Positions 1-64,000 of a stretch of 64,000 nt of DNA are shown here, piece by piece. Position numbers and translations under genes: made by a program. Position 1 is the first letter of the stretch, and each line of letters begins with the position of its first letter. This DNA comes from Octopus sinensis (taxonomy: Eukaryota): the NCBI RefSeq assembly GCF_006345805.1, contig NC_043021.1:19406001-19470000 (forward strand). Direction: 5' to 3'. The notes beneath the pieces are model-generated. The model was given only the letters and a program-made list of their open reading frames with translations. It did no database searches and was not told the origin of the DNA.

Positions 1-192
1 ATTTTTCTTTTGTTATATTTACTTTACATGAAGTATTACAATGTTACATTCTTTGATTATCTCCCTTGAAAACGTGTTCATCGTTTCCCCGTAACCTATG
101 GTGGCGTTGCTGTTTCCAAAGTTTTTTTTCGTTTCTCTATTAGTAATTTTACTCGTGTATCCATCTTAAAATGAGCTGTTTGGCGGAGGTCT

Positions 193-1105
193 GGGATCTT
201 TTCTTTTTGAAGGCCAGATTTTCCTAGTTAACTAAAAAATTTGAAACTTCGTATACTGGTAGAATGTGTCAAAAGAAAACATTATTGTAAACAAAATTGA
301 AAACAAAATTGTAATTTGTAACTTAAACGTAGTTTAATTTTTACGAATTTTAACCAATGAAATCCCAACATTGCTGTGTTATCGATATTGATAAAGAAAT
401 ATAACAGACGCACGACACACACGACACACACACACACACATTTGCACAAGCACATAGTAATTAATATATAAGCGTACACACACATGCAAACGGACATATA
501 CATACACACACATACGCACACAAGCAAAAATACACGTTCGTGTTTTGCCACTTGCCGCAACAAATTTGCACAGAAGGGGGGGGGGCAATGTTTCATCGTT
601 TCGGGGTCGATAAATTAAGTAACAATTACGCACTGGTGTCGAGGATTTTTTTCCCAATTTATATCACAGCTTCCGACAAGCTGGGGGCATCCTTTTATGA
701 AAAAATATTTCGCAAATTTTTACAATACTACTAACACTCCACGCGCAAACTCGAGACCGATTTAGGCATATTATTGTTTTGTTTTTGTTGTTTCTGGCCC
801 TTCAAAACCATGGGAGAAGCCTTTTCGGTAAAAAGAAAAAGAAAGAAAATATTCAAAAAATATCGTTAATATTTTTTATTGGGCGACGAAATTAATCGAT
901 TTAAGAGATATAGCTGTTATTTCTAGCACATGTAGAAGACTGAAGAAGAGGTAAATAATTTGAGCTCGAATGCTGCGATTTCATTGGTTAAAATTCTTAA
1001 AATTAAACTACGTTTAAGTTACGAATTACAATTTTGTTTTCAATTTTGTTTACAATAATGTTTTCTTTTGACACATTCTACCAGTATACGAAGTTTCAAA
1101 TTTTT
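193..1105. repeat. Inverted pair (about 235-365 and 975-1105) of a diverged relative of the GGATC-TIR element
   Basis: aacttcgtatactggtagaatgtgtcaaaagaaaacattattgtaaacaaaattg and its reverse complement. Confidence 0.7.
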
Positions 1106-1254
1106 GAAAGCCTCATCTAACCTTGAGGCTGATAATTAAATTAACATCAGACTAATTAACTTGGTTTCACAAAATACTGGTCCCTGGGCCCTCCAACATC
1201 GTGTTGTCCATAAACTTATTTTTCTAAGTTTCATCTAACCATAAAGACATTAAG

Positions 1255-2525
1255 ATGTCACAATTCGGATTTATTCCTAACTCCAGCTGTTGTAATCAAC
1301 TCATCGAGTTTCTTGAGGACGTTACCCAAATCACTGATCGCGGATCCTGGGTGGATGTTCTTTACCTGGACTTTGCTAAGGCTTTTTACTCTGTGCCACA
1401 CAAAAGACTTATGGTGAAGCTTTCTGCGTTAGGTGTAAGAGACGAACTCTATAACTGGTTAAAGTCCTTTATTTTCAGCCGAAAAGAGGTTGTCACAGTT
1501 CTAGGACAGCACTCTTCGCCCTATGGGATGACATCTGGTGTACCACAGGGATCTGTTCTTGGCCCCCTTTTATTTGTTGCATATGTTAATGACATAGATG
1601 CCAACTTAAAGAATGCCACAGTGCTGAAATATGCACCTCGAAATAAAGAGGTCAAATCCTACACACTATAGATCTCTATTGCAAGCAGACCTGGACACAA
1701 ATGTACCACCATGCATTTTGGGAGGAGAAACCCAGCGTCCACCTACTCCCTCCACAACACTAGTCTCAAAAAGTCTTCATGTGAACGTGACCTGGGTGTT
1801 ATTGTCGACAGTGATTTGCGTTGGACAAAACACATCGCTAAAATTGTCAAGAAGGCTGAGGGTGTCTTGGCATCACTCACCAAATCCTTTGTAAGCCGCT
1901 CTCCGGCTATCTATCTGCGGCTTTATATAGGTATGGTAAGACCTCACCTGGAATTTGCATCACCGGTCTGGAACCCCTATCTTGCCCAGGACATCAATCG
2001 TCTGGAAGCTGTTCAGCGACGTGCAACCAAAAGAATACCCTCCATCAGTAATCTGCCATATCCTGAACGCCTTACTTCCCTGGGCATGGACACATTGAAA
2101 CTCCGACGTCGGGCAGATGACTTGGCAGACACCCATAAAATTATCAACCATCGCACAAACAATAACTCTGAGCACCTCTTCAAACTCCACCCGTCTAACA
2201 CCCGTGGACATATTTACAAAGTAAGAAAACAGCACAGCTCCCATGACTTCAGGAAACATTTTTTCACGCTGAGAGTTGCTGAAGCATGGAACAAACTGCC
2301 GGCATCGGTTGTTAGTTATCGGAGCACTGCATCCTTCAAAACTTCCATGCTTCCTGAGATTCGCCAACACTACACTTGATTTTCTCCCCTCCATACACAC
2401 ACAAGCATGTATCTGACTCATACATTGTTCGCTTTCCAGACATTTCTACATTACTGCATGTACTTTATTTGCACTTTCTGACAAGTTGTGGTGCACCTGA
2501 GCACTGTATACAATAATTTCATTAT
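1255..2525 (+). mobile_element. CR1-clade LINE relic, 5'-truncated, RT domain broken at the YADD motif
   Basis: YLDFAKAF, SGVPQGSVLGPLLF, ERDLGV, LEAVQRRATK, TRGH..K, WNKLP; a deletion/frameshift near 1630 removes the DD; 3' UTR ending cacctgagcactgta is shared with the 18.4-kb copy. Confidence 0.92.
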
Positions 2526-4181
2526 ATAACAGCAGGTCATGTGTGTGTGTTACGTTTATCGCTATAAGTTTTTTAACGGTTGTGATTTGGGGAAGATTTG
2601 GTTGCTATTTCTAGCAATTTAGTGACTATCTAGAGCAGGCATCGGCAACCATTTTCGAGAAACGCCTTGATGCTTACAAACATTTTTAAAAACGTGGTCC
2701 TGTGAGCCGAGAAATTTTAGCAGCCGTTTCAAGGTGAAGGTCGATTATAAACATCACTGATAGGTACAAATATATCCAGTTTTATTTAGTCAAACCTTAA
2801 TATTTAATTATTAACATATCGAATAAAATATTTATTATAATCTACTAGTTATTTATATATAAAGATATTTAAAATTTGTCGATCATGAAATTAATTACCT
2901 ATATTGATTTATATCTTCTAATCAGTGTTTGTTTAGTCAGATATTTTGTATAATATTGAATGTCTAAATGTGTGTCAGTTAACTCTGGTTTCTCCTCACC
3001 CCGAGCGGATAAATCTTTCGCCTTTTACTAAAGATTTCCGTGGGGAGGAACATTTTAATGAGTCTATAGACTTATTTTTGAAAGCCTCATCTAACCATGA
3101 GGCGATAATTAAATTAACATCAGACTAATTAATTTGGATCACGAACCGGGATCCCCAGTCCCACTAACATTGTTATATTTCTCACGTAAACGGTATATTT
3201 ATCTATTCGTTGTTATAGTCCCCGTCACAACATTACAGCAATATTATATATTGCTTGCTGGCAAAGTGCTTAGCGGCATTTCGGTTGTCTTTGCGTTCCG
3301 CTGATGTCGACTTTGCCTTTCATCCTTTCGGGGTCGATAAATTAAGTACCAGTTACGCACTGGGGTCGATGTAATCGACTTAATCCCTTTGTCGGGAATC
3401 AATGAAATAAATACCAGTTGAATATTGCGATCGATATAATCGACTTGCCCCGAAATTACTGGCCTTGTGTCAAAATTTGAAGTGTGGTAAGTAGCTTGCT
3501 TACCAACCACATGGTTCCGGGTTCAGTCCCACTGCGTGGCGCCATGGGCAAGTGTCTTCTACTATAGCCTCGGGCCAACCAAAGTTTTGTCAGTGCCGCT
3601 GAGCGACACACACACACACACTCTAGCTACGCCACAGTGATCAACGCGACATTAAATGATTTTAAAATATACTTGCTCAAGATGACGAGAAGTGGAATCG
3701 AACACCGTGGCTAGGAAGCAAGCTTCTTTACCACTTACCACATGTCCGCTCCCTTAGAAGTTATTTTCTTTCTTTCAGAAGAACCAAACGAAATAAACCA
3801 CATTACATAACAGAAATTGATTCTCAAAAACAAAACAAAATTTTTTTTTCAAAAACTAACATTTGGTAAGTCTGTAACTCGGAATTCTCAAATTCTTTCT
3901 TTTCTAGATTTCGGTCGACGTCCCACACGGAATTTATAGGTCAAAATATGGATCAGGTATCGTTGATAAAAATCTGAAATGTTCGAGAAGTTTTTTCAAA
4001 TATCAGTCGAGTTTCTGCAACTCGTCAAAAGGCAAAGTTTCACGTTGAAAACTAAACGAACTTCTCCGACGATTTATTAGATTCTCAAAAGAAACCATCT
4101 GTCGAAAAAACTGCATCGATCAAAGCCATTTAACCATCTTCCTGCCAAATTTCAATTGAAATGCGTTGCCTTTATTTTTCT

Positions 4182-4563
4182 CTCTTTTACTTGTTTCCGT
4201 CGTTTGACTGCGGCCATGCTGGAGCACCGCCTTTAGTCTAGGAAATCAACTCCAGGACCTATTCTTTATAAGCCCAGTACTTATTCTATCGGTTCTCTTT
4301 TGCCGAACCGGTAAGTTACGGGGGATGTAAACACACCAGCATCGGTTTTCAAGCGATGGGGGGGGGGGCACAGACATACACAAACACACACACATATATA
4401 TACATATACATATATACGACGGGCTTCTTTCAGTTTCTGTCTACCAAATCCACTCACAAGGCTTTGGTCGGCTCGAGGCTATAGTAGAAGACACTTGCCC
4501 GAGGTGCCACGCAGTGAGACTGAACCCGGAAACATGTGGTTGGTAAGCAAGCTACTTACCACT
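4182..4563 (-). mobile_element. tRNA-derived SINE family 1
   Basis: Head TGGCTGTGTGG / GGTTCAGTCCC (A/B-box-like), central (TA)(TG) tract, tail GACTGAAACAAGTAAAAGAG. More than 25 copies or fragments in the window. Confidence 0.85.
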
Positions 4564-5038
4564 CAAGTTAATTTTTTTTATCTTTTACTTGTTTCAGGCA
4601 TTAGACTGCAGCCATACTGGAGCACCGCCTTGAAATCGAATGAATCGATCCAAGCACTTAAAGCCTGGTTCTTATTCTATAGGTGTCTTTTGCCGAACCG
4701 CTAAGTTATGGGAACATCAGCAAATATTTCTTGAGACTTGGTTGTCAAGTAATGGTGTGGCACAAACACTGACATAGAGACACACACACACACACACACA
4801 TATATACGACTGGTTTCTTTCAGTTTCCGTCTACCAAATCCACTCACAAGGCTTTGGCCAGCCCGAGACTATAGTAGAAGACACTTGCCCAAGTGTCACA
4901 CAGTGGGACTGAAACCACAATAATATGGCTACAAAGTAAGCTTCTTACCACACAGCCACGCCCGCTAATTTTGAAAATAAGGAGGAAGTTAGTTAAATAA
5001 TTTTGTCAGTATTAAGTTGATGTTTGAAACATAAATTT

Positions 5039-5446
5039 GCAGGAGTGGCTGTGTGGTAAGTAGCTTGCTCACGAACCACATGGTTCCGGGTTCAGTCCCA
5101 CTGCGCGGCACCTTGGGCAAGTGTCTTCTGCTATAGCCCCGGGCCGACCAAAGCCTTGTGAGTGGATTTGGTAGACGGAAACTGAAAAGAAGCCCGTCGT
5201 ATATATGTATATATATATGTATGTGTGTGTTTGTGTGTCTGTGTGTGTGTGTTTGTGTCGGTCCCCCCAACATCGCTTGACAACCGATGCTGGTGTGTTT
5301 ACGTCCCCGTCACCTAGCGGTCCGGCAAAAGAGACCGATGGAATAAGTAGTAGGCTTACAAAGAATAAGTCCTGGGGTCGATTTACTCGACTAAAGGCGG
5401 TGCTCCAGCATGGCCACAGTCAAATGACTGAAACAAGTAAAAGAGT
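5039..5446 (+). mobile_element. tRNA-derived SINE family 1
   Basis: Full-length copy. Confidence 0.9.
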
Positions 5447-6947
5447 ATGATTTATTATTATCATTATCATTGGAATATTTTAATTGAAATCACTTTGAAA
5501 TAGGATGTTCAAATCATAGAACCAGAGGCGGTTTCAGGCAGATTGGTACCAAAACGGTTAAGCAACCCATAAGCTTGCTTCCCTACCACATTATTCCGGG
5601 TTCACTCTTACAGCGTGGTACCTTGGACAAGTGTCTTCTGCTTGTCTATAGCCTGGGGCGACCAGCGCTTTGTGAGTGGATGAATTTGACGGCGGAAACT
5701 GAAAAAAGCCTGTCGTGTATGTATATATATATAAATATACACACACACGTGTGTGTGCGAGTGTCTTTGTATTTGTCCCTCACCACTGCTTGACAGCCAG
5801 TGTTGGTCTGTTTACGTCCGTGTGCTGCAAGAGGAAAGAGTACAGCAGAAGTTCGCCATTACCTTCTGGCGGAGCCGCGTGGAGCTTAGGTGTTTCGCTC
5901 ATAGACACACACATCGCCCGGTCTGAGATTCGAACCGGCGAGTCCACTGCTCTAACCACTAGGCCATGTGCCTCCACATGCCCTTAAGTAACGACAGTGA
6001 AATAATCTTTGAATCTATGTAACGAAAACCTAAATCACGGACGAGGCTGCTGTTTTCTTAACGACATTTTAAACGAGTCATTGGAGAGAAGTTGATAAAG
6101 TCTCAAGAAATATTTGATGTTCCTGTTATGTGATAGCCAATATGGGAAAAACTGCTTCCAAACACAGCTTCTACAATATCACACCTCACCTACATACTAA
6201 TACAGCTTTTTTAACTGACGCCAGTCGCTGAAATTGGGTGAGGCATTCAATATGGTCGATCATGAAGTCGTATATCACAGGCCACGTGATCTCGATACGA
6301 TAAGAGAACGAGGTAAAATGGTGGTGTGATGTTTCAAACGGTTTGACGCAAATACTTGCGGCCAATAAGGTTTCTTTTCTGCGAAGTCAAAAACACGCCG
6401 TAAAATGCACCAGGGAATTGTTTTTGAACCATAACTATTTGTAATAGTTCTTGCAGTTCTCTTCAGGAAATCAAAACTGCCATTCTAACGAGCAAAACCG
6501 ATAACAAGCGAATATCCTGTCAAACAAATTCTACAAATGGCAATAAAACCGAGCAATTTGTTATTGATGGTGTTAACACGAAACTTTTCAAAAACAAAAT
6601 GAAATCTAAGCCGTTCAAATGTCGATTAAGATTTGAAGTTGCAAAAATATAATCTCAAAATTGAAATTCATTTGAAATAAATAAATTCATAGTCGGAACT
6701 TTTTTTCCTCATGAATCGACGTAGCATAAAGTGTAAACATGTCGTGTGAACATTCAAATATCATCATTATATTTCCAAATCCTGTTACATTTCACATGGA
6801 GATTTCTGTCCTCTTAAGTCATCTTGGTGCATAAGTAGACCCACATTTTTTGGCTGTAAACTTTGGTCTGAAAAATTCGACGTGTATGCTAGAAAATATG
6901 GTACACATTCTTCCTCATATATGTTCTTACGAGCACATGTCACATGT

Positions 6948-7218
6948 GGAGGAGCAATGGCCCAGTGGTTAGGGCAGCGGACTCGCGGTCGGAGGATCGC
7001 GGTTTATTGAGCGAAAACACCTAAAAGCTCCACGAGGCTCCGGTGGCAGGGGGTGGTGGCGACCCCTGTTGTACTCTTTCTACCCAACTTTCTCTCACTC
7101 TTTCTTCCTGTTTCTTGAGTAACGCTGCGATGGACTGGCGTCCCGTCCAGCTGGGGGGAACACGGAAACCTGGCCCATGAGCCTGAGTAGGCTTGAAAAA
7201 GGCGCATAAATAAATAAA
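6948..7218 (+). mobile_element. SINE with family-3 head and tail type 1 (CTGCGATGGACTGGCGTCCCGTCCAG)
   Basis: Headless relative at 36930-37155. Confidence 0.8.
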
Positions 7219-7879
7219 AACATGTACATGTACGTTCTCTCAAACCTACATCATCATCATTTAACGTCTGCCTTCCATGCTGGCATGGGTGGGACGGTTT
7301 GACAGGAGCTGTCCAGGCAGAAGCCTGCACCAGACTTTTGTAATTATTTTGGCAGGATTTTTACAGCTGGATGCCCTTCCTAATACCAACCATCCAACAG
7401 AGTGAACTTAGTGCTTTTTACGTGGCACAAGCACAGGCGAGGTCAGTTTTGGCAAGGTTTTTTTTACAGCTGGTTGCCCTTCCAAATGCCAACCACTTCA
7501 CAGTGTGTACTGGATGGTTTTTATGTGGCACCTGCACTGGCAGGATCAGCAAAGTGACTTTGCCAGACAAAGAGTCTTTGAGAGGGAAGGGGGCATTGGA
7601 GGAGGTGATCTTGTGTCAAATGATAAAAGGTTATAGTGAGACAGAAACAGGTGTCTTGCTGTAGCGGAGGTACAAGGTTACCCGGCGAGAGAGAGAGAGA
7701 GAGATCAGGAATGAAGACAGAAACAGATGTGCGGCCGCAAAGGTGATACATGGTTACCCAACCTGATGAAAGTGCAGAAGAAGAGAGAGAGAGTGGGAAA
7801 TACGGTGTGTATAGGTTTGGGAGAATGTGTATATGAAAGAATTTGTACCGCATATAAGTCGACGTAGTATATAATGTAA

Positions 7880-8110
7880 GGCGGCGAGCTGGCAGAAACG
7901 TTAGCACGCCGGGCGAAATTCTTACCGGTATTTCGTCTGCTGCTACGTTCTGAGTTCAAATTCCGCCGAGGTCGACTTTGTCTTTCATCCTTTCGGGGTC
8001 GATTAAATAAGGACCAGTTACGCACTGGGGTCGATATAATCGACTTAATCCGTTTGTCTGTCCTTGTTTGTCCCCTCTATGTTTAGCCCCTTGTAGGCAG
8101 TAAAGAAATA
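7880..8110 (+). mobile_element. tRNA-derived SINE family 2 (GGCGGCGAGCTGGCAGAA...GAGTTCAAATTCC...GTCGACTTTGCCTTTCATCC)
   Basis: Full-length. Other copies near 3258, 19770, 24580, 36065, 43515, 45974, 48009, 48240, 48390 and 53105. Confidence 0.88.
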
Positions 8111-8804
8111 AGTATATAATGTAAACATGTAGTCTAAACATTCAAACATTGTTGCTTTATTTCCAAATCCTGCTGCATTCCACATTCTTGTTCCATTTTT
8201 GAAATGGGACAAGAACGCAAAACATCCAGGCAGTTAGGTGAAACAAAAAAAAGGTGGGGACAACAATATATCCAGATCGATAACACAAGGAAAACAAAGA
8301 CGGATCATTCGCAGTTTTCTATCCTAAGTCGAGTTCCAGATTATCTTTGCAATTTCGGCTGGTTATACTCGAGATTGCTCTAATCTGACCAGCCCCAAGG
8401 AAAAAATAAGCTAAGAGCATTACATTCATTGGAAGAAAGCAGCGAATGTATACGAAAACAAGGAAGGAAAAAACGGAGAATGTTACACAAATACAAATAA
8501 CATGACGTAACAACAAGTGTCTTTCGAGTAAGGACGAATTTAATTAAGCTGGCGTCTGTGGAAGTAAAGCCTTACGGCAGGGACATAAGATTTAACAAGC
8601 ACAGGAAGGAATATAGATGTTGTACGGACAGTAGTCCAACCAAGAAAGAAAGGTCAGGCCTGGCCGAACACTGGTCACGTGGAGAGAGAAGAGAGAGAGA
8701 GGTAGAGGCAGAGGGATAGAAGAATTAAGGAGGGGCGACGGAAAAAAATGAAAGAGACACAGTGAAGTGAAAGAGGGAAAGTGAGCATGAAGAGAAGGCC
8801 AGGA

Positions 8805-8872
8805 AATTATGTATGTATGTATGTATGTATGTATGTATGTATGTATGTATGTATATGCATGTGTGTGTGTGT

Positions 8873-8903
<31 letters not shown>

Positions 8904-9064
8904 ATATATATATATATGTGTGGGGGGGGGGGGTGTTTGTGTCAATTTGTGTGTGTGTGTGGGGTGGGGGGGTGGGGGGTGTTTGTGTCAATTTGTGTGT
9001 GTGTGTGTGTGTATGTGTATGTAAACACACACACACATACAGATTGACAGACAGACAGACAGAC

Positions 9065-9131
<67 letters not shown>

Positions 9132-9150
9132 CAAACAGACAGACAGAGGA
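8805..9150. repeat. Compound microsatellite (ATGT)n-(TA)n-(TG)n-G runs-(GATA)n
   Basis: Visible directly; includes a ~50-bp G-run direct repeat. Confidence 0.95.
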
Positions 9151-9447
9151 AATATTTGGTATTAAACGTAGACATTATAATATTACATCTGGGAGAGACA
9201 TGAAGGAAAAATCTAGTGCGGAGAAGAGGAGAAAACTTTGACACGATGAGCCAGGGTGAGAAGATAATACTATAATGGCGACAGATTAAATTGTGACATT
9301 ACGACTTTAGATGTTTCGATGTGTTTTAAATGCAGTGTAGCAGGAAATTAGATATATTGTATGGAAGAGACGTGGAAACATGTAATTCTTGTAAATTACG
9401 TCTGGTTATACTGTTGAGTAAGATTCAAATTAAATATATTTGATGTA

Positions 9448-9486
<39 letters not shown>

Positions 9487-9537
9487 TTAGAACAAAGACT
9501 CATACATACATACATACATACATACATACATACATAC

Positions 9538-10215
9538 ATGATGATGATGATGATGATGACGGCTGCCCCCTCGTTCTCGAGTATGGCCATTGCACGAAGC
9601 TTAACTGTTACTGGTGCTGTGATCGAATGTGACTTTTTAGCCCAGCTAAAGATCTACAATGTCTTGTACAGAACTGGCAGCTAAAACCTTTACCGGTAAT
9701 AGCCGGCTGTATTTGTGACTGGGCTTCATGTACCTTTGCATGTTGTTTAAGTCCTCCTGCCGAATTACACTCTCTTCCACATGCCCGACAGAAATGATTA
9801 GTATGGTGTGTTACACCACCACCAGTGGCCAGGTTGTCACTCATCTGTCTCGTTTATGACTACGAAGATGACTCTTGAGTCCAGCTTTACTGAGGCAGGG
9901 TCTTGCACAGACATTGCATGTCAGAATCAAAGGAAGACCCTTCACTTCTGGAAGTGTAACAGCGATGCCCTTCCTGACATCCCTCCTTACTTTCTCATGT
10001 GCAACTCGAGATTTCTCAAAAGTAGCTGTCCCCTCGTGCACAATCCTGCTCCACCTGCTACGATCAATAGCTATGTCTTCCCATGTGTCAGGAGAGATGC
10101 AAGCATCTCTTAAGGAAGTCTTCAGCAAGTCCTTATACCTCTTTTTTGGTTTATGTGGAGGCCGTTTTTCCCCTAAGCTAACTCTCCATAAAAGAGTTAC
10201 ATACATACATATAGG
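9538..10215 (-). mobile_element. RTE-clade LINE 3' relic with three C2H2-like motifs and (ATC)n tail
   Basis: PKKRYKDLLKTSL...TWEDIAIDRSRW; CxxC..H..H motifs in two frames (9841-10257 and 9608-9844). Confidence 0.85.
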
Positions 10216-10591
10216 CGCAGGCGTGGCTGCGTTGCAAGAAGCTTGCTCCCCAACCACATAGTTCTGGGTTCAGTCCCACTGCATGGTATTTGGGTATGTG
10301 TCTTCTACTATAGCCTCAAACTAACCAAAGACTTGTGAGTGGATTTGCTAGGCGGAAACTGAAAGAATTCAGATATATATGTATGTGTGTGTGTGTTTGT
10401 TTCCCTAGCATTGCTTGGCAACTGATGCTGGTGTGTTTACGTCCCCGTCACTTAGCGGTTCGGCAAAAGAGACCGATAGAATAAGTACTAGGCTTACAAA
10501 GAATAAGTCCCGGGGTCGAGTTGCTCGACTAAAGGCGGTGCTCCAGCATGGCCGCAGTCAAATGACTGAAACAAGTAAAAGAGTAAAGAGT
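10213..10591 (+). mobile_element. tRNA-derived SINE family 1
   Basis: Full-length copy. Confidence 0.88.
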
Positions 10592-11062
10592 AAAGGCTGT
10601 GCACTGAGTCAATCCCACTCACTAAGCAACAGCAGCCTTAATCCGAAAAGAAGAACAAGTCAACATCATCGGTAACCACTGAGCCGCAGGTTTTATGTCG
10701 GAGTTATCCCAGTTACCTGAGTTACCTTCTCCTAGAAGAATGCCCTAACAAAGGCTAGGAGTCCTTCACTCCCAATGGTTTAACAGCGCGATCGGGTATT
10801 CAGTCCGATTATTTCTATGTCCCCACGCATGATACAGCCTTAAGACATTTATTGGATGGCCGTTGACTCTCAAGAGTTCCTCCGCCCTTTGACGGGTTTT
10901 GTTTTTCATCCCGCAGGGTGTCCAATAAATACCCTCCTCACCAAGCAAGCTTGGTGGGGTTGCCGGTTTAGTCGCCGACGACCCGACCATGCAACAGGTT
11001 GTACTGGGTTACATGTTACCAGTAGCACCCGAACGTGACCTGACACAAACACATACATACAT

Positions 11063-11093
<31 letters not shown>

Positions 11094-11325
11094 TACACAC
11101 ATACACACACACACATACATACACACACACACACAAACCCGCTCTGTTTGTCTCCACTAAATTCCACTCACAAAAATATTGGCCACCAAAATATTGTCTC
11201 AGTGGGATCGAACCTGGAACGGTGTGGTTACGAAGCGAACTTCTTAACCACTTACTATGTACACGACAGGCCTATTTTGTACACAGTGGAGGGGTAATGG
11301 CCCAGTGGTTAGGGCAGCGGACTTC

Positions 11326-11420
11326 TTGAAATGCAATAGATCGATACTAGGGTTATAATTATGGGTGACAATTTCATATGACACCGCTAGAAAAAACTGC
11401 CGTTCAAACCGAAAAGATCC
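11326..11420 (-). mobile_element. GGATC-TIR element end fragment
   Basis: Reverse complement of the element's left end; another end fragment lies at 14395-14500. Confidence 0.75.
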
Positions 11421-11536
11421 AGAAAATTCCTTTTTATTAAAAAAAATCTTTTATATTTCCAATTTCTTGCTTCTTTCCCTCGTCCCCTGGTCCCACACTA
11501 CAAGATTATTTTTTTAGAGCAAGTGATATATACTTA

Positions 11537-11937
11537 ACTAGCAGTATCGCCCGGCGTTGCTCGGGTTTGTAAGGGAAATAACTAAATAAGCATTTTTAGA
11601 GAGTTATAGCCAAAAGGTAGCAAAAAAATGCATTAAAAATGGAAAAAAAAATGATGGTAAATTTTTTTTTTAATCGTTGACTCATCGTAGACATTTTTAG
11701 AGAGTTACTTCCCTTATATAATAGCCAAAAAATGCATTAAAATGGAAAAAATAATGGTAATTTTTTTTTTTAAATCGTAGACTCATCGTAGACGCGCGCT
11801 AATACCCAGAAGGGCTCGATATGAATGACGACTATAAGATACCCGGTTTTGGTTAAACTACACAGCAAAATGTGGGAGTAGTTAGGAATCTAAATCGTAG
11901 GAGACAGATACACAACTTGACTATTATATATAAAGAT
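11537..11937 (+). mobile_element. Non-autonomous Helitron-like element (ACTAGC...hairpin...TATATATAAAGAT)
   Basis: Starts actagcagtatcgcccggcgttgctcggg; no TIR or TSD; sits in TA tracts. Resembles Lep1-type Helitrons (inference). Confidence 0.7.
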
Positions 11938-12206
11938 AAGTAATGTATATTTTAAATATATAGTCAATGACTTCTAAGTTGAAGGATTAAACGATTTTGA
12001 AGTCAATGATATTATTTAAGTATTTGTTTTGTAAATCACAAAAAGATAAAAACCGAAAAACGACCTGTGATTCGAACTTGGTAAGTGAAGGGGAGTAACT
12101 GTGCGCGCTGAGATTTTGCCGATCTTAATCACTCCAACACCACTGCTGCCAACATTTTTATCCGCTTAAGAAACAGATTAATTAATGAATAATTAAATTT
12201 TAATTA

Positions 12207-12390
12207 GGATCTTTTCGGTTTGAACGGCAGTTTTTTCTAGCGGTGTCATATTTTACAAACTATAGAATTTTCTCAATAAAACCAAGAGAAAAAGATGTTT
12301 TATAAACACATTCTACCAGTATACGAAGTTTAAAATTTTTTAGTTACCTAGAAATTATGCTAAAAACTGCCGTTCAAACCGAAAAGATCC
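12207..12390 (+). mobile_element. Internally deleted copy of the GGATC-TIR element
   Basis: Both TIRs present; flanks tttaatta / tttagtta (7/8 match, TSD). Confidence 0.85.
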
Positions 12391-12498
12391 TTTAGTTACG
12401 ATCGAGAAAGTAAAATAAAAGCAGTTTCTAAAATTATTCATAAGCGCCATTTATTTAAACTTAAAAGACAAAACTGCACAATAAAGGTAGGCAACTCT

Positions 12499-12551
12499 TG
12501 TAAACACACGTGCGTTGTCATGGTAACTGTATACGATATTCGGTATATAAA
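12499..12551 (+). promoter_or_regulatory. Candidate DNAH2 promoter: forkhead site TGTAAACA (12499-12506), E-box CACGTG (12507-12512), RFX X-box GTTGTCATGGTAAC (12514-12527), TATA TATATAAA (12544-12551)
   Basis: Four motifs packed in 53 bp of non-repetitive DNA. The X-box is close to the GTTGCCATGGCAAC consensus; RFX plus FOXJ1 control of motile-cilia genes is established. Confidence 0.65.
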
Positions 12552-12574
12552 AACCATGTTTCTTTATCGTCTGT

Positions 12575-12771
12575 TCTCAACGAATTAATGTGTGAGTCTG
12601 AAAGTACTTTTTTTCTTTTCGAAATTCACTTATATTTCTTTAGACATGTTGTTGCTTGTTTCCATTGTAATTTATATTGTTAAATTAAACTTTGTTGTTT
12701 TACAAAAACAATGCAACTTTTTCTTGCCAATGGTAACTTTTGCACCACGCAACAAACACTGAGTCAACAAG
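12575..12771 (+). other. DNAH2: Candidate non-coding first exon of DNAH2 (start inferred about 30 nt after TATA)
   Basis: Donor CAAG|gtaatg at 12772; second X-box-like CTTGCCAATGGTAAC at 12723-12737. The ATG exon at 20669 has an acceptor, so an upstream exon must exist. Confidence 0.45.
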
Positions 12772-13594
12772 GTAATGTTAGCTTCTGTCAGCCAGTTTAT
12801 TTGTAATAGAGTTTGTAATGTTTCTACAAGTAAAATTTTGACTGAAAATTTCTCTGTTTTGCATCTTTCTTAGAAACCCTACAAAATTTATCACAGTTTA
12901 ATGAAAAAAAAGAGTTTGTTTTTGTCTTTACGAATTCGCTTTTTCCAGAGTGTTTAACAAGTTACAAATAGAAGATATGCAAGCGTTTGTTCATAAAAGA
13001 CCTTAAATTTTTTTTAAAAAAAGCTTAATTTTTCAATATTAAGTTTTCTCATAACAAAAAACAACATTTTTAGTGAGTTATCTTTTTATGTTTTATCTTT
13101 TGCTTCAGTCATTGAAGTATGGTCATGCTGGGGCACCACCTTGAAGGGGTGGGGCACCACCTTTGTCGAACAAACAGACCCCATTACATATTTTCAAAGT
13201 CTAATACATATTATATTAGATTCTATTGTCGAAGCTTAAGTTACAGGGACGTAAATAAAACAGTACCAATTGTTAAGTGGTGGTAGTGAACACATAGAAA
13301 CACACACACACACACACAAAAGACTGGTTTACACACAGTTTCTGCCTACTAAATTCACTCACAAAGCTTTGGTCGGTCGGGGTTTAGTAGAAGACACTTG
13401 CCCAAAGTGCCGTGCAATGGGTCTGAATCGGGAACCTCATGTTTATAAAACGAGCTTCTTAACCAACTCCAATGTTTCCCCACTCCCTCCATTTTCAGCG
13501 ACGTCTCCATTTATTAAACTTCGTAAGTGTTTTAGGGAATTTGCATGGCGGGGAAAACGTCAAGCTGGGAGACGAACTTAAATATCGATTTTAT

Positions 13595-13630
<36 letters not shown>

Positions 13631-13806
13631 ATAAATATTAGGGAATAAATCCAAATTTACAGGGAAAAAAATCAGATTTAGGATTAAATCCAATTTTATA
13701 GTAAAATATTATAAAATATTATTAGAGACAAAACCACTATTTTGCAAAACAAACAAGGAAAGACTTAATCAATACATAAAATTTTAATAAATAGTCAAAA
13801 AAACCG

Positions 13807-13849
13807 CCACTACAATCGTTTCTTGTCTTGATCGACAATCTTCAGGTGG
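13807..13849 (-). ncRNA. Minimal type I hammerhead ribozyme motif (mirror copy)
   Basis: Exact reverse complement of 13888-13930 within the palindrome. Confidence 0.75.
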
Positions 13850-13887
13850 ACTTCCAATAAGTCAGTTTCAAATGACTTATTGGAAGT

Positions 13888-13930
13888 CCACCTGAAGATT
13901 GTCGATCAAGACAAGAAACGATTGTAGTGG
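13888..13930 (+). ncRNA. Minimal type I hammerhead ribozyme motif
   Basis: CCAC-CUGAAGA-UUGUC gaucaa GACAA-GAAAC GAUU GUA^GUGG: stem I 4 bp, stem II 5 bp, intact core, short helix III. Confidence 0.75.
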
Positions 13931-14017
13931 CGGTTTTTTTGACTATTTATTAAAATTTTATGTATTGATTAAGTCTTTCCTTGTTTGTTTTGCAAAATAG
14001 TGGTTTTGTCTCTAATA

Positions 14018-14054
<37 letters not shown>

Positions 14055-14107
14055 GTTTAAATATTTGTTGTGCAAGATTTTTTATGTGAAGTCGTGTGTT
14101 GAAACAG

Positions 14108-14317
14108 ATATTGTTATATTTCGGAATGGTCATTTTGCCAGTTTAGCCAATAAAAACACACGCACTATATATTTGGTGTTATTTTGCTTCAGTGTTATTT
14201 ATTTTTTACATTAATCTTAATCTTAAATAACACTGAAGCAAAATAACACCAAATATATAGTGCGTGTGTTTTTATTGGCTAAACTGGCAAAATGACCATT
14301 CCGAAATATAACAATAT
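14108..14317. repeat. Perfect palindrome, 94-bp arms, 22-nt spacer
   Basis: 14108-14201 is the reverse complement of 14224-14317. Confidence 0.93.
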
Positions 14318-14786
14318 ATATACTAGCAGTATCGCCCGGCGTTGCTCGGATTTGTTTCGACCCTTTAGAATTGGAATTTTTGGAAAGTAAAAAGGATCTT
14401 TTCCTTTTGAACGGCACTTTGTAACATAATTTCTAGGTAACTAAAAAGTTTTAAACTTCGTATACTGGTAGAATGTGTTTATAAAACATCATTTTCTCTT
14501 GTAAGATATTTCGTCTGAAATTTCGAGCATTTCGGCAATTTTAACCAATCGATTACCTCCATTGAGCTAAAATCATTTGCTGCGTATAAAACTGAGACAA
14601 CATCCTGTAACTAACCCTAAACCTCCCCCTAACCCTAACTTTTTTTTTCTTTATTGTTAAATTAATTTAATTGTTATGCATGTAAAAAAAAACGTGTATG
14701 GCACATTGGGCAGGTGTCTCAGGCCGACTAAAGCCTTGTGAGTGGATTTGGTAGACAGAAACTGAAAGAAGCTCATCATATCTTTA

Positions 14787-15180
14787 CCCTTTTACTTGTT
14801 TCAGTCATTTGACTGTGGCCATGCTGGAGCACCGCCTTTAGGCGAGCAAATCGACCCCAGAACTTATTCTTTGTAAGCCTAGTACTTATTCTATCAGTCT
14901 CTTTTGCCGACCTGCTAAGTTACGGGGATGTAAACACACCAGCATCGGTTGTCAAGTGATGTTGGGGAGACAAACATATACACAGACATACATATATATA
15001 TATATATATATATTTGACAGGCTTCTTTCAGTTTCCATCTACCAAATCCACTCACAAGGCTTTGGTTGACCTGAGGCTATAGTAGAAGACACTTGGCCAA
15101 GGTGCCACGCAGTAGGAGAGAACCCGGAACCATGTGGTTGGTAAGCAAACTACTTACCACACAACCACTCCTATGCCTAT
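14787..15180 (-). mobile_element. tRNA-derived SINE family 1
   Basis: Full-length copy. Confidence 0.88.
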
Positions 15181-15325
15181 ATATATGTGTGTGTGTGTAT
15201 ATATATATAAATACATTTATATATATAGGAAAACAATAGAACACATCCCATTCTCTAAGTTAGGATCAACGAAGATAAGAATGAATGTGGACGTACATCA
15301 AAATAAAAATCAAATGGAAATTGTA

Positions 15326-15592
15326 GTTGTGATGCCCGTGCTGGTGGCACGTAAAAAGCATCATCCGAATGTGGCCAATGCCAGCGTCGCCTTTACTGGC
15401 TTCCGTGCTGTGGCACGTAAAAAGCACCCACTACACTCACGGAGTGGTTGGCATTAGGAAGGGCATCCAGCTGTAGAAACACTGCCAGATCAGACTGGAG
15501 CCTGGTGCAGCCTCCTGGCTTCCCAGACCCCGGTCGAACCGTCCAACTCATGCTAGCATGGAAAACAGACGTTAAATGATGATGATGATGAT
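15326..15592 (+). mobile_element. (ATG)n-tailed retroposon 3' end with internal ~60-66-bp repeats (GGTGGCACGTAAAAAGCACC)
   Basis: Other copies near 7255(-), 17620(+), 20908(-), 21410(+), 26985(-), 38785(+), 43000(+), 51310(-), 51590(+), 52900(+) and 59330(+). Confidence 0.85.
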
Positions 15593-15704
15593 ATAGAAAA
15601 CAGTTATTTTATACCACACAGTTAGAAACATTGGAAAAATAGAAGTTGAAAATGCACTGATAATATTTAAAATATTATTAAAATAATATTATTATTATTA
15701 ATAA

Positions 15705-16410
15705 GCTGACCAAGACCACAAAAATGAAGATTTACCAGGCATGTGTACTTAGCACTCTACTGTATGGAAGTGAGACTTGGACATCATATACACGCCAAGA
15801 GCGTCGCCTAAATATCTTTCACCTGCGCTGCCTCCGGAAAATCCTTGGCATCAAATGGCAGAATCATGTCCCCAACAAAGATGTCCTCTAGCAAGCAGGA
15901 ATACCAAGCATGTTTGCACTCCTCACACAAAGACGTATGAGATGGCTTGGACATGTTAGCCGTATGGAAGATGGCAGAATCCCCAAGGACATACTCTACG
16001 GAGAGCTTGCTAGGGGCACTAGGTCTGTAGGAAGACCGTTCTTACGATAGAAGGATGTTTCCAAAAGGGACATGAAGGCCTGCAACATCAATATTAGCAA
16101 CTGGGAAGCAGTTGCGAGCAACTATGGAGATTGGCGATGGACCATAAAAGAGGAAATACAAAGGAGTGACAGAGGGAAGGAAGAGAAATGGAAAGACAAG
16201 AAAAGACATCAACAAGAAACTATGACATTACAACCAGCCAGGCAAAGTCTTTGCTACATTTGCGGCACCTGCCTGAGGGAGTGTTTGTCCAGGATAGGAC
16301 TACACAGCCACAGCAGGAGATGTATTAGGACATGAAATGTAAAAGCTGGACTAGATTATTTTATGCGCAACTCTATTGTCTCCCAAGACAAAAAGGATGC
16401 CAACAACAAT
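15705..16410 (+). mobile_element. RTE-BovB-like LINE 3' relic
   Basis: LYGSETWT, FHLRCLRKILGIKWQ, RWLGHVSRMEDGRIPKDILYGEL, CGTCLRECLSRIGLHSHSRRC; in-frame stops; (CAA)n end. Confidence 0.9.
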
Positions 16411-16877
16411 GTGTGTGTGTGTGTGTGTGTCCTCCTCTGCCATTGCTTGACAACCAATGTTGGTGTGTTTACATCCTTGTAACTTTAGCAGTTCAGCAAA
16501 GAAGACCAATAGAATAAGTACTAGGCTTACAAAGAATAAAGTCCTGGGGTCAATTTCTTCGACTAAAACCCGTTAATGCAGTGCTCCAGCATGGCTGTAA
16601 TCAGATGACTGAAACAAGTAAAAGAATAAAAGAAAAATTTACCCATAAGGCTATAGTAACTATTGTCATCGTTTAATAGTCCTGTATTTCCACACTGGCA
16701 TGGGTTGATGAGCCAGGGGTCTGCTCTGAGCTTTAGCATTTGCTTTAGCTTGAGGACCTTCTTAAAACCAACCATTTCATTGAGTGTACTGGGTGCTTTT
16801 TTCTTTTTTCATGGCACCAGTACTGGTTTGGTCACCAACTACTCACAAGACAAGATCTCTCACTTGAGAGGTGTATA

Positions 16878-17285
16878 GTATATGGCTCAGAAACCTGGAC
16901 ATTATCAAAGAAGCTTGAGAGGCGGTTGGATGGAACCTACACTCGCTTCCTTGTGAGAGCTCAAAATCTCTCGTGGAAGCGTCATCCAACCAAAATGCAA
17001 ATATATGGGAAACTACCACCTGTGTCATCTCTTGTGAAAGGTAAGAGAGTCCAGTTTGCTGGACATTGTTGTAGAGCTGAAAACGTGGCAATTTCTACTC
17101 TTCTCCTCTGGAAACCATCTACTCGTGATACCAGAAGGCGCACACTCTCCTACCCTGATGTAATCTCCAGGGATACAGGCATCCAGCAACAGGACCTTTG
17201 TAATGCCATGATGGACCGTGAAGTCTGGCGTAGCATGGTAAATTCCATTGTCTCGACCACGGTCGAACAATGATGATGATGTATG
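16878..17285 (+). mobile_element. RTE-clade LINE 3' fragment
   Basis: YGSETWTLSKKLERRLDGTYTR...FAGHCCR...DREVWRSMV; (TGA)n tail. Confidence 0.88.
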
Positions 17286-17976
17286 TATGTATTAAATATG
17301 ATAGAAGGAGGAGCTGGTGTCTTACTGAAGGGATGAAAGCATGGCATCCTCACCTGTGGAGAAAAAAGAAAGATAGATAGGTATGTAGACAGATAGATTG
17401 GTAGGTATGTATGTAGATAGACAGAGATAGATATAGATAAATAGATAGTGTTGTGGTGAGAGTCATTAACACCCCTGTGGTATTGGAAGAATGGATTGGC
17501 TGAACTCTTAGAAAAAGTAGCGTATTGGTAGAGATGAGGGGAAAGTCGTAGGAAGTCATTGAGAGTTTGTATTTATTGGCGTATCGTGTTTAATGGAGTA
17601 ATTTGAATTACATCACGTGAGAAATCAAATTCGATGACTGACATCCGTGCTAGTGGAGCGCTAAGAGCACCATCCGAGCATGATCGTTGCCAGAGCAGCT
17701 AACTGGCTTCCGTAAAAAGCACCATTCGAGCGCGATCGTTACCAGCGTCGCCTAACTGGTACTTGTGCCAGTGGCATGTGAAAAAAAAAACATTCGAGCG
17801 TGGCTGTTGCCAGTGCCGCCTGACTGGCCCCATGCTGGTGGCACGTAAAAGCACCCACTACACTCTCGGAGTGGTTGGCATTAGGAAGGGCATCCAGCTG
17901 TAGAAACTCTGCCAGATCAGATTGGGGCCTGGTGCGAGCCATCTGGTTCTCCAGTCCTCAGTCAAATCGTCTAACC

Positions 17977-18195
17977 CAGTGGTTTTCAACCAGGGTTCCA
18001 TGGAACCTTAGGGTTCCGCCAGTTCAGTCCAGGGGTTCCGCAACAAGTTACAAAAATGCTAAAATCGGCAGTAATTTTTAATTTTCCTGTGCAGATATGT
18101 GTGCATAAGACAATTAAATTATTGCACAGGAGTTCCTTGAGCCAGTGAAATGTTTTCTTGGGGTTCCGCTCCAGCAAAAAGTTTGAAAAGCACTA
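17977..18195 (+). mobile_element. Same hAT MITE, nested in an (ATG)n-tailed retroposon, TSD gtctaacc
   Basis: TSD at 17969-17976 and 18196-18203; the host repeat resumes after it. Confidence 0.92.
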
Positions 18196-18349
18196 GTCTA
18201 ACCCATGCCAGCATGGAAAGCGGACTTTAAACAAAGACAGTTGTGTCTATCCCTGCTTTATGAAATCTGTATATCCAACGTATAGAAAGATATAAAAGTG
18301 GTGATGAGGATATCAATTTATAAAAGATGGATAGATAGATTAGTAGATA

Positions 18350-18622
18350 GATAATAATAATAATAATAATAAAACATTGCGTACAGTGCTCAGGTGTACT
18401 ACAACTCATCTAAAGTGTATGTATAGTACATAGGGTAATGTACAAGCGTCAGGAAAAGAACGGAGCTTCAGTGAATCCATGCCCAGGGAAACAAGGCGCT
18501 CAGAGTACGGTAGGTGTCTGATGGAGGGTATGCGTTTGGTTGCACGTCTCTGAACAGATTCCAGGAGGTCAATGTTCTGAGCAAGATAGGGGTTCCAAAC
18601 TGATGATGCGAATTCCAAGTGT
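18350..18622 (-). mobile_element. CR1-clade LINE 3' fragment (same family as 1255-2525) with (TTA)n tail
   Basis: EFASSVWNPYLAQNIDLLESVQRRATKRIP; shared 3' end; internally deleted. Confidence 0.88.
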
Positions 18623-19213
18623 GGTCGATAGATAGATAAACAGACAGATAGAGATGTGAGGTTAAGCTACAATGTGAATATTAGAAGTAGAATTGAGATT
18701 GAAGCAGAGAAAAGTTGGCTGGTAGGTAAGAATGCTAGAGTGAAAAACAGGATGACTGATGAGTGATGGGGATTGAGGTGGATCATGACCAGATTTACTG
18801 CACCACATAAATTTGATTCAATATAGGGGTCTAACTGGTCCAGTAAAGTTTTAATGTGCCCCACAAATTCCCAGTAAAAAAAGAAACAATAAATTGGTGG
18901 GTGTACATACACACACACACACACACATATGATGATGATATATATCTTTTTACTTGTTTCAGTCATTAGACTGCAGCCATGCTGGAGCACCACTTTGAAG
19001 AATCATAGTTGAACGAATTGACCCCAGCACTTTTTTTTTTTTTAAACCAGGTATTTATTCTATCAGTGTCTTTTGCTGAACCACTAAGTTGCAGGGACAT
19101 AAATACACCAACAGTGGTGGGGGGACAAACACAGTACAAAGATACACACACATAAATATATACGTATATGAATGTGTATATATATAAATATAGATATATA
19201 GACATATATAGAA

Positions 19214-19547
19214 TTACGGAGATGTACTTGCATAGCAAGTGACCTGATCTGAGATCGTGTGCTGGAACGAAAACAATTGCAGCGTAGGTGTTTATAAGCC
19301 ATTTAAGAAACACACAAAATCTGTTAGATTCACTTCAACATTTAAATTTAATTTGTCAAAATATTTTCGTCACTTTGAGACCGTGACCTGTTCACTGACA
19401 AAACTTCATGCTGCATCTATCAGTGAACAGGTCGCGATCTCAAAGCGACGAAAATATTTTGACAAATTAAATTTAAATGTTGAAGTGAATCTAACGGTTT
19501 TTGTGTGTTTCTTAAATGGCTTATAAACACATTCCACGCTGCAATTG
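19214..19547 (+). mobile_element. Fold-back element: ~60-bp unique end plus ~270-bp imperfect palindrome
   Basis: Palindrome spans 19274-19547 with about 5 mismatches in the ~110-bp core arms; a second copy lies at 38696-39346 in opposite orientation. Confidence 0.85.
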
Positions 19548-20105
19548 ATATATATATATATATAAAAATACAAACTGGGACAAGAATGCAATACATTTAG
19601 GAGACGATACAAAAAACACAGACGGGACATTCGAAGCCTTCAATCTTCAGTCAAGAACCAGATCATCCTCGCAATTTCGGCTGATGTATTTTTTTATATG
19701 GTGGAATTTGAACTCGCAACGTAACAGTAGATGAAATACCGTTAAGCATTTTGCCCGGCATGCTAACATTTCTTATTTCTTTATTGCCCACGAAGGGACA
19801 AACGGATTAAGTCGATTATATCGACCCCAGTGCGTAACTGGTACCCAGTTTATCGACCCCGAAAGGATGAAAGGCAAAGTCGACCTCGGCGGAATTTGAA
19901 CTCAGAACGTAAAGACAGACTAAATACCATTAACCCTTTAGCATTTAAACCGGCCATATCCGACCAAAAGTATTCTGCCTGTTTTATGTTCAAACTGGCC
20001 AGATCTGGTCTCTCACACCAACCCTACAATATCGTTTTAAAAATTAACAGCTACCTCATCAAAATCTCATAGCTACAAGATAATGCATGATTAGTTCAAA
20101 ACAAT

Positions 20106-20314
20106 ACTCTTTACTCTTTTACTTGTTTCAGTCATTTGACTGCGGCCATGCTGGAGCACCGCCTTTAGTCGAGCAAATCGACCCCGGAACTTATTCTTTG
20201 TAAGCCCAGTACTTATTCTATTGATCTCTTTTGCCGAACCGCTAAGTGACGGGGACGTAAACACACCAGCATCAGTTGTCAAGCAATGCTAGGGGGACAA
20301 ACACAGACACACAA

Positions 20315-20345
<31 letters not shown>

Positions 20346-20512
20346 CATATATACGATGGGCTTCTTTCAGTTTCCGTCTACCAAATCCACTCACAAGGCA
20401 TTGGTCGGCCCGGGGCTATAGCAGAAGACACTTGCCCAAGATGCCACGCAGTGGGACTGAACCCGGAACCATGTGGTTGGTTAGCACGCTACTTACCACA
20501 CAGCCACTCCTG
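20106..20512 (-). mobile_element. tRNA-derived SINE family 1
   Basis: Full-length copy, just upstream of coding exon 1. Confidence 0.9.
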
Positions 20513-20679
20513 TGGATAAAAAAGGATTAACTTTGGCAGAATAATGTGAACACTAAAGGGTTAAGCATTTTGCCCGGTGGGCTAACGTTCCTGCCAGCTT
20601 GCCTTCGTTTCCACAGCTTCTTACCGAACAGCCCTGCCTGCACCTTGTTTTCTTTTTCTTTTCTTCAGAAATTTGAACG

Positions 20680-20848
20680 ATGTCGGCGAAATCAAAGAAA
20701 GGCTCAGCCAAATCTAGATCCCTGTCTGCACAGAAGGTGGAAGTAGCTGATGTGACTTCTCCTGAAAGTAGAATGTCCAGTGTTCTGAAACCGGGTTCCT
20801 TAGTTATGGAACACTCTCAGGAAGTCGCTGGAGAGATTAGTCTGACAC
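20680..20848 (+). CDS. DNAH2: DNAH2 coding exon 1 (MSAKSKKGSAK...GEISLT), exon starts 20669
   Basis: Acceptor tttcttttcttcag|20669; ATG with A at -3; donor AC|gtaagt at 20849; ends phase 1. Start resembles the MSSK.. start of DNAH2, but homology is weak. Confidence 0.7.
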
Positions 20849-23005
20849 GTAAGTCATCTTCTTCTTCTTCTTCTTGTCGTCATTTTCCTGTGTTTGTTCA
20901 TCATGATCATCATCATCATTTAACGTCCGCTTTCCATGCTGGCATGGGTTGGACGATTTGACTGAGGGCTGGGCAACCAGATCACTGCACCAGGCTCCAA
21001 TCTGATCTGGCAGTGTTTCTACAGCTGGATGCCCTTCCTAACGCCAACCACTCCGAGAGTGTAGTGGGTGCTTTTACATTCCACTGGCACGGGGGCCAGT
21101 CAGGCAGTACTGGCAACGGCCACGCTCAAATGGTGTTTTTTTACATGCCACCTGCACAGGAGCCAGTCCAGCGGCACTGGCAATGACCTCGCCCGAATGG
21201 TTTTTTCATGTGCCAGTAAGGCTATGCTGATAACGATCACGCTAGAATGGTGCTTTTTACATGCCACTAGCACAGAAGCCAGTTTTCCGCTCTGGCAACA
21301 ATCACGCTCAGATGGTGCTCTTAGCGCTCCACTAGCACTGATGCCAGACATCGAATTTGAATTTGATTTCTTCACAGGATGTAATTCAAATTACTCCCGG
21401 GGCAGCGCTGGCCGTTGCCAGTGCCGCCCTGACTGGCCTCGTGCCGGTGGCACGTAAAAGGCACCATCCGTTCGTGGCCGTTTTCAGCCTTGCCTGGCCC
21501 CCGTGCCAGTGGCACGTAAAAAGCACCATCTGATCGTGGCCGTTTGCCAGCCTCGTCTGGCACGTAAAAAGCACCCACTACACTCACGGAGTGGTTGGCG
21601 TTAGGAAGGGCATCCAGCCATAGAAACATTGCCAGATCAGACTGGGCCTGATGCAGCCTTCTGGCTTCCCAGACCCCAGTTGAACCGTCCAACCCATGCT
21701 AGCATGGAAAGCGGATGCTAAATGATGATGATGATGATGAAACACGATATGCCAATAAATACAAACTCTCAATGACTTCCTACGACTTTCCCCTCATCTC
21801 AACCAATATGCTACTTTTTATAGCGCTCCGCTAGCATGGATGCCAGCCATCGAATTTGATTTCGATTTTAATTTCACTTGCCTCAACAAATCTTTGCAAG
21901 CAGAGTTAGTTTTGATCACACAACTTTGATTGTCTTGATCGCTGTTATATACCTGCAGTGCGACTGCCTGGAAGTTCTGTTCTGTTTGCGGCACAATGTG
22001 TTCGGTGTTAGTTTTTAGTTAGTCTAGAACAGTGGTTTTCAACCAGGGTTCCACGGAACCTTAGGGTTCCGCCAGTACAGTCCAGGGGTTCAGCAAGAAG
22101 TTACAAAACTGCTAAAATCGGCAGTAATTTTTAATTCTCCTGTGCAGATATGTGTGCATAAGACTATTAAATTATTGCACAGGGGTTCCCCGAGCCAGTG
22201 GAATGTTTCCTTGGGGCTCCGCTCCAGCAAAAAGTTTGAAAAGCACTGGTCTAGAATGTAGCAACTCGCTGCATGAAAATGTTATTGCGTTGAAGTTTGA
22301 TTTTGCTTACAATTTAACAATCTTTTTTTCTATTGTATATTGCTGTATTTTTAGTTGATTAAAACCTTTTAAACTTAAGATATTCCAGTTTGGGTTTATA
22401 ACAGTTGTCATTGTCATCATCATCATTGCTGCTGTTTAGCCCTAGGTCAGCCATGGTCAGGCAAATGTTCAATCTAGAAACAAACAAAACGTTAAGAGGT
22501 GCTCCCTCACTCCTCAAAAACCCGGAACTCCCAAAGCAGGGCCCCACTACCTGATGCAGTTCAGAGTCAGTCATACCCAGAACAACATACACATGCGCGC
22601 ACACACACACACACACATGCATACACGTGTACACACAGACATACACTCCTGCATACACTTACACACATATGCTTTGTTTCTTTTCCATTTTTGACAATCA
22701 CCACTTGTCGAATGGCTAAGTCCTACTTTGCAGTAGAAGAGCATAACTCTCATGGTGTAAATAGGACAAGGTATTTTTGTTCAATGCACCGATTTATCTA
22801 CAATTTCTTGTGCTCTCTCTCTCACACACCCGCACACATGCACAACTGGTCTTTGTATACGTTCTCACCTCTGAAGTTTCACTTACAAAGACATCGGTCA
22901 CCTTGCTGGGATGTGGTAGAAAACACATGGCTTGGATGCCATGCAGTGAGGTTGAACCCTCAACCATGTAGTTGATAAGCAGACACCCTAACCACACAAC
23001 CATTC

Positions 23006-23036
<31 letters not shown>

Positions 23037-24891
23037 ACCTTGCATCTGTCTTTATTCAGATTACTTTCCTTTGTGTTACACAAAGGTAGGTAGATAGGAA
23101 CATACTATTGTCTTAATATGTACAGGGTAATTCAAAAGTCTCCATACATAGGAAAAATTTAGTTTTTTATAAGTAAGGCATAGGCGCAGGAATGGCTGTG
23201 TGGTAAGTAGCTTGCTAACCAACCAACCACATGGTTCTGGGTTCAGTCCCACTGCGTGGCATCTTGGGCAAGTGTCTTCTGCTATAGCCTCGAGCCGACC
23301 AATGCCTTGTGAGTGGATTTGGTAGACGGAAACTGAAAGAAGCCTGTCGTATATATGTATATATATATATATGTGTGTGTGTGTTTGTGTGTCTGTGTTT
23401 GTCCCCCTAGCATTGCTTGACAACCGATGTTGGTGTGTTTACGTCCCCGTCACTTAGCGCTTCGGCAAAAAGAGACCGATAGAATAAGTACTGGGCTTAC
23501 AAAGAATAAGTCCCGCGGTCGATTTGCTCGACTAAAGGCGGTGCTCCAGCATGGCCGCAGTCAAATGACTGAAACAAGTAAAAGAGTAGGTTTATAAGAT
23601 TCCCTAGATCCCCTGATCAGACTCCTCTTGATTGCTAACTTTGGGGCCATTTGAAAGGCATGGTGTATCACAGAAAGATGGACATAAATCATTTGAAGGA
23701 CCACATCACCAACTCATTTGCACACATATCACCAGATGTGTTATCGTGAGTTCACAGTGAATGGGGTAAACGTATTGCAATGTGTATTCACAACAATGGT
23801 AACCATATAATAGAGGCTCTTAAATAGAGAAAAAACCTGTTCTTTATAAACTGTTTCTTATAAAAAAATAAATTGGGATCTTTTCGGTTTGAATGGCAGT
23901 TTTTTCTAGCGGTGTCATATGAAATTGTCACCCATAATTATGACCCTAGTACCCATCTATTGCATTTCAATCTGTTTTAGGGATGGGGGGAAGGGTATCT
24001 TTTTTTTCTTCACAAATGTAAATAAACCCAATCTATTTCTTAAACGAGGGATATATTCATACGGCACAGAATGTTTTTTACCTAAATAGATGTCAGTGAT
24101 TGGTTGAAATTGCAGAAATTGAAGAAAAAAACAACAAATATCTTACAAACTATAGAATTTTCTTAATAAAGCCAAAAGAAAAAGATGTTTTATAAACACA
24201 TTCTACCAGTATACGAAGTTTAAAATTTTTTTAGTTACCTAGAAATTATGTTAAAAACTGCCGTTCAAACCGAAAAGATCCATAAATTGTTCCTATGTAT
24301 GGCAACTAACTCTAACCCTAACTTTTGAATCACCCTGTAAATTTATTTCTTAACAGCTGTCAGACAAAGTCTAAAACCCTTCATAGATACTCCAGATGTA
24401 AAACACGAAATAAATTTTGAAACTGTTCAACTGGAAGAGCCTGCTCTCTCCGTGGTAAGTTATGTATTGAAATCTTTTCATAACTAATTTGCACATATTG
24501 ATGAAGCAGTGGGGGGGTTCAATTCTTGGAACAAACCCTGAACCATGGTATTTTCTTCCAGAATGTATACAAATGTATAAGGCGGCTAGCTGGCAGAAAA
24601 ACGTTAGCACGCCGGGTGAAATGCTTAGTGGTATTTCGTCTGCCGTTACGTTCTGAGTTCAAATTCCGCCGAGGTCAAATTTGCCTTTCATCGTTTTGGG
24701 GTCGATTAAATAAGTACCAGTTACATACTGGGGTCGATATAATCGACTTAATCCATTTAGAAAGGTTTTTTTTTTTCCTCCAGTTTCTTGATTTTGGGTG
24801 GAAACTTCCTGGATTTATGTCTAAAATGTTCAGCCTCTGCAGATGGTTTAATCTGATCAAAGTAAAAGGCTTTCCATCAAATTTGCAAGAC

Positions 24892-24956
<65 letters not shown>

Positions 24957-26869
24957 TTGTCTGTGTTTGCGGTAAAAGCTTAAATATAGTAAACCACTCC
25001 AGTGTCTGTTAAGCGTTCAGCTGGGTGTCTGGAACTTCTTCTAGGTTTTATTTCAAAGCCCTTACCAGTAATGGTATCAACTGACATACGTAGCGCATAG
25101 TCAGCGACAATGAGGAAGAGAAATGGGGCGAGTGTATCTCCCTGCAGTATTCCGGCTTTGATTGAGAAAGATGATGTTTCCCCATCAGGGGTTAAGATGG
25201 TTGAAGACGTATCTGTGTAGAGGACCTTGATGGCAGAAATGATTTTGTCTGGAATCCCATAGAGCTTAAGGATTTCAAACATCTTGTACCTATCTACAGA
25301 GTCGAATGCTTTAGAAAAGTCTACAAACACCATTGCAAGATCGCGATTAAATGCTTTTGATTCTTCAATGAGTCTGCGTAGGCATAGTATTTGGCTCAAC
25401 GTTAAGTGTCCATGTCTGAATCCATTTTGGTTCTTTTGGAGTTCAACAAAAGGGACGAGACGGTTTAGAATCAGTTTGTTGTACAATTTTGCAGCAATTG
25501 ACATTAGAGATATACCCCTGTATTCTTCAAAGCCACAGTCGAACCAATTCTACTATATGGCTCAGAAACCTGGACGTTATCAAAGAAGCTTGAGAGACGG
25601 TTGGATGGAACTTACACTCGCCTACTTATGAGAGCTCAAAATCTCTCGTGGAAGCATCATCCAACCGAAGTACAAATATATGGGAAATTACCACCTGTAT
25701 CATCTCTTGTGAAAGGTAGAAGAGTCCAGTTTGCTGGACATTGTTGTAGAGCTGAAAACGAGGTAATTTCTCCTCTTCTCATCTGGAAGCCATCTGCTCG
25801 TGATACCAGAGGGTGCACCCTCTCCTACCCTGATGTAATCTCCAGGGATACAGGCATCTAGCAACAGAACCTCCGTAATGCCATGATGAACCGTGAAGTC
25901 TGGCGTAACATAGTAAATTCCATTGTCTCAACCACGGCCGAACAATGGTGATGATAAAACCATTCCAATTCCATTAGATATACATCATCACATTTTAGGG
26001 TAATAAGACTTGTTCTAGGAATGGTTAGACTTGCTGTCCCTTGTTTAATCCAAAATCTTTCCCTTACACTTTTGAAATTCATGATCCCTTTATTATCATC
26101 TTTTACAATTTCCTTTAAAATATGTGAGGTTTCAAGGCATTAGATATTCATTCCATTAAATTCCTTTCTCGTCAGATCAAATGGAACCCCAAAATTGTAG
26201 TGGCCTATTGTACCCCTATTTCTTCAACTGCTGAAAAACAATTATTGACAAACCCCATATTATAACCATCTCTCTAACAGTATAATGTGGGTTTTCATTG
26301 CTAGCAGGCATCATTCTGTTGTCATCAACAGTTGATGGCCACCTAGAATGGTCTTCTGCTTGGCATCTGAAATGTCCCAAACTGTATAGCACTTCTGCAA
26401 AAAGCTTTTATTCAACACAGCTTCTCCATATACAGCACATATTTCTCAGGTTGGGTGGGCAGTACCTTTTTTTTTTCTTTAATAATAGAGCATAATATGA
26501 TGAAAGTTCTTCTGATTTTTGGCTTTTCCAGATAAACGCAAATTGCTAAAAATTAATCATTTCAGACTAGAGATGACAAATCTTGCAATTATAACCTATT
26601 ATTTAATTAACTAAAACATTGGTATAAATGTTTGTTCTACATATGAAAAATTCAAACAAATTCACCAGGAATCCAATGCTAATATGTGTGTGTGTGTGTG
26701 AGGGCGCATGGCCTTGTGGTTAAGACCCCAGGACTTATTCTTTGTTAGCCTAGTACTTATTCTGTTGGTCTCTTTTGCCGAACTGCTAAGTTACAGGGAT
26801 GTAAACACACCAACATCAGTTGTCAAGCAATGGCAGGGGACAAACGTAGACACAAATTTATACACACAC

Positions 26870-26901
<32 letters not shown>

Positions 26902-29148
26902 GGGAAATTACCACCTGTATATATATATTATATATATATATATGGGAAATTACCACCTGTATATATATATATATATATATCATCATCATCATCATCATCA
27001 TTTAACGTCCATTTTCCATGCTAGCATGGGTTGGACAGTTCAACTGGGGTCTGGGAAGCCAAGAGGCTGCACCAGGCTCCAGTCTGATCTAGCAGTGTTT
27101 CTACAGCTGGATGCCTTTCCTAACATCAACCACTCTGTGAGTATAGTGGGTGCTTTTTACATGCCACCGGCACAGGGGCCAGAGGAGGTTGGCAATGGCC
27201 ACGATCAGTTGGTGGTTTTTACGTGCCACAGGCACAGAAGCCAACCAAGGCAGCACTGGCATTGGCCACGTTCGGATGGTGCTTTTTACGTGCCACTGGC
27301 ACAGGTATCACAACTACAATTCAATTTGATTTTTATTTTGATGTTGAGGTACTTGACTCAATAGGTCTCCTCAAGCACATCAGGTCATATTTATATGACA
27401 GGCTTCTTTCAGTTTCCATCTACTAAATCCACTCACAAGGCTTTAGTCGAAGACACTTGTCCAAGGTGCCACGCAGTGGGATTGAACCTGGACCCATGTT
27501 GTTGGGAAGCAAGCTTCTTACAACACAGCCACATAACAATCAAAACACGAAATAAAGCATCTTATTCACGGACTCACCAGGCTGCCGGGTATCGTCAACA
27601 TGTCCTTACAATTGTGAGCCGAATATCTCTAACCATTAAGCCATGCACCATCATGAGAATTTTCGACTTCTTTGAAATTAACAAATGTCTCTCCCGAAAG
27701 TGTCTCAAAACTTATGGTGCACCTCGTATGTAGGATATATGTATACACGCACATATACATACACACATGCTTGAACTTGTGTGCACATGTATCTCTGGAT
27801 GTGTTGTATTTCCTTAGTCATACTTATAATTAGGTAATCTCACCAACATTACCCCCCACCCCTAATCATTGAACCAATTAGTAATGTAACGAAGGTGCTT
27901 TTACTGTGTTAACTTTGTTAATTTTGGCAGTTCTCCAGGGATTCCATCATCAAGTCTACTGAAAGGTGAAGCATTCGAGGGGATTGTTGCCAAAGTATAA
28001 GATTAGCTCTCAGTATCAATTAGTCACTGAAATATGTTCTTGTGTGTGTGTGTGTGTGTTTTCACATGTTTGTGTATTTCTGTACATATATGTGGGTGTA
28101 TGTGCGTCTATGTGTGTGTATACATGTGTATGTATGCATGTGTGTGTTTCTGTATTTGTGCACCCTGGTGCAAGTGTACATACGTGTGGGTGTATATGCA
28201 TCTATGTGTATGTATGCATGTGTGTGTTTCTGTATTTGTGCACCCTGGTGCAAGTGTACATACGTGTGGGTGTATATGCATCTATGTGTATGTATGCATG
28301 TGTGTTTCTGTATTTGTGCACCCTGGTGCAAGTGTACATACGTGTGGGTGTATATGCATCTATGTGTATGTATGCATGTGTGTTTCTGTATTTGTGCACC
28401 CTGGTGCAAGTGTACATACGTGTGGGTGTATATGCATCTATGTGTATGTATGCATGTGTGTGTTTCTGTATTTGTGCACCCTGGTGCAAGTGTACATACG
28501 TGTGGGTGTATGTGCATCTGTATGTGTAAGTATGCATGTGTGTGTTTGTGTATTTGTGCACCCTGGTGCAAGTGTACATACGTGTGGGTGTATGTGCGTC
28601 TGTATGTGTGTATGCATTTGTGTGTGTGTTTGCACATGTGTGCATGTATGTGTTTGACTATTTGTGCACACTGGTGCATGCGTGCATACATGTGGGTGTG
28701 TCTATATGTGTGTGTTTACATGTGTGTGTGTATCTGTGTGCATGTGTATGTATGTGTGTGTTTGTACATATGTGTGCATGTATGTGTGTGTGTGTGTGTG
28801 TATATGTGCATGCTAGTGCATTTATGTGTACATGTGTTTGTGTGGGTGTTGGACCGGAGAAGTAATCTGGTAGTTTTTGCTGTTTTCCTTCCTCGAAAGT
28901 TTCTCCTGTTAAAAATAGAAAGTTTTTATTATTTTTGGTTTGTAAACAATTGTGACCTCAACACCACCATCACCATAACTACCACCACTACCACCACCAT
29001 TACCACCACCACCACCATCACCATAACCACCACCACCATCACCACCAACACCACCACCACCACCATCAATACCACCAACACCAACACCATCAATACCACC
29101 ACCAACACCACCCACACCACCACCACCCACACCACCACCACCCACACC

Positions 29149-29179
<31 letters not shown>

Positions 29180-29554
29180 CTACCACCACCACCACCAACA
29201 CCACTACCACCACCATAACCACCACCACCAGCTGGTGCTGTTGACGTAATAATTCTTACATAACGCATTGCAACAACATAAATACATGTCTCTGGAATTG
29301 GGTGTAAATAAATCTGGATTTGTGGGGGGGATACCCCAACACTTCTTCGCCACCATCTCCTCTCCGCTCTCTGTTTCTCTCTTTTTCTTTCCCACTCTAT
29401 CTCTCCCTCTCTTTGTCTCCCCTCTCTTTGTCTCCCCTCTCTTTGTCTCCCCTCTCTCTCTCCCTTCTCTCATCTCCATCTCTTTCTCTGTCTCTCCTCT
29501 CACCCTCCCTCTCTTTATCTCCTCTCCCCCCTCAATTCTCTCCCTCGCCTCCTG

Positions 29555-29587
<33 letters not shown>

Positions 29588-30812
29588 GTGTATGTATATG
29601 TATATAGTAGAATAATAAAGAGAAAGTTCTTGGCATGGGATTATATATATATATATATATATAATGTGATCTCGTGTGTACCATTGGCGATTTTTTTCCC
29701 TCTGTCTTCCCTTCTCTAGATCTTTCCTTCTCCTATGTTTCCGACGAAGAGCTCCGCTCGAAACTTTAAACCCTCCTTCTTCCCTTCTTTCCTGAGCGTC
29801 AAATAATACTATATTTGTTCCACGTCCTCGCGTTGTTGTGTTTTTTTGTGCTTTCCTGTTTGGATTAACTAACTATATATATATATATATATGGGGAAAG
29901 TAAAAAGTAAAAAGCAAAAATGCACATTGAATATAAAAAAAAATTAAGGCTTTTTAATGAAAAGTAGTGATAAATGAATACAATTAGATGAAATAATGAA
30001 TTTAATTCCTCTTAATTCTACCTCAGTTCATCTAATTGTATTTATTTATTGCTACTTTCCATAAAAAAAGTCTTTAGTTTTTTTTATATTCAATGTGCAT
30101 TTTTCGCTTCTTTTTCTTCTTACTTTCCTCATATCTTTTCCACGTGTAGTTTGTATTTTCTTTTTGAAACATATTTCTATTATATATATATATATTATAT
30201 ATATATATATAATATATATATATGTGTATGTATATGTATATAGTAGAATAATAAAGAGAAAGTTCTTGGCATGGGATTATATATATATATATATATATAA
30301 TGTGATCTCGTGTGTACCATTGGCGATTTTTTTCCCTCTGTCTTCCCTTCTCTAGATCTTTCCTTCTCCTATGTTTCCGACGAAGAGCTCCGCTCGAAAC
30401 TTTAAACCCTCCTTCTTCCCTTCTTTCCTGAGCGTCAAATAATACTATATTTGTTCCACGTCCTCGCGTTGTTGTGTTTTTTTGTGCTTTCCTGTTTGGA
30501 TTAACTAACTATATATATATATATATATGGGGAAAGTAAAAAGTAAAAAGCAAAAATGCACATTGAATATAAAAAAAATTAAGGCTTTTTAATGAAAAGT
30601 AGTGATAAATGAATACAATTAGATGAAATAATGAATTTAATTCCTCTTAATTCTACCTCAGTTCATCTAATTGTATTTATTTATTGCTACTTTCCATAAA
30701 AAAAGTCTTTAGTTTTTTTTATATTCAATGTGCATTTTTCGCTTCTTTTTCTTCTTACTTTCCTCATATCTTTTCCACGTGTAGTTTGTATTTTCTTTTT
30801 GAAACATATTTC

Positions 30813-30848
<36 letters not shown>

Positions 30849-33800
30849 TAGCAGTATCGCCCGGCGTTGCTCGGGTTGTAAGGGAAATAACTATATAAGC
30901 ATTTTTAGAGAGTTATAGCCAAAAAGTAGCAAAAAAATGCATTAAAAATTGAAAAAAAATTAAGGTAAATTTTTCTTTAAATCGTTGACACATCGTAGAT
31001 ATTTTTAGAGAGTTACTTCCCTTATATAAAAGCGAAAAAATGCATTAAAATTAAAAAATATGATGGTAATTTTTTTTTAAATCGTAGACTCATCGTAGAC
31101 GCGCGCTAATACCCAGAAGGGCTCGTTTGTTATTTTGGGTAACTTTCTGTAAAATTATTAAAATTTTGTTCAAACATCGCTATAGAAAATGGGTTATTAG
31201 CTAATATTCAATTGGGTATATAACAAAATTTTACGATAGAATTTGTTATTCTGGGTAACTTTCTGATACCCATAATAATATTTATGGCAAAATAGGCCTT
31301 AATTTCATTTAAGGTTGTGGGAAATAACAAACTATCTTTTCTTTCGCTTTGTTTACGTTTAGCATAATGATTTCAAATAGGCTCATTCGAAAAAGTAAAT
31401 AGAAATAGTCTAAGGCTTTACTCTTCTGGGAAAGTCTGTGGCTTGGTCCAGTTTCTTCAGAAAACTCACCGAAAGAAACAGTTTTTAAATTTTCACTCCA
31501 TTCAGGTGCCAATTCGTTTTCTTTATCGCTGTCGGATTCACTGTTTTCACTTTAATAGCTGCCAACTTGCAAAAACAAAGGAGGAGAAGGGTGATGGCGT
31601 CAGTGAAACAATTCGCTCCCTTTGTGTGTGTGTGTGCGTTTGCGTGTGGTGTAAACCAGACTAAGAAAAGCATTTGACACACACACCAGAATGTGAGTTT
31701 TCTGTAAATTTTGCTTAATTGGAGTTTAAATTTTAAAAACTGGACCTGGCATGACGCGATGCATTGTACTCTTAAAATTGCTAGGTAAATTGTAATTGAA
31801 GAAATCCTATATTGTAGATTTCTATAACTCCCAAAGGGAGGCAGATAAAATCTGCCTTTTATAATAAGAGATAGGCGCAGGAGTGGCTGTGTGGTAAGTA
31901 GCTTGCTAACCAGCCACATGGTTCCGGGTTCAGTCCCACTGAGTGGCACCTTGGGCAAGTGTCTTCTGCTATAGCCCCAGGCCGACCAATGCCTTGTGAG
32001 TGGATTTGGTAGACAGAAACTGAAAGAAGCCAGTCGTATATATGTATATATATATGTATATGTGTGTGTGCGTGTGTTTGTGTGTCTGTGTTTGTCCCCC
32101 TAGCGTTGCTTGACAACCGATGCTGGTGTGTTTATGTCCCCGTCACTTAGCGGTTCGGCAAAAGAGACCGATAGAATAAGTACTGGGCTTACAAAGAATA
32201 AGTCCCGGGGTCGAGTTGCTCAATTAAAGGCAGTGCTCCAGCATGGCCGCAGTCAAATGACTGAAACAAGTAAAAGAGTATAATAACAAATTAATAAATA
32301 AAACATGCATACATACATATATGTACATACCTACATCTATATGTATATATACATGCATATATGGGTACAGGACACGTAGAACACAACGAGAAACAAAAAC
32401 ATAAAAACAAAACATGGAAACGGACTTTTTTTAACAATGAAAAAACAGAGTACAAGACATACAACACAAGGAACGTTCCCCTTCTTCAGCTGCCCCTGTT
32501 TTGACTTATTGCATAGAATCTTGCAGGCACGCAGTGGATTTGATCCACCAGAGCCAAATTTCAAGTAACAGTTCGCGGAAAGTGTAACCTCTCGAAAGAG
32601 CTGTTCTTCACTCCTGCTCCAGAACGTCGGCTGCGGGGTCACTCCGAAAAGCTCTATCTGCAACGATTTCATCTCAATCAAAGGAGAGGGGCTTTCTCCG
32701 TCCGGGTTGCGGATCCGTGGAATAAGCTGCCGGACGAGATGGTGAAGATGCCATCGACCGCTCAGTTCAAAGTCTCCCTTGACCACAAGTGGCCTGAACT
32801 CTTTACATGAACACCACCCTGTACATAACTCCATGTCCCCCTACATGGCCTTGCTTTTTGCTTTTTGAGCCAAAAAATTAACTAACTAACTAACTAACTA
32901 ACATATCATTGAGGACAATGGATTTCATTGGTGGTGTTTGTTATCTTAATTCCTTAATTCTAGCTTTTGGTGGAATAGAAGAGGTTAGAGGGTCAAGTGG
33001 CGAAGACATTATTTTGCTTAACTAAGGCATCTGGCCAATGTAAACTGTTATCACAGAAAAACTATTGTTTTACTATGAGAAAAGTTCTGTTGAACTGTTA
33101 CTTGAAATTTGTTTATGGTGGATCGAATCCGCTTCATGCTGGCAAGATTCACTATATATATATATATATATATATGTCATCTCTCTCTCTCTATGTGTAT
33201 ATATATATATATATATATATCTCTTATTATAAAAGGCAGATTTTATCTGCCTCCCTTTGTCAGTTATAGAAATCTACAATATAGGATTTCTTCAATTACA
33301 ATTTACCTAGCATTTTTAAGAGTAGAATGCATCGGGTTTTGCCAGGTCCAGTTTTTAAAATTTTAACTCCAATTAAGCAAAATTTACAGAAAACTCACAT
33401 TCTGGTGTGTATGTCAAATGCTTTTCTTAGTCTGGTTTACAGCACACGCAAACGCACACACACAGTGTGCAACGAATAAAGTGAAACTAGATGTAATATT
33501 TGTTTCTGTCTATCACGCTGATAGATACATGAGTAAAATGTATGGCAAGCTAACAGATAAGAGTGAGTGAAAATGTTCTTGGAAGAGAGTAAATAGCGAC
33601 AGAGTGATTTGAGGAAGACTAAACTGAAAGTATGAAACAGTGTTTATGTATAAACAGACGACACTTATATAAACCCTTTCGTTCCCAAACCGCCCGAATT
33701 TACCTATTCATATTTAAATGAGAATATCAGAGTAAATCTCTTTAGTACATTCGTGAAAATATGTATTATACTTCGTAAACACTTCAAATACAGTTTTGTA

Positions 33801-34847
33801 CAAAAATCGAAGTGTAATTTTAATTCCGTGAATTATGGGAGATTTTTTTCTGAAATTTGTTCCTATTGTGTTTTCAAAATTTGTAATTCTGACAAAAAAT
33901 GGATACGAATTTCATTATATCAAGCAGCGAGTCAGAATTCGAAGGATTTTCTACTGAAGACCTTCATAAATCTAACTCTATGACTGAAAAAAAAAAGCAT
34001 CTTTATATAAGAGCGAAGTTGTGTGTCTGTCTCCTACGATTTAGGTTCGTAACTACTCCCACATTTTGCGGTGCAGTTTAACCAAAAGCGGGTATCTTAT
34101 AGTCGTGATTCATATCGAGCCCTTCTGGGTATTAGCGCGCGTCTACGATGAGTCTACGATTTAAAAAAAATTTACCATCATATTTTTCCATTTTAATGCA
34201 TTTTTTCGCTTTTATATAAGGGAAGTAACTCTCTAAAAATATCTACGATGTGTCAACGATTTAAAAAAAAAATTTACCTTAATTCTTTTTCAATTTTTAA
34301 TGCATTTTTTTGCTATTTTTTGGCTATAACTCTCTAAAAATGCTTATATAGTTATTTCCCTTACAACCCGAGCAACGCCGGGCGATACTGCTAGTATATA
34401 TATAAAATTAGAAAAAAACCACCTATTATCAATTCAAAATGAACAATTAAATTACACCATCTAAAAAATTACATATAATAGAAATATTAAAATTAAAATA
34501 ACAATAATATACCAATGATTAAGTAAATTGCAAAAAAGTAATAAAAACGTATATATTTGTTATTCTACCAAATATATATGTTTTTATTATTTTTATTTTT
34601 ATTTTTATTATTGTTTTGCAATTTACTTAATCATCGGTATAGTATTGTTATTTTATTTTTAATATTTCTATTACATGTAATTTTCTAGATGGTGTAATTT
34701 AATTGTTTATTTTGAATTGATAAAAGGTGTTTTTTTCTAATTTTTATATATATATTATATTTTGTGAAATTTGATTTAGTATTTCTAAATTGAATTTTTC
34801 CCTGTAAGTTTGGAATAATATTCCCTCAAATTATTATTATTATTATT

Positions 34848-34889
<42 letters not shown>

Positions 34890-37800
34890 TCACTTTCCCA
34901 ACAGAGGTAACTATGTATCTCCTCTACTGCAAGTCCCCTGTTTCTGTCCCTTCTATTATACACTCACCTCTTATTCATCCCCTGGCACAAAGCCACCTCA
35001 CTCAATAATATTCTCTACCATCATTTGAGGGTGGTTTGTCTTGTGAGAGTTACTCGGTGACTTCACTGGTGCTACTGCCACATAAAGGCGGAGTTGGGTA
35101 GCTTAGTGGTTAGGGTGTTGGTCTCATGATCATAAGATTGTGGTTTTGATTCCTGGACCGAGCAACACATTGTGTTCTTGAGCAGAACTCTTTATTTCAC
35201 ATTACTCCAGTCCACTCAGCTGGCAAAAGTGAGTTATCCTGCGATGGGCTGGCATCCCATCCAGGTGAGGAGTATATACTCTTTTTACTCTTTTACTCTT
35301 TTACTTGTTTCAGTCATTTGACTGCGGCCATGCTGGAGCACTGCCTTTAATCGAGCAACTTGACCCCAGGACTTATTCTTTGTAAGCCCAGTACTTATTC
35401 TATCGGTCTCTTTTGCCGAACCATTAAGTGACGGGGACATAAACACACCAGCATCGGTTGTCAAGCAATGCTAGGGGGACAAACACAGACACACAAACAC
35501 ACACATACATATACATATATACGACGGGCTTCTTTCAGTTTCTGTGTACCAAATCCACTCACAAGGCTTTGGTCGGCCTGAGGCTATAATAGAAGACACT
35601 TACTCAAGGTGCCACGCAGTGGAACTGAACCCGGAACCATGTGGTTGTTTAGCAAGCTACTTACCACAGAGCCACTCCTGCGCCATGAAAACCAGGAAAG
35701 CAGCCCTTATGACAACATGACTTAAGAAGGTAACTAGAATAGGAGTGCCACATGTGGGTGGACTGAGCCATGAGTCAATCGGGCACTGCCTGACGGCAAG
35801 GGGGCTCTGAGGGGTCCACACTCTACATGTTAACTCTACTAAAACACACATTCAAAATGACCCGGTAAACAGTTATGCCCGAGGGCCCTTAATACTCTCA
35901 GTCTGCCCCTGATGCCACATAAAATACACCCAGTACATTTTGCAAAGTGGTTGGCATTAGGAATGGCATCCAATCACAGAAACCATGCCTAAGCTGACAC
36001 AGGAGTTCAGCACAGCGCTGTGGCTCGCCAGAAGCAAGGGGTGGCTATCAAATCTTCTAACCCATACCTATTTCTTTACTACCCACAAGGGGCTAAACAC
36101 AGAGAGGACAGACAAATGGATTAAGTCGATTATATCGAGCCCAGTGCGTAACTGGTACTTAATTTATCGACCCCCGAAAGGATGGAAGGCAAAGTCGACC
36201 TTGGCAGAATTTAAACTGAGAACGTAACGGCAGACGAAATACCGTGAAGCATTTCGCCCGGCGTGCTAACGTTTCTGCAAGCTCGCCGCCTTCATATCCC
36301 ATACCGGCATGGGATATGAACATTAAATTGTTAATGTTGTTGTTGTCGTTGGTGGTGGTGATGATGATGATGATGATTATTATTATGATGAGTTAATGAA
36401 GTAACTGGTTATTTTTTTTTTTTTTTTTATTTTCCAGTATGAAATGATCAAGAAAAGAGTAACGTTGCATGACGTTACGCCGGACATGTGGAAGGAGGTC
36501 GAGCAGGAATTGATTTGGCAGTTCATAGAAGACCCTTCAGTCCACGTGCTCATTATCTACAAGGACCCGCTCAACGGCATCATCATCGAACACTGCATTC
36601 GAACCGCATTCAATGCCAAACAGTTGTGTTACTTCATCAAGACGCCGCGCACCAAGGAGGTGACATCAGAAAACTTCCTCAATGTCATCCAATACGGCTG
36701 TGTGAAGGGACCGTCGTTTTTGGAAAGCCTGTTACGAGTGCTGTCTGGAGTTTTTGCACCTTTGTTCTTTGAAAACACCACTTGGCCTGATATTATCCTT
36801 TTAATCGCCTTTTAAAACCTTTTATCGTTTATATTTTAATTGTTTCAGTTGTTAGATTGTGGCCATGATGGAGCACTACCTTGATGGGGCTTAGGCGAAC
36901 AATTTGACTCTTTTTACTCTTTTTGCTTGTGTGTGTTTATTGAGCAGAAACACCTAAAGCTCCACGAAGGGGGTGGTGGCGACCCCTGTTGTACTCTTTC
37001 GCCCCAACTTTCTCTCATTCTTTCTTCCTGTTTCTTGAGTAACGCTGCGATGGACTGGCATCCTGTCCAGCTGGGGGGAACACATACACCACAGAAACCA
37101 GGAAACCAGGCCCATGAGCCTGGCTAGGCTTGAAAAGGGCACATAAATAATAAAAAACTACCAGCTTATCATCATCCCTTCCTTCCTTCCCTATTCATCT
37201 ATCACCCCTTCCTTTCTCATTTAAACGTTGTGACGGAGAAAAACACAAAAGTATTATAGTAGATTATAAATTTCTACTATAGGAACAAGGCAATAATTTG
37301 ATAGGAGGGAGCTAGTTGACTACATCAACCCCAATGTTCAACTAGCACTTCCTTTATCAACCCTGTTGGCCTCAACAGCACTTGAACTCTGAACATAAGC
37401 CGCCAGAGGAAATCCACTCACAAGGCTTTGGTCAGGCCGAGGCTATAGTAGAAGACACTTGCCCAAGGTGCCACGCAGTGGGACTGAATCCGGAACCATG
37501 TGGTTGGTAAGCAAGCTACTTACCACACAGCCACTCCTATGCCTATATATATATATATATATATATTATGATCATGAAATTAGCATTAGCTTATCTCACT
37601 CTTTCTCAGGGAAACCTAGGAGCCTTTTGCAGAACCCTAGGGATCCGGGGAACCCCAGTTGAGAAACACTGCCTTAAAGTGATAAATTAATATTTCCGGA
37701 GCTGGCAGAATTGTTAAGATGATGCTAGACCTTGCAGCATTTCTTCCTACTTCATGTTGTGAGCATGTCCCTTAGTGGCTGACGATATGTGCATCTCTGA

Positions 37801-40800
37801 CCACGAGCAGAAGTAGTGGGGGAGCATCATAGCCATGTGTTGAGAGGGATTCTTTGGGGTTTGAATAATTCACCTCTGGAAACATGGGTGTTTTGTCCAA
37901 CATCCTTAAACAGTCCTTATTCAGGGACCTTTTGAGCAGGATGGGTTACTCGACCAGAAGAAAATTCTAACTAGGCCCTACTTGCACGGTCATGTGCTCT
38001 TTATCTTGTTATGAGATCACCATGTCGCGCACATATGGTTGTGATGCATGTGCCTGGTGTACCCTTATCAGACGGGTAGTCATGATGGGTATACTGGGTT
38101 TCGTATATTTTACCCCAGTGTCACTTTGATGGTATGCACTGCTCTTTCACTCAATAATAATAATAATAATAATATCAAAAATACCTTAGGAATGAGAACC
38201 CAGGTTCGAAATTTCCCCAAGACACCTGATGAAGGCTGCAGGGTATATCAGCCAAAATGTTGTGTTAGCAACAAACAAGATGAGGACAAATATCCATCAA
38301 ATGTAAATATTGTTGTATAAAACTGTTGTAAACAGTTTTACAGTTTCCACTAAAAAGAAATCTTTTTCTACTCTAGTTCCTTTACATTTTATCATAATGG
38401 TAGAAGGATATGGCAAAATGGTTTCATGCTTTATTATTTTATTTTTTGTTGTCCATTCAAAGCAAACAAGAACAACATGTCGTCCTTAACATTTTCCTAC
38501 AGGCATCAAAAATGATTTCTTTGCCCAACTCCACAAATTTCTGGCCACTTTGACAGACACTCACTGGAAGCTGGAAGACAAAACGGTTTTGTATATTCCC
38601 AAAGAAAATCTGAATATTCCCATTGAAATCGCTGCCAGGCATAAAGAATTTGTACAAAGACTGGAAAGTAATTATCGATTGTCATTAACTTCTTTGCGTG
38701 GAAGGTGTTTGTAAGCCATTTAAGAAACACACAAAAGCCATTCGATTCACTTCAACATTTAAGTTTAATTTGTCAAATTTGGACTGGTGGTACATAAAAA
38801 GCACTATCCGAACCGTGGCCGATGCCAGCGCCGCCTCGACTGGCTTCCATGCCGGTGGCACGTAGGAAGCACCAATCCGACCATGGCTGTTGCCAGCCTC
38901 GCCTGGCACCTTTGCAGGTGGCACATAAAAAGCACCCACTACACTCACAAAGTGGTTGGCGTTAGGAAGGGCATCCAGCTGTAGAAACATTGCCAGATAA
39001 GACTGGAGCCTGGTGCAGCCTTCTGGCTTCCCAGATCCCCGGTCGAACTGTCCAACCCATGCTAGCATGGGGAATGGACGTTAAATGATGATGATGATGA
39101 TTTTTGTTGCTATAAGACCGCGACCTGTTCACTGAGAAAAATGCAGCACGGATTTATGTCAGTGAACAGGTCGCAGTCTTATAGCGACGAAAATATTTTG
39201 ACAAATTAAACTTAAATGTTGAAGTGGATCGAACGGCTTTTGTGTGTTTCTTAAATGGCTTACAAACACCTTCCACGCTGCAATTGTTTTCGTTCGAGCA
39301 CACGATCTCAGATCAAATCACTTGCTATGCAAGTACATCTCCGTAACATTAACTTCTTGTTGCTCTTTTATCGTTGTTGGTTACGGTCTAGAGCAGTGGT
39401 TTTTCAACCATTTGTTTTTCACAACCGTCAGAGCGTGAAGTGCAGTTTGTGAGATGGTTGTGATCTGGAAACCGTTTTGAGTAGGAACTGGAAACAGAGG
39501 AATGAACGCATGATGCACATGTGCACACTAAATTCGTAAAAAGAGAAGAATAAAAATGTAACATGCATGTTAATGTAAAACAGAAGAGAAGAAGGAAAAC
39601 ACAATGTCAAACAAGTTATATGGTGGTCTGCAGGCCACACCTGATACCCCTATCATGCTGCTTTGCTGCCATTTTCTTGTTTTATCTCTGAACCCCTTTG
39701 ATTACTATTTTATTCTGGTAGCCCCACCTCATAGCCATTCGTTGTTTAAAAACTAGTTTTATAGAATTTTCTTTCAAAATTCCTCTTTTGTTATTCACTC
39801 ATCAATTTCTGTTGGTTGAGCAATGAGAAAGAAGCCAAGCTGTTTTACTTGTTTCAGTCATTTGACTGCGGCCATGCTGGAGCACTGCCTTTAGTCGAGC
39901 AAATCGATCCCGAGACTTATTCTTTTGTAAGCCCAGTACTTATTCTATCAGTCTCTTTTGCCGAACCGCTAAGTGACGGGGACGTAAACACACCAGCATC
40001 GGTTGTCAAGCAATGCTAGGGGGACAAACACAGACACACAAACACACACACATACATATATATATATACATATATATACGACAGGCTTCTTTCAGTTTCC
40101 GTCTACCAAATCCACTCACAAAGCATTGGTCGGCCCGGGGCTATAGCAGAAGACACTTGCCCAAGATGCCACGCAGTGGGACTGAACCCAGAACCATGTG
40201 GTTGTTTAGCAAGCTACTTACCACACAGCCACTCCTGCGCCTATTTTTTTTTTTGCAGAAAATACATCCAAAGTAACATTTTTCCCGTGGCTCTTTATAA
40301 TACTTCCATGGATCTGCAATTTAACCATTTTGCTTGCGTGGACCCCCAAAAAATCTTACATAGACCCCAGTTGAGAACCACTAGTTTAGAGCAATGATGG
40401 GCAACTTTTTCCAAGAAGTGGGCCCCTTGAGACATGGCTCATCACCAGGTGGGCCACACTACTAAAAACAAAATCCAAGATAGATTGGGATATAAAACTG
40501 CTTTCTGCAGTTAAGGATAATGAAATTTTGATTGGTTATATCTGATTTCTGCATTTAAAAGGATTAACCAATGATAGCATAGCAATAATGATGAGGGTGA
40601 TTACACTAACGAAGTTGATTATGACATTGATGACATTCCTTATTCTTTTTTCTATTTCAATTAGCTAATTTTAACCCTTTCACTGTAAAATTGAATTTCA
40701 TGGTTGTTCCTGTAATAATGTTAAATTCCTACCAGAAAACAGAATTGATATTTTCTGCAGATCACACTGCCTCAATAAACTTGACATAATTCAATAGAAA

Positions 40801-42185
40801 ATGGTTTCAAGCATGACATTTCTCAACAAGAGACAGATTGGGATATCAAACTGCTTTCTGCAATTAAGGGTAATGAAATCTGGAGTGGTTATATCTGATT
40901 TAAAAGGGTTAACCAATGATGAGGATGATTACACTAACGAAGCTGATTATGACATTCTTTTTTCTATTTTAATTAGCTAATTTTAACCCTTTCACTGTGA
41001 AATTAAATTTCATAGTTCTTCCTGTAGAGATGTTGAATATCTACCAAAAAAAACAGAATTGGTATTTTCTGCAAGTCTTGTTATTTCAATAAACTTGATA
41101 TATAAGGCGCAGGAGTGGCTGTGTGGTAAGTAGCTTGCTAACCAACCACATGGTTCCGGGTTCAGTCCCACTGCGTGGCATCTTGGGCAAGTGTCTTCTG
41201 CTATAGCCCTGGGCCAACCAATGCCTTGTCAGTGGATTTGGTAGACAGAAACTGAAAGAAGCCTGTCATATATATGTATATATATATATATGTATGTGTG
41301 TGTGTTTGTGTGTCTGTGTTTGTCCCCCTAGCATTGCTTGACAACCGATGCTGGTGTGTTTACGTCCCCGTTACTTAGCGGTTCGGCAAACGAGACCGAT
41401 AGAATAAGTACTGGGCTTACAAAGAATAAGTCCCGGGGTCGAGTTGCTCGACTAAAGACGGTGCTCCAGCATGGCCGCAGTCAAATGACTGAAACAAGTA
41501 AAAGAGTATATCTCACCAAAAGTTTCAAACATGAGATTCCTCAACAAAAAATAGATTGGTGTATAAAACTGCTTTCTGCAGTTAAGGGTAATAAAATTTT
41601 GATTAGATATATCTGATTTCTGCAGTAAAAAGGTTAAGGTCTTTGCTCACAGCTGGAGTGTTTTCTCAGCTTCATTTTTCTCTTTTATTATTATTATTAT
41701 TATTATTATTATGACATTTTGTTTGATCTTTTCCCTTAGCCTCGATGATCCATTGGGCAAGACAGATCAAAGAAGTTCTGAGCACACAACATTCTATCGA
41801 GTCGTCTGAAACGAGCGGCCCACTTGATGAAATAGAATTCTGGAAGAACCGTTGTGCCGATTTATCAGGAATAAGCAGTCAGCTGGATAACAAGATAGTC
41901 AGAAGAATCACCCAGATTTTGGAGCTTGCCAAGTCTTCTTATGTCACCCCATTCGTCAAACTTTCCAGTCAAATTAAGGTAACTTATGAGAAAAAATGCA
42001 AAAGAAGAACCCGTTTTAGTCTACAAATTTATTTATTCTTTTACATGTTTCAAATTCCACCAAGGTAGACTTTGCCTTTCATCCTTTCAGAGTCAATAAA
42101 TTAAGTACCAGTGTTTGATATAATCAACTGGTCCCCTCTCCCGAAATTTCAAGCCTTGTGCCAAAAAGATTATTATTATTATTGA

Positions 42186-42234
<49 letters not shown>

Positions 42235-45200
42235 GAGTGAGAGAGCAGCGCATGCCATCAAAGTGACACTGGGGTAAAATATACGAACCCCAGTATACCC
42301 ATCATGACTACCCGTCTGATAAGCGTACACTAGGCACATGCATCACAACCATATATGCGTGACATGGTGATCTCATATCAAAATAAACAGCACATGACCT
42401 TGCAGGTGGAGCCCAGTTAGAACCCATCCCGCTCAAAAGGTCCCTGAATAAAGGTTGTTTAAGGATGTTAACTGAAACATCCATGTTTCCAAAGGTGAAT
42501 TATTCAAACCCCAAAGAATCCCTCTCAACACATGGCTATGATGCTCCCCCAATACTTCTGCTCATGACCAGAGATGCACATATCGTCAGCCACTAAGGGA
42601 CATGCTCAACTAGTTACGGTCAAACAACTGACAAGCAAATCTGTGGTATTGAGCAGAATATTTGCTGTAGCCCATCTTTTATACCAAGACAAAACAATCA
42701 GTTAAGATCAGAAGCCATGAGAGCCACTGCCTGGTACTGCATCAGGGCATTCATCATCATCATCGTTATTATTATTAAGGTGGTGAGCTGGCTGAATTAT
42801 TAGCACATTGGACGAAATGCAATGCAGCATTTTATCCGATACCACATTCTGTGTTCAAATCCCACCAAGGTTGACTTTGCTTTTCATCCCTTCACAGTTG
42901 ATAAAACGAGTACCAGTTGAATACTGGGGTCACTGTAATCATCTTACCCTTCCACTCAAATTGCTGGTACTGTACCAAAAATTTTAAATTATTATTATTG
43001 AAATTGAAATCAAATTCGATGACTGGCACCTGTGCTAGTGGAGCACCAAGAGCACCATCCGAGCGTGATCGTTGCCAGAGCAACTAACTGGTTTCCGTAC
43101 CGGTGGCACATAAAAAGCACCATTCAAGCGTGATTGTTACCTGCGTCGCCTTACTGGCACTTGTACTGGAGTCACGTGAAAAAATCATTCAAGCGAGGTC
43201 GTTACCAGTGCTGCTGGACTGGCTCCTGTGCAGGTGGTACTTAAAAGACACCACTTGAGCGTGGCCGTTGCCAGTACTGCCTGACTGATTCTCGTGCTGG
43301 TGGTACGTAAAAGCACCCACTACACTCTCGGAGTGGTTGGCGTTAGAAAGGACATCCAGCTGTAGAAACATTTCCAGATCAAGATTGGAGTCTGGTGCAG
43401 CCATCTGGTTCGCCAGTCCTCAGTCAAATTGTCCAACCCATGCTAGCATGGAAAGCAGACGTTAAACGAGGATGATGATGATTATTATATTATTATTATT
43501 ATTATTTATTTATTTAAGGTGACGAGTTGGCAGAATCGTTAGCATGCCAAGCGAAATGCTTAGAGGTAGTTAACCCATCTCTACATTCTGAGTTCAAATT
43601 CCGCTGAGGTCGACTTTGCCTTTCATCCTTTCGGGGGTTGATTAAATAAGTACCAGTTACACACTGGGGTTGATGTAATGTACTCAATCCCCTCCCCCCA
43701 AGCTGCCCTTGTGTCAAAAACTTGAAATAATAATAATTATTTTTTGTCCCTTTTTTTTCATGTTTTTAGTTTCTTTTTTTTTCTTCTTTTTTTTTAATAT
43801 TCCTTTCTTTCTTTCTTTCTTGTTCTGCAACAGGAAGGTTCCTACCAAGCTGAAAGCAACCTGAGGTTTTTGATGATTCTGAAAGAGCCTTGTTTAAAGC
43901 TGACAGAAGCTTTGCCAAAAGATATCCCACCCATTATCACTGAGCTGTTGACTTTAATCCGGATTATCTGGATGAACTCTGAATTCTACAACACTAAAGA
44001 GAAATTAACTGGTCTCTTGAAAAAGGTTCTTTTTTTTGCTTTTAGCACCATGATTTGAATAACTGGTTTCATCCAATTCTTGATTTATCTGTATGAAGGG
44101 TTCTTATAATCATTGCTGTCCCTGTTGTTGTTGTTGCTCCTGTCCTTGTTGCTGTTGTTTGTTTGTTTGTTGAGCGAAGCGGTCTTCGTCCTAGAAGTCC
44201 GAAATGTGGTCCTTTGCTACTCGTAAGACACGCAGAAGAGAAAGCAGGTCAACCCCCTGACACCGAGAGCATCGACGGATGGATGAATGCGCATACCCCC
44301 TTGTATAGTCATGTGGTTGGGATGCAAACTTCTTACTATACAACCTCTATATTTCTATCATTAATATTAATCAATTAATCAGTACCGATATTTATACAAT
44401 TTTTATCATTAGTATCAATTCATTTATAAAAAGAAAACTTTAAAAAACAACAAAAAAAACCTCATAGAATAACATTACAAAATGGAGTTTCTGTTTCTGT
44501 TTTTACATTTCAGAAAAATAACATTTTCATTTATTTGCTTATTTATTTGTTTATTTGCAGCTTAGCAATGAGATTATCCATCAGTGCTGTAAAGCCATTA
44601 ATCTTGACCGGATATTTGAGGGCTACATAAAGAGTAGTTCGCAAACCCTCATCGACTGCATTGAATGTTGCGAAAAATGGAGAGAGAAATATGATATGGT
44701 GAGTGTCAGCTTTGATCTTTCGCTTGTTCCAGTCATTGGACTGCAGCCATGCTGTGACAACGCTTCGGACAATTTTTAGTCGAATGTATCAACCCCAATA
44801 CTTAACTTAATTTAATTTTTTTCTTTGCTAAGCCTGGTGCTTATTCTATCAATCTCTTTTGCCGAACCACTACGTTACAAGGACAAAGACATACCAACAT
44901 CAGTTGTCAAGCAGCAGTGGGGGGGAAACAAACACACACACACACATATAATGGGCTTCTTCCAGTTTCCCTCTACCAAACCCACTCACACACACACAAC
45001 GGGCTTCTTCCAGTTTCCCTCTACCAAACCCACTCACAAGGCTTGGGTTGGCCTAAATCTATAAAGACATTTGCCCAAGGTGCCAAGTAGTAGAATTGAA
45101 CCCAGAGCCATGTGGTTACTTATTCTATCAGTCTCTTTTGCCTAACCACTACGTTACAAGGACAAAGACACGCCAACATCAGTTGTCAAACAGCAGTGGG

Positions 45201-47864
45201 GGAACAAACACACACACACACACACACAATGGGCTTCTTCCAGTTTCCCTCTACCAAACCCACTCACAAGGCTTGGGTTGGCCTAAATCTATAGTTAAAG
45301 ACATTTGCCCAAGGTGCCAAGTAGTAGAATTGAACCCAGAGCCATGTGGTTACTTATTCTATCAGTCTCTTTTGCCTAACCACTACGTTACAAGGAAAAA
45401 GACATCAGTTGTCAAGCAGCAGTGGGGGAACAAACACACACACATATAACAGGCTTCTTCCAGTTTCCCTCTACCAAACCTACTCACAAGGCTTGGGTTG
45501 GCCTAATTCTATAGTTAAAGACATTTGCGCAAGGTGCCAAGTAGTAGAATTGAACCTAGAGCCATGTGGTTAGGAAGTAGACTTTTTACTACACAGTCAG
45601 GCTTGTGCCTAAGTGTTGTTAGGATTTCATTTTTACGATTCATGACATACAAACTTATTTTATTTTTATTAAGTTGGTTTGACTTGATGTTTTGGCTGCT
45701 ATTTCTATCAAGTCAGATGTTATCAAGACCTTGGTATTCCCCCCTTCTTTCATAGCATTTATGGTAGCTTTATCTTCATTTCTCGGGATTGCAGGAATTT
45801 CACCTTCTGAGATATCTTCATCTGGAGAGTTTGTCAACAGACTCTTTTCAAAGAAAACAGTGGAATGATAGCTGAAAAACATAGAATCAGACTTGATTGG
45901 GCAGCCTTTGAGAAGAAAAAAATCGCATTTACTTCAAAATTGATACCATATATAAAATCAAGGATTTACAATACCTATTTCTTTATTACCACAAGGGACT
46001 AAACACAGAGGGGACAAACAAGGACAGACATAGGTATTAAGTCGATTACATCGACCCCAGGGCATAACTGGTACTTAATTTATCGACCCCGAAAGGATGA
46101 AAGGCAAAGTCGACCTGTGTTCTTCCAGTAGCCTTATATGGACCAGAATGTGTTAAATGGACTTCTGGGGCACTACAGAAACTGGAAGTCTTTCAGAATC
46201 ATGTAATGCAACTTATTACTAACACCAAATTCTATGTCAGAATTGAAGATTTAAGGCAAATAACCAACGTACCGTCAGTTACCCTTGTCATCTTTATATA
46301 TAAAAGTGAAGTTGTGTGTCTGTCTCCTACGATTTAGATTCCTAACTGCTCCCACATTTTGCGGTGCAGTGTAACCAAAAGCGGGTATCTTATAGTCGTG
46401 ATTCATATCGAGCCCTTCTGGGTATTAGCGCGCGTCTACGATGAGTCTACGATTTAAAAAAAAATTTACCATCATTTTTTCCCATTTTTAATGCATTTTT
46501 TTGCTATTATATAAGGGAAGTAACTCTCTAAAAATTTATTATTAAATCTCAGAACGTAAAAAGCTACAGTAACCCCCCCCCTTTGTGGTTAGCCATATTG
46601 AGATGGCTATTATACTTTACATCTCTAAAAATGCTTATATAGTTATTTCCCTTACAAACCCGAGCAACGCCGGGCGATACTGCTAGTAAAAAGTAAAGAG
46701 CACAAATGGTTTGTAGCGTCGGCAAGGTCCGTTCCAAAGGTGTGACTAATGGAACGAGAAACTGAGATTGGTAACCTAAGGGATGGAGAGGTAGCACCAC
46801 AGCATGGCAGGGTCTTATCATAATGTCCCCGAACACTCTTGCCAAAGTTTGATTACCATGGCGGCAACTATGTCATGCTGGTGCACATTCTTCTGCAAGC
46901 AATTAGTAGGAATTGTCTATCAAGTTGAGGAACCTCATTGAAGAACACAAATGTTCTTGAGTTTAGAAATTTCTTCATTTTATTAAAAAATTCTTGCTTT
47001 CCAAAAAAAAAAAAAAACAGGGCATAACTGGTACTTAATTTATCGACCCCGAAAGGATGAAAGGCAAAGTCGACCTGTGTTCTTCCAGTAGCCTTATATG
47101 GACCAGAATGTGTTAAATGGACTTTTGGGGCACTACAGAAACTGGAAGTCTTTCAGAATCGTGTAATGCAACTTATTACTAACACCAAATTCTCAGACTA
47201 TGTCAATGTAATCGACTTAATACCTATGTCTGTCCTTGTTTGTCCCCTCTGTGTTTAGCCCCTTGTGGTAATAAAGAAATAGGTTATTTCCAAAAAAAAA
47301 AAAAAGAAAAGAAAAACTATTGAAAAACCGATTATAGCAGTGATTCCATCTAAGTATATCTGAAGAAGGAATTTTATTCCAAAATATCATCAGACTATGA
47401 ATGACCAAATTACAACACGTATATATCCCATTGTTTGTATTATAGTGCATTGTTGTACCATTCAAAACTTTTTATTCTTTGCAAACAATACACAATGCTT
47501 CAAGTGAACTACAATACTCTCCTAATTCTTGCTTTGTTTTGTGTTTCCAGACATCAGCCTTACACAACAAGTTCTCCCCTAAAGGCTGGGTCCTTGACCT
47601 GACAAGCATATTTGCCCAAATCGATGCTTTTATGCAGCGTTGCAAGGATCTGCTGGAGGTAAGAAAAATTATTGCTGTTTTTGCGTCGGTCGTGAGCAGT
47701 GGGGTTAGAGATGTGATTTAAAAGGGTGAAGAAATGGATAAAAGGCAAAGTCAACCTCGGCGGGGTTTGAACTCAGAACATAAAGCCAGAAAAAAATGCT
47801 GCTAAATATTTTGTCCAATGGAGTAATGATTCTGCCAACTCACCACCTTAATAATAATAATAAC

Positions 47865-47898
<34 letters not shown>

Positions 47899-50203
47899 TT
47901 TATAATAATTCTTTCTATTATAGGCACAAGGCCAGAAATTTGTGGGGAGGGGATAAGTCAAGTACATCGACCCCAGTGCATAACTGGTACTTAATTTATT
48001 GATAAAGCGGAGAGCTGGCAGAAACGTTAGCACGTCGGGCGAAATGCTTAGCGGTATTTCGTCTGCCGTTACGTTCTGAGTTCAAATTCTGCCGAGGTCG
48101 ACTTTACCTTTCATCCTTTCAGGGGTCGATAAATTAAGTACCAGTTACGCACTGGGGTCGATGTAATCGACTTAATACCTATGTCTGTCCTTGTTTGTCC
48201 CATCTGTGTTTAGCCCCTTGTGGGTAATAAAGAAATCGGTACTTAATTTATTGTCCCTGAAAGGATAAAAGGTAAAGTTGACCTCGGTAGAATTTGAACT
48301 CAAAACATAGCAACAGGTAAAATACTGCTAAGTATTTCATCCAGCGTGCTAACAATTCTGTCAATTCACCACCTTAATGATAATGATAATCCTTTCTATT
48401 ATAGGCACAAGGCCTGAAATTTGTGGGGAGGGGATAAGTCAATTACATCGACCCCAGTGCGTAACGGGTACTTATTTAATCAACCCCCAAAAGGATGAAA
48501 GGCAAAGTCGACCTCAGCAGAGTTTGAAGTCAGAACTCAAAATTTAAGTGAAAAATAGTCCAGAATCTTTGACCAGTACTGGATTGATCCCAAAATCTAA
48601 TCGGTTTGGGCCAGCCACAAGGCCAAACATCCCTGAAAGTTTCATCTGAATCCATCCAGCAGTTCTTGAGATATCTTGTCCACGGACAAACAAACAAATA
48701 AACATGACGGGGGTAATAATAACGGGGGCAAAGGCGGGGGTAGTAATAACAATATGAAGAAGAAGAATAGACAAAACGAAGACTGTAACAGACCTTAATT
48801 CTGTCACCTAATAATTCAGTTGTGAGATGGTGTTTTTTTTTTTTTTTGGTTTTTTTTCTTTCACGTTTGGAGACGATGATCTCCTGGGGCTAAAAGCTAC
48901 AGTAACACCCACCCTTTGTGGTTAGCCATATTGAGATGGCTATTATACTTTACGTTGTCAAGCGGTTACTGTTTACATCTCGTTGAGAGATTTATTATTG
49001 CCTGCAGACAGTTTTTCGAAATCAGTGACGGAAGTTACTAGAAAAACACTTAAGTATTTGCATACAGGCTTTCTCTTTCATCATAAACCGGTGATTACCG
49101 CCCATTGACAAGAGGCAACAACCTCGAAACTGCGGTCCGTGCGTATCACTTAGGCTTACGAGAAAGGGATGGCCTCCCTTTGCAAATACCATAAGGGCAC
49201 AGAAAGTGTGCCTAAAGCCAGCTGGGGACGATGATCTCCTGGGGCTACAAGCTACAGTAACACCCACCCTTTGTGGTTAGCCATGTTGAGATGGCAAGTA
49301 TACCTCACATTGTCGTGCAGTTACTGTTTATATCTCGTTCAGAGATTTATTATTGCTTGCAGACAGTTTTTTGAGATCAGTGACGAAAAGTTACTGGAAA
49401 AACGATATAAGAATTTGCATTGGAACCTCCCTTCATCGAAAACCGGTGATTGTCGTACGCTGATGACGGGTCAAAATCTAGAAACTGCAGTCCGGTGTAT
49501 CATTTAGGTTGACGAGGAAGGGTGACCTCCCTTTGCAAATACCATAAGGGCACAGAAAGTGTGCCTAAAGCCAGCTGGAGACGATGATCTCCTGGGGCTA
49601 CAAGCTACAGTAACACCCACCCTTAGTGGTTAGCCATATTGAGATGGCTATTATACTTTACGTTGTCGAGCGGTTACTGTTTACATCTCGTTGAGAGATT
49701 TATTATTGCTCTTTTGTTTTTATTTTTGTTGTATGTTACCTGTTTCTGTATAACTAATGTATGAATTGTTCAATTGTAGGTCTGTGATACCCAGGTCCAT
49801 TTTGCTAGGATGGAAGAAGGCAAACAAATTGAAATGCCCCACTTTGGTGGCCAGCGAGGACCAGACATCACTCGAGGCATTTTAGAAATCGAACATGCAC
49901 ACCAGAAATATATCTCGCAGTTGCGAGCCATGCAAAAAAGTATTTTAGATATCAAATCCACAAGTTGGCACGACGACTTCAATAAGTACGGGAACAAGAC
50001 GATGTTTTTGTCTTTTTTATTTATTGGAATTTGTTGAGGTGGACCCTCTATAAGTTGGGTACCCTTCCTGTCACCAACCCTCCCCTGTTTCCAAGAGAGG
50101 TAGTATTTACCTCGTGGTCAGACATGTTTTCATGGAAGATTGGGAACAAAGAACACTACTTGCATTTCAGTGACATTTGTCATGTGAGGTCAAAGCAAGA
50201 AGA

Positions 50204-50242
<39 letters not shown>

Positions 50243-53200
50243 CACAACAGACTTGTTTTAGTTTCCATCTGGTAAATTCATTCACAAGGCTTTTGTTGGC
50301 CTAGGGCTATAGAAGAAGACATTTGCCCAAGGTACCACACAGTGGTACTGAACCTGGAACCATGTAGTTGGGAAGAAAACTTGTCTGTCACACAGCCCTT
50401 AAAGGCTGCAGAATGGGGAAATAGGTAGTCCCACACAAAATAATTAGCAGGGGTAGCTGTGTGGTAAGTAGCTTGCTTACCAACCACATGGTTCCGGGTT
50501 CAGTCCCACTGCGTGGCACCTTGGGCAAGTGTCTTTTACTATAGCCTTGGGCCGACCAAAGCCTTGTGAGTGGATTTGGTAGATGGAAACTGAAAGAAGC
50601 CCATCGTATATATGTATGTGTGTGTATATGTTTGTCTGTCTGTGTTCGCCCCCCCCCCCAACATTGCTCGACAACCGATGCTCATTTGTTTACGTCCCTA
50701 TAACTTAGCGGTTCGGCAAAAGAGACAGAGAGAACAAGTACTAGGCTTACAAAGTAAAGTCCTGGGGTTGATTTGCTCGATTAAAAGGCAGTGCTCCAGC
50801 ATGGCCGCAGTCAAACGACTGAAACAAGTAAAAGAGTAAAAAAGAGTCTTTACTCCCAGCCCTTTCCATTCTCATTTCAAATCCTACCAGGAATGGCTTT
50901 TATGTCCTTATCAGTTCAAAGTATCAAAAGATCAATTAAAGCAACTTATTCCCTTCCCTCCAATAAATTTTCGCTCCTTTCTGCCAAGATGCTATTCAAA
51001 GAATTTTGTTTTCTTTTCTTTTTTACAAATCAGGTTCCGTTGTGGCATAAAAGACTTGGAGGTGATGCTACAAGGTTTGATTTCAAATGCCTTTGAAACC
51101 ATCACTTCAGTGTCGGAAGGAGTGGAATTGCTGGATATCTTCACGCACCTCTGCAACCGTGAGGTAACTTGCCAGGAGCATTACACTGAATTTAACCCAA
51201 TCATTCTCATCCTTTTTTTTTTTTTTTTTTTTCATCTATGGGTCCCTTTAATTCCTATTTTACTCTGCTGGACCCCTGCTGCTATTTGGTATTTAAAAAA
51301 TTCCTATTATATCATCATCAACATCATTTAGCATCCATTTTCCATGCTGGCATGGGTTGGACTGTTTGACCAAGACTGCTGAGCTAAAAAGTTGTACCAG
51401 GCTCCAGTCTGATTTTAGCTTGATTTCTATGGCTAGATGCCTTTCCTAATGACAACCACTCCAAGAGTGTAGTGAGTGCTTTTTATGTGCTACCAGCACG
51501 AGTGCCTTTTACGTGTCATCGGCACAAGCGCCTTTTTCATGTCACTGGTGTGGGTGCCTTTTACATGTCATATTTGTACAACCGAGGTCATTGCCAGTGC
51601 TGCTGGACTGGCTCCTGTGCAGGTGGCACATAAAAAAACACCACTTGAGCATGGCTGTTGTCAGTACCACCTGACTGGCCCTCGTGCTGGTGGCACGTAA
51701 AAGCACCCACTACACTCTTGGAGTGGTTGGCATTAGAAAGGGCATCCAGCTGTAGAAACTCTGCCAGATCAGATTGGAGCTTGGTGCAGCCATCTGGTTC
51801 GCCAGTCCTCAGTCAGATTGTCCAACCCATGCCTGCATGGAAAGCAGACATTAAACAATGATGATGATGATGATTAGAAATTGTATTTGTTAAAATGTTT
51901 TGTATATTGTAGAAATATTTAGGAACAAAACCACATGTGAACCTGAAAGGGTCATTTGGACCTCGTTCAAAACCACTGTTTTAAACCTTTATCTGTCCTG
52001 TATATCCCATGGTCATCATTGGCGTTAACTCATATCCAAGTAGTTAATCCCTAGTGAGTGATGAAGCCTCTTCATCCTGATGGGTGCAAAGGGTACCAGT
52101 GCCTGAGATGGAGGTTCAGGCCAAGAATGGTACCACGTGATACATAAGACCTATTTCCATGGTGTCTATGCATTAAATATGATACACATTCTCAACTTTT
52201 CCTATCTAACCACCAGAGTAACTCGGGACTTATGAAGGGAAGGCTTTATATTACTCAGAATGTATAAAACAAGGACCAACCAAAAGTCCGAAAACAACTG
52301 TGGGTGTTTCAGACAAATTTATGAAAATTCCTTGGACAGAAAAAGGGATTAAAGGGATTAGTGGCAGCTTCTATTCTGGTAGAAGTCTGTCTTCAGTGTC
52401 ACATGTGATACTCAGAACATTTTTCTCTGACTTCCATGCATCGTATACGATAAACATTCCCAATTTTTTTCTCAGCCATTAGAATAATTTGGAACTTATG
52501 AAAGGAAAGTTTATGGCTTTTGTATATTGTAGAAATACAAGCAATTTAATGTACATAAACTTTAGGAACAAAACCATATGTGAACCCGAAAGGGTCATCT
52601 GGACCTTGTTCAAAACCACTGTTTCGACCCTTTATCTGTCCTGTATATCCCATGATCATACCAGAGTATATCTGTATATTACAGATAATACCAGAATATC
52701 TGTATATCACAGATAATACCAGAATAGAAATCAAGCCAAAAGTTTACTCAGAACATTTGAAACAAGGACTATAGTAAAAGTCCGGAAAGGATAGACATAT
52801 GAAAATGCTTTGGACAAGCAAAAGGTTGAAATGAATACAGTCGTCATTGTTATTGAGGTTTAGTCTTCTATTATAATTCCAATCACACGATGCCGATGTC
52901 ATGTCAATGGTACCTGTGCCAGTGACAGATAAAAAGCACCCACTACACTCTTGGAGTTGTTGGCATTAGGAAGAGCATCCAGACATAGAAACCATGCCAA
53001 ATCTGATCAGAAGCTGGTGCAACTCCCCAGCTTACCAGTTTTCAGTCAAACCGTCCAACCCATGCCTGCATGGAAAGTGGATGCTAAATGATGATGACCT
53101 AGGATAGGCGGCGAGCTGGCAGAAACGTTAGCATGCCGGCCGAAATGCGTAGCTGTATTTCGTCTGCCGTTACGTTCTGAGTTCAAATTCCGCCGAGGTC

Positions 53201-54557
53201 GACTTTGCCTTTCATCCTTTCGATTAAATAAGTACCAGTTACGCACTGGGGTCAATGTAATCGACTTAATCCGTTTGTCTGTCCTTGTTTGTTCTCTCTG
53301 TGTTTAGCCCCTTGTGGGTAGTAAAGAAATTGATGATGAGCTAGGATGCTTTTTAGAAGCAGTTCCCTGCCTACGGGCCACAGTATGGTTACAAAAGGGC
53401 TGTGAAAACAAAACCCATTAAGTTTAGATTCTGATTGTATCTCATTAGTATGTGATTAGGGCCTCATCAATTTGGTTTCCAAAATATTTTGTAAAAACCT
53501 AAAACCGCATTTGTCACTTAGCCAGCTTTTACTCAGACTTAAGGTTCTGTATTTGACAGAACATCCGCAGAACCATTGACAAGAAAACCAGGTCAACGTT
53601 TAATGTATTCAGTGAGGAAATGAATACAGTGAAGAAGGAACTCACCCTTAAGTCACCTTACATTTTGAAAACCCATCCAAAGTACTCTGGATCTGCTTGC
53701 TGGTTAAAGGCCCTCAAAGCAAGAATTGACCTCAATATGAAGGTAAGCGCCAGCATTAAGGTTTCTACTGGTTATTGATGCTTCTTGTATTTTAGCCTTT
53801 TTCTTTGTTTCATATCCTGTTTCTTTCTCTAAGTGGAGGCGCAATGGCCCAGTGGTTGGGGCAGCGGACTCGCGGTCGTAGGATCGCGGTTTCGATTCCC
53901 AGACCGGGCGTTGTGAGTGTTTATTGAGCGAAAACACCTAAAAGCTCCAAGAGGCTCCGGCAGGGGATGGTGGTGATCCCTGCTGTACTCTTTCACCACA
54001 ACTTTCTCTCACTCTTACTTCCTGTTTCTGTTGTACCTGTATTTCAAAGGGCCGGCCTTGTCACTCTCTGTGTCACGCTGAATGAATATCGCCGAGAACT
54101 ATGTTAAGGGTGCACGTGTCTGTGGAGTGCTCAGCCGCTTACACGTTAATTTCACAAGCAGGCTGTTCCGTTGATCGGATCAACCGGAACCCTCGGCGTC
54201 GTAACCGACGGAGTGCTTCCATAAGTTTCTTTCTCTCTTGATCTTAAGTTTAATCTTTCCAATCCTTTTATCACCTTTACACTCTATAAAAGTGGACGCG
54301 TGTGGCTTGGCAGTTAGGGTGTTGGACTCGTGGTCATAAGACTGTTGTTTCGATTCCTGGACCGAGCAACGTGTTGTGCTCTTGAGCAAAACACTTCATT
54401 CCATGTTGTTCCAGTCTACCCAATTGGCGAGAATGAGTAATCCTGCGACAGACTGGTGTCCCCCATCCAGGTACGGAATATAGATGCCACTGAATCCAGG
54501 AACCTGGACCTATGAGCCTATATGACTTTGGATGGAACTTTAAACAGTGATGAGAGA

Positions 54558-54602
<45 letters not shown>

Positions 54603-54821
54603 ACATGTATGTGTGGCCATGATAGATCACTAGCCACTAAACCTTTTTCTATTTTCTCTCCCTGCTTATTTCTGTGTTCCTCACTGTTGAAGAGCATAGG
54701 CTCGAAACATAAAAGACTTTCTCATTTCCTGAGTGTTAAACTAATACATCTGTTTTTTGTTTACACACCCGTCTTCATCTTTTGTTTTTTTGTAAATTCT
54801 TACTGTATATATACCTATGTA

Positions 54822-54873
<52 letters not shown>

Positions 54874-57800
54874 TACATAGTTCCTGGCTTTGGGTAAAAG
54901 AAAATAAAGAAGGATCAGTTAATTGTTACAAAGTTCATTTTGCAGCCATGTGGTTTCTTAGTTCTTTACTGCCCCCAAGGGGCTACACACAGAGGAGACA
55001 ACCAAGGACAGACAAACTGATTAAGTTGATTATATCAACCCCAGTGCATAACTGGTACTTATTTAATCGACCCCGGAAGGACGAAAGGCAAAGTCGACCT
55101 TGGCGGAATTTGAACTCAGAACCTAATGGTAGATGAAATACCTATTTCTTTACTGCCCACAAGGGGCTACACACAGAGGGGACAAACAAGGTCAGACAAA
55201 TGGATTAAGTCGATTATATCAACCCCAGTGCGCAACTGGTACTTATTTAATCGACCCCGGAAGGATGAAAGGCAAAGTCGACCTCGGCGGAATTTGAACT
55301 CAGAACCTAATGGTAGACGAAATACCTATTTCTTTACTGCCCAGAAGGGGCTACACACAGAGCAGACAAACAAGGACAGACAGACGGATTAAGTCGATTA
55401 TATCAACCTCGGTGCGTAACTGGTACTTATTTAATCGACCCCGGAAGGATGAAAGGCAAAGTCGACCTTAGTGGTATTTCGTCTGCCGTTATGTTGTGAG
55501 TTCAAATTCGACCGAGGTTGACTTTGCCTTTCATCCTTTCGGGGTCGATAAATTAAGTACCAGTTACGCACTGGGGTCGATATAATTGACTTAATACCTA
55601 TGTCTGTCCTTGTTTGTCCCCTCTATGTTTAGCCCCTTGTGAGTAATAAATAAAAAAAATAGGTATAGGAGCAGAAACGCACACACACACACACACATAC
55701 ATGCATAATGAGCTTCTTTCAGTTCCTGTATACCAAATCCACTCGCAACACTTTGATCACCCTGGAGTCATAATAGAAAATATTTGCCCAAGGTGCTGTG
55801 CAGTGGAACTGAACTTAAGACCACATGGTTGGAAAACAAACTTCTTACTCCACAGCCTTGACCACACATATGCATTTATGATTAAAGATAATCCAGCCAT
55901 CATCATCATCATCACAGCTGTTTTACTTCGAGTGTCAAATATCAAGGACTACATTAACCAAATATCCTTTCTTTTTTTAGACAGTATTGTGTAACTTGAA
56001 TGAGATTTTGGCTGCTATTTCTAGCATTTCTCATATTGGCTCATGTTTAATTTTGTTGTTTCAGATGATAGAGAAGGCTTACTTCCTGAATCAATCCAAC
56101 TTTAGTGACATTGCTAAGAATTATCACCAACTCATCTCAGCTTTAGATGAAAACATCAGAAAATATTTTAATGAATGGAATTTAAGTTTAGATAAGGTAA
56201 ATATTTGAACATTCTCAAATTAATCTTGTAGGTATTTGGACCTTATAGAGACTCTTAAATAGAGAAAAAAAACCTGTTCTTTATAAACTGTTTCTTATAA
56301 AAAAAAAAAAATTGGGATCTTTTCGGTTTGAACGGCAGTTTTTTCTAGCAGTGTCATATGAAATTGTCACCCATAATTATAACCCTAGAATCGATCTATT
56401 GCATTTCAATCTCTTTTAGGGTTAGGGGTGGGAGAAAAGGGTATCTTTTTTTTTCTTCACAAATGTAAATAAACCTAATCTGTTTCTTAAACGAGGGACA
56501 TATTCATACAGCACAGAATGTTTTCATCTCAATAGACGTCATTGATTGGTTGAAATTGCAGAAATTGAAGAAAAAAACAACAACAAATATCTTACAAACT
56601 GTAGAATTTTCTCAATAAAGCCAAGAGAAAAATGCTGTTTTATAAACACATTCTACCAGTATACGAAGTTAAAAATTTTTTAGTTACCTAGAAATTATGT
56701 TAAAAACTGCCGTTCAAACCGAAAAGATCCAAGTATTCTATATAAGGCCAGCAATTTTGTGTGGAGGGGGGCAAGTCACATTCCCCCCCCCCCATAACTT
56801 TTGTGATTTAATCAATTTTTCAAAATAATTGAGAATTTGGTAAAAATATTGATGTTTGGATTATGATTTTGAAGGAATATGTTTCTTGCAATGTGATCAA
56901 AATTTTGCCTCTTGAAATCTTCTGCCAATGTTTTACGTAAACAGCAAGATATTTTTCAGTGTTTTAATTTAATTCTGTTTGATGATTTTTCTAAGGCGCA
57001 GGAGTGGTTGTGTGGTAAGTAGCTTGCTTACCAACCACATGGTTCCGGGTTCAGTCCCACTGCGTGGCACCTTGGGCAAGTGTCTTCTACTATAGCCTTG
57101 GGCCGACCAAAGCCTTGTGAGTGGATTTGGTTGACGGAAACTGAAAGAAGCCCATCATATATATGTATATATATATGTGCGTTAGGAACATAAATTGTGA
57201 CTAAGATTTGGTGGAAGATTTTAATTCAAAACTTATGAAAACAAGACATTTGTACTACAGAGCCAGAGCCGGTTCCAGCCGGGTTGGTAACGAAAGGGTT
57301 AAAATGGAGTTTTAATGAAGCATTGCATGATATTACTTTAAAGAAATTTATTGTACAAGGGTGGAACAGAGCAAGAAGGTACAAAGTAGACTACAAAAAG
57401 GAAAAGAAAACAAAACAAAATAAAGTTGCAGTTTTACTTTGTATTTTTATATCTCGGGGCTATAACCCCTTCTTCAGGACATTTGGAAAAGCAAGGGATG
57501 GAAAGGATGGAGAAGAGGAAGGTGACATGTGCAAACTGGGGTTGCTATAGTAACCAGTCTTCTTGTAGTTCCTTCCTGTTGTTAATGGTTGGTCTCAGTT
57601 TGTATAAAGTTCGTTAATGCTTACTTATTGTCCGTCTGTTTCGATAATGATTAATCACCATTTTGCAACTGTTTCCCCACATATTCATTTGTAGTTAGCT
57701 TTTGTAATTGTAGTGTGATGGATGAAGAGGACAACAGAAGGAGAAGAAATACAAACAGGTCTTACCTCGGCGAAGATCAGAGGTCTCTTACGAATTCGAC

Positions 57801-60107
57801 ACGTCCTGTCGCTTCCTCGTCTATGCTCCAACTGCCCGCTTCCGCGATCGCCACACGTGTGTCCCGCTTGACCGCTCCCCCCCCCCGCACATGTGCCCTC
57901 TAGTCTTCCACCGGGGCCCTTGCAAGCCCTACTTCCTCCCTCCTTTATCTGTCGTCCTCTTCCGCTTCCCCGTGCACATGCGCCCTCCAGTCTTCCACCG
58001 GGCCCCTGCAAGCCCTACTTCCGCCCTCCTTTATCTGTCCTCCTCTCCACCGACACCACAGTAATGCTATGAATTATGTTAACACTGACCTAAATAAGAT
58101 AAAGTTTAATTAAAAGATATATGTAGTGAGTAAAGAAGATAATGACCGACAAGATTATCTTTTTTTTTTTTTTTTTTAAGGATCCACTCACATACTTGGA
58201 TCTCCCTTTGATGCAAAAAACTATAGAAGAGGACGTTCCAGTTTTGCACCTGAATTTTTACAAGTAGGTGACCATTTTCTTCTCAGAGTTCAATCATGTG
58301 CTTCTGAATTCATTTACACTCTATGGTACCTTCTTAGAGGAGGCGCAATGGCCCAGTGGTTAGGGCAGCGAACTCGCGGTCATCGGATCGCGGTTTCGAT
58401 TCCCAGACTGGGCGTTGTGAGTGTTTATTGAGCGAAAACACCTAAAAGCTCCACGAGGCTCCGGCAGGGGATGGTGGTGATCCCTGCTGTACTCTTTCAC
58501 CACAACTTTCTCTCACTCTTACTTCCTATTTCTTTTGTACCTGTATTTCAAAGGGCCGGCCTTGTCACTCTCTGTGTCACGCTGAATATCCCCAAGAACT
58601 ACGTTAAGGGTACACGTGTCTGTGGAGTGCTCAGCCACTTACATGTTAATTTCACGAGCAGGCTGTTCCGTTGATTTGGATCAACCGGAACCGTCGTCGT
58701 CGTAACCGACGGAGTGCTTCCAAAAAAAAATAAAAAGACCTTCTTAGACAAGTGTTTTCCACTAGCTTCTCAAGTCACCACAAATCTCGTCAGTGAAATG
58801 TGAAAGTATATCAGATGGACTGTAGCAACAGTAATTCTTTGCCTAGTTGTGTTAAAAAAAAACAAAAAAACACCAATATATTTCAGAGTTAAAACAAAAT
58901 CACCCAGGTAGTGACTGCAAGAACAACAGGTGCGCATTTCACTGTATTTGCAGCTTGTCAGTATTATTTAATCGTGTCACTTTTGAAACGAGGTTAAATC
59001 AGCCAGTCTGAAGTATATAAAGAAAATGTATAAACGATACACTGGTTTTTCTTCTCATGCATATAGTTTACACATCTGTTTATACACAGAAATGCATTTC
59101 ACTGTATTTGAAGCTTAGGGCTGTTTCTATTCAGATTTTATTTAGCCTTATTATAATATAAGGTGTCAGAACAAATTCTGCAAAGCGTTTTTGCCAATGC
59201 TCTAACGAATCTGCCAGTTTGCTGCCTTCTTGTGTGTAAATAATACCCCCCACGGTCACCTACGAAACATTATGACTTCAAAACGGGGCTTTAGCCAAAA
59301 AAACCATGACTTCATTGTGTCAACCACTCTGCAGGGTGGTTGGTGTTAGGAAAGGCATCCAGCCATAAAAAAAAAAAAAACCATGCCAAAACAGACACAG
59401 TAACCTGATGTAGTCTTCTACCTGGTCAGCTGATATCAAACTGTCCAACCCATGCCAGCATTGAAGGCAGATGTTAAATGAGGATGATCATTATATACTT
59501 CACACACACATATATATCTTATACATCTCAGTTCTTGAATGATTGTGTTTGCAGTTGTCTTTTGTCCATGCGTTTTAGAGGGATTGTTTTTATTTTTATA
59601 TTTTTACATTTGTTTCAAATCCAGCTGTTTCCACTCCATATTTCAGATTTTATTTATCCTTATAGGCGCAGGAGTGGATGTGTGGTAAGTAGCTTGCTAA
59701 CACACCACATGGTTCCGGGTTCAGTCCCACTGCGTGGCATCTTGGGCAAGTGCCTTCTGCTATAGCCCCGGGCCGACCAATGCCTTGTGAGTGGATTTGG
59801 TAGACGGAAACTGAAAGAAGCCTGTCGTATATATGTATATATATATATATGTGTGTGTGTGTTTGTGTGTCTGTGTTTGTCCCCCTAGCATTGCTTGACA
59901 ACCGATGCTGGTGTGTTTACGTCCCCGTCACTTAGCGGTTCAGCAAAAGAGACCGATAGAATAAGTACTGGGCTTACAAAGAATAAGTCCCGGGGTCGAT
60001 TTGCTCGACTAAAAGGCGGTGCCCCAGCATGGCCGCAGTCAAATGACTGAAATAAGTAAAAGAGTAAAGAGTTATATACTTCACACACAAACACACACAT
60101 ACATACA

Positions 60108-60143
<36 letters not shown>

Positions 60144-61893
60144 TATATCTTTACTACCCATAAGGGGCTAAACACAGAGGCGACAAACAAGGACAGACAA
60201 ACGGATTAAGTCGATTATATCGACTCCAGTGCATAACTGGTACTTTATTTATCGACCCCGAAAGGATGAAAGGCAAAGTCGACCTTGGCGGAATTTGAAC
60301 TCAGAACGTAACGGCAGACGAAATACGGCTACGCATTTCGCCCGGCGTGCTAACGTTTCTGCCAGCTAACCCTATAAACTACATACATATATATATTATA
60401 TATATATATATGTATGTAGTTTATAGGGTTTATATATATATATATATATATATGTATGTAGTTTATAGGGTTAGCTGGCAGAAACGTTAGCACGCCGGGC
60501 GAAATGCGTAGCCGTATTTCGTCTGCCGTTACGTTCTGAGTTCAAATTCTGCCGAGGTTGACTTGCCTGTCATCCTTTCGGGGTCGATAAATTAAGTACC
60601 ATTTACGCACTGGGGTTGATGTAATCAACTAAATCCCTTTGCCTGTCCTTGTTTGTCCCCTCTGTGTTTAGCCCCTTATGGGTAGTAAAGAAATATATAT
60701 AGGAGAGGCTGTGTGGTAAGTAACTTGCTTACCAACCACATGGTTCTGGGTTCAGTCTCACTGTGTGGCACCTTGGGCAAGTGTCTTCTACTATAGCCTC
60801 GGGCCGACCAAAGCCTTGTGAATGAATTTGGTAAATGGAAACTGAAAGAAGTTTGTTATATATATGTATATTTATATATATATATATGTGTGTGTTTGTG
60901 TGTCTGTGTTTGTCACCCCAACATCACTTGACAACCGATGCTGGTGTGTTTACATCCCCGTGTTTACATCTCCGTAACTTAGCGGTTTGGCAAAAGAGAC
61001 CGAAAGAATAAGTACTAGGCTTACAAAGAATAAGTCTTGGGGTATATTTGCTCGATTAAAGGCGGTGCTCCAGCATGGCTGCAGTCAAAATAACTGAAAC
61101 AAGTAAAGGAGTAAAGAGTATATATACACATACACACCTTGTACATCTTAGTTTCTTGAATTTTTGTGTTTATAGTTGTTTTTTGCCTATGTTATTTTTT
61201 CTTCTTTTTACAGCTGTTTCAAATCCAGCTGTTTCTATTGATTTCACTCTTTACACTTCACAGGGCATTACTGAAAATGTTGAGTGAGATTCATTACTGG
61301 GAGTATCTTATGTTTGAAATACCTTACTATGCTGCCAGAGTGTACTCAAAGCAGAAAGAGCTACGAGATCGCCGTGAACATGTACTGCTTGTTGTCAGGG
61401 ATTACAACAGGTGAGACAATCTAAAACAATATTTGTTTCCACAGTTCTTTACTTCTGAGTGAAGGCATATGGCTTAGTGGTTAGGGTATTCAGTTTACAA
61501 TTGTAAGGTCATGAGTTCAATTCCTAGCAGCGCTTTGTGTCCTTGAACAAGACACTTTATTTCTCATTACTCCAGCGCACTCAGCTGGCAAAAATGAGTT
61601 GTACCAGTAATTCAAAGGGCCAGCTTTCTCACATTCTGTCACACTGAATCTCCCTCAGAACTACATTAGGAGTACGTGTGTATGTGAAGCACTCAGCCAT
61701 TTGCATGTTAATTTCATGAACAGGCACAGGAGTGGCTGTGTGGTAAGTAGCTTGCTTACCAACCACTTGGTTCCTGGTTCAGTCCCACTGCAAGGCATCT
61801 TGACCAAGTATCTTCTACTATAGCCTTGGGCCAACCAAAGCCTTATGAGTGGATTTGATAGATGGAAACTGAAAGAAGCCTGTCGTATATATG

Positions 61894-61929
<36 letters not shown>

Positions 61930-63375
61930 AGTGTGTTTGTGTGTCTGTGTTTGTCCCCCTAGCATTGCTTGACAACCGATGCTGGTGTGTTTATGTCCCC
62001 GTCATTTAGCGGTTCGGCATAAGAGACCGATAGAACAAGTACTGAGCTTACAAAGAATACGTCCCGGGGTCGATTTGCTTGACTAAAGGCAGTGCTCCAG
62101 CATGGCCGCAGTCAAATGACTGAAACAAGTAAAAGAGATAAAAGAGGCTGTTCCATTGATCAGACCCACTGGAACCCTTTTCATCATAACCAACGGAGTT
62201 CCGGTTCTGTTCTTTCCTTACGGAAAGTCTCAACAAGGGTGTTGGGTTGAGGACTTGAAAATTTTCAACTTAAATTTTATCAGGGTTATCTATGTATGAA
62301 ATTAACCATATCTTGATTAACTGAGCATGAAGTTAACCCTGTGCAGGTTAGCTTATGAAGTTAGCCTTATCAGGGTTAACTGAGAATGAGATTAACCCTA
62401 TTAGGGTTAATTTAAAATAAAGTTATTAACCCTACTAGTGTTAGCTTAATATGAGGATGTTGACCATTGTTACCCCTATCAGGATTAATAGAATGAAGTT
62501 GTTGACCCCCTTGGGGTTATCTAAGTATGATATTAACCCTATTAGGGTTATCTTAGTATGACATTAACCCTGTTAGAGTTATCTTAGTATGAAGTTAACC
62601 CTATCAGAATTAACTTATTATGAGGTTAGCCATATCTAGGTTACCTTAGTATGAGCTTAGCCATATTTGGGTTAACTTATGAGGTTAGCCATATTTGGGT
62701 TAATTTAGTATGATCTTGGCCATATCTGAGTTAACCTAGTATGAGGTTAGCCATAACTAGATTAACTTAGTATGAAGTTAGCCATATCTGGTTTAACTTA
62801 GGATGAGGTTAGCTACATCTGGGTTAACTTAGAATGAGATTAGCCACATCTGGGTTAACTTAGAATGAGGTTAGCTACATCTGGGTTAACTTAGAATGAG
62901 GTTAGCTACATCTGGGTTAACTTAGAATGAGGTTAGTTACATCTGGGTTAACTTAGAATGAGGTTAGCCACATCTGGGTTAACTTAGAATTAGGTTAGCC
63001 ACATCTGGGTTAACTTAGTATAAGTTGTTAACCCTAAGGTTAACAGCCTTATCCCTTTCCATTACTCTTTCCTCCTTGCCCAGGATCATCAATTCTCTGA
63101 ATCAAAACGAGCGAGGCCTATTTAAGGAGCGCATCAAGTTTTTGGACAAGAAAATTTCCCCGGGCCTCAGCAAGCTGACCTGGAATTCCAAAGGAACGAC
63201 TGATTCCTTCATCACAGATTGCCGAAACACCGCCGAGAAGATCCAACAGAAGATTGATTGTTTCAAGGCTGACAACTTGAAGATTGCAATGAGTTGCGTG
63301 CAGATCAGTGAGATGTTGCTCACGGACATCGACTCTCGGAAGATTTACAAAGAATTAGAATTCGGTGATCATCAG
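20680..63375 (+). CDS. DNAH2: Axonemal dynein heavy chain 2 orthologue, 15 coding exons, 3'-partial (N-terminal tail / DHC_N1 region, 879 codons in window)
   Basis: Exon lengths 169+98+355+165+239+192+138+108+206+130+183+132+83+147+292 = 2637 nt, phases compatible at every junction, no stops. Motifs recognisable against human DNAH2: WPDSIKNDF, LTDTHWKLEDKTVLYIP, TSMIHWARQIKE, GPLDEIEFWKNRCADLSGIS, SIFAQIDAFMQRCKDLLEVC, FKERIKFLDKKISPGL. Confidence 0.95.
20908..21740. repeat. Head-to-head inverted pair of the (ATG)n-tailed retroposon immediately after coding exon 1
   Basis: About 20908-21365 on - and about 21410-21740 on +. Confidence 0.85.
22030..22248 (+). mobile_element. hAT-type MITE (CAGTGGTTTTCAAC TIR), TSD gtctagaa
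   Basis: Perfect 8-bp TSD at 22022-22029 and 22249-22256. Confidence 0.92.
23181..23588 (+). mobile_element. tRNA-derived SINE family 1 nested in mariner relic
   Basis: Full-length; possible TSD tttataag at 23166-23173 and 23591-23598. Confidence 0.9.
23876..24281 (+). mobile_element. Non-autonomous DNA element, TIR GGATCTTTTCGGTTTGAA(C/T)GGCAGTTTTT, 8-bp TSD ataaattg
   Basis: TIRs at both ends; TSD at 23868-23875 and 24282-24289. Superfamily (hAT, Merlin or MULE) not resolvable here. Confidence 0.88.
24357..24454 (+). CDS. DNAH2: DNAH2 coding exon 2 (PVRQSLKPFIDTPDVKHEINFETVQLEEPALSV)
   Basis: Acceptor tttatttcttaacag, donor GTG|gtaagt; 98 nt, phase 1 to 0, open; exactly bridges exon 1 and exon 3. 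Confidence 0.7.
24894..24952. repeat. (CA)n microsatellite
   Basis: About 29 uninterrupted CA units. Confidence 0.97.
25002..25956. mobile_element. RTE-clade LINE insertion with inverted 5' segment (RT core on -, 25002-25522; 3' end on +, 25523-25956)
   Basis: YRGISLMSIAAK, FVDFSKAFDSV, GILQGDTLAPFLF on -; ILLYGSETWTL..DGTYTR on +; flanks aaaccactcca (24991-25001) and aaaccattcca (25957-25967). Confidence 0.85.
28100..28700. repeat. Minisatellite, 78-82-bp unit x ~6, in TG-rich background
   Basis: caccctggtgcaag at 28161, 28241, 28319, 28397, 28477 and 28559. Confidence 0.93.
28960..29232. repeat. Degenerate (ACC)n trinucleotide repeat
   Basis: Visible directly; followed by a CT-rich tract at 29360-29565. 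Confidence 0.95.
29585..30840 (+). repeat. Near-identical tandem duplication, period ~636 bp, bounded by (TA)n, containing a Penelope-like terminal motif
   Basis: gtagaataataaagag at 29607 and 30243; the units differ essentially only in TA-tract length. Confidence 0.92.
30847..31125 (+). mobile_element. Helitron-like element, 5' part
   Basis: Same family as 11537-11937. Confidence 0.7.
31620..31872 (+). mobile_element. Second Helitron-like 3' end (hairpin GGCAGAtaaaaTCTGCC + TATAATAAGAGAT); inverted copy at 33219-33465
   Basis: Hairpin at 31840-31856; near-identical reverse complement ~1.4 kb away. Confidence 0.6.
31872..32280 (+). mobile_element. tRNA-derived SINE family 1
   Basis: Full-length copy. 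Confidence 0.9.
32560..32902 (+). mobile_element. CR1-clade LINE 3' end (second family) with (TAAC)n tail
   Basis: LRGHSEKLYLQRFHLNQRRGAFSVRVADPWNKLPDEMVKMPSTAQFKVSLD, stop at 32808-32810, tail 32878-32902. Confidence 0.85.
33999..34395 (-). mobile_element. Helitron-like element, full copy
   Basis: Reverse complement of the 11537-11937 family. Confidence 0.72.
34395..34752. repeat. Older imperfect AT-rich palindrome, ~165-bp arms
   Basis: aattacaccatcta / tagatggtgtaatt and attaagtaaattgcaaaa / ttttgcaatttacttaat pairs. Confidence 0.8.
35281..35684 (-). mobile_element. tRNA-derived SINE family 1
   Basis: Full-length copy. Confidence 0.9.
36065..36292 (-). mobile_element. tRNA-derived SINE family 2
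   Basis: Full-length, upstream of exon 3. Confidence 0.88.
36438..36792 (+). CDS. DNAH2: DNAH2 coding exon 3 (YEMIKKRV...FFENTTWPD)
   Basis: Long T-tract plus ccag acceptor; aligns to human FAQDPTESILTIFID...LLRLLGGVFAPQIFANTGWPE. The 3' end is fixed by homology and by a U12-type donor motif. Confidence 0.92.
36793..38502 (+). other. U12-type (minor spliceosome) intron with non-canonical TT donor
   Basis: 5' end TTATCCTTTT versus consensus RTATCCTTT; branch site TCCTTAAC at 38483-38490, 12 nt before the terminal AG (38501-38502) end. Confidence 0.85.
37760..38175 (+). mobile_element. Unclassified (AAT)n-tailed retroposon 3' end; second copy at about 42170-42750 (-)
   Basis: Shared ...catcatgactacccgtctgataag... 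body and AAT tail. Confidence 0.75.
38503..38667 (+). CDS. DNAH2: DNAH2 coding exon 4 (SIKNDFFAQLHKFLATLTDTHWKLEDKTVLYIP...VQRLE)
   Basis: Acceptor tccttaacattttcctacag, donor A|gtaatt; 165 nt; strong similarity to SIRNHFASHLHKFLACLTDTRYKLEGHTVLYIP. Missed by the ORF track. Confidence 0.95.
38696..39346 (-). mobile_element. Second fold-back element copy, interrupted by a retroposon (38785-39101)
   Basis: Same arms and same unique end (ttacggagatgtacttgcatagcaag, reverse-complemented). Confidence 0.85.
39842..40243 (-). mobile_element. tRNA-derived SINE family 1
   Basis: Full-length copy. Confidence 0.9.
40478..41637. repeat. Diverged ~350-bp tandem repeat x ~2.3, split by a SINE
   Basis: agattggga/gtgtat..aaactgctttctgca recurs near 40480, 40835 and 41552. 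Confidence 0.75.
41104..41508 (+). mobile_element. tRNA-derived SINE family 1
   Basis: Full-length copy interrupting a ~350-bp tandem repeat. Confidence 0.9.
41740..41978 (+). CDS. DNAH2: DNAH2 coding exon 5 (TSMIHWARQIKE...KLSSQIK)
   Basis: Acceptor ttttcccttag, donor AAG|gtaact; GPLDEIEFW motif of DHC_N1. Confidence 0.96.
43834..44025 (+). CDS. DNAH2: DNAH2 coding exon 6 (EGSYQAESNLRFL...LTGLLKK)
   Basis: Acceptor after CT tract (caacag), weak donor AAG|gttctt; matches DGSRQAQSNLTFL...YNTRERLTSLFRK. Confidence 0.94.
44561..44698 (+). CDS. DNAH2: DNAH2 coding exon 7 (LSNEIIHQCCKAINLDRIFEGY...KYDM)
   Basis: Acceptor ttatttgcag, donor ATG|gtgagt; 138 nt. Confidence 0.95.
44840..45590 (-). 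repeat. Three tandem copies (~234-279 bp) of a truncated, diverged SINE family 1
   Basis: Units at about 44840, 45119 and 45353 share private variants. Confidence 0.85.
46290..46687 (-). mobile_element. Helitron-like element carrying a foreign insert (46557-46620)
   Basis: Both family ends present; the internal segment matches the 48.9-49.7-kb repeat. Confidence 0.72.
47551..47658 (+). CDS. DNAH2: DNAH2 coding exon 8 (TSALHNKFSPKGWVLDLTSIFAQIDAFMQRCKDLLE)
   Basis: Acceptor gtgtttccag, donor GAG|gtaaga; 108 nt. Confidence 0.96.
48009..48240 (+). mobile_element. tRNA-derived SINE family 2
   Basis: Full-length, followed by two inverted copies. Confidence 0.88.
48868..49710 (+). mobile_element. 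Retrozyme-like tandem repeat, ~354-bp unit x ~2.4, with degenerate hammerhead motifs
   Basis: Units start at 48872, 49227 and 49580; hammerhead-like motifs at 49105-49142 and 49455-49497. Confidence 0.7.
49780..49985 (+). CDS. DNAH2: DNAH2 coding exon 9 (VCDTQVHFARMEEGK...WHDDFN)
   Basis: Acceptor caattgtag, donor AA|gtacgg; phase 0 to 2. Confidence 0.95.
50452..50850 (+). mobile_element. tRNA-derived SINE family 1
   Basis: Near full-length copy. Confidence 0.86.
51034..51163 (+). CDS. DNAH2: DNAH2 coding exon 10 (KFRCGIKDLEVM...LCNRE)
   Basis: Acceptor ttttacaaatcag, donor GAG|gtaact; matches KFRAGIKDLEVMTQNLI. Confidence 0.95.
53105..53330 (+). mobile_element. tRNA-derived SINE family 2
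   Basis: Full-length copy. Confidence 0.88.
53560..53742 (+). CDS. DNAH2: DNAH2 coding exon 11 (NIRRTIDKK...ARIDLNMK)
   Basis: Acceptor gtatttgacag, donor AAG|gtaagc; 183 nt; matches AIKRTYDKK...QYSGKARW. Missed by the ORF track. Confidence 0.93.
53835..54221 (+). mobile_element. tRNA-derived SINE family 3 (head GGCGCAATGGCCCAGTGGTT...GGTTTCGATTCCC, tail type 2)
   Basis: Near-identical copy at 58337-58721. Confidence 0.88.
54960..55468 (-). repeat. Tandem array of SINE family 2, 184-bp period x ~2.8, followed by an inverted copy (55470-55660)
   Basis: ggctacacac at 54981, 55165 and 55349. Confidence 0.9.
56065..56196 (+). CDS. DNAH2: DNAH2 coding exon 12 (MIEKAYFL...EWNLSLDK)
   Basis: Acceptor ttgttgtttcag, donor AAG|gtaaat; 132 nt. 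Confidence 0.92.
56314..56730 (+). mobile_element. Full-length GGATC-TIR element preceded by ~80 bp of mariner 3' end
   Basis: Both TIRs present; left flank 56232-56313 matches 23810-23875; no TSD on the right. Confidence 0.85.
58181..58263 (+). CDS. DNAH2: DNAH2 coding exon 13 (DPLTYLDLPLMQKTIEEDVPVLHLNFY)
   Basis: Poly-T plus aag acceptor, donor AA|gtaggt; phase 0 to 2; positionally matches DCIRRLDTPLLR...LDVNFDK. Confidence 0.88.
58337..58721 (+). mobile_element. tRNA-derived SINE family 3
   Basis: As 53835-54221. Confidence 0.88.
59661..60070 (+). mobile_element. tRNA-derived SINE family 1
   Basis: Full-length copy. Confidence 0.9.
60149..60693. repeat. Head-to-head SINE family 2 pair forming a fold-back around a (TA)n centre
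   Basis: The non-SINE junction taaccctataaactacataca is also mirrored. Confidence 0.88.
60703..61118 (+). mobile_element. tRNA-derived SINE family 1
   Basis: Full-length, diverged copy. Confidence 0.86.
61264..61410 (+). CDS. DNAH2: DNAH2 coding exon 14 (KALLKMLSEIHYWEYLMFEIP...VVRDYNR)
   Basis: Acceptor cacttcacag, donor AG|gtgaga; phase 2 to 2. Confidence 0.95.
61722..62145 (+). mobile_element. tRNA-derived SINE family 1 nested in another SINE (61464-62200)
   Basis: The host element resumes with aggctgttcc after the insert. Confidence 0.88.
62240..63040. repeat. 31-bp hairpin-forming minisatellite (GGGTTAACTTAGAATGAGGTTAGCYACATCT) with a divergence gradient
   Basis: 31-bp period at 62821/62852; homogeneous on the right, degenerate on the left. 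Confidence 0.88.
63084..63375 (+). CDS. DNAH2: DNAH2 coding exon 15 (RIINSLNQNERGLFKERIKFLDKK...LEFGDHQ)
   Basis: Acceptor cctccttgcccag, donor CAG|gtaggc; 292 nt. Confidence 0.96.
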
Positions 63376-63489
63376 GTAGGCTAGAAATAAAATCACTCGC
63401 TATTCGCCCCTTGACTCCCCCCCACCCCACCATTATTCAGCCATTCTTCATCTCCGGTGTTTTGTCTTGAGATTCTATATTTTAAACTG

Positions 63490-63558
63490 TTTTATCTATC
63501 TATCTGTTTGTCTATTTGTTTGTAAGTCTGGTTATCTATCTATCTGTCTATCTTCCTT

Positions 63559-63589
<31 letters not shown>

Positions 63590-64000
63590 ACATAGCTATC
63601 TGTTAATCTATCTATCTATCTGTCTATATCTGTCTCCTTGTCTATCTGCCTGCTTGTCTATCTGCCTACTTGTCTGTCTGCCTACTTGTCTGTCTGCCTA
63701 CTTGTCTATCTGTCTGCTTGTCTATCTATCTGTCTATTTATCTATCCATCTATCTATCTGTTTGTCTATCTATCTATCCATCTATCTGTTTATTTATTTG
63801 TTTGTCTGACTACCTATCTATCTATCTATCTGTCTGTCTATCTATCTATCTATCTAACTATCTATCTATCTATCTGTCTGTCTGTCTGTCTGTTTGTTTG
63901 TTTGTCTATCTATCTATCTAACTATCTGTCTGTCTCTCTGTCTGTCTACCTATCTATCTGTCTATCTATCTAGCCATCTATCTATCTATCTATCTATCTA
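63490..64000. repeat. (TATC)n/(TGTC)n compound microsatellite
   Basis: Visible directly. Confidence 0.97.

Follow-up and report, generated by a model that had tools for sequence, protein, structure and literature searches.

The DNAH2 gene of octopus probably carries a copy of an ancient, conserved U12-type intron whose first base was changed from G to T, the change having become fixed in the octopus lineage, and which is now removed as a TT-AG intron. The intron was confirmed by sequence inspection at positions 36793-38502 of the window, by which is meant the whole 64,000-nucleotide stretch of DNA that was analysed. It is 1710 nt long and lies in phase 1. Features are on the plus strand except where otherwise indicated.

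Intron boundaries and gene context

The exon located upstream of the intron (36438-36792, identified by translation, tblastn and PDB search) encodes YEMIKKRV...FFENTTWPD plus the first base of a Ser codon and closes with ...ACC ACT TGG CCT GAT A. The intron begins with TTATCCTTTTAA and ends with GTCGTCCTTAACATTTTCCTACAG, its 3' splice site AG occupying 38501-38502. The downstream exon (38503-38667, identified by translation and tblastn) opens with GC ATC AAA AAT, encodes (S)IKNDFFAQLHKF...EFVQRLE and is followed by an ordinary GTAATT donor. Joining both exons yields ...FFENTTWPDSIKNDFFAQLHKF, the intron being inserted inside the Ser codon of a WPDSIKNDF motif which a protein search recovered unbroken in homologues from many animals. 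Translation continued from the upstream exon into the intron reaches a TAA codon at 36813-36815, only 7 codons further. The original prediction had described this junction, with its TT donor at 36793, its AG at 38502 and the read-through stop, and the sequence is as it described. It had also claimed that no alternative in-frame GT keeps the conserved residues; among all donor and acceptor pairs lying no more than 9 nt from the proposed sites, 36793/38502 is the only one giving WPDSIKNDF at the orthologous length.

DNAH2 chains rank first in the PDB search (9fqr_D0, E = 5e-73; 8j07_k9, E = 1.8e-71), followed by the Chlamydomonas I1 beta chain (8e-58), while DNAH10, DNAH5, DNAH9 and DNAH17 are all found at 1e-16 or weaker. 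The gene is accordingly read as the DNAH2 orthologue, the beta heavy chain of inner-arm dynein I1/f, an assignment covering the N-terminal ~530 residues encoded in the part of the window that was examined. Normal beating of cilia and flagella depends on this heavy chain, and correct DNAH2 splicing is presumably required for cilia and sperm flagella to work. The other introns of the gene present in the window are all of the ordinary GT-AG kind (9/9), most of them with clear pyrimidine tracts. The acceptor preceding exon 36438-36792 is T-rich and terminated by CAG.

U12 motifs

The 5' splice site TTATCCTTTT (36793-36802) matches the U12 box TATCCTTT from +2 to +9 and displays, from +2 to +8, the TATCCTT sequence with which U11 and U6atac pair. 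Near the other end, a U12 branch-site box TCCTTAAC is present at 38483-38490; its second A, the branch A, stands 13 nt ahead of the final base of the intron, within the spacing of about 10-20 nt characteristic of U12 introns. By eye, the CAAAGCAAACAAGAACAACATGTCG segment upstream of this box is purine-rich and only attttcctac separates the box from the terminal AG, so that no long polypyrimidine tract is found. Counted on both strands of the window, TATCCTTT occurs 4 times for 3.3 expected and TCCTTAAC twice for 2.6 expected. The match is nevertheless considered to exceed chance because both boxes stand in register at a junction fixed by homology, a coincidence whose probability we estimate from the motif frequencies at roughly 1e-8.

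Membership of the U12 class is set by the 5' box and the branch site, not by the terminal dinucleotides (PMC3584512). The G-type (GT-AN) and A-type (AT-AN) subtypes have a purine at +1, a position occupied by T in the window and in O. bimaculoides. Since the termini do not define the class, this base excludes the two subtypes without affecting U12 membership, and the combination of TT and AG termini with a U12 5' box and branch box corresponds to the rare TT-AG U12 subtype. The U12 identity advanced in the original prediction is therefore upheld by the motifs and by the orthologous introns described below.

Several additional candidates were discarded. A second U12 donor was considered at 55963, where TATCCTTT turned out to be part of an ordinary acceptor's pyrimidine tract. 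Comparison of the intron with the rest of the window using blastn revealed an interspersed repeat (36927-37158), a short repeat copy followed by an (AT)n tract (37407-37575), which resembles a SINE in size and in copy number (~25 other matches in the window), and a further interspersed repeat (37760-38183) displaying 87.5% identity to window positions 42204-42608 on the minus strand. Delivery of the intron ends by a transposable element was rejected, as these repeats are confined to the interior (36927-38183), and neither the first 134 nt nor the last ~320 nt recur elsewhere in the window. Restoration of the donor by A-to-I editing was dismissed as well, the +1 base being U and not A.

Orthologous introns and the first intron base

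Orthologous loci were searched with the translation of exon 36438-36792. A donor of the form A|GTATCCTTT, at the identical codon and in the same phase, was found in 6 other animal genomes (L004, L005, L006, L007/8, L009 and L011/12). The 3' end could be recovered in four of them (L004, L005, L009 and L011/12), and all four carry a U12 branch box of the CCTYAAC or TTTAAC type (TTCCTCAAC, CCCTTAAC, GCCTTAAC or TCTTTAAC) 9-10 nt before the AG, placed as in octopus and with no long pyrimidine tract save for a T run just upstream of the L004 box. The octopus branch box is the nearest to consensus among these orthologues. Locus L004 probably belongs to another cephalopod, as it has in common with octopus a poorly conserved N-terminal exon. 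Protein fragments produced by read-through in diverged animals extend the survey: 43 fragments at 50% clustering, and 7 more at 90% clustering, stop at WPD-SIL, SIF, SIH or GIL. As A|GTATC encodes the SIL, SIF and SIH tails, the intron is expected to start with GTATC in the corresponding organisms. Among these ~50 fragments, an IIL read-through is seen in the octopus entry only.

Locus L010 has at the same position a U2-type intron with a GTAAGT donor, and mammal-like genomic exons continue through the site uninterrupted (WPESIRNHF). Three fates can accordingly be recognized for this intron position, namely retention, precise loss and a U2-type form. The intron is thus an old, conserved U12-type GT-AG intron; mammals and some invertebrates have lost it, and one lineage or more has it in U2-type form. 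The original prediction had proposed a comparison with other cephalopods, molluscs and vertebrates; vertebrates proved uninformative, because mammal-like exons cross the site without an intron. Its absence from mammals also accounts for this intron missing from human-centred catalogues of minor-intron genes.

The O. bimaculoides entry A0A0L8GEJ5, 93% identical, reads WPD-IILLIAF* into the intron exactly as the window does. It differs from the window at 8 of 125 residues of exon 36438-36792 and therefore originates from a different species. Its first Ile codon (AUH) spans the last exon base and intron positions +1 and +2, which imposes T at +1; being at the amino-acid level, this evidence fixes +1 = T, +3 = A, +4 = T and +7 = T rather than every base. 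The splice motifs are conserved between the two octopus species, and in comparison with L004. T at +1 is restricted to the octopus lineage among the animals examined, with G as the ancestral base at position 36793. Searchable collections returned no octopus transcripts or junction reads, and a search with the junction peptide recovered A0A0L8GEJ5 as its sole octopus entry. No contigs were matched when A0A0L8GEJ5 and the window's read-through ORF were looked up exactly.

Removal of the intron and known intron types

The T at 36793 could be taken for an error of the consensus, or for a null or hypomorphic allele private to the sequenced animal, the species normally having G and an ordinary GT-AG U12 intron. 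A single wrong base would suffice and the other orthologues universally have G at +1, yet the independently sequenced and annotated O. bimaculoides genome has Ile across -1/+1/+2 followed by the same ILLIAF* tail, and it is very unlikely that two species would share an identical error or rare allele. This explanation is therefore given hardly any weight and, of the options left by the original prediction, a natural TT-AG intron is favoured over an allele or an error. A natural T might nevertheless block splicing, leaving octopus DNAH2 as a pseudogene or with truncated or alternative-start products only. Pyrimidines at +1 are essentially missing from catalogued minor introns, the stop is reached 7 codons into the read-through and the O. 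bimaculoides gene model ends there. Such an outcome is improbable given that both flanking exons are open and conserved: exon 38503-38667 is 78% identical to L004 and L009, and the downstream exons remain open and conserved across ~17 kb, matching P0049, a vertebrate-like orthologue, as far as residue ~530 in an unbroken frame. Conservation of the splice motifs in two octopus species and with respect to L004, together with the general need for DNAH2 in cilia and flagella, argues in the same direction.

A slightly less improbable possibility, though still an unlikely one, is that the minor spliceosome uses a shifted junction, such as AT(36792)...CA(38501) giving WPDGIK, AT(36790)...AG(38502) giving WPGIK, or the TT donor with a neighbouring 3' site giving a one-residue indel. 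All of these keep the frame, and the G to T change creates ATATTATCC, which places A residues just upstream of the box. In the LKB1 Peutz-Jeghers case, an altered +1 base is said to have moved the 3' site, which counts in favour of a shift. Although the vast majority of DNAH2 orthologues have Ser here, some have Gly instead (WPDGIRNDF in P0024, P0067 and P0073), so that protein conservation alone would accommodate the one-base-shifted AT-CA pair. AT-AG is, according to the tallies of PMC10639083, a common non-canonical U12 type. The same tallies show no AT-CA among ~73,700 conserved animal minor introns, both the TATCCTTT box and the AG occupy the exact orthologous register, and any of these shifts would move the box 1-3 nt off its fixed distance to the cleavage site. 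Alternatively, the major (U2-type) spliceosome might remove the intron, which would then be non-canonical TT-AG like that of human ETV1; some encouragement comes from the RT-PCR-validated human TT-AG junctions classed as U2-like (PMC4176328). This reading is rated as very improbable: A|TTATCCTT is almost devoid of match to the U1/U6 donor consensus AG|GTRAGT, no pyrimidine tract precedes the branch box, a perfect U12 branch box is present at U12 spacing, and the orthologues are U12-type, whereas the U2-type form at L010 has a GTAAGT donor instead.

Removal as a TT-AG minor intron, the preferred explanation, can be briefly summarized as follows. The first intron base would have changed from G to T in the octopus lineage and become fixed. 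U11, and later U6atac, would pair with the intact TATCCTTTT box and thereby set the cleavage register, while U12 would pair with the branch box, which agrees fully with the consensus and lies 13 nt from the 3' end. Removal of the intron as TT-AG would then join GAT A to GC ATC and restore WPDSIK. That splicing occurs at exactly this junction and by the minor spliceosome, and how efficiently, we infer from the sequence. U at +1 reportedly impairs U12 splicing in mammalian mutagenesis, as the original prediction stated. The intron catalogues are consistent with such an impairment. A +1 pyrimidine is expected to be a poor substrate of the minor spliceosome because MIDB lists A or G at +1 for every human minor intron (770/770; PMC13602164) and earlier catalogues defined non-canonical U12 introns as RT-RN or GC-AG (PMC1557818). 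That the intron rate-limits octopus DNAH2 expression, as the original prediction suggested, is speculation. Tentatively, octopus might be efficient at splicing this U12 intron with uridine at +1, although the gene encodes an essential axonemal motor, in which case the +1 purine requirement inferred from mammals would not be absolute. The strong branch site might compensate, or the cephalopod minor spliceosome might be relaxed at +1, possibly through the U11-48K contact or the first-to-last-nucleotide pairing of the second step. With such relaxed recognition, more TT-AG minor introns would be anticipated in cephalopod genomes, where they would break gene models.

With this intron, evolution has fixed a natural experiment on whether a +1 pyrimidine is usable by the minor spliceosome, the orthologues providing a clean ancestral G. 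Automated annotation is already broken at this site, UniProt A0A0L8GEJ5 being a fragment of 150 residues that terminates in read-through of the intron, and octopus DNAH2 gene models are probably truncated or split there.

Searches of the literature for DNAH2 together with minor introns, and for cephalopods together with the minor spliceosome, returned nothing. Octopus sinensis is among the species of a cross-species minor-intron comparison (Larue and Roy 2023, PMC10639083), which reports that such introns are comparatively numerous in molluscs. Its Supplementary Table S1 tallies 10 conserved TT-AG minor introns in animals out of ~73,700 (0.014%) and 12 in plants (0.051%). These have the same termini as the octopus intron and are likewise classed as minor and conserved across species; the tally gives them as counts, which may include the octopus intron. 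In comparison with the orthologous U12 GT-AG introns of L004, L005, L009 and L011/12, the gene, codon, phase and TATCCTTT box at +2 to +9 are alike, as are the branch box type, its location 9-13 nt from the 3' AG and the lack of a long pyrimidine tract. The octopus intron differs from them by T instead of G at +1, by its perfect TCCTTAAC and by an interior made of lineage-specific repeats. The AT-AG, AT-AA, AT-AT, GT-AT, GT-GG and GC-AG U12 subtypes are also one base off a canonical pair and likewise owe their recognition to the 5' box and branch site, not to the termini, but all of them retain a +1 purine where octopus has a pyrimidine. Switching of subtype between related species is documented for U12 introns (PMC1557818, where the LKB1 case is also briefly mentioned). 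Human TT-AG introns such as that of ETV1 (PMC4176328) are natural, validated and equally disruptive to standard aligners and gene models; they have a U2-like donor context and are classed U2_GTAG, whereas the octopus intron carries U12 motifs. The octopus TT-AG intron is a further example of a known rare kind, and the new result resides in the comparative orthology and the shared T.

Gene identity and the DNAH2 junction

The gene carried by the window is a DNAH2 orthologue, coding for axonemal dynein heavy chain 2. The best matches of its spliced N-terminal fragment of 246 residues are DNAH2 chains in two axoneme structures (E = 5e-73 and 1.8e-71); the Chlamydomonas inner-arm I1 beta heavy chain comes next (8e-58), and the remaining dynein heavy chains match it much more weakly. 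GT donors are present in all nine of the other introns of this gene inspected within the window (GTAAGT, GTAATT, GTAACT, GTTCTT, GTGAGT, GTAAGA, GTACGG, GTAACT and GTAAGC). AG ends the seven acceptors inspected among them (7/7), with a clear pyrimidine tract before most.

The upstream exon (36438-36792, forward strand) ends in ...TTT GAA AAC ACC ACT TGG CCT GAT A and the first intron bases after 36792 are TTATCCTTTTAATCGCCTTTTAA; on reading through this donor (GATA/TTATCCTTTT, the slash marking the splice site) a stop is met at 36813-36815. The intron of 1710 nt closes with ...CAACATGTCG TCCTTAAC ATTTTCCTAC AG, its last base being 38502, with TCCTTAAC 10 nt from the 3' end (AG/GCATC), and the downstream exon opens GC ATC AAA AAT GAT TTC. 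The original prediction had described the exon end, the intron ends and the read-through stop exactly. Joining 36792 to 38503 gives ...FFENTTWPDSIKNDFFAQLHKFLATLTD..., and when all donor/acceptor pairs up to 9 nt away from those proposed were enumerated, WPDSIKNDF at orthologous length was restored from 36793/38502 only.

The motif TATCCTTT occurs four times on both strands of the 64-kb window versus 3.3 expected from shuffles, and TCCTTAAC twice versus 2.6 expected. Protein homology independently fixes where the intron lies, and one copy of each motif stands there in the correct register, TATCCTTT at the 5' end and TCCTTAAC at the 3' end; the chance of such a coincidence, estimated from those frequencies, is about 1e-8. 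A second forward-strand TATCCTTT, at 55963, was discarded, as it forms part of the pyrimidine tract before an ordinary acceptor.

The orthologous intron and the T at +1

The translation of exon 36438-36791 was searched against 1.84 billion representative proteins, yielding 179 significant matches, of which the best 150 were listed; the majority are short ORFs called on anonymous eukaryote genomic contigs. Among these best 150 of 179, the exon continues after WPD/E (SIKNDF, SIRNHF and similar) in 77, SIL (35), SIF (4), SIH (3) or GIL (1) gives way to unrelated sequence that soon meets a stop, SK precedes unrelated sequence in 7, and IIL is seen in one match only, the Octopus bimaculoides entry. 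Seven further SIL fragments came from a second search. A/GT ATC CTT encodes Ser-Ile-Leu, the product of reading through a canonical U12 GT donor in phase 1, and A/GT AAR, a U2-type donor, encodes Ser-Lys.

The DNA of several read-through loci from other animals was retrieved and the junctions were read directly. In locus L004 the donor GACA/GTATCCTTTT opens an intron of 3734 nt, with TTCCTCAAC 10 nt from the 3' end (AG/GCATC). The branch box lies 9 nt from a 3' end in AG at L005 (GACA/GTATCCTTTC, CCCTTAAC, 1624 nt), L009 (GACA/GTATCCTTTG, GCCTTAAC, 511 nt) and L011/L012, from two NCBI assemblies (GACA/GTATCCTTTA, TCTTTAAC, 962 nt); at L006 and L007/8 the donor side only was recovered (GACA/GTATCCTTT). 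All three evolutionary fates are represented at this one position, where the intron is kept as U12-type, is U2-type in L010 (60 nt at 3204-3263, A/GTAAGT...CGCAG) or is lost. The genomic contigs L001/L002 (L001 about 3237) and L003 (about 2387) are without it, yet share the next intron (after QRLE), and mammal-like genomic exons (P0087, P0091, P0097, P0099, P0107) are uninterrupted through WPESIRNHF and break 17 codons downstream (ACLT/G). Together with the read-through classes, these junctions show that the U12-type GT-AG intron is ancient and widely conserved; some lineages, mammals among them, have lost it precisely, and at least one has it in U2-type form. The U12 interpretation originally proposed is thereby backed by orthologous introns with U12 donors and, where recovered, branch boxes: the intron is U12-type in L004, L005, L009 and L011/L012, and absent in the mammal-like exons.

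The T at +1 extends to a second octopus. The O. bimaculoides protein A0A0L8GEJ5 (P0001), a 150-residue model, ends in intron read-through as ...FFENTTWPDIILLIAF, and read-through in the window (GAT ATT ATC CTT TTA ATC GCC TTT TAA) translates to the identical eight residues before its stop. The first Ile codon is made up of the last exon base (-1) and the first two intron bases (+1 and +2); as all Ile codons have U in the middle, +1 must be T in O. bimaculoides too. In this exon 8 of 125 residues differ between the two sequences, and identity is only 67% in the exon before it, so they come from different species. The original prediction had left open a natural TT-AG intron, a hypomorphic or null allele and a G>T consensus error. 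A T common to two octopus species removes the private-allele and consensus-error readings, a sequencing error at 36793 being very unlikely, and favours the natural intron; the base is real and fixed. As all outgroups have G, the octopus lineage has undergone a G>T transversion. L004, which has G at +1, is probably another cephalopod: it has the poorly conserved upstream exon in common with the window (VETVQLEDPGPSV vs FETVQLEEPALSV), and the two DNAs are similar for 10 nt into the intron's 5' end and, at its 3' end, from branch box to AG. The start Met of A0A0L8GEJ5 aligns to a Phe codon (TTC) of the window at 24380-24385, just 3' of a ...TTAACAG that resembles an acceptor. The model is probably artefactual at both ends, with real upstream exons.

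Repeats and other features of the window

Within the intron, 36927-37158, 37407-37575 and 37760-38183 are interspersed repeats that recur in other parts of the window, and the intron's first 134 nt and last ~320 nt are unique in the window. Delivery of the splice signals by a mobile element was rejected, since the repeats are interior and the intron ends unique; this is an old intron enlarged by insertions. One of the intronic repeats, with ~25 matches elsewhere in the window, is a short repeat of ~130-140 nt whose copies are 80-95% identical and lie on both strands at ~25 places (e.g. 37407-37575, 20383-20514, 41098-41239, 50449-50577 and 59661-59798). (AT)n or (TATA)n tracts often adjoin them, and translated copies display the recurrent ORF motifs MSSNARGTNTDTQTH... 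and ...GTEPGTMWLVSKLLTTQPLL. An ORF at 24980-25504 (reverse strand), inside the 12-kb intron between exon end 24454 and exon start 36438, has RT-like motifs as judged by eye (...FVDFSKAFDSVDR...ILQGDTLAPFLF...) and is probably a LINE fragment. Two long low-complexity or microsatellite-like tracts are both intronic: 28000-29250 is (TG/CA)-rich, with long spurious ORFs rich in C, V, Y, H and T, and 63500-64000 is (CTxTCTxT)-like. A full-length match to the U5 spliceosomal snRNA (Rfam RF00020, model 1-117, 91.4 bits vs a gathering score of 40) was found at 2980-3104 on the forward strand; the first DNAH2 exon identified lies ~21 kb downstream of it.

Probable splicing of the octopus intron, and known minor introns

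In U12 splicing the cleavage site is set by base-pairing of the box beyond +3, first with U11 and later with U6atac. U11-48K touches +1 to +3 (cited in PMC7367187). The octopus intron has an intact 5' box in orthologous register, the branch box nearest to consensus among all orthologues (branch A 13 nt from the 3' end) and its AG at the orthologous position. Given the pairing and the contact, the minor spliceosome should cut before T36793, and ligation to G38503 would remove a TT-AG intron and restore AGC, the conserved Ser codon; the weakened +1 contact may be offset by the strong branch site. Minor-spliceosome TT-AG splicing at 36793/38502 is quite probable. Splicing at a shifted junction, for which the enumeration offers the in-frame pairs AT(36792)-CA(38501) and AT(36790)-AG(38502), would yield WPDGIK or WPGIK and is considered unlikely. 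That the T has left a dead intron is slightly less likely still, the DNAH2 exons being open and conserved on either side and over 17 kb or more downstream. U2-type splicing, the type seen at this site in L010, is highly improbable for an intron with this 5' box and branch box.

U12 introns are defined by the 5' box and branch site, not by terminal dinucleotides (reviewed in PMC3584512). The non-canonical ones are RT-RN or GC-AG according to Sheth et al. (PMC1557818), the human minor introns in MIDB are AT-NN or GT-NN in 770 of 770 cases (PMC13602164 Table 1), and catalogued minor introns have a purine at +1 almost without exception. Table S1 of the largest survey (PMC10639083) counts 10 TT-AG cases (0.014%) among about 73,700 conserved minor introns of animals and 12 among about 23,300 of plants; Octopus sinensis is listed within that dataset, so the octopus DNAH2 intron may be among the ten animal cases. 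Validated human TT-AG introns, e.g. in ETV1, are in contrast U2-like (PMC4176328). TT-AG minor introns are a kind already known and very rare, of which the octopus DNAH2 intron is a new example, of some interest to splicing specialists and of use in annotation.
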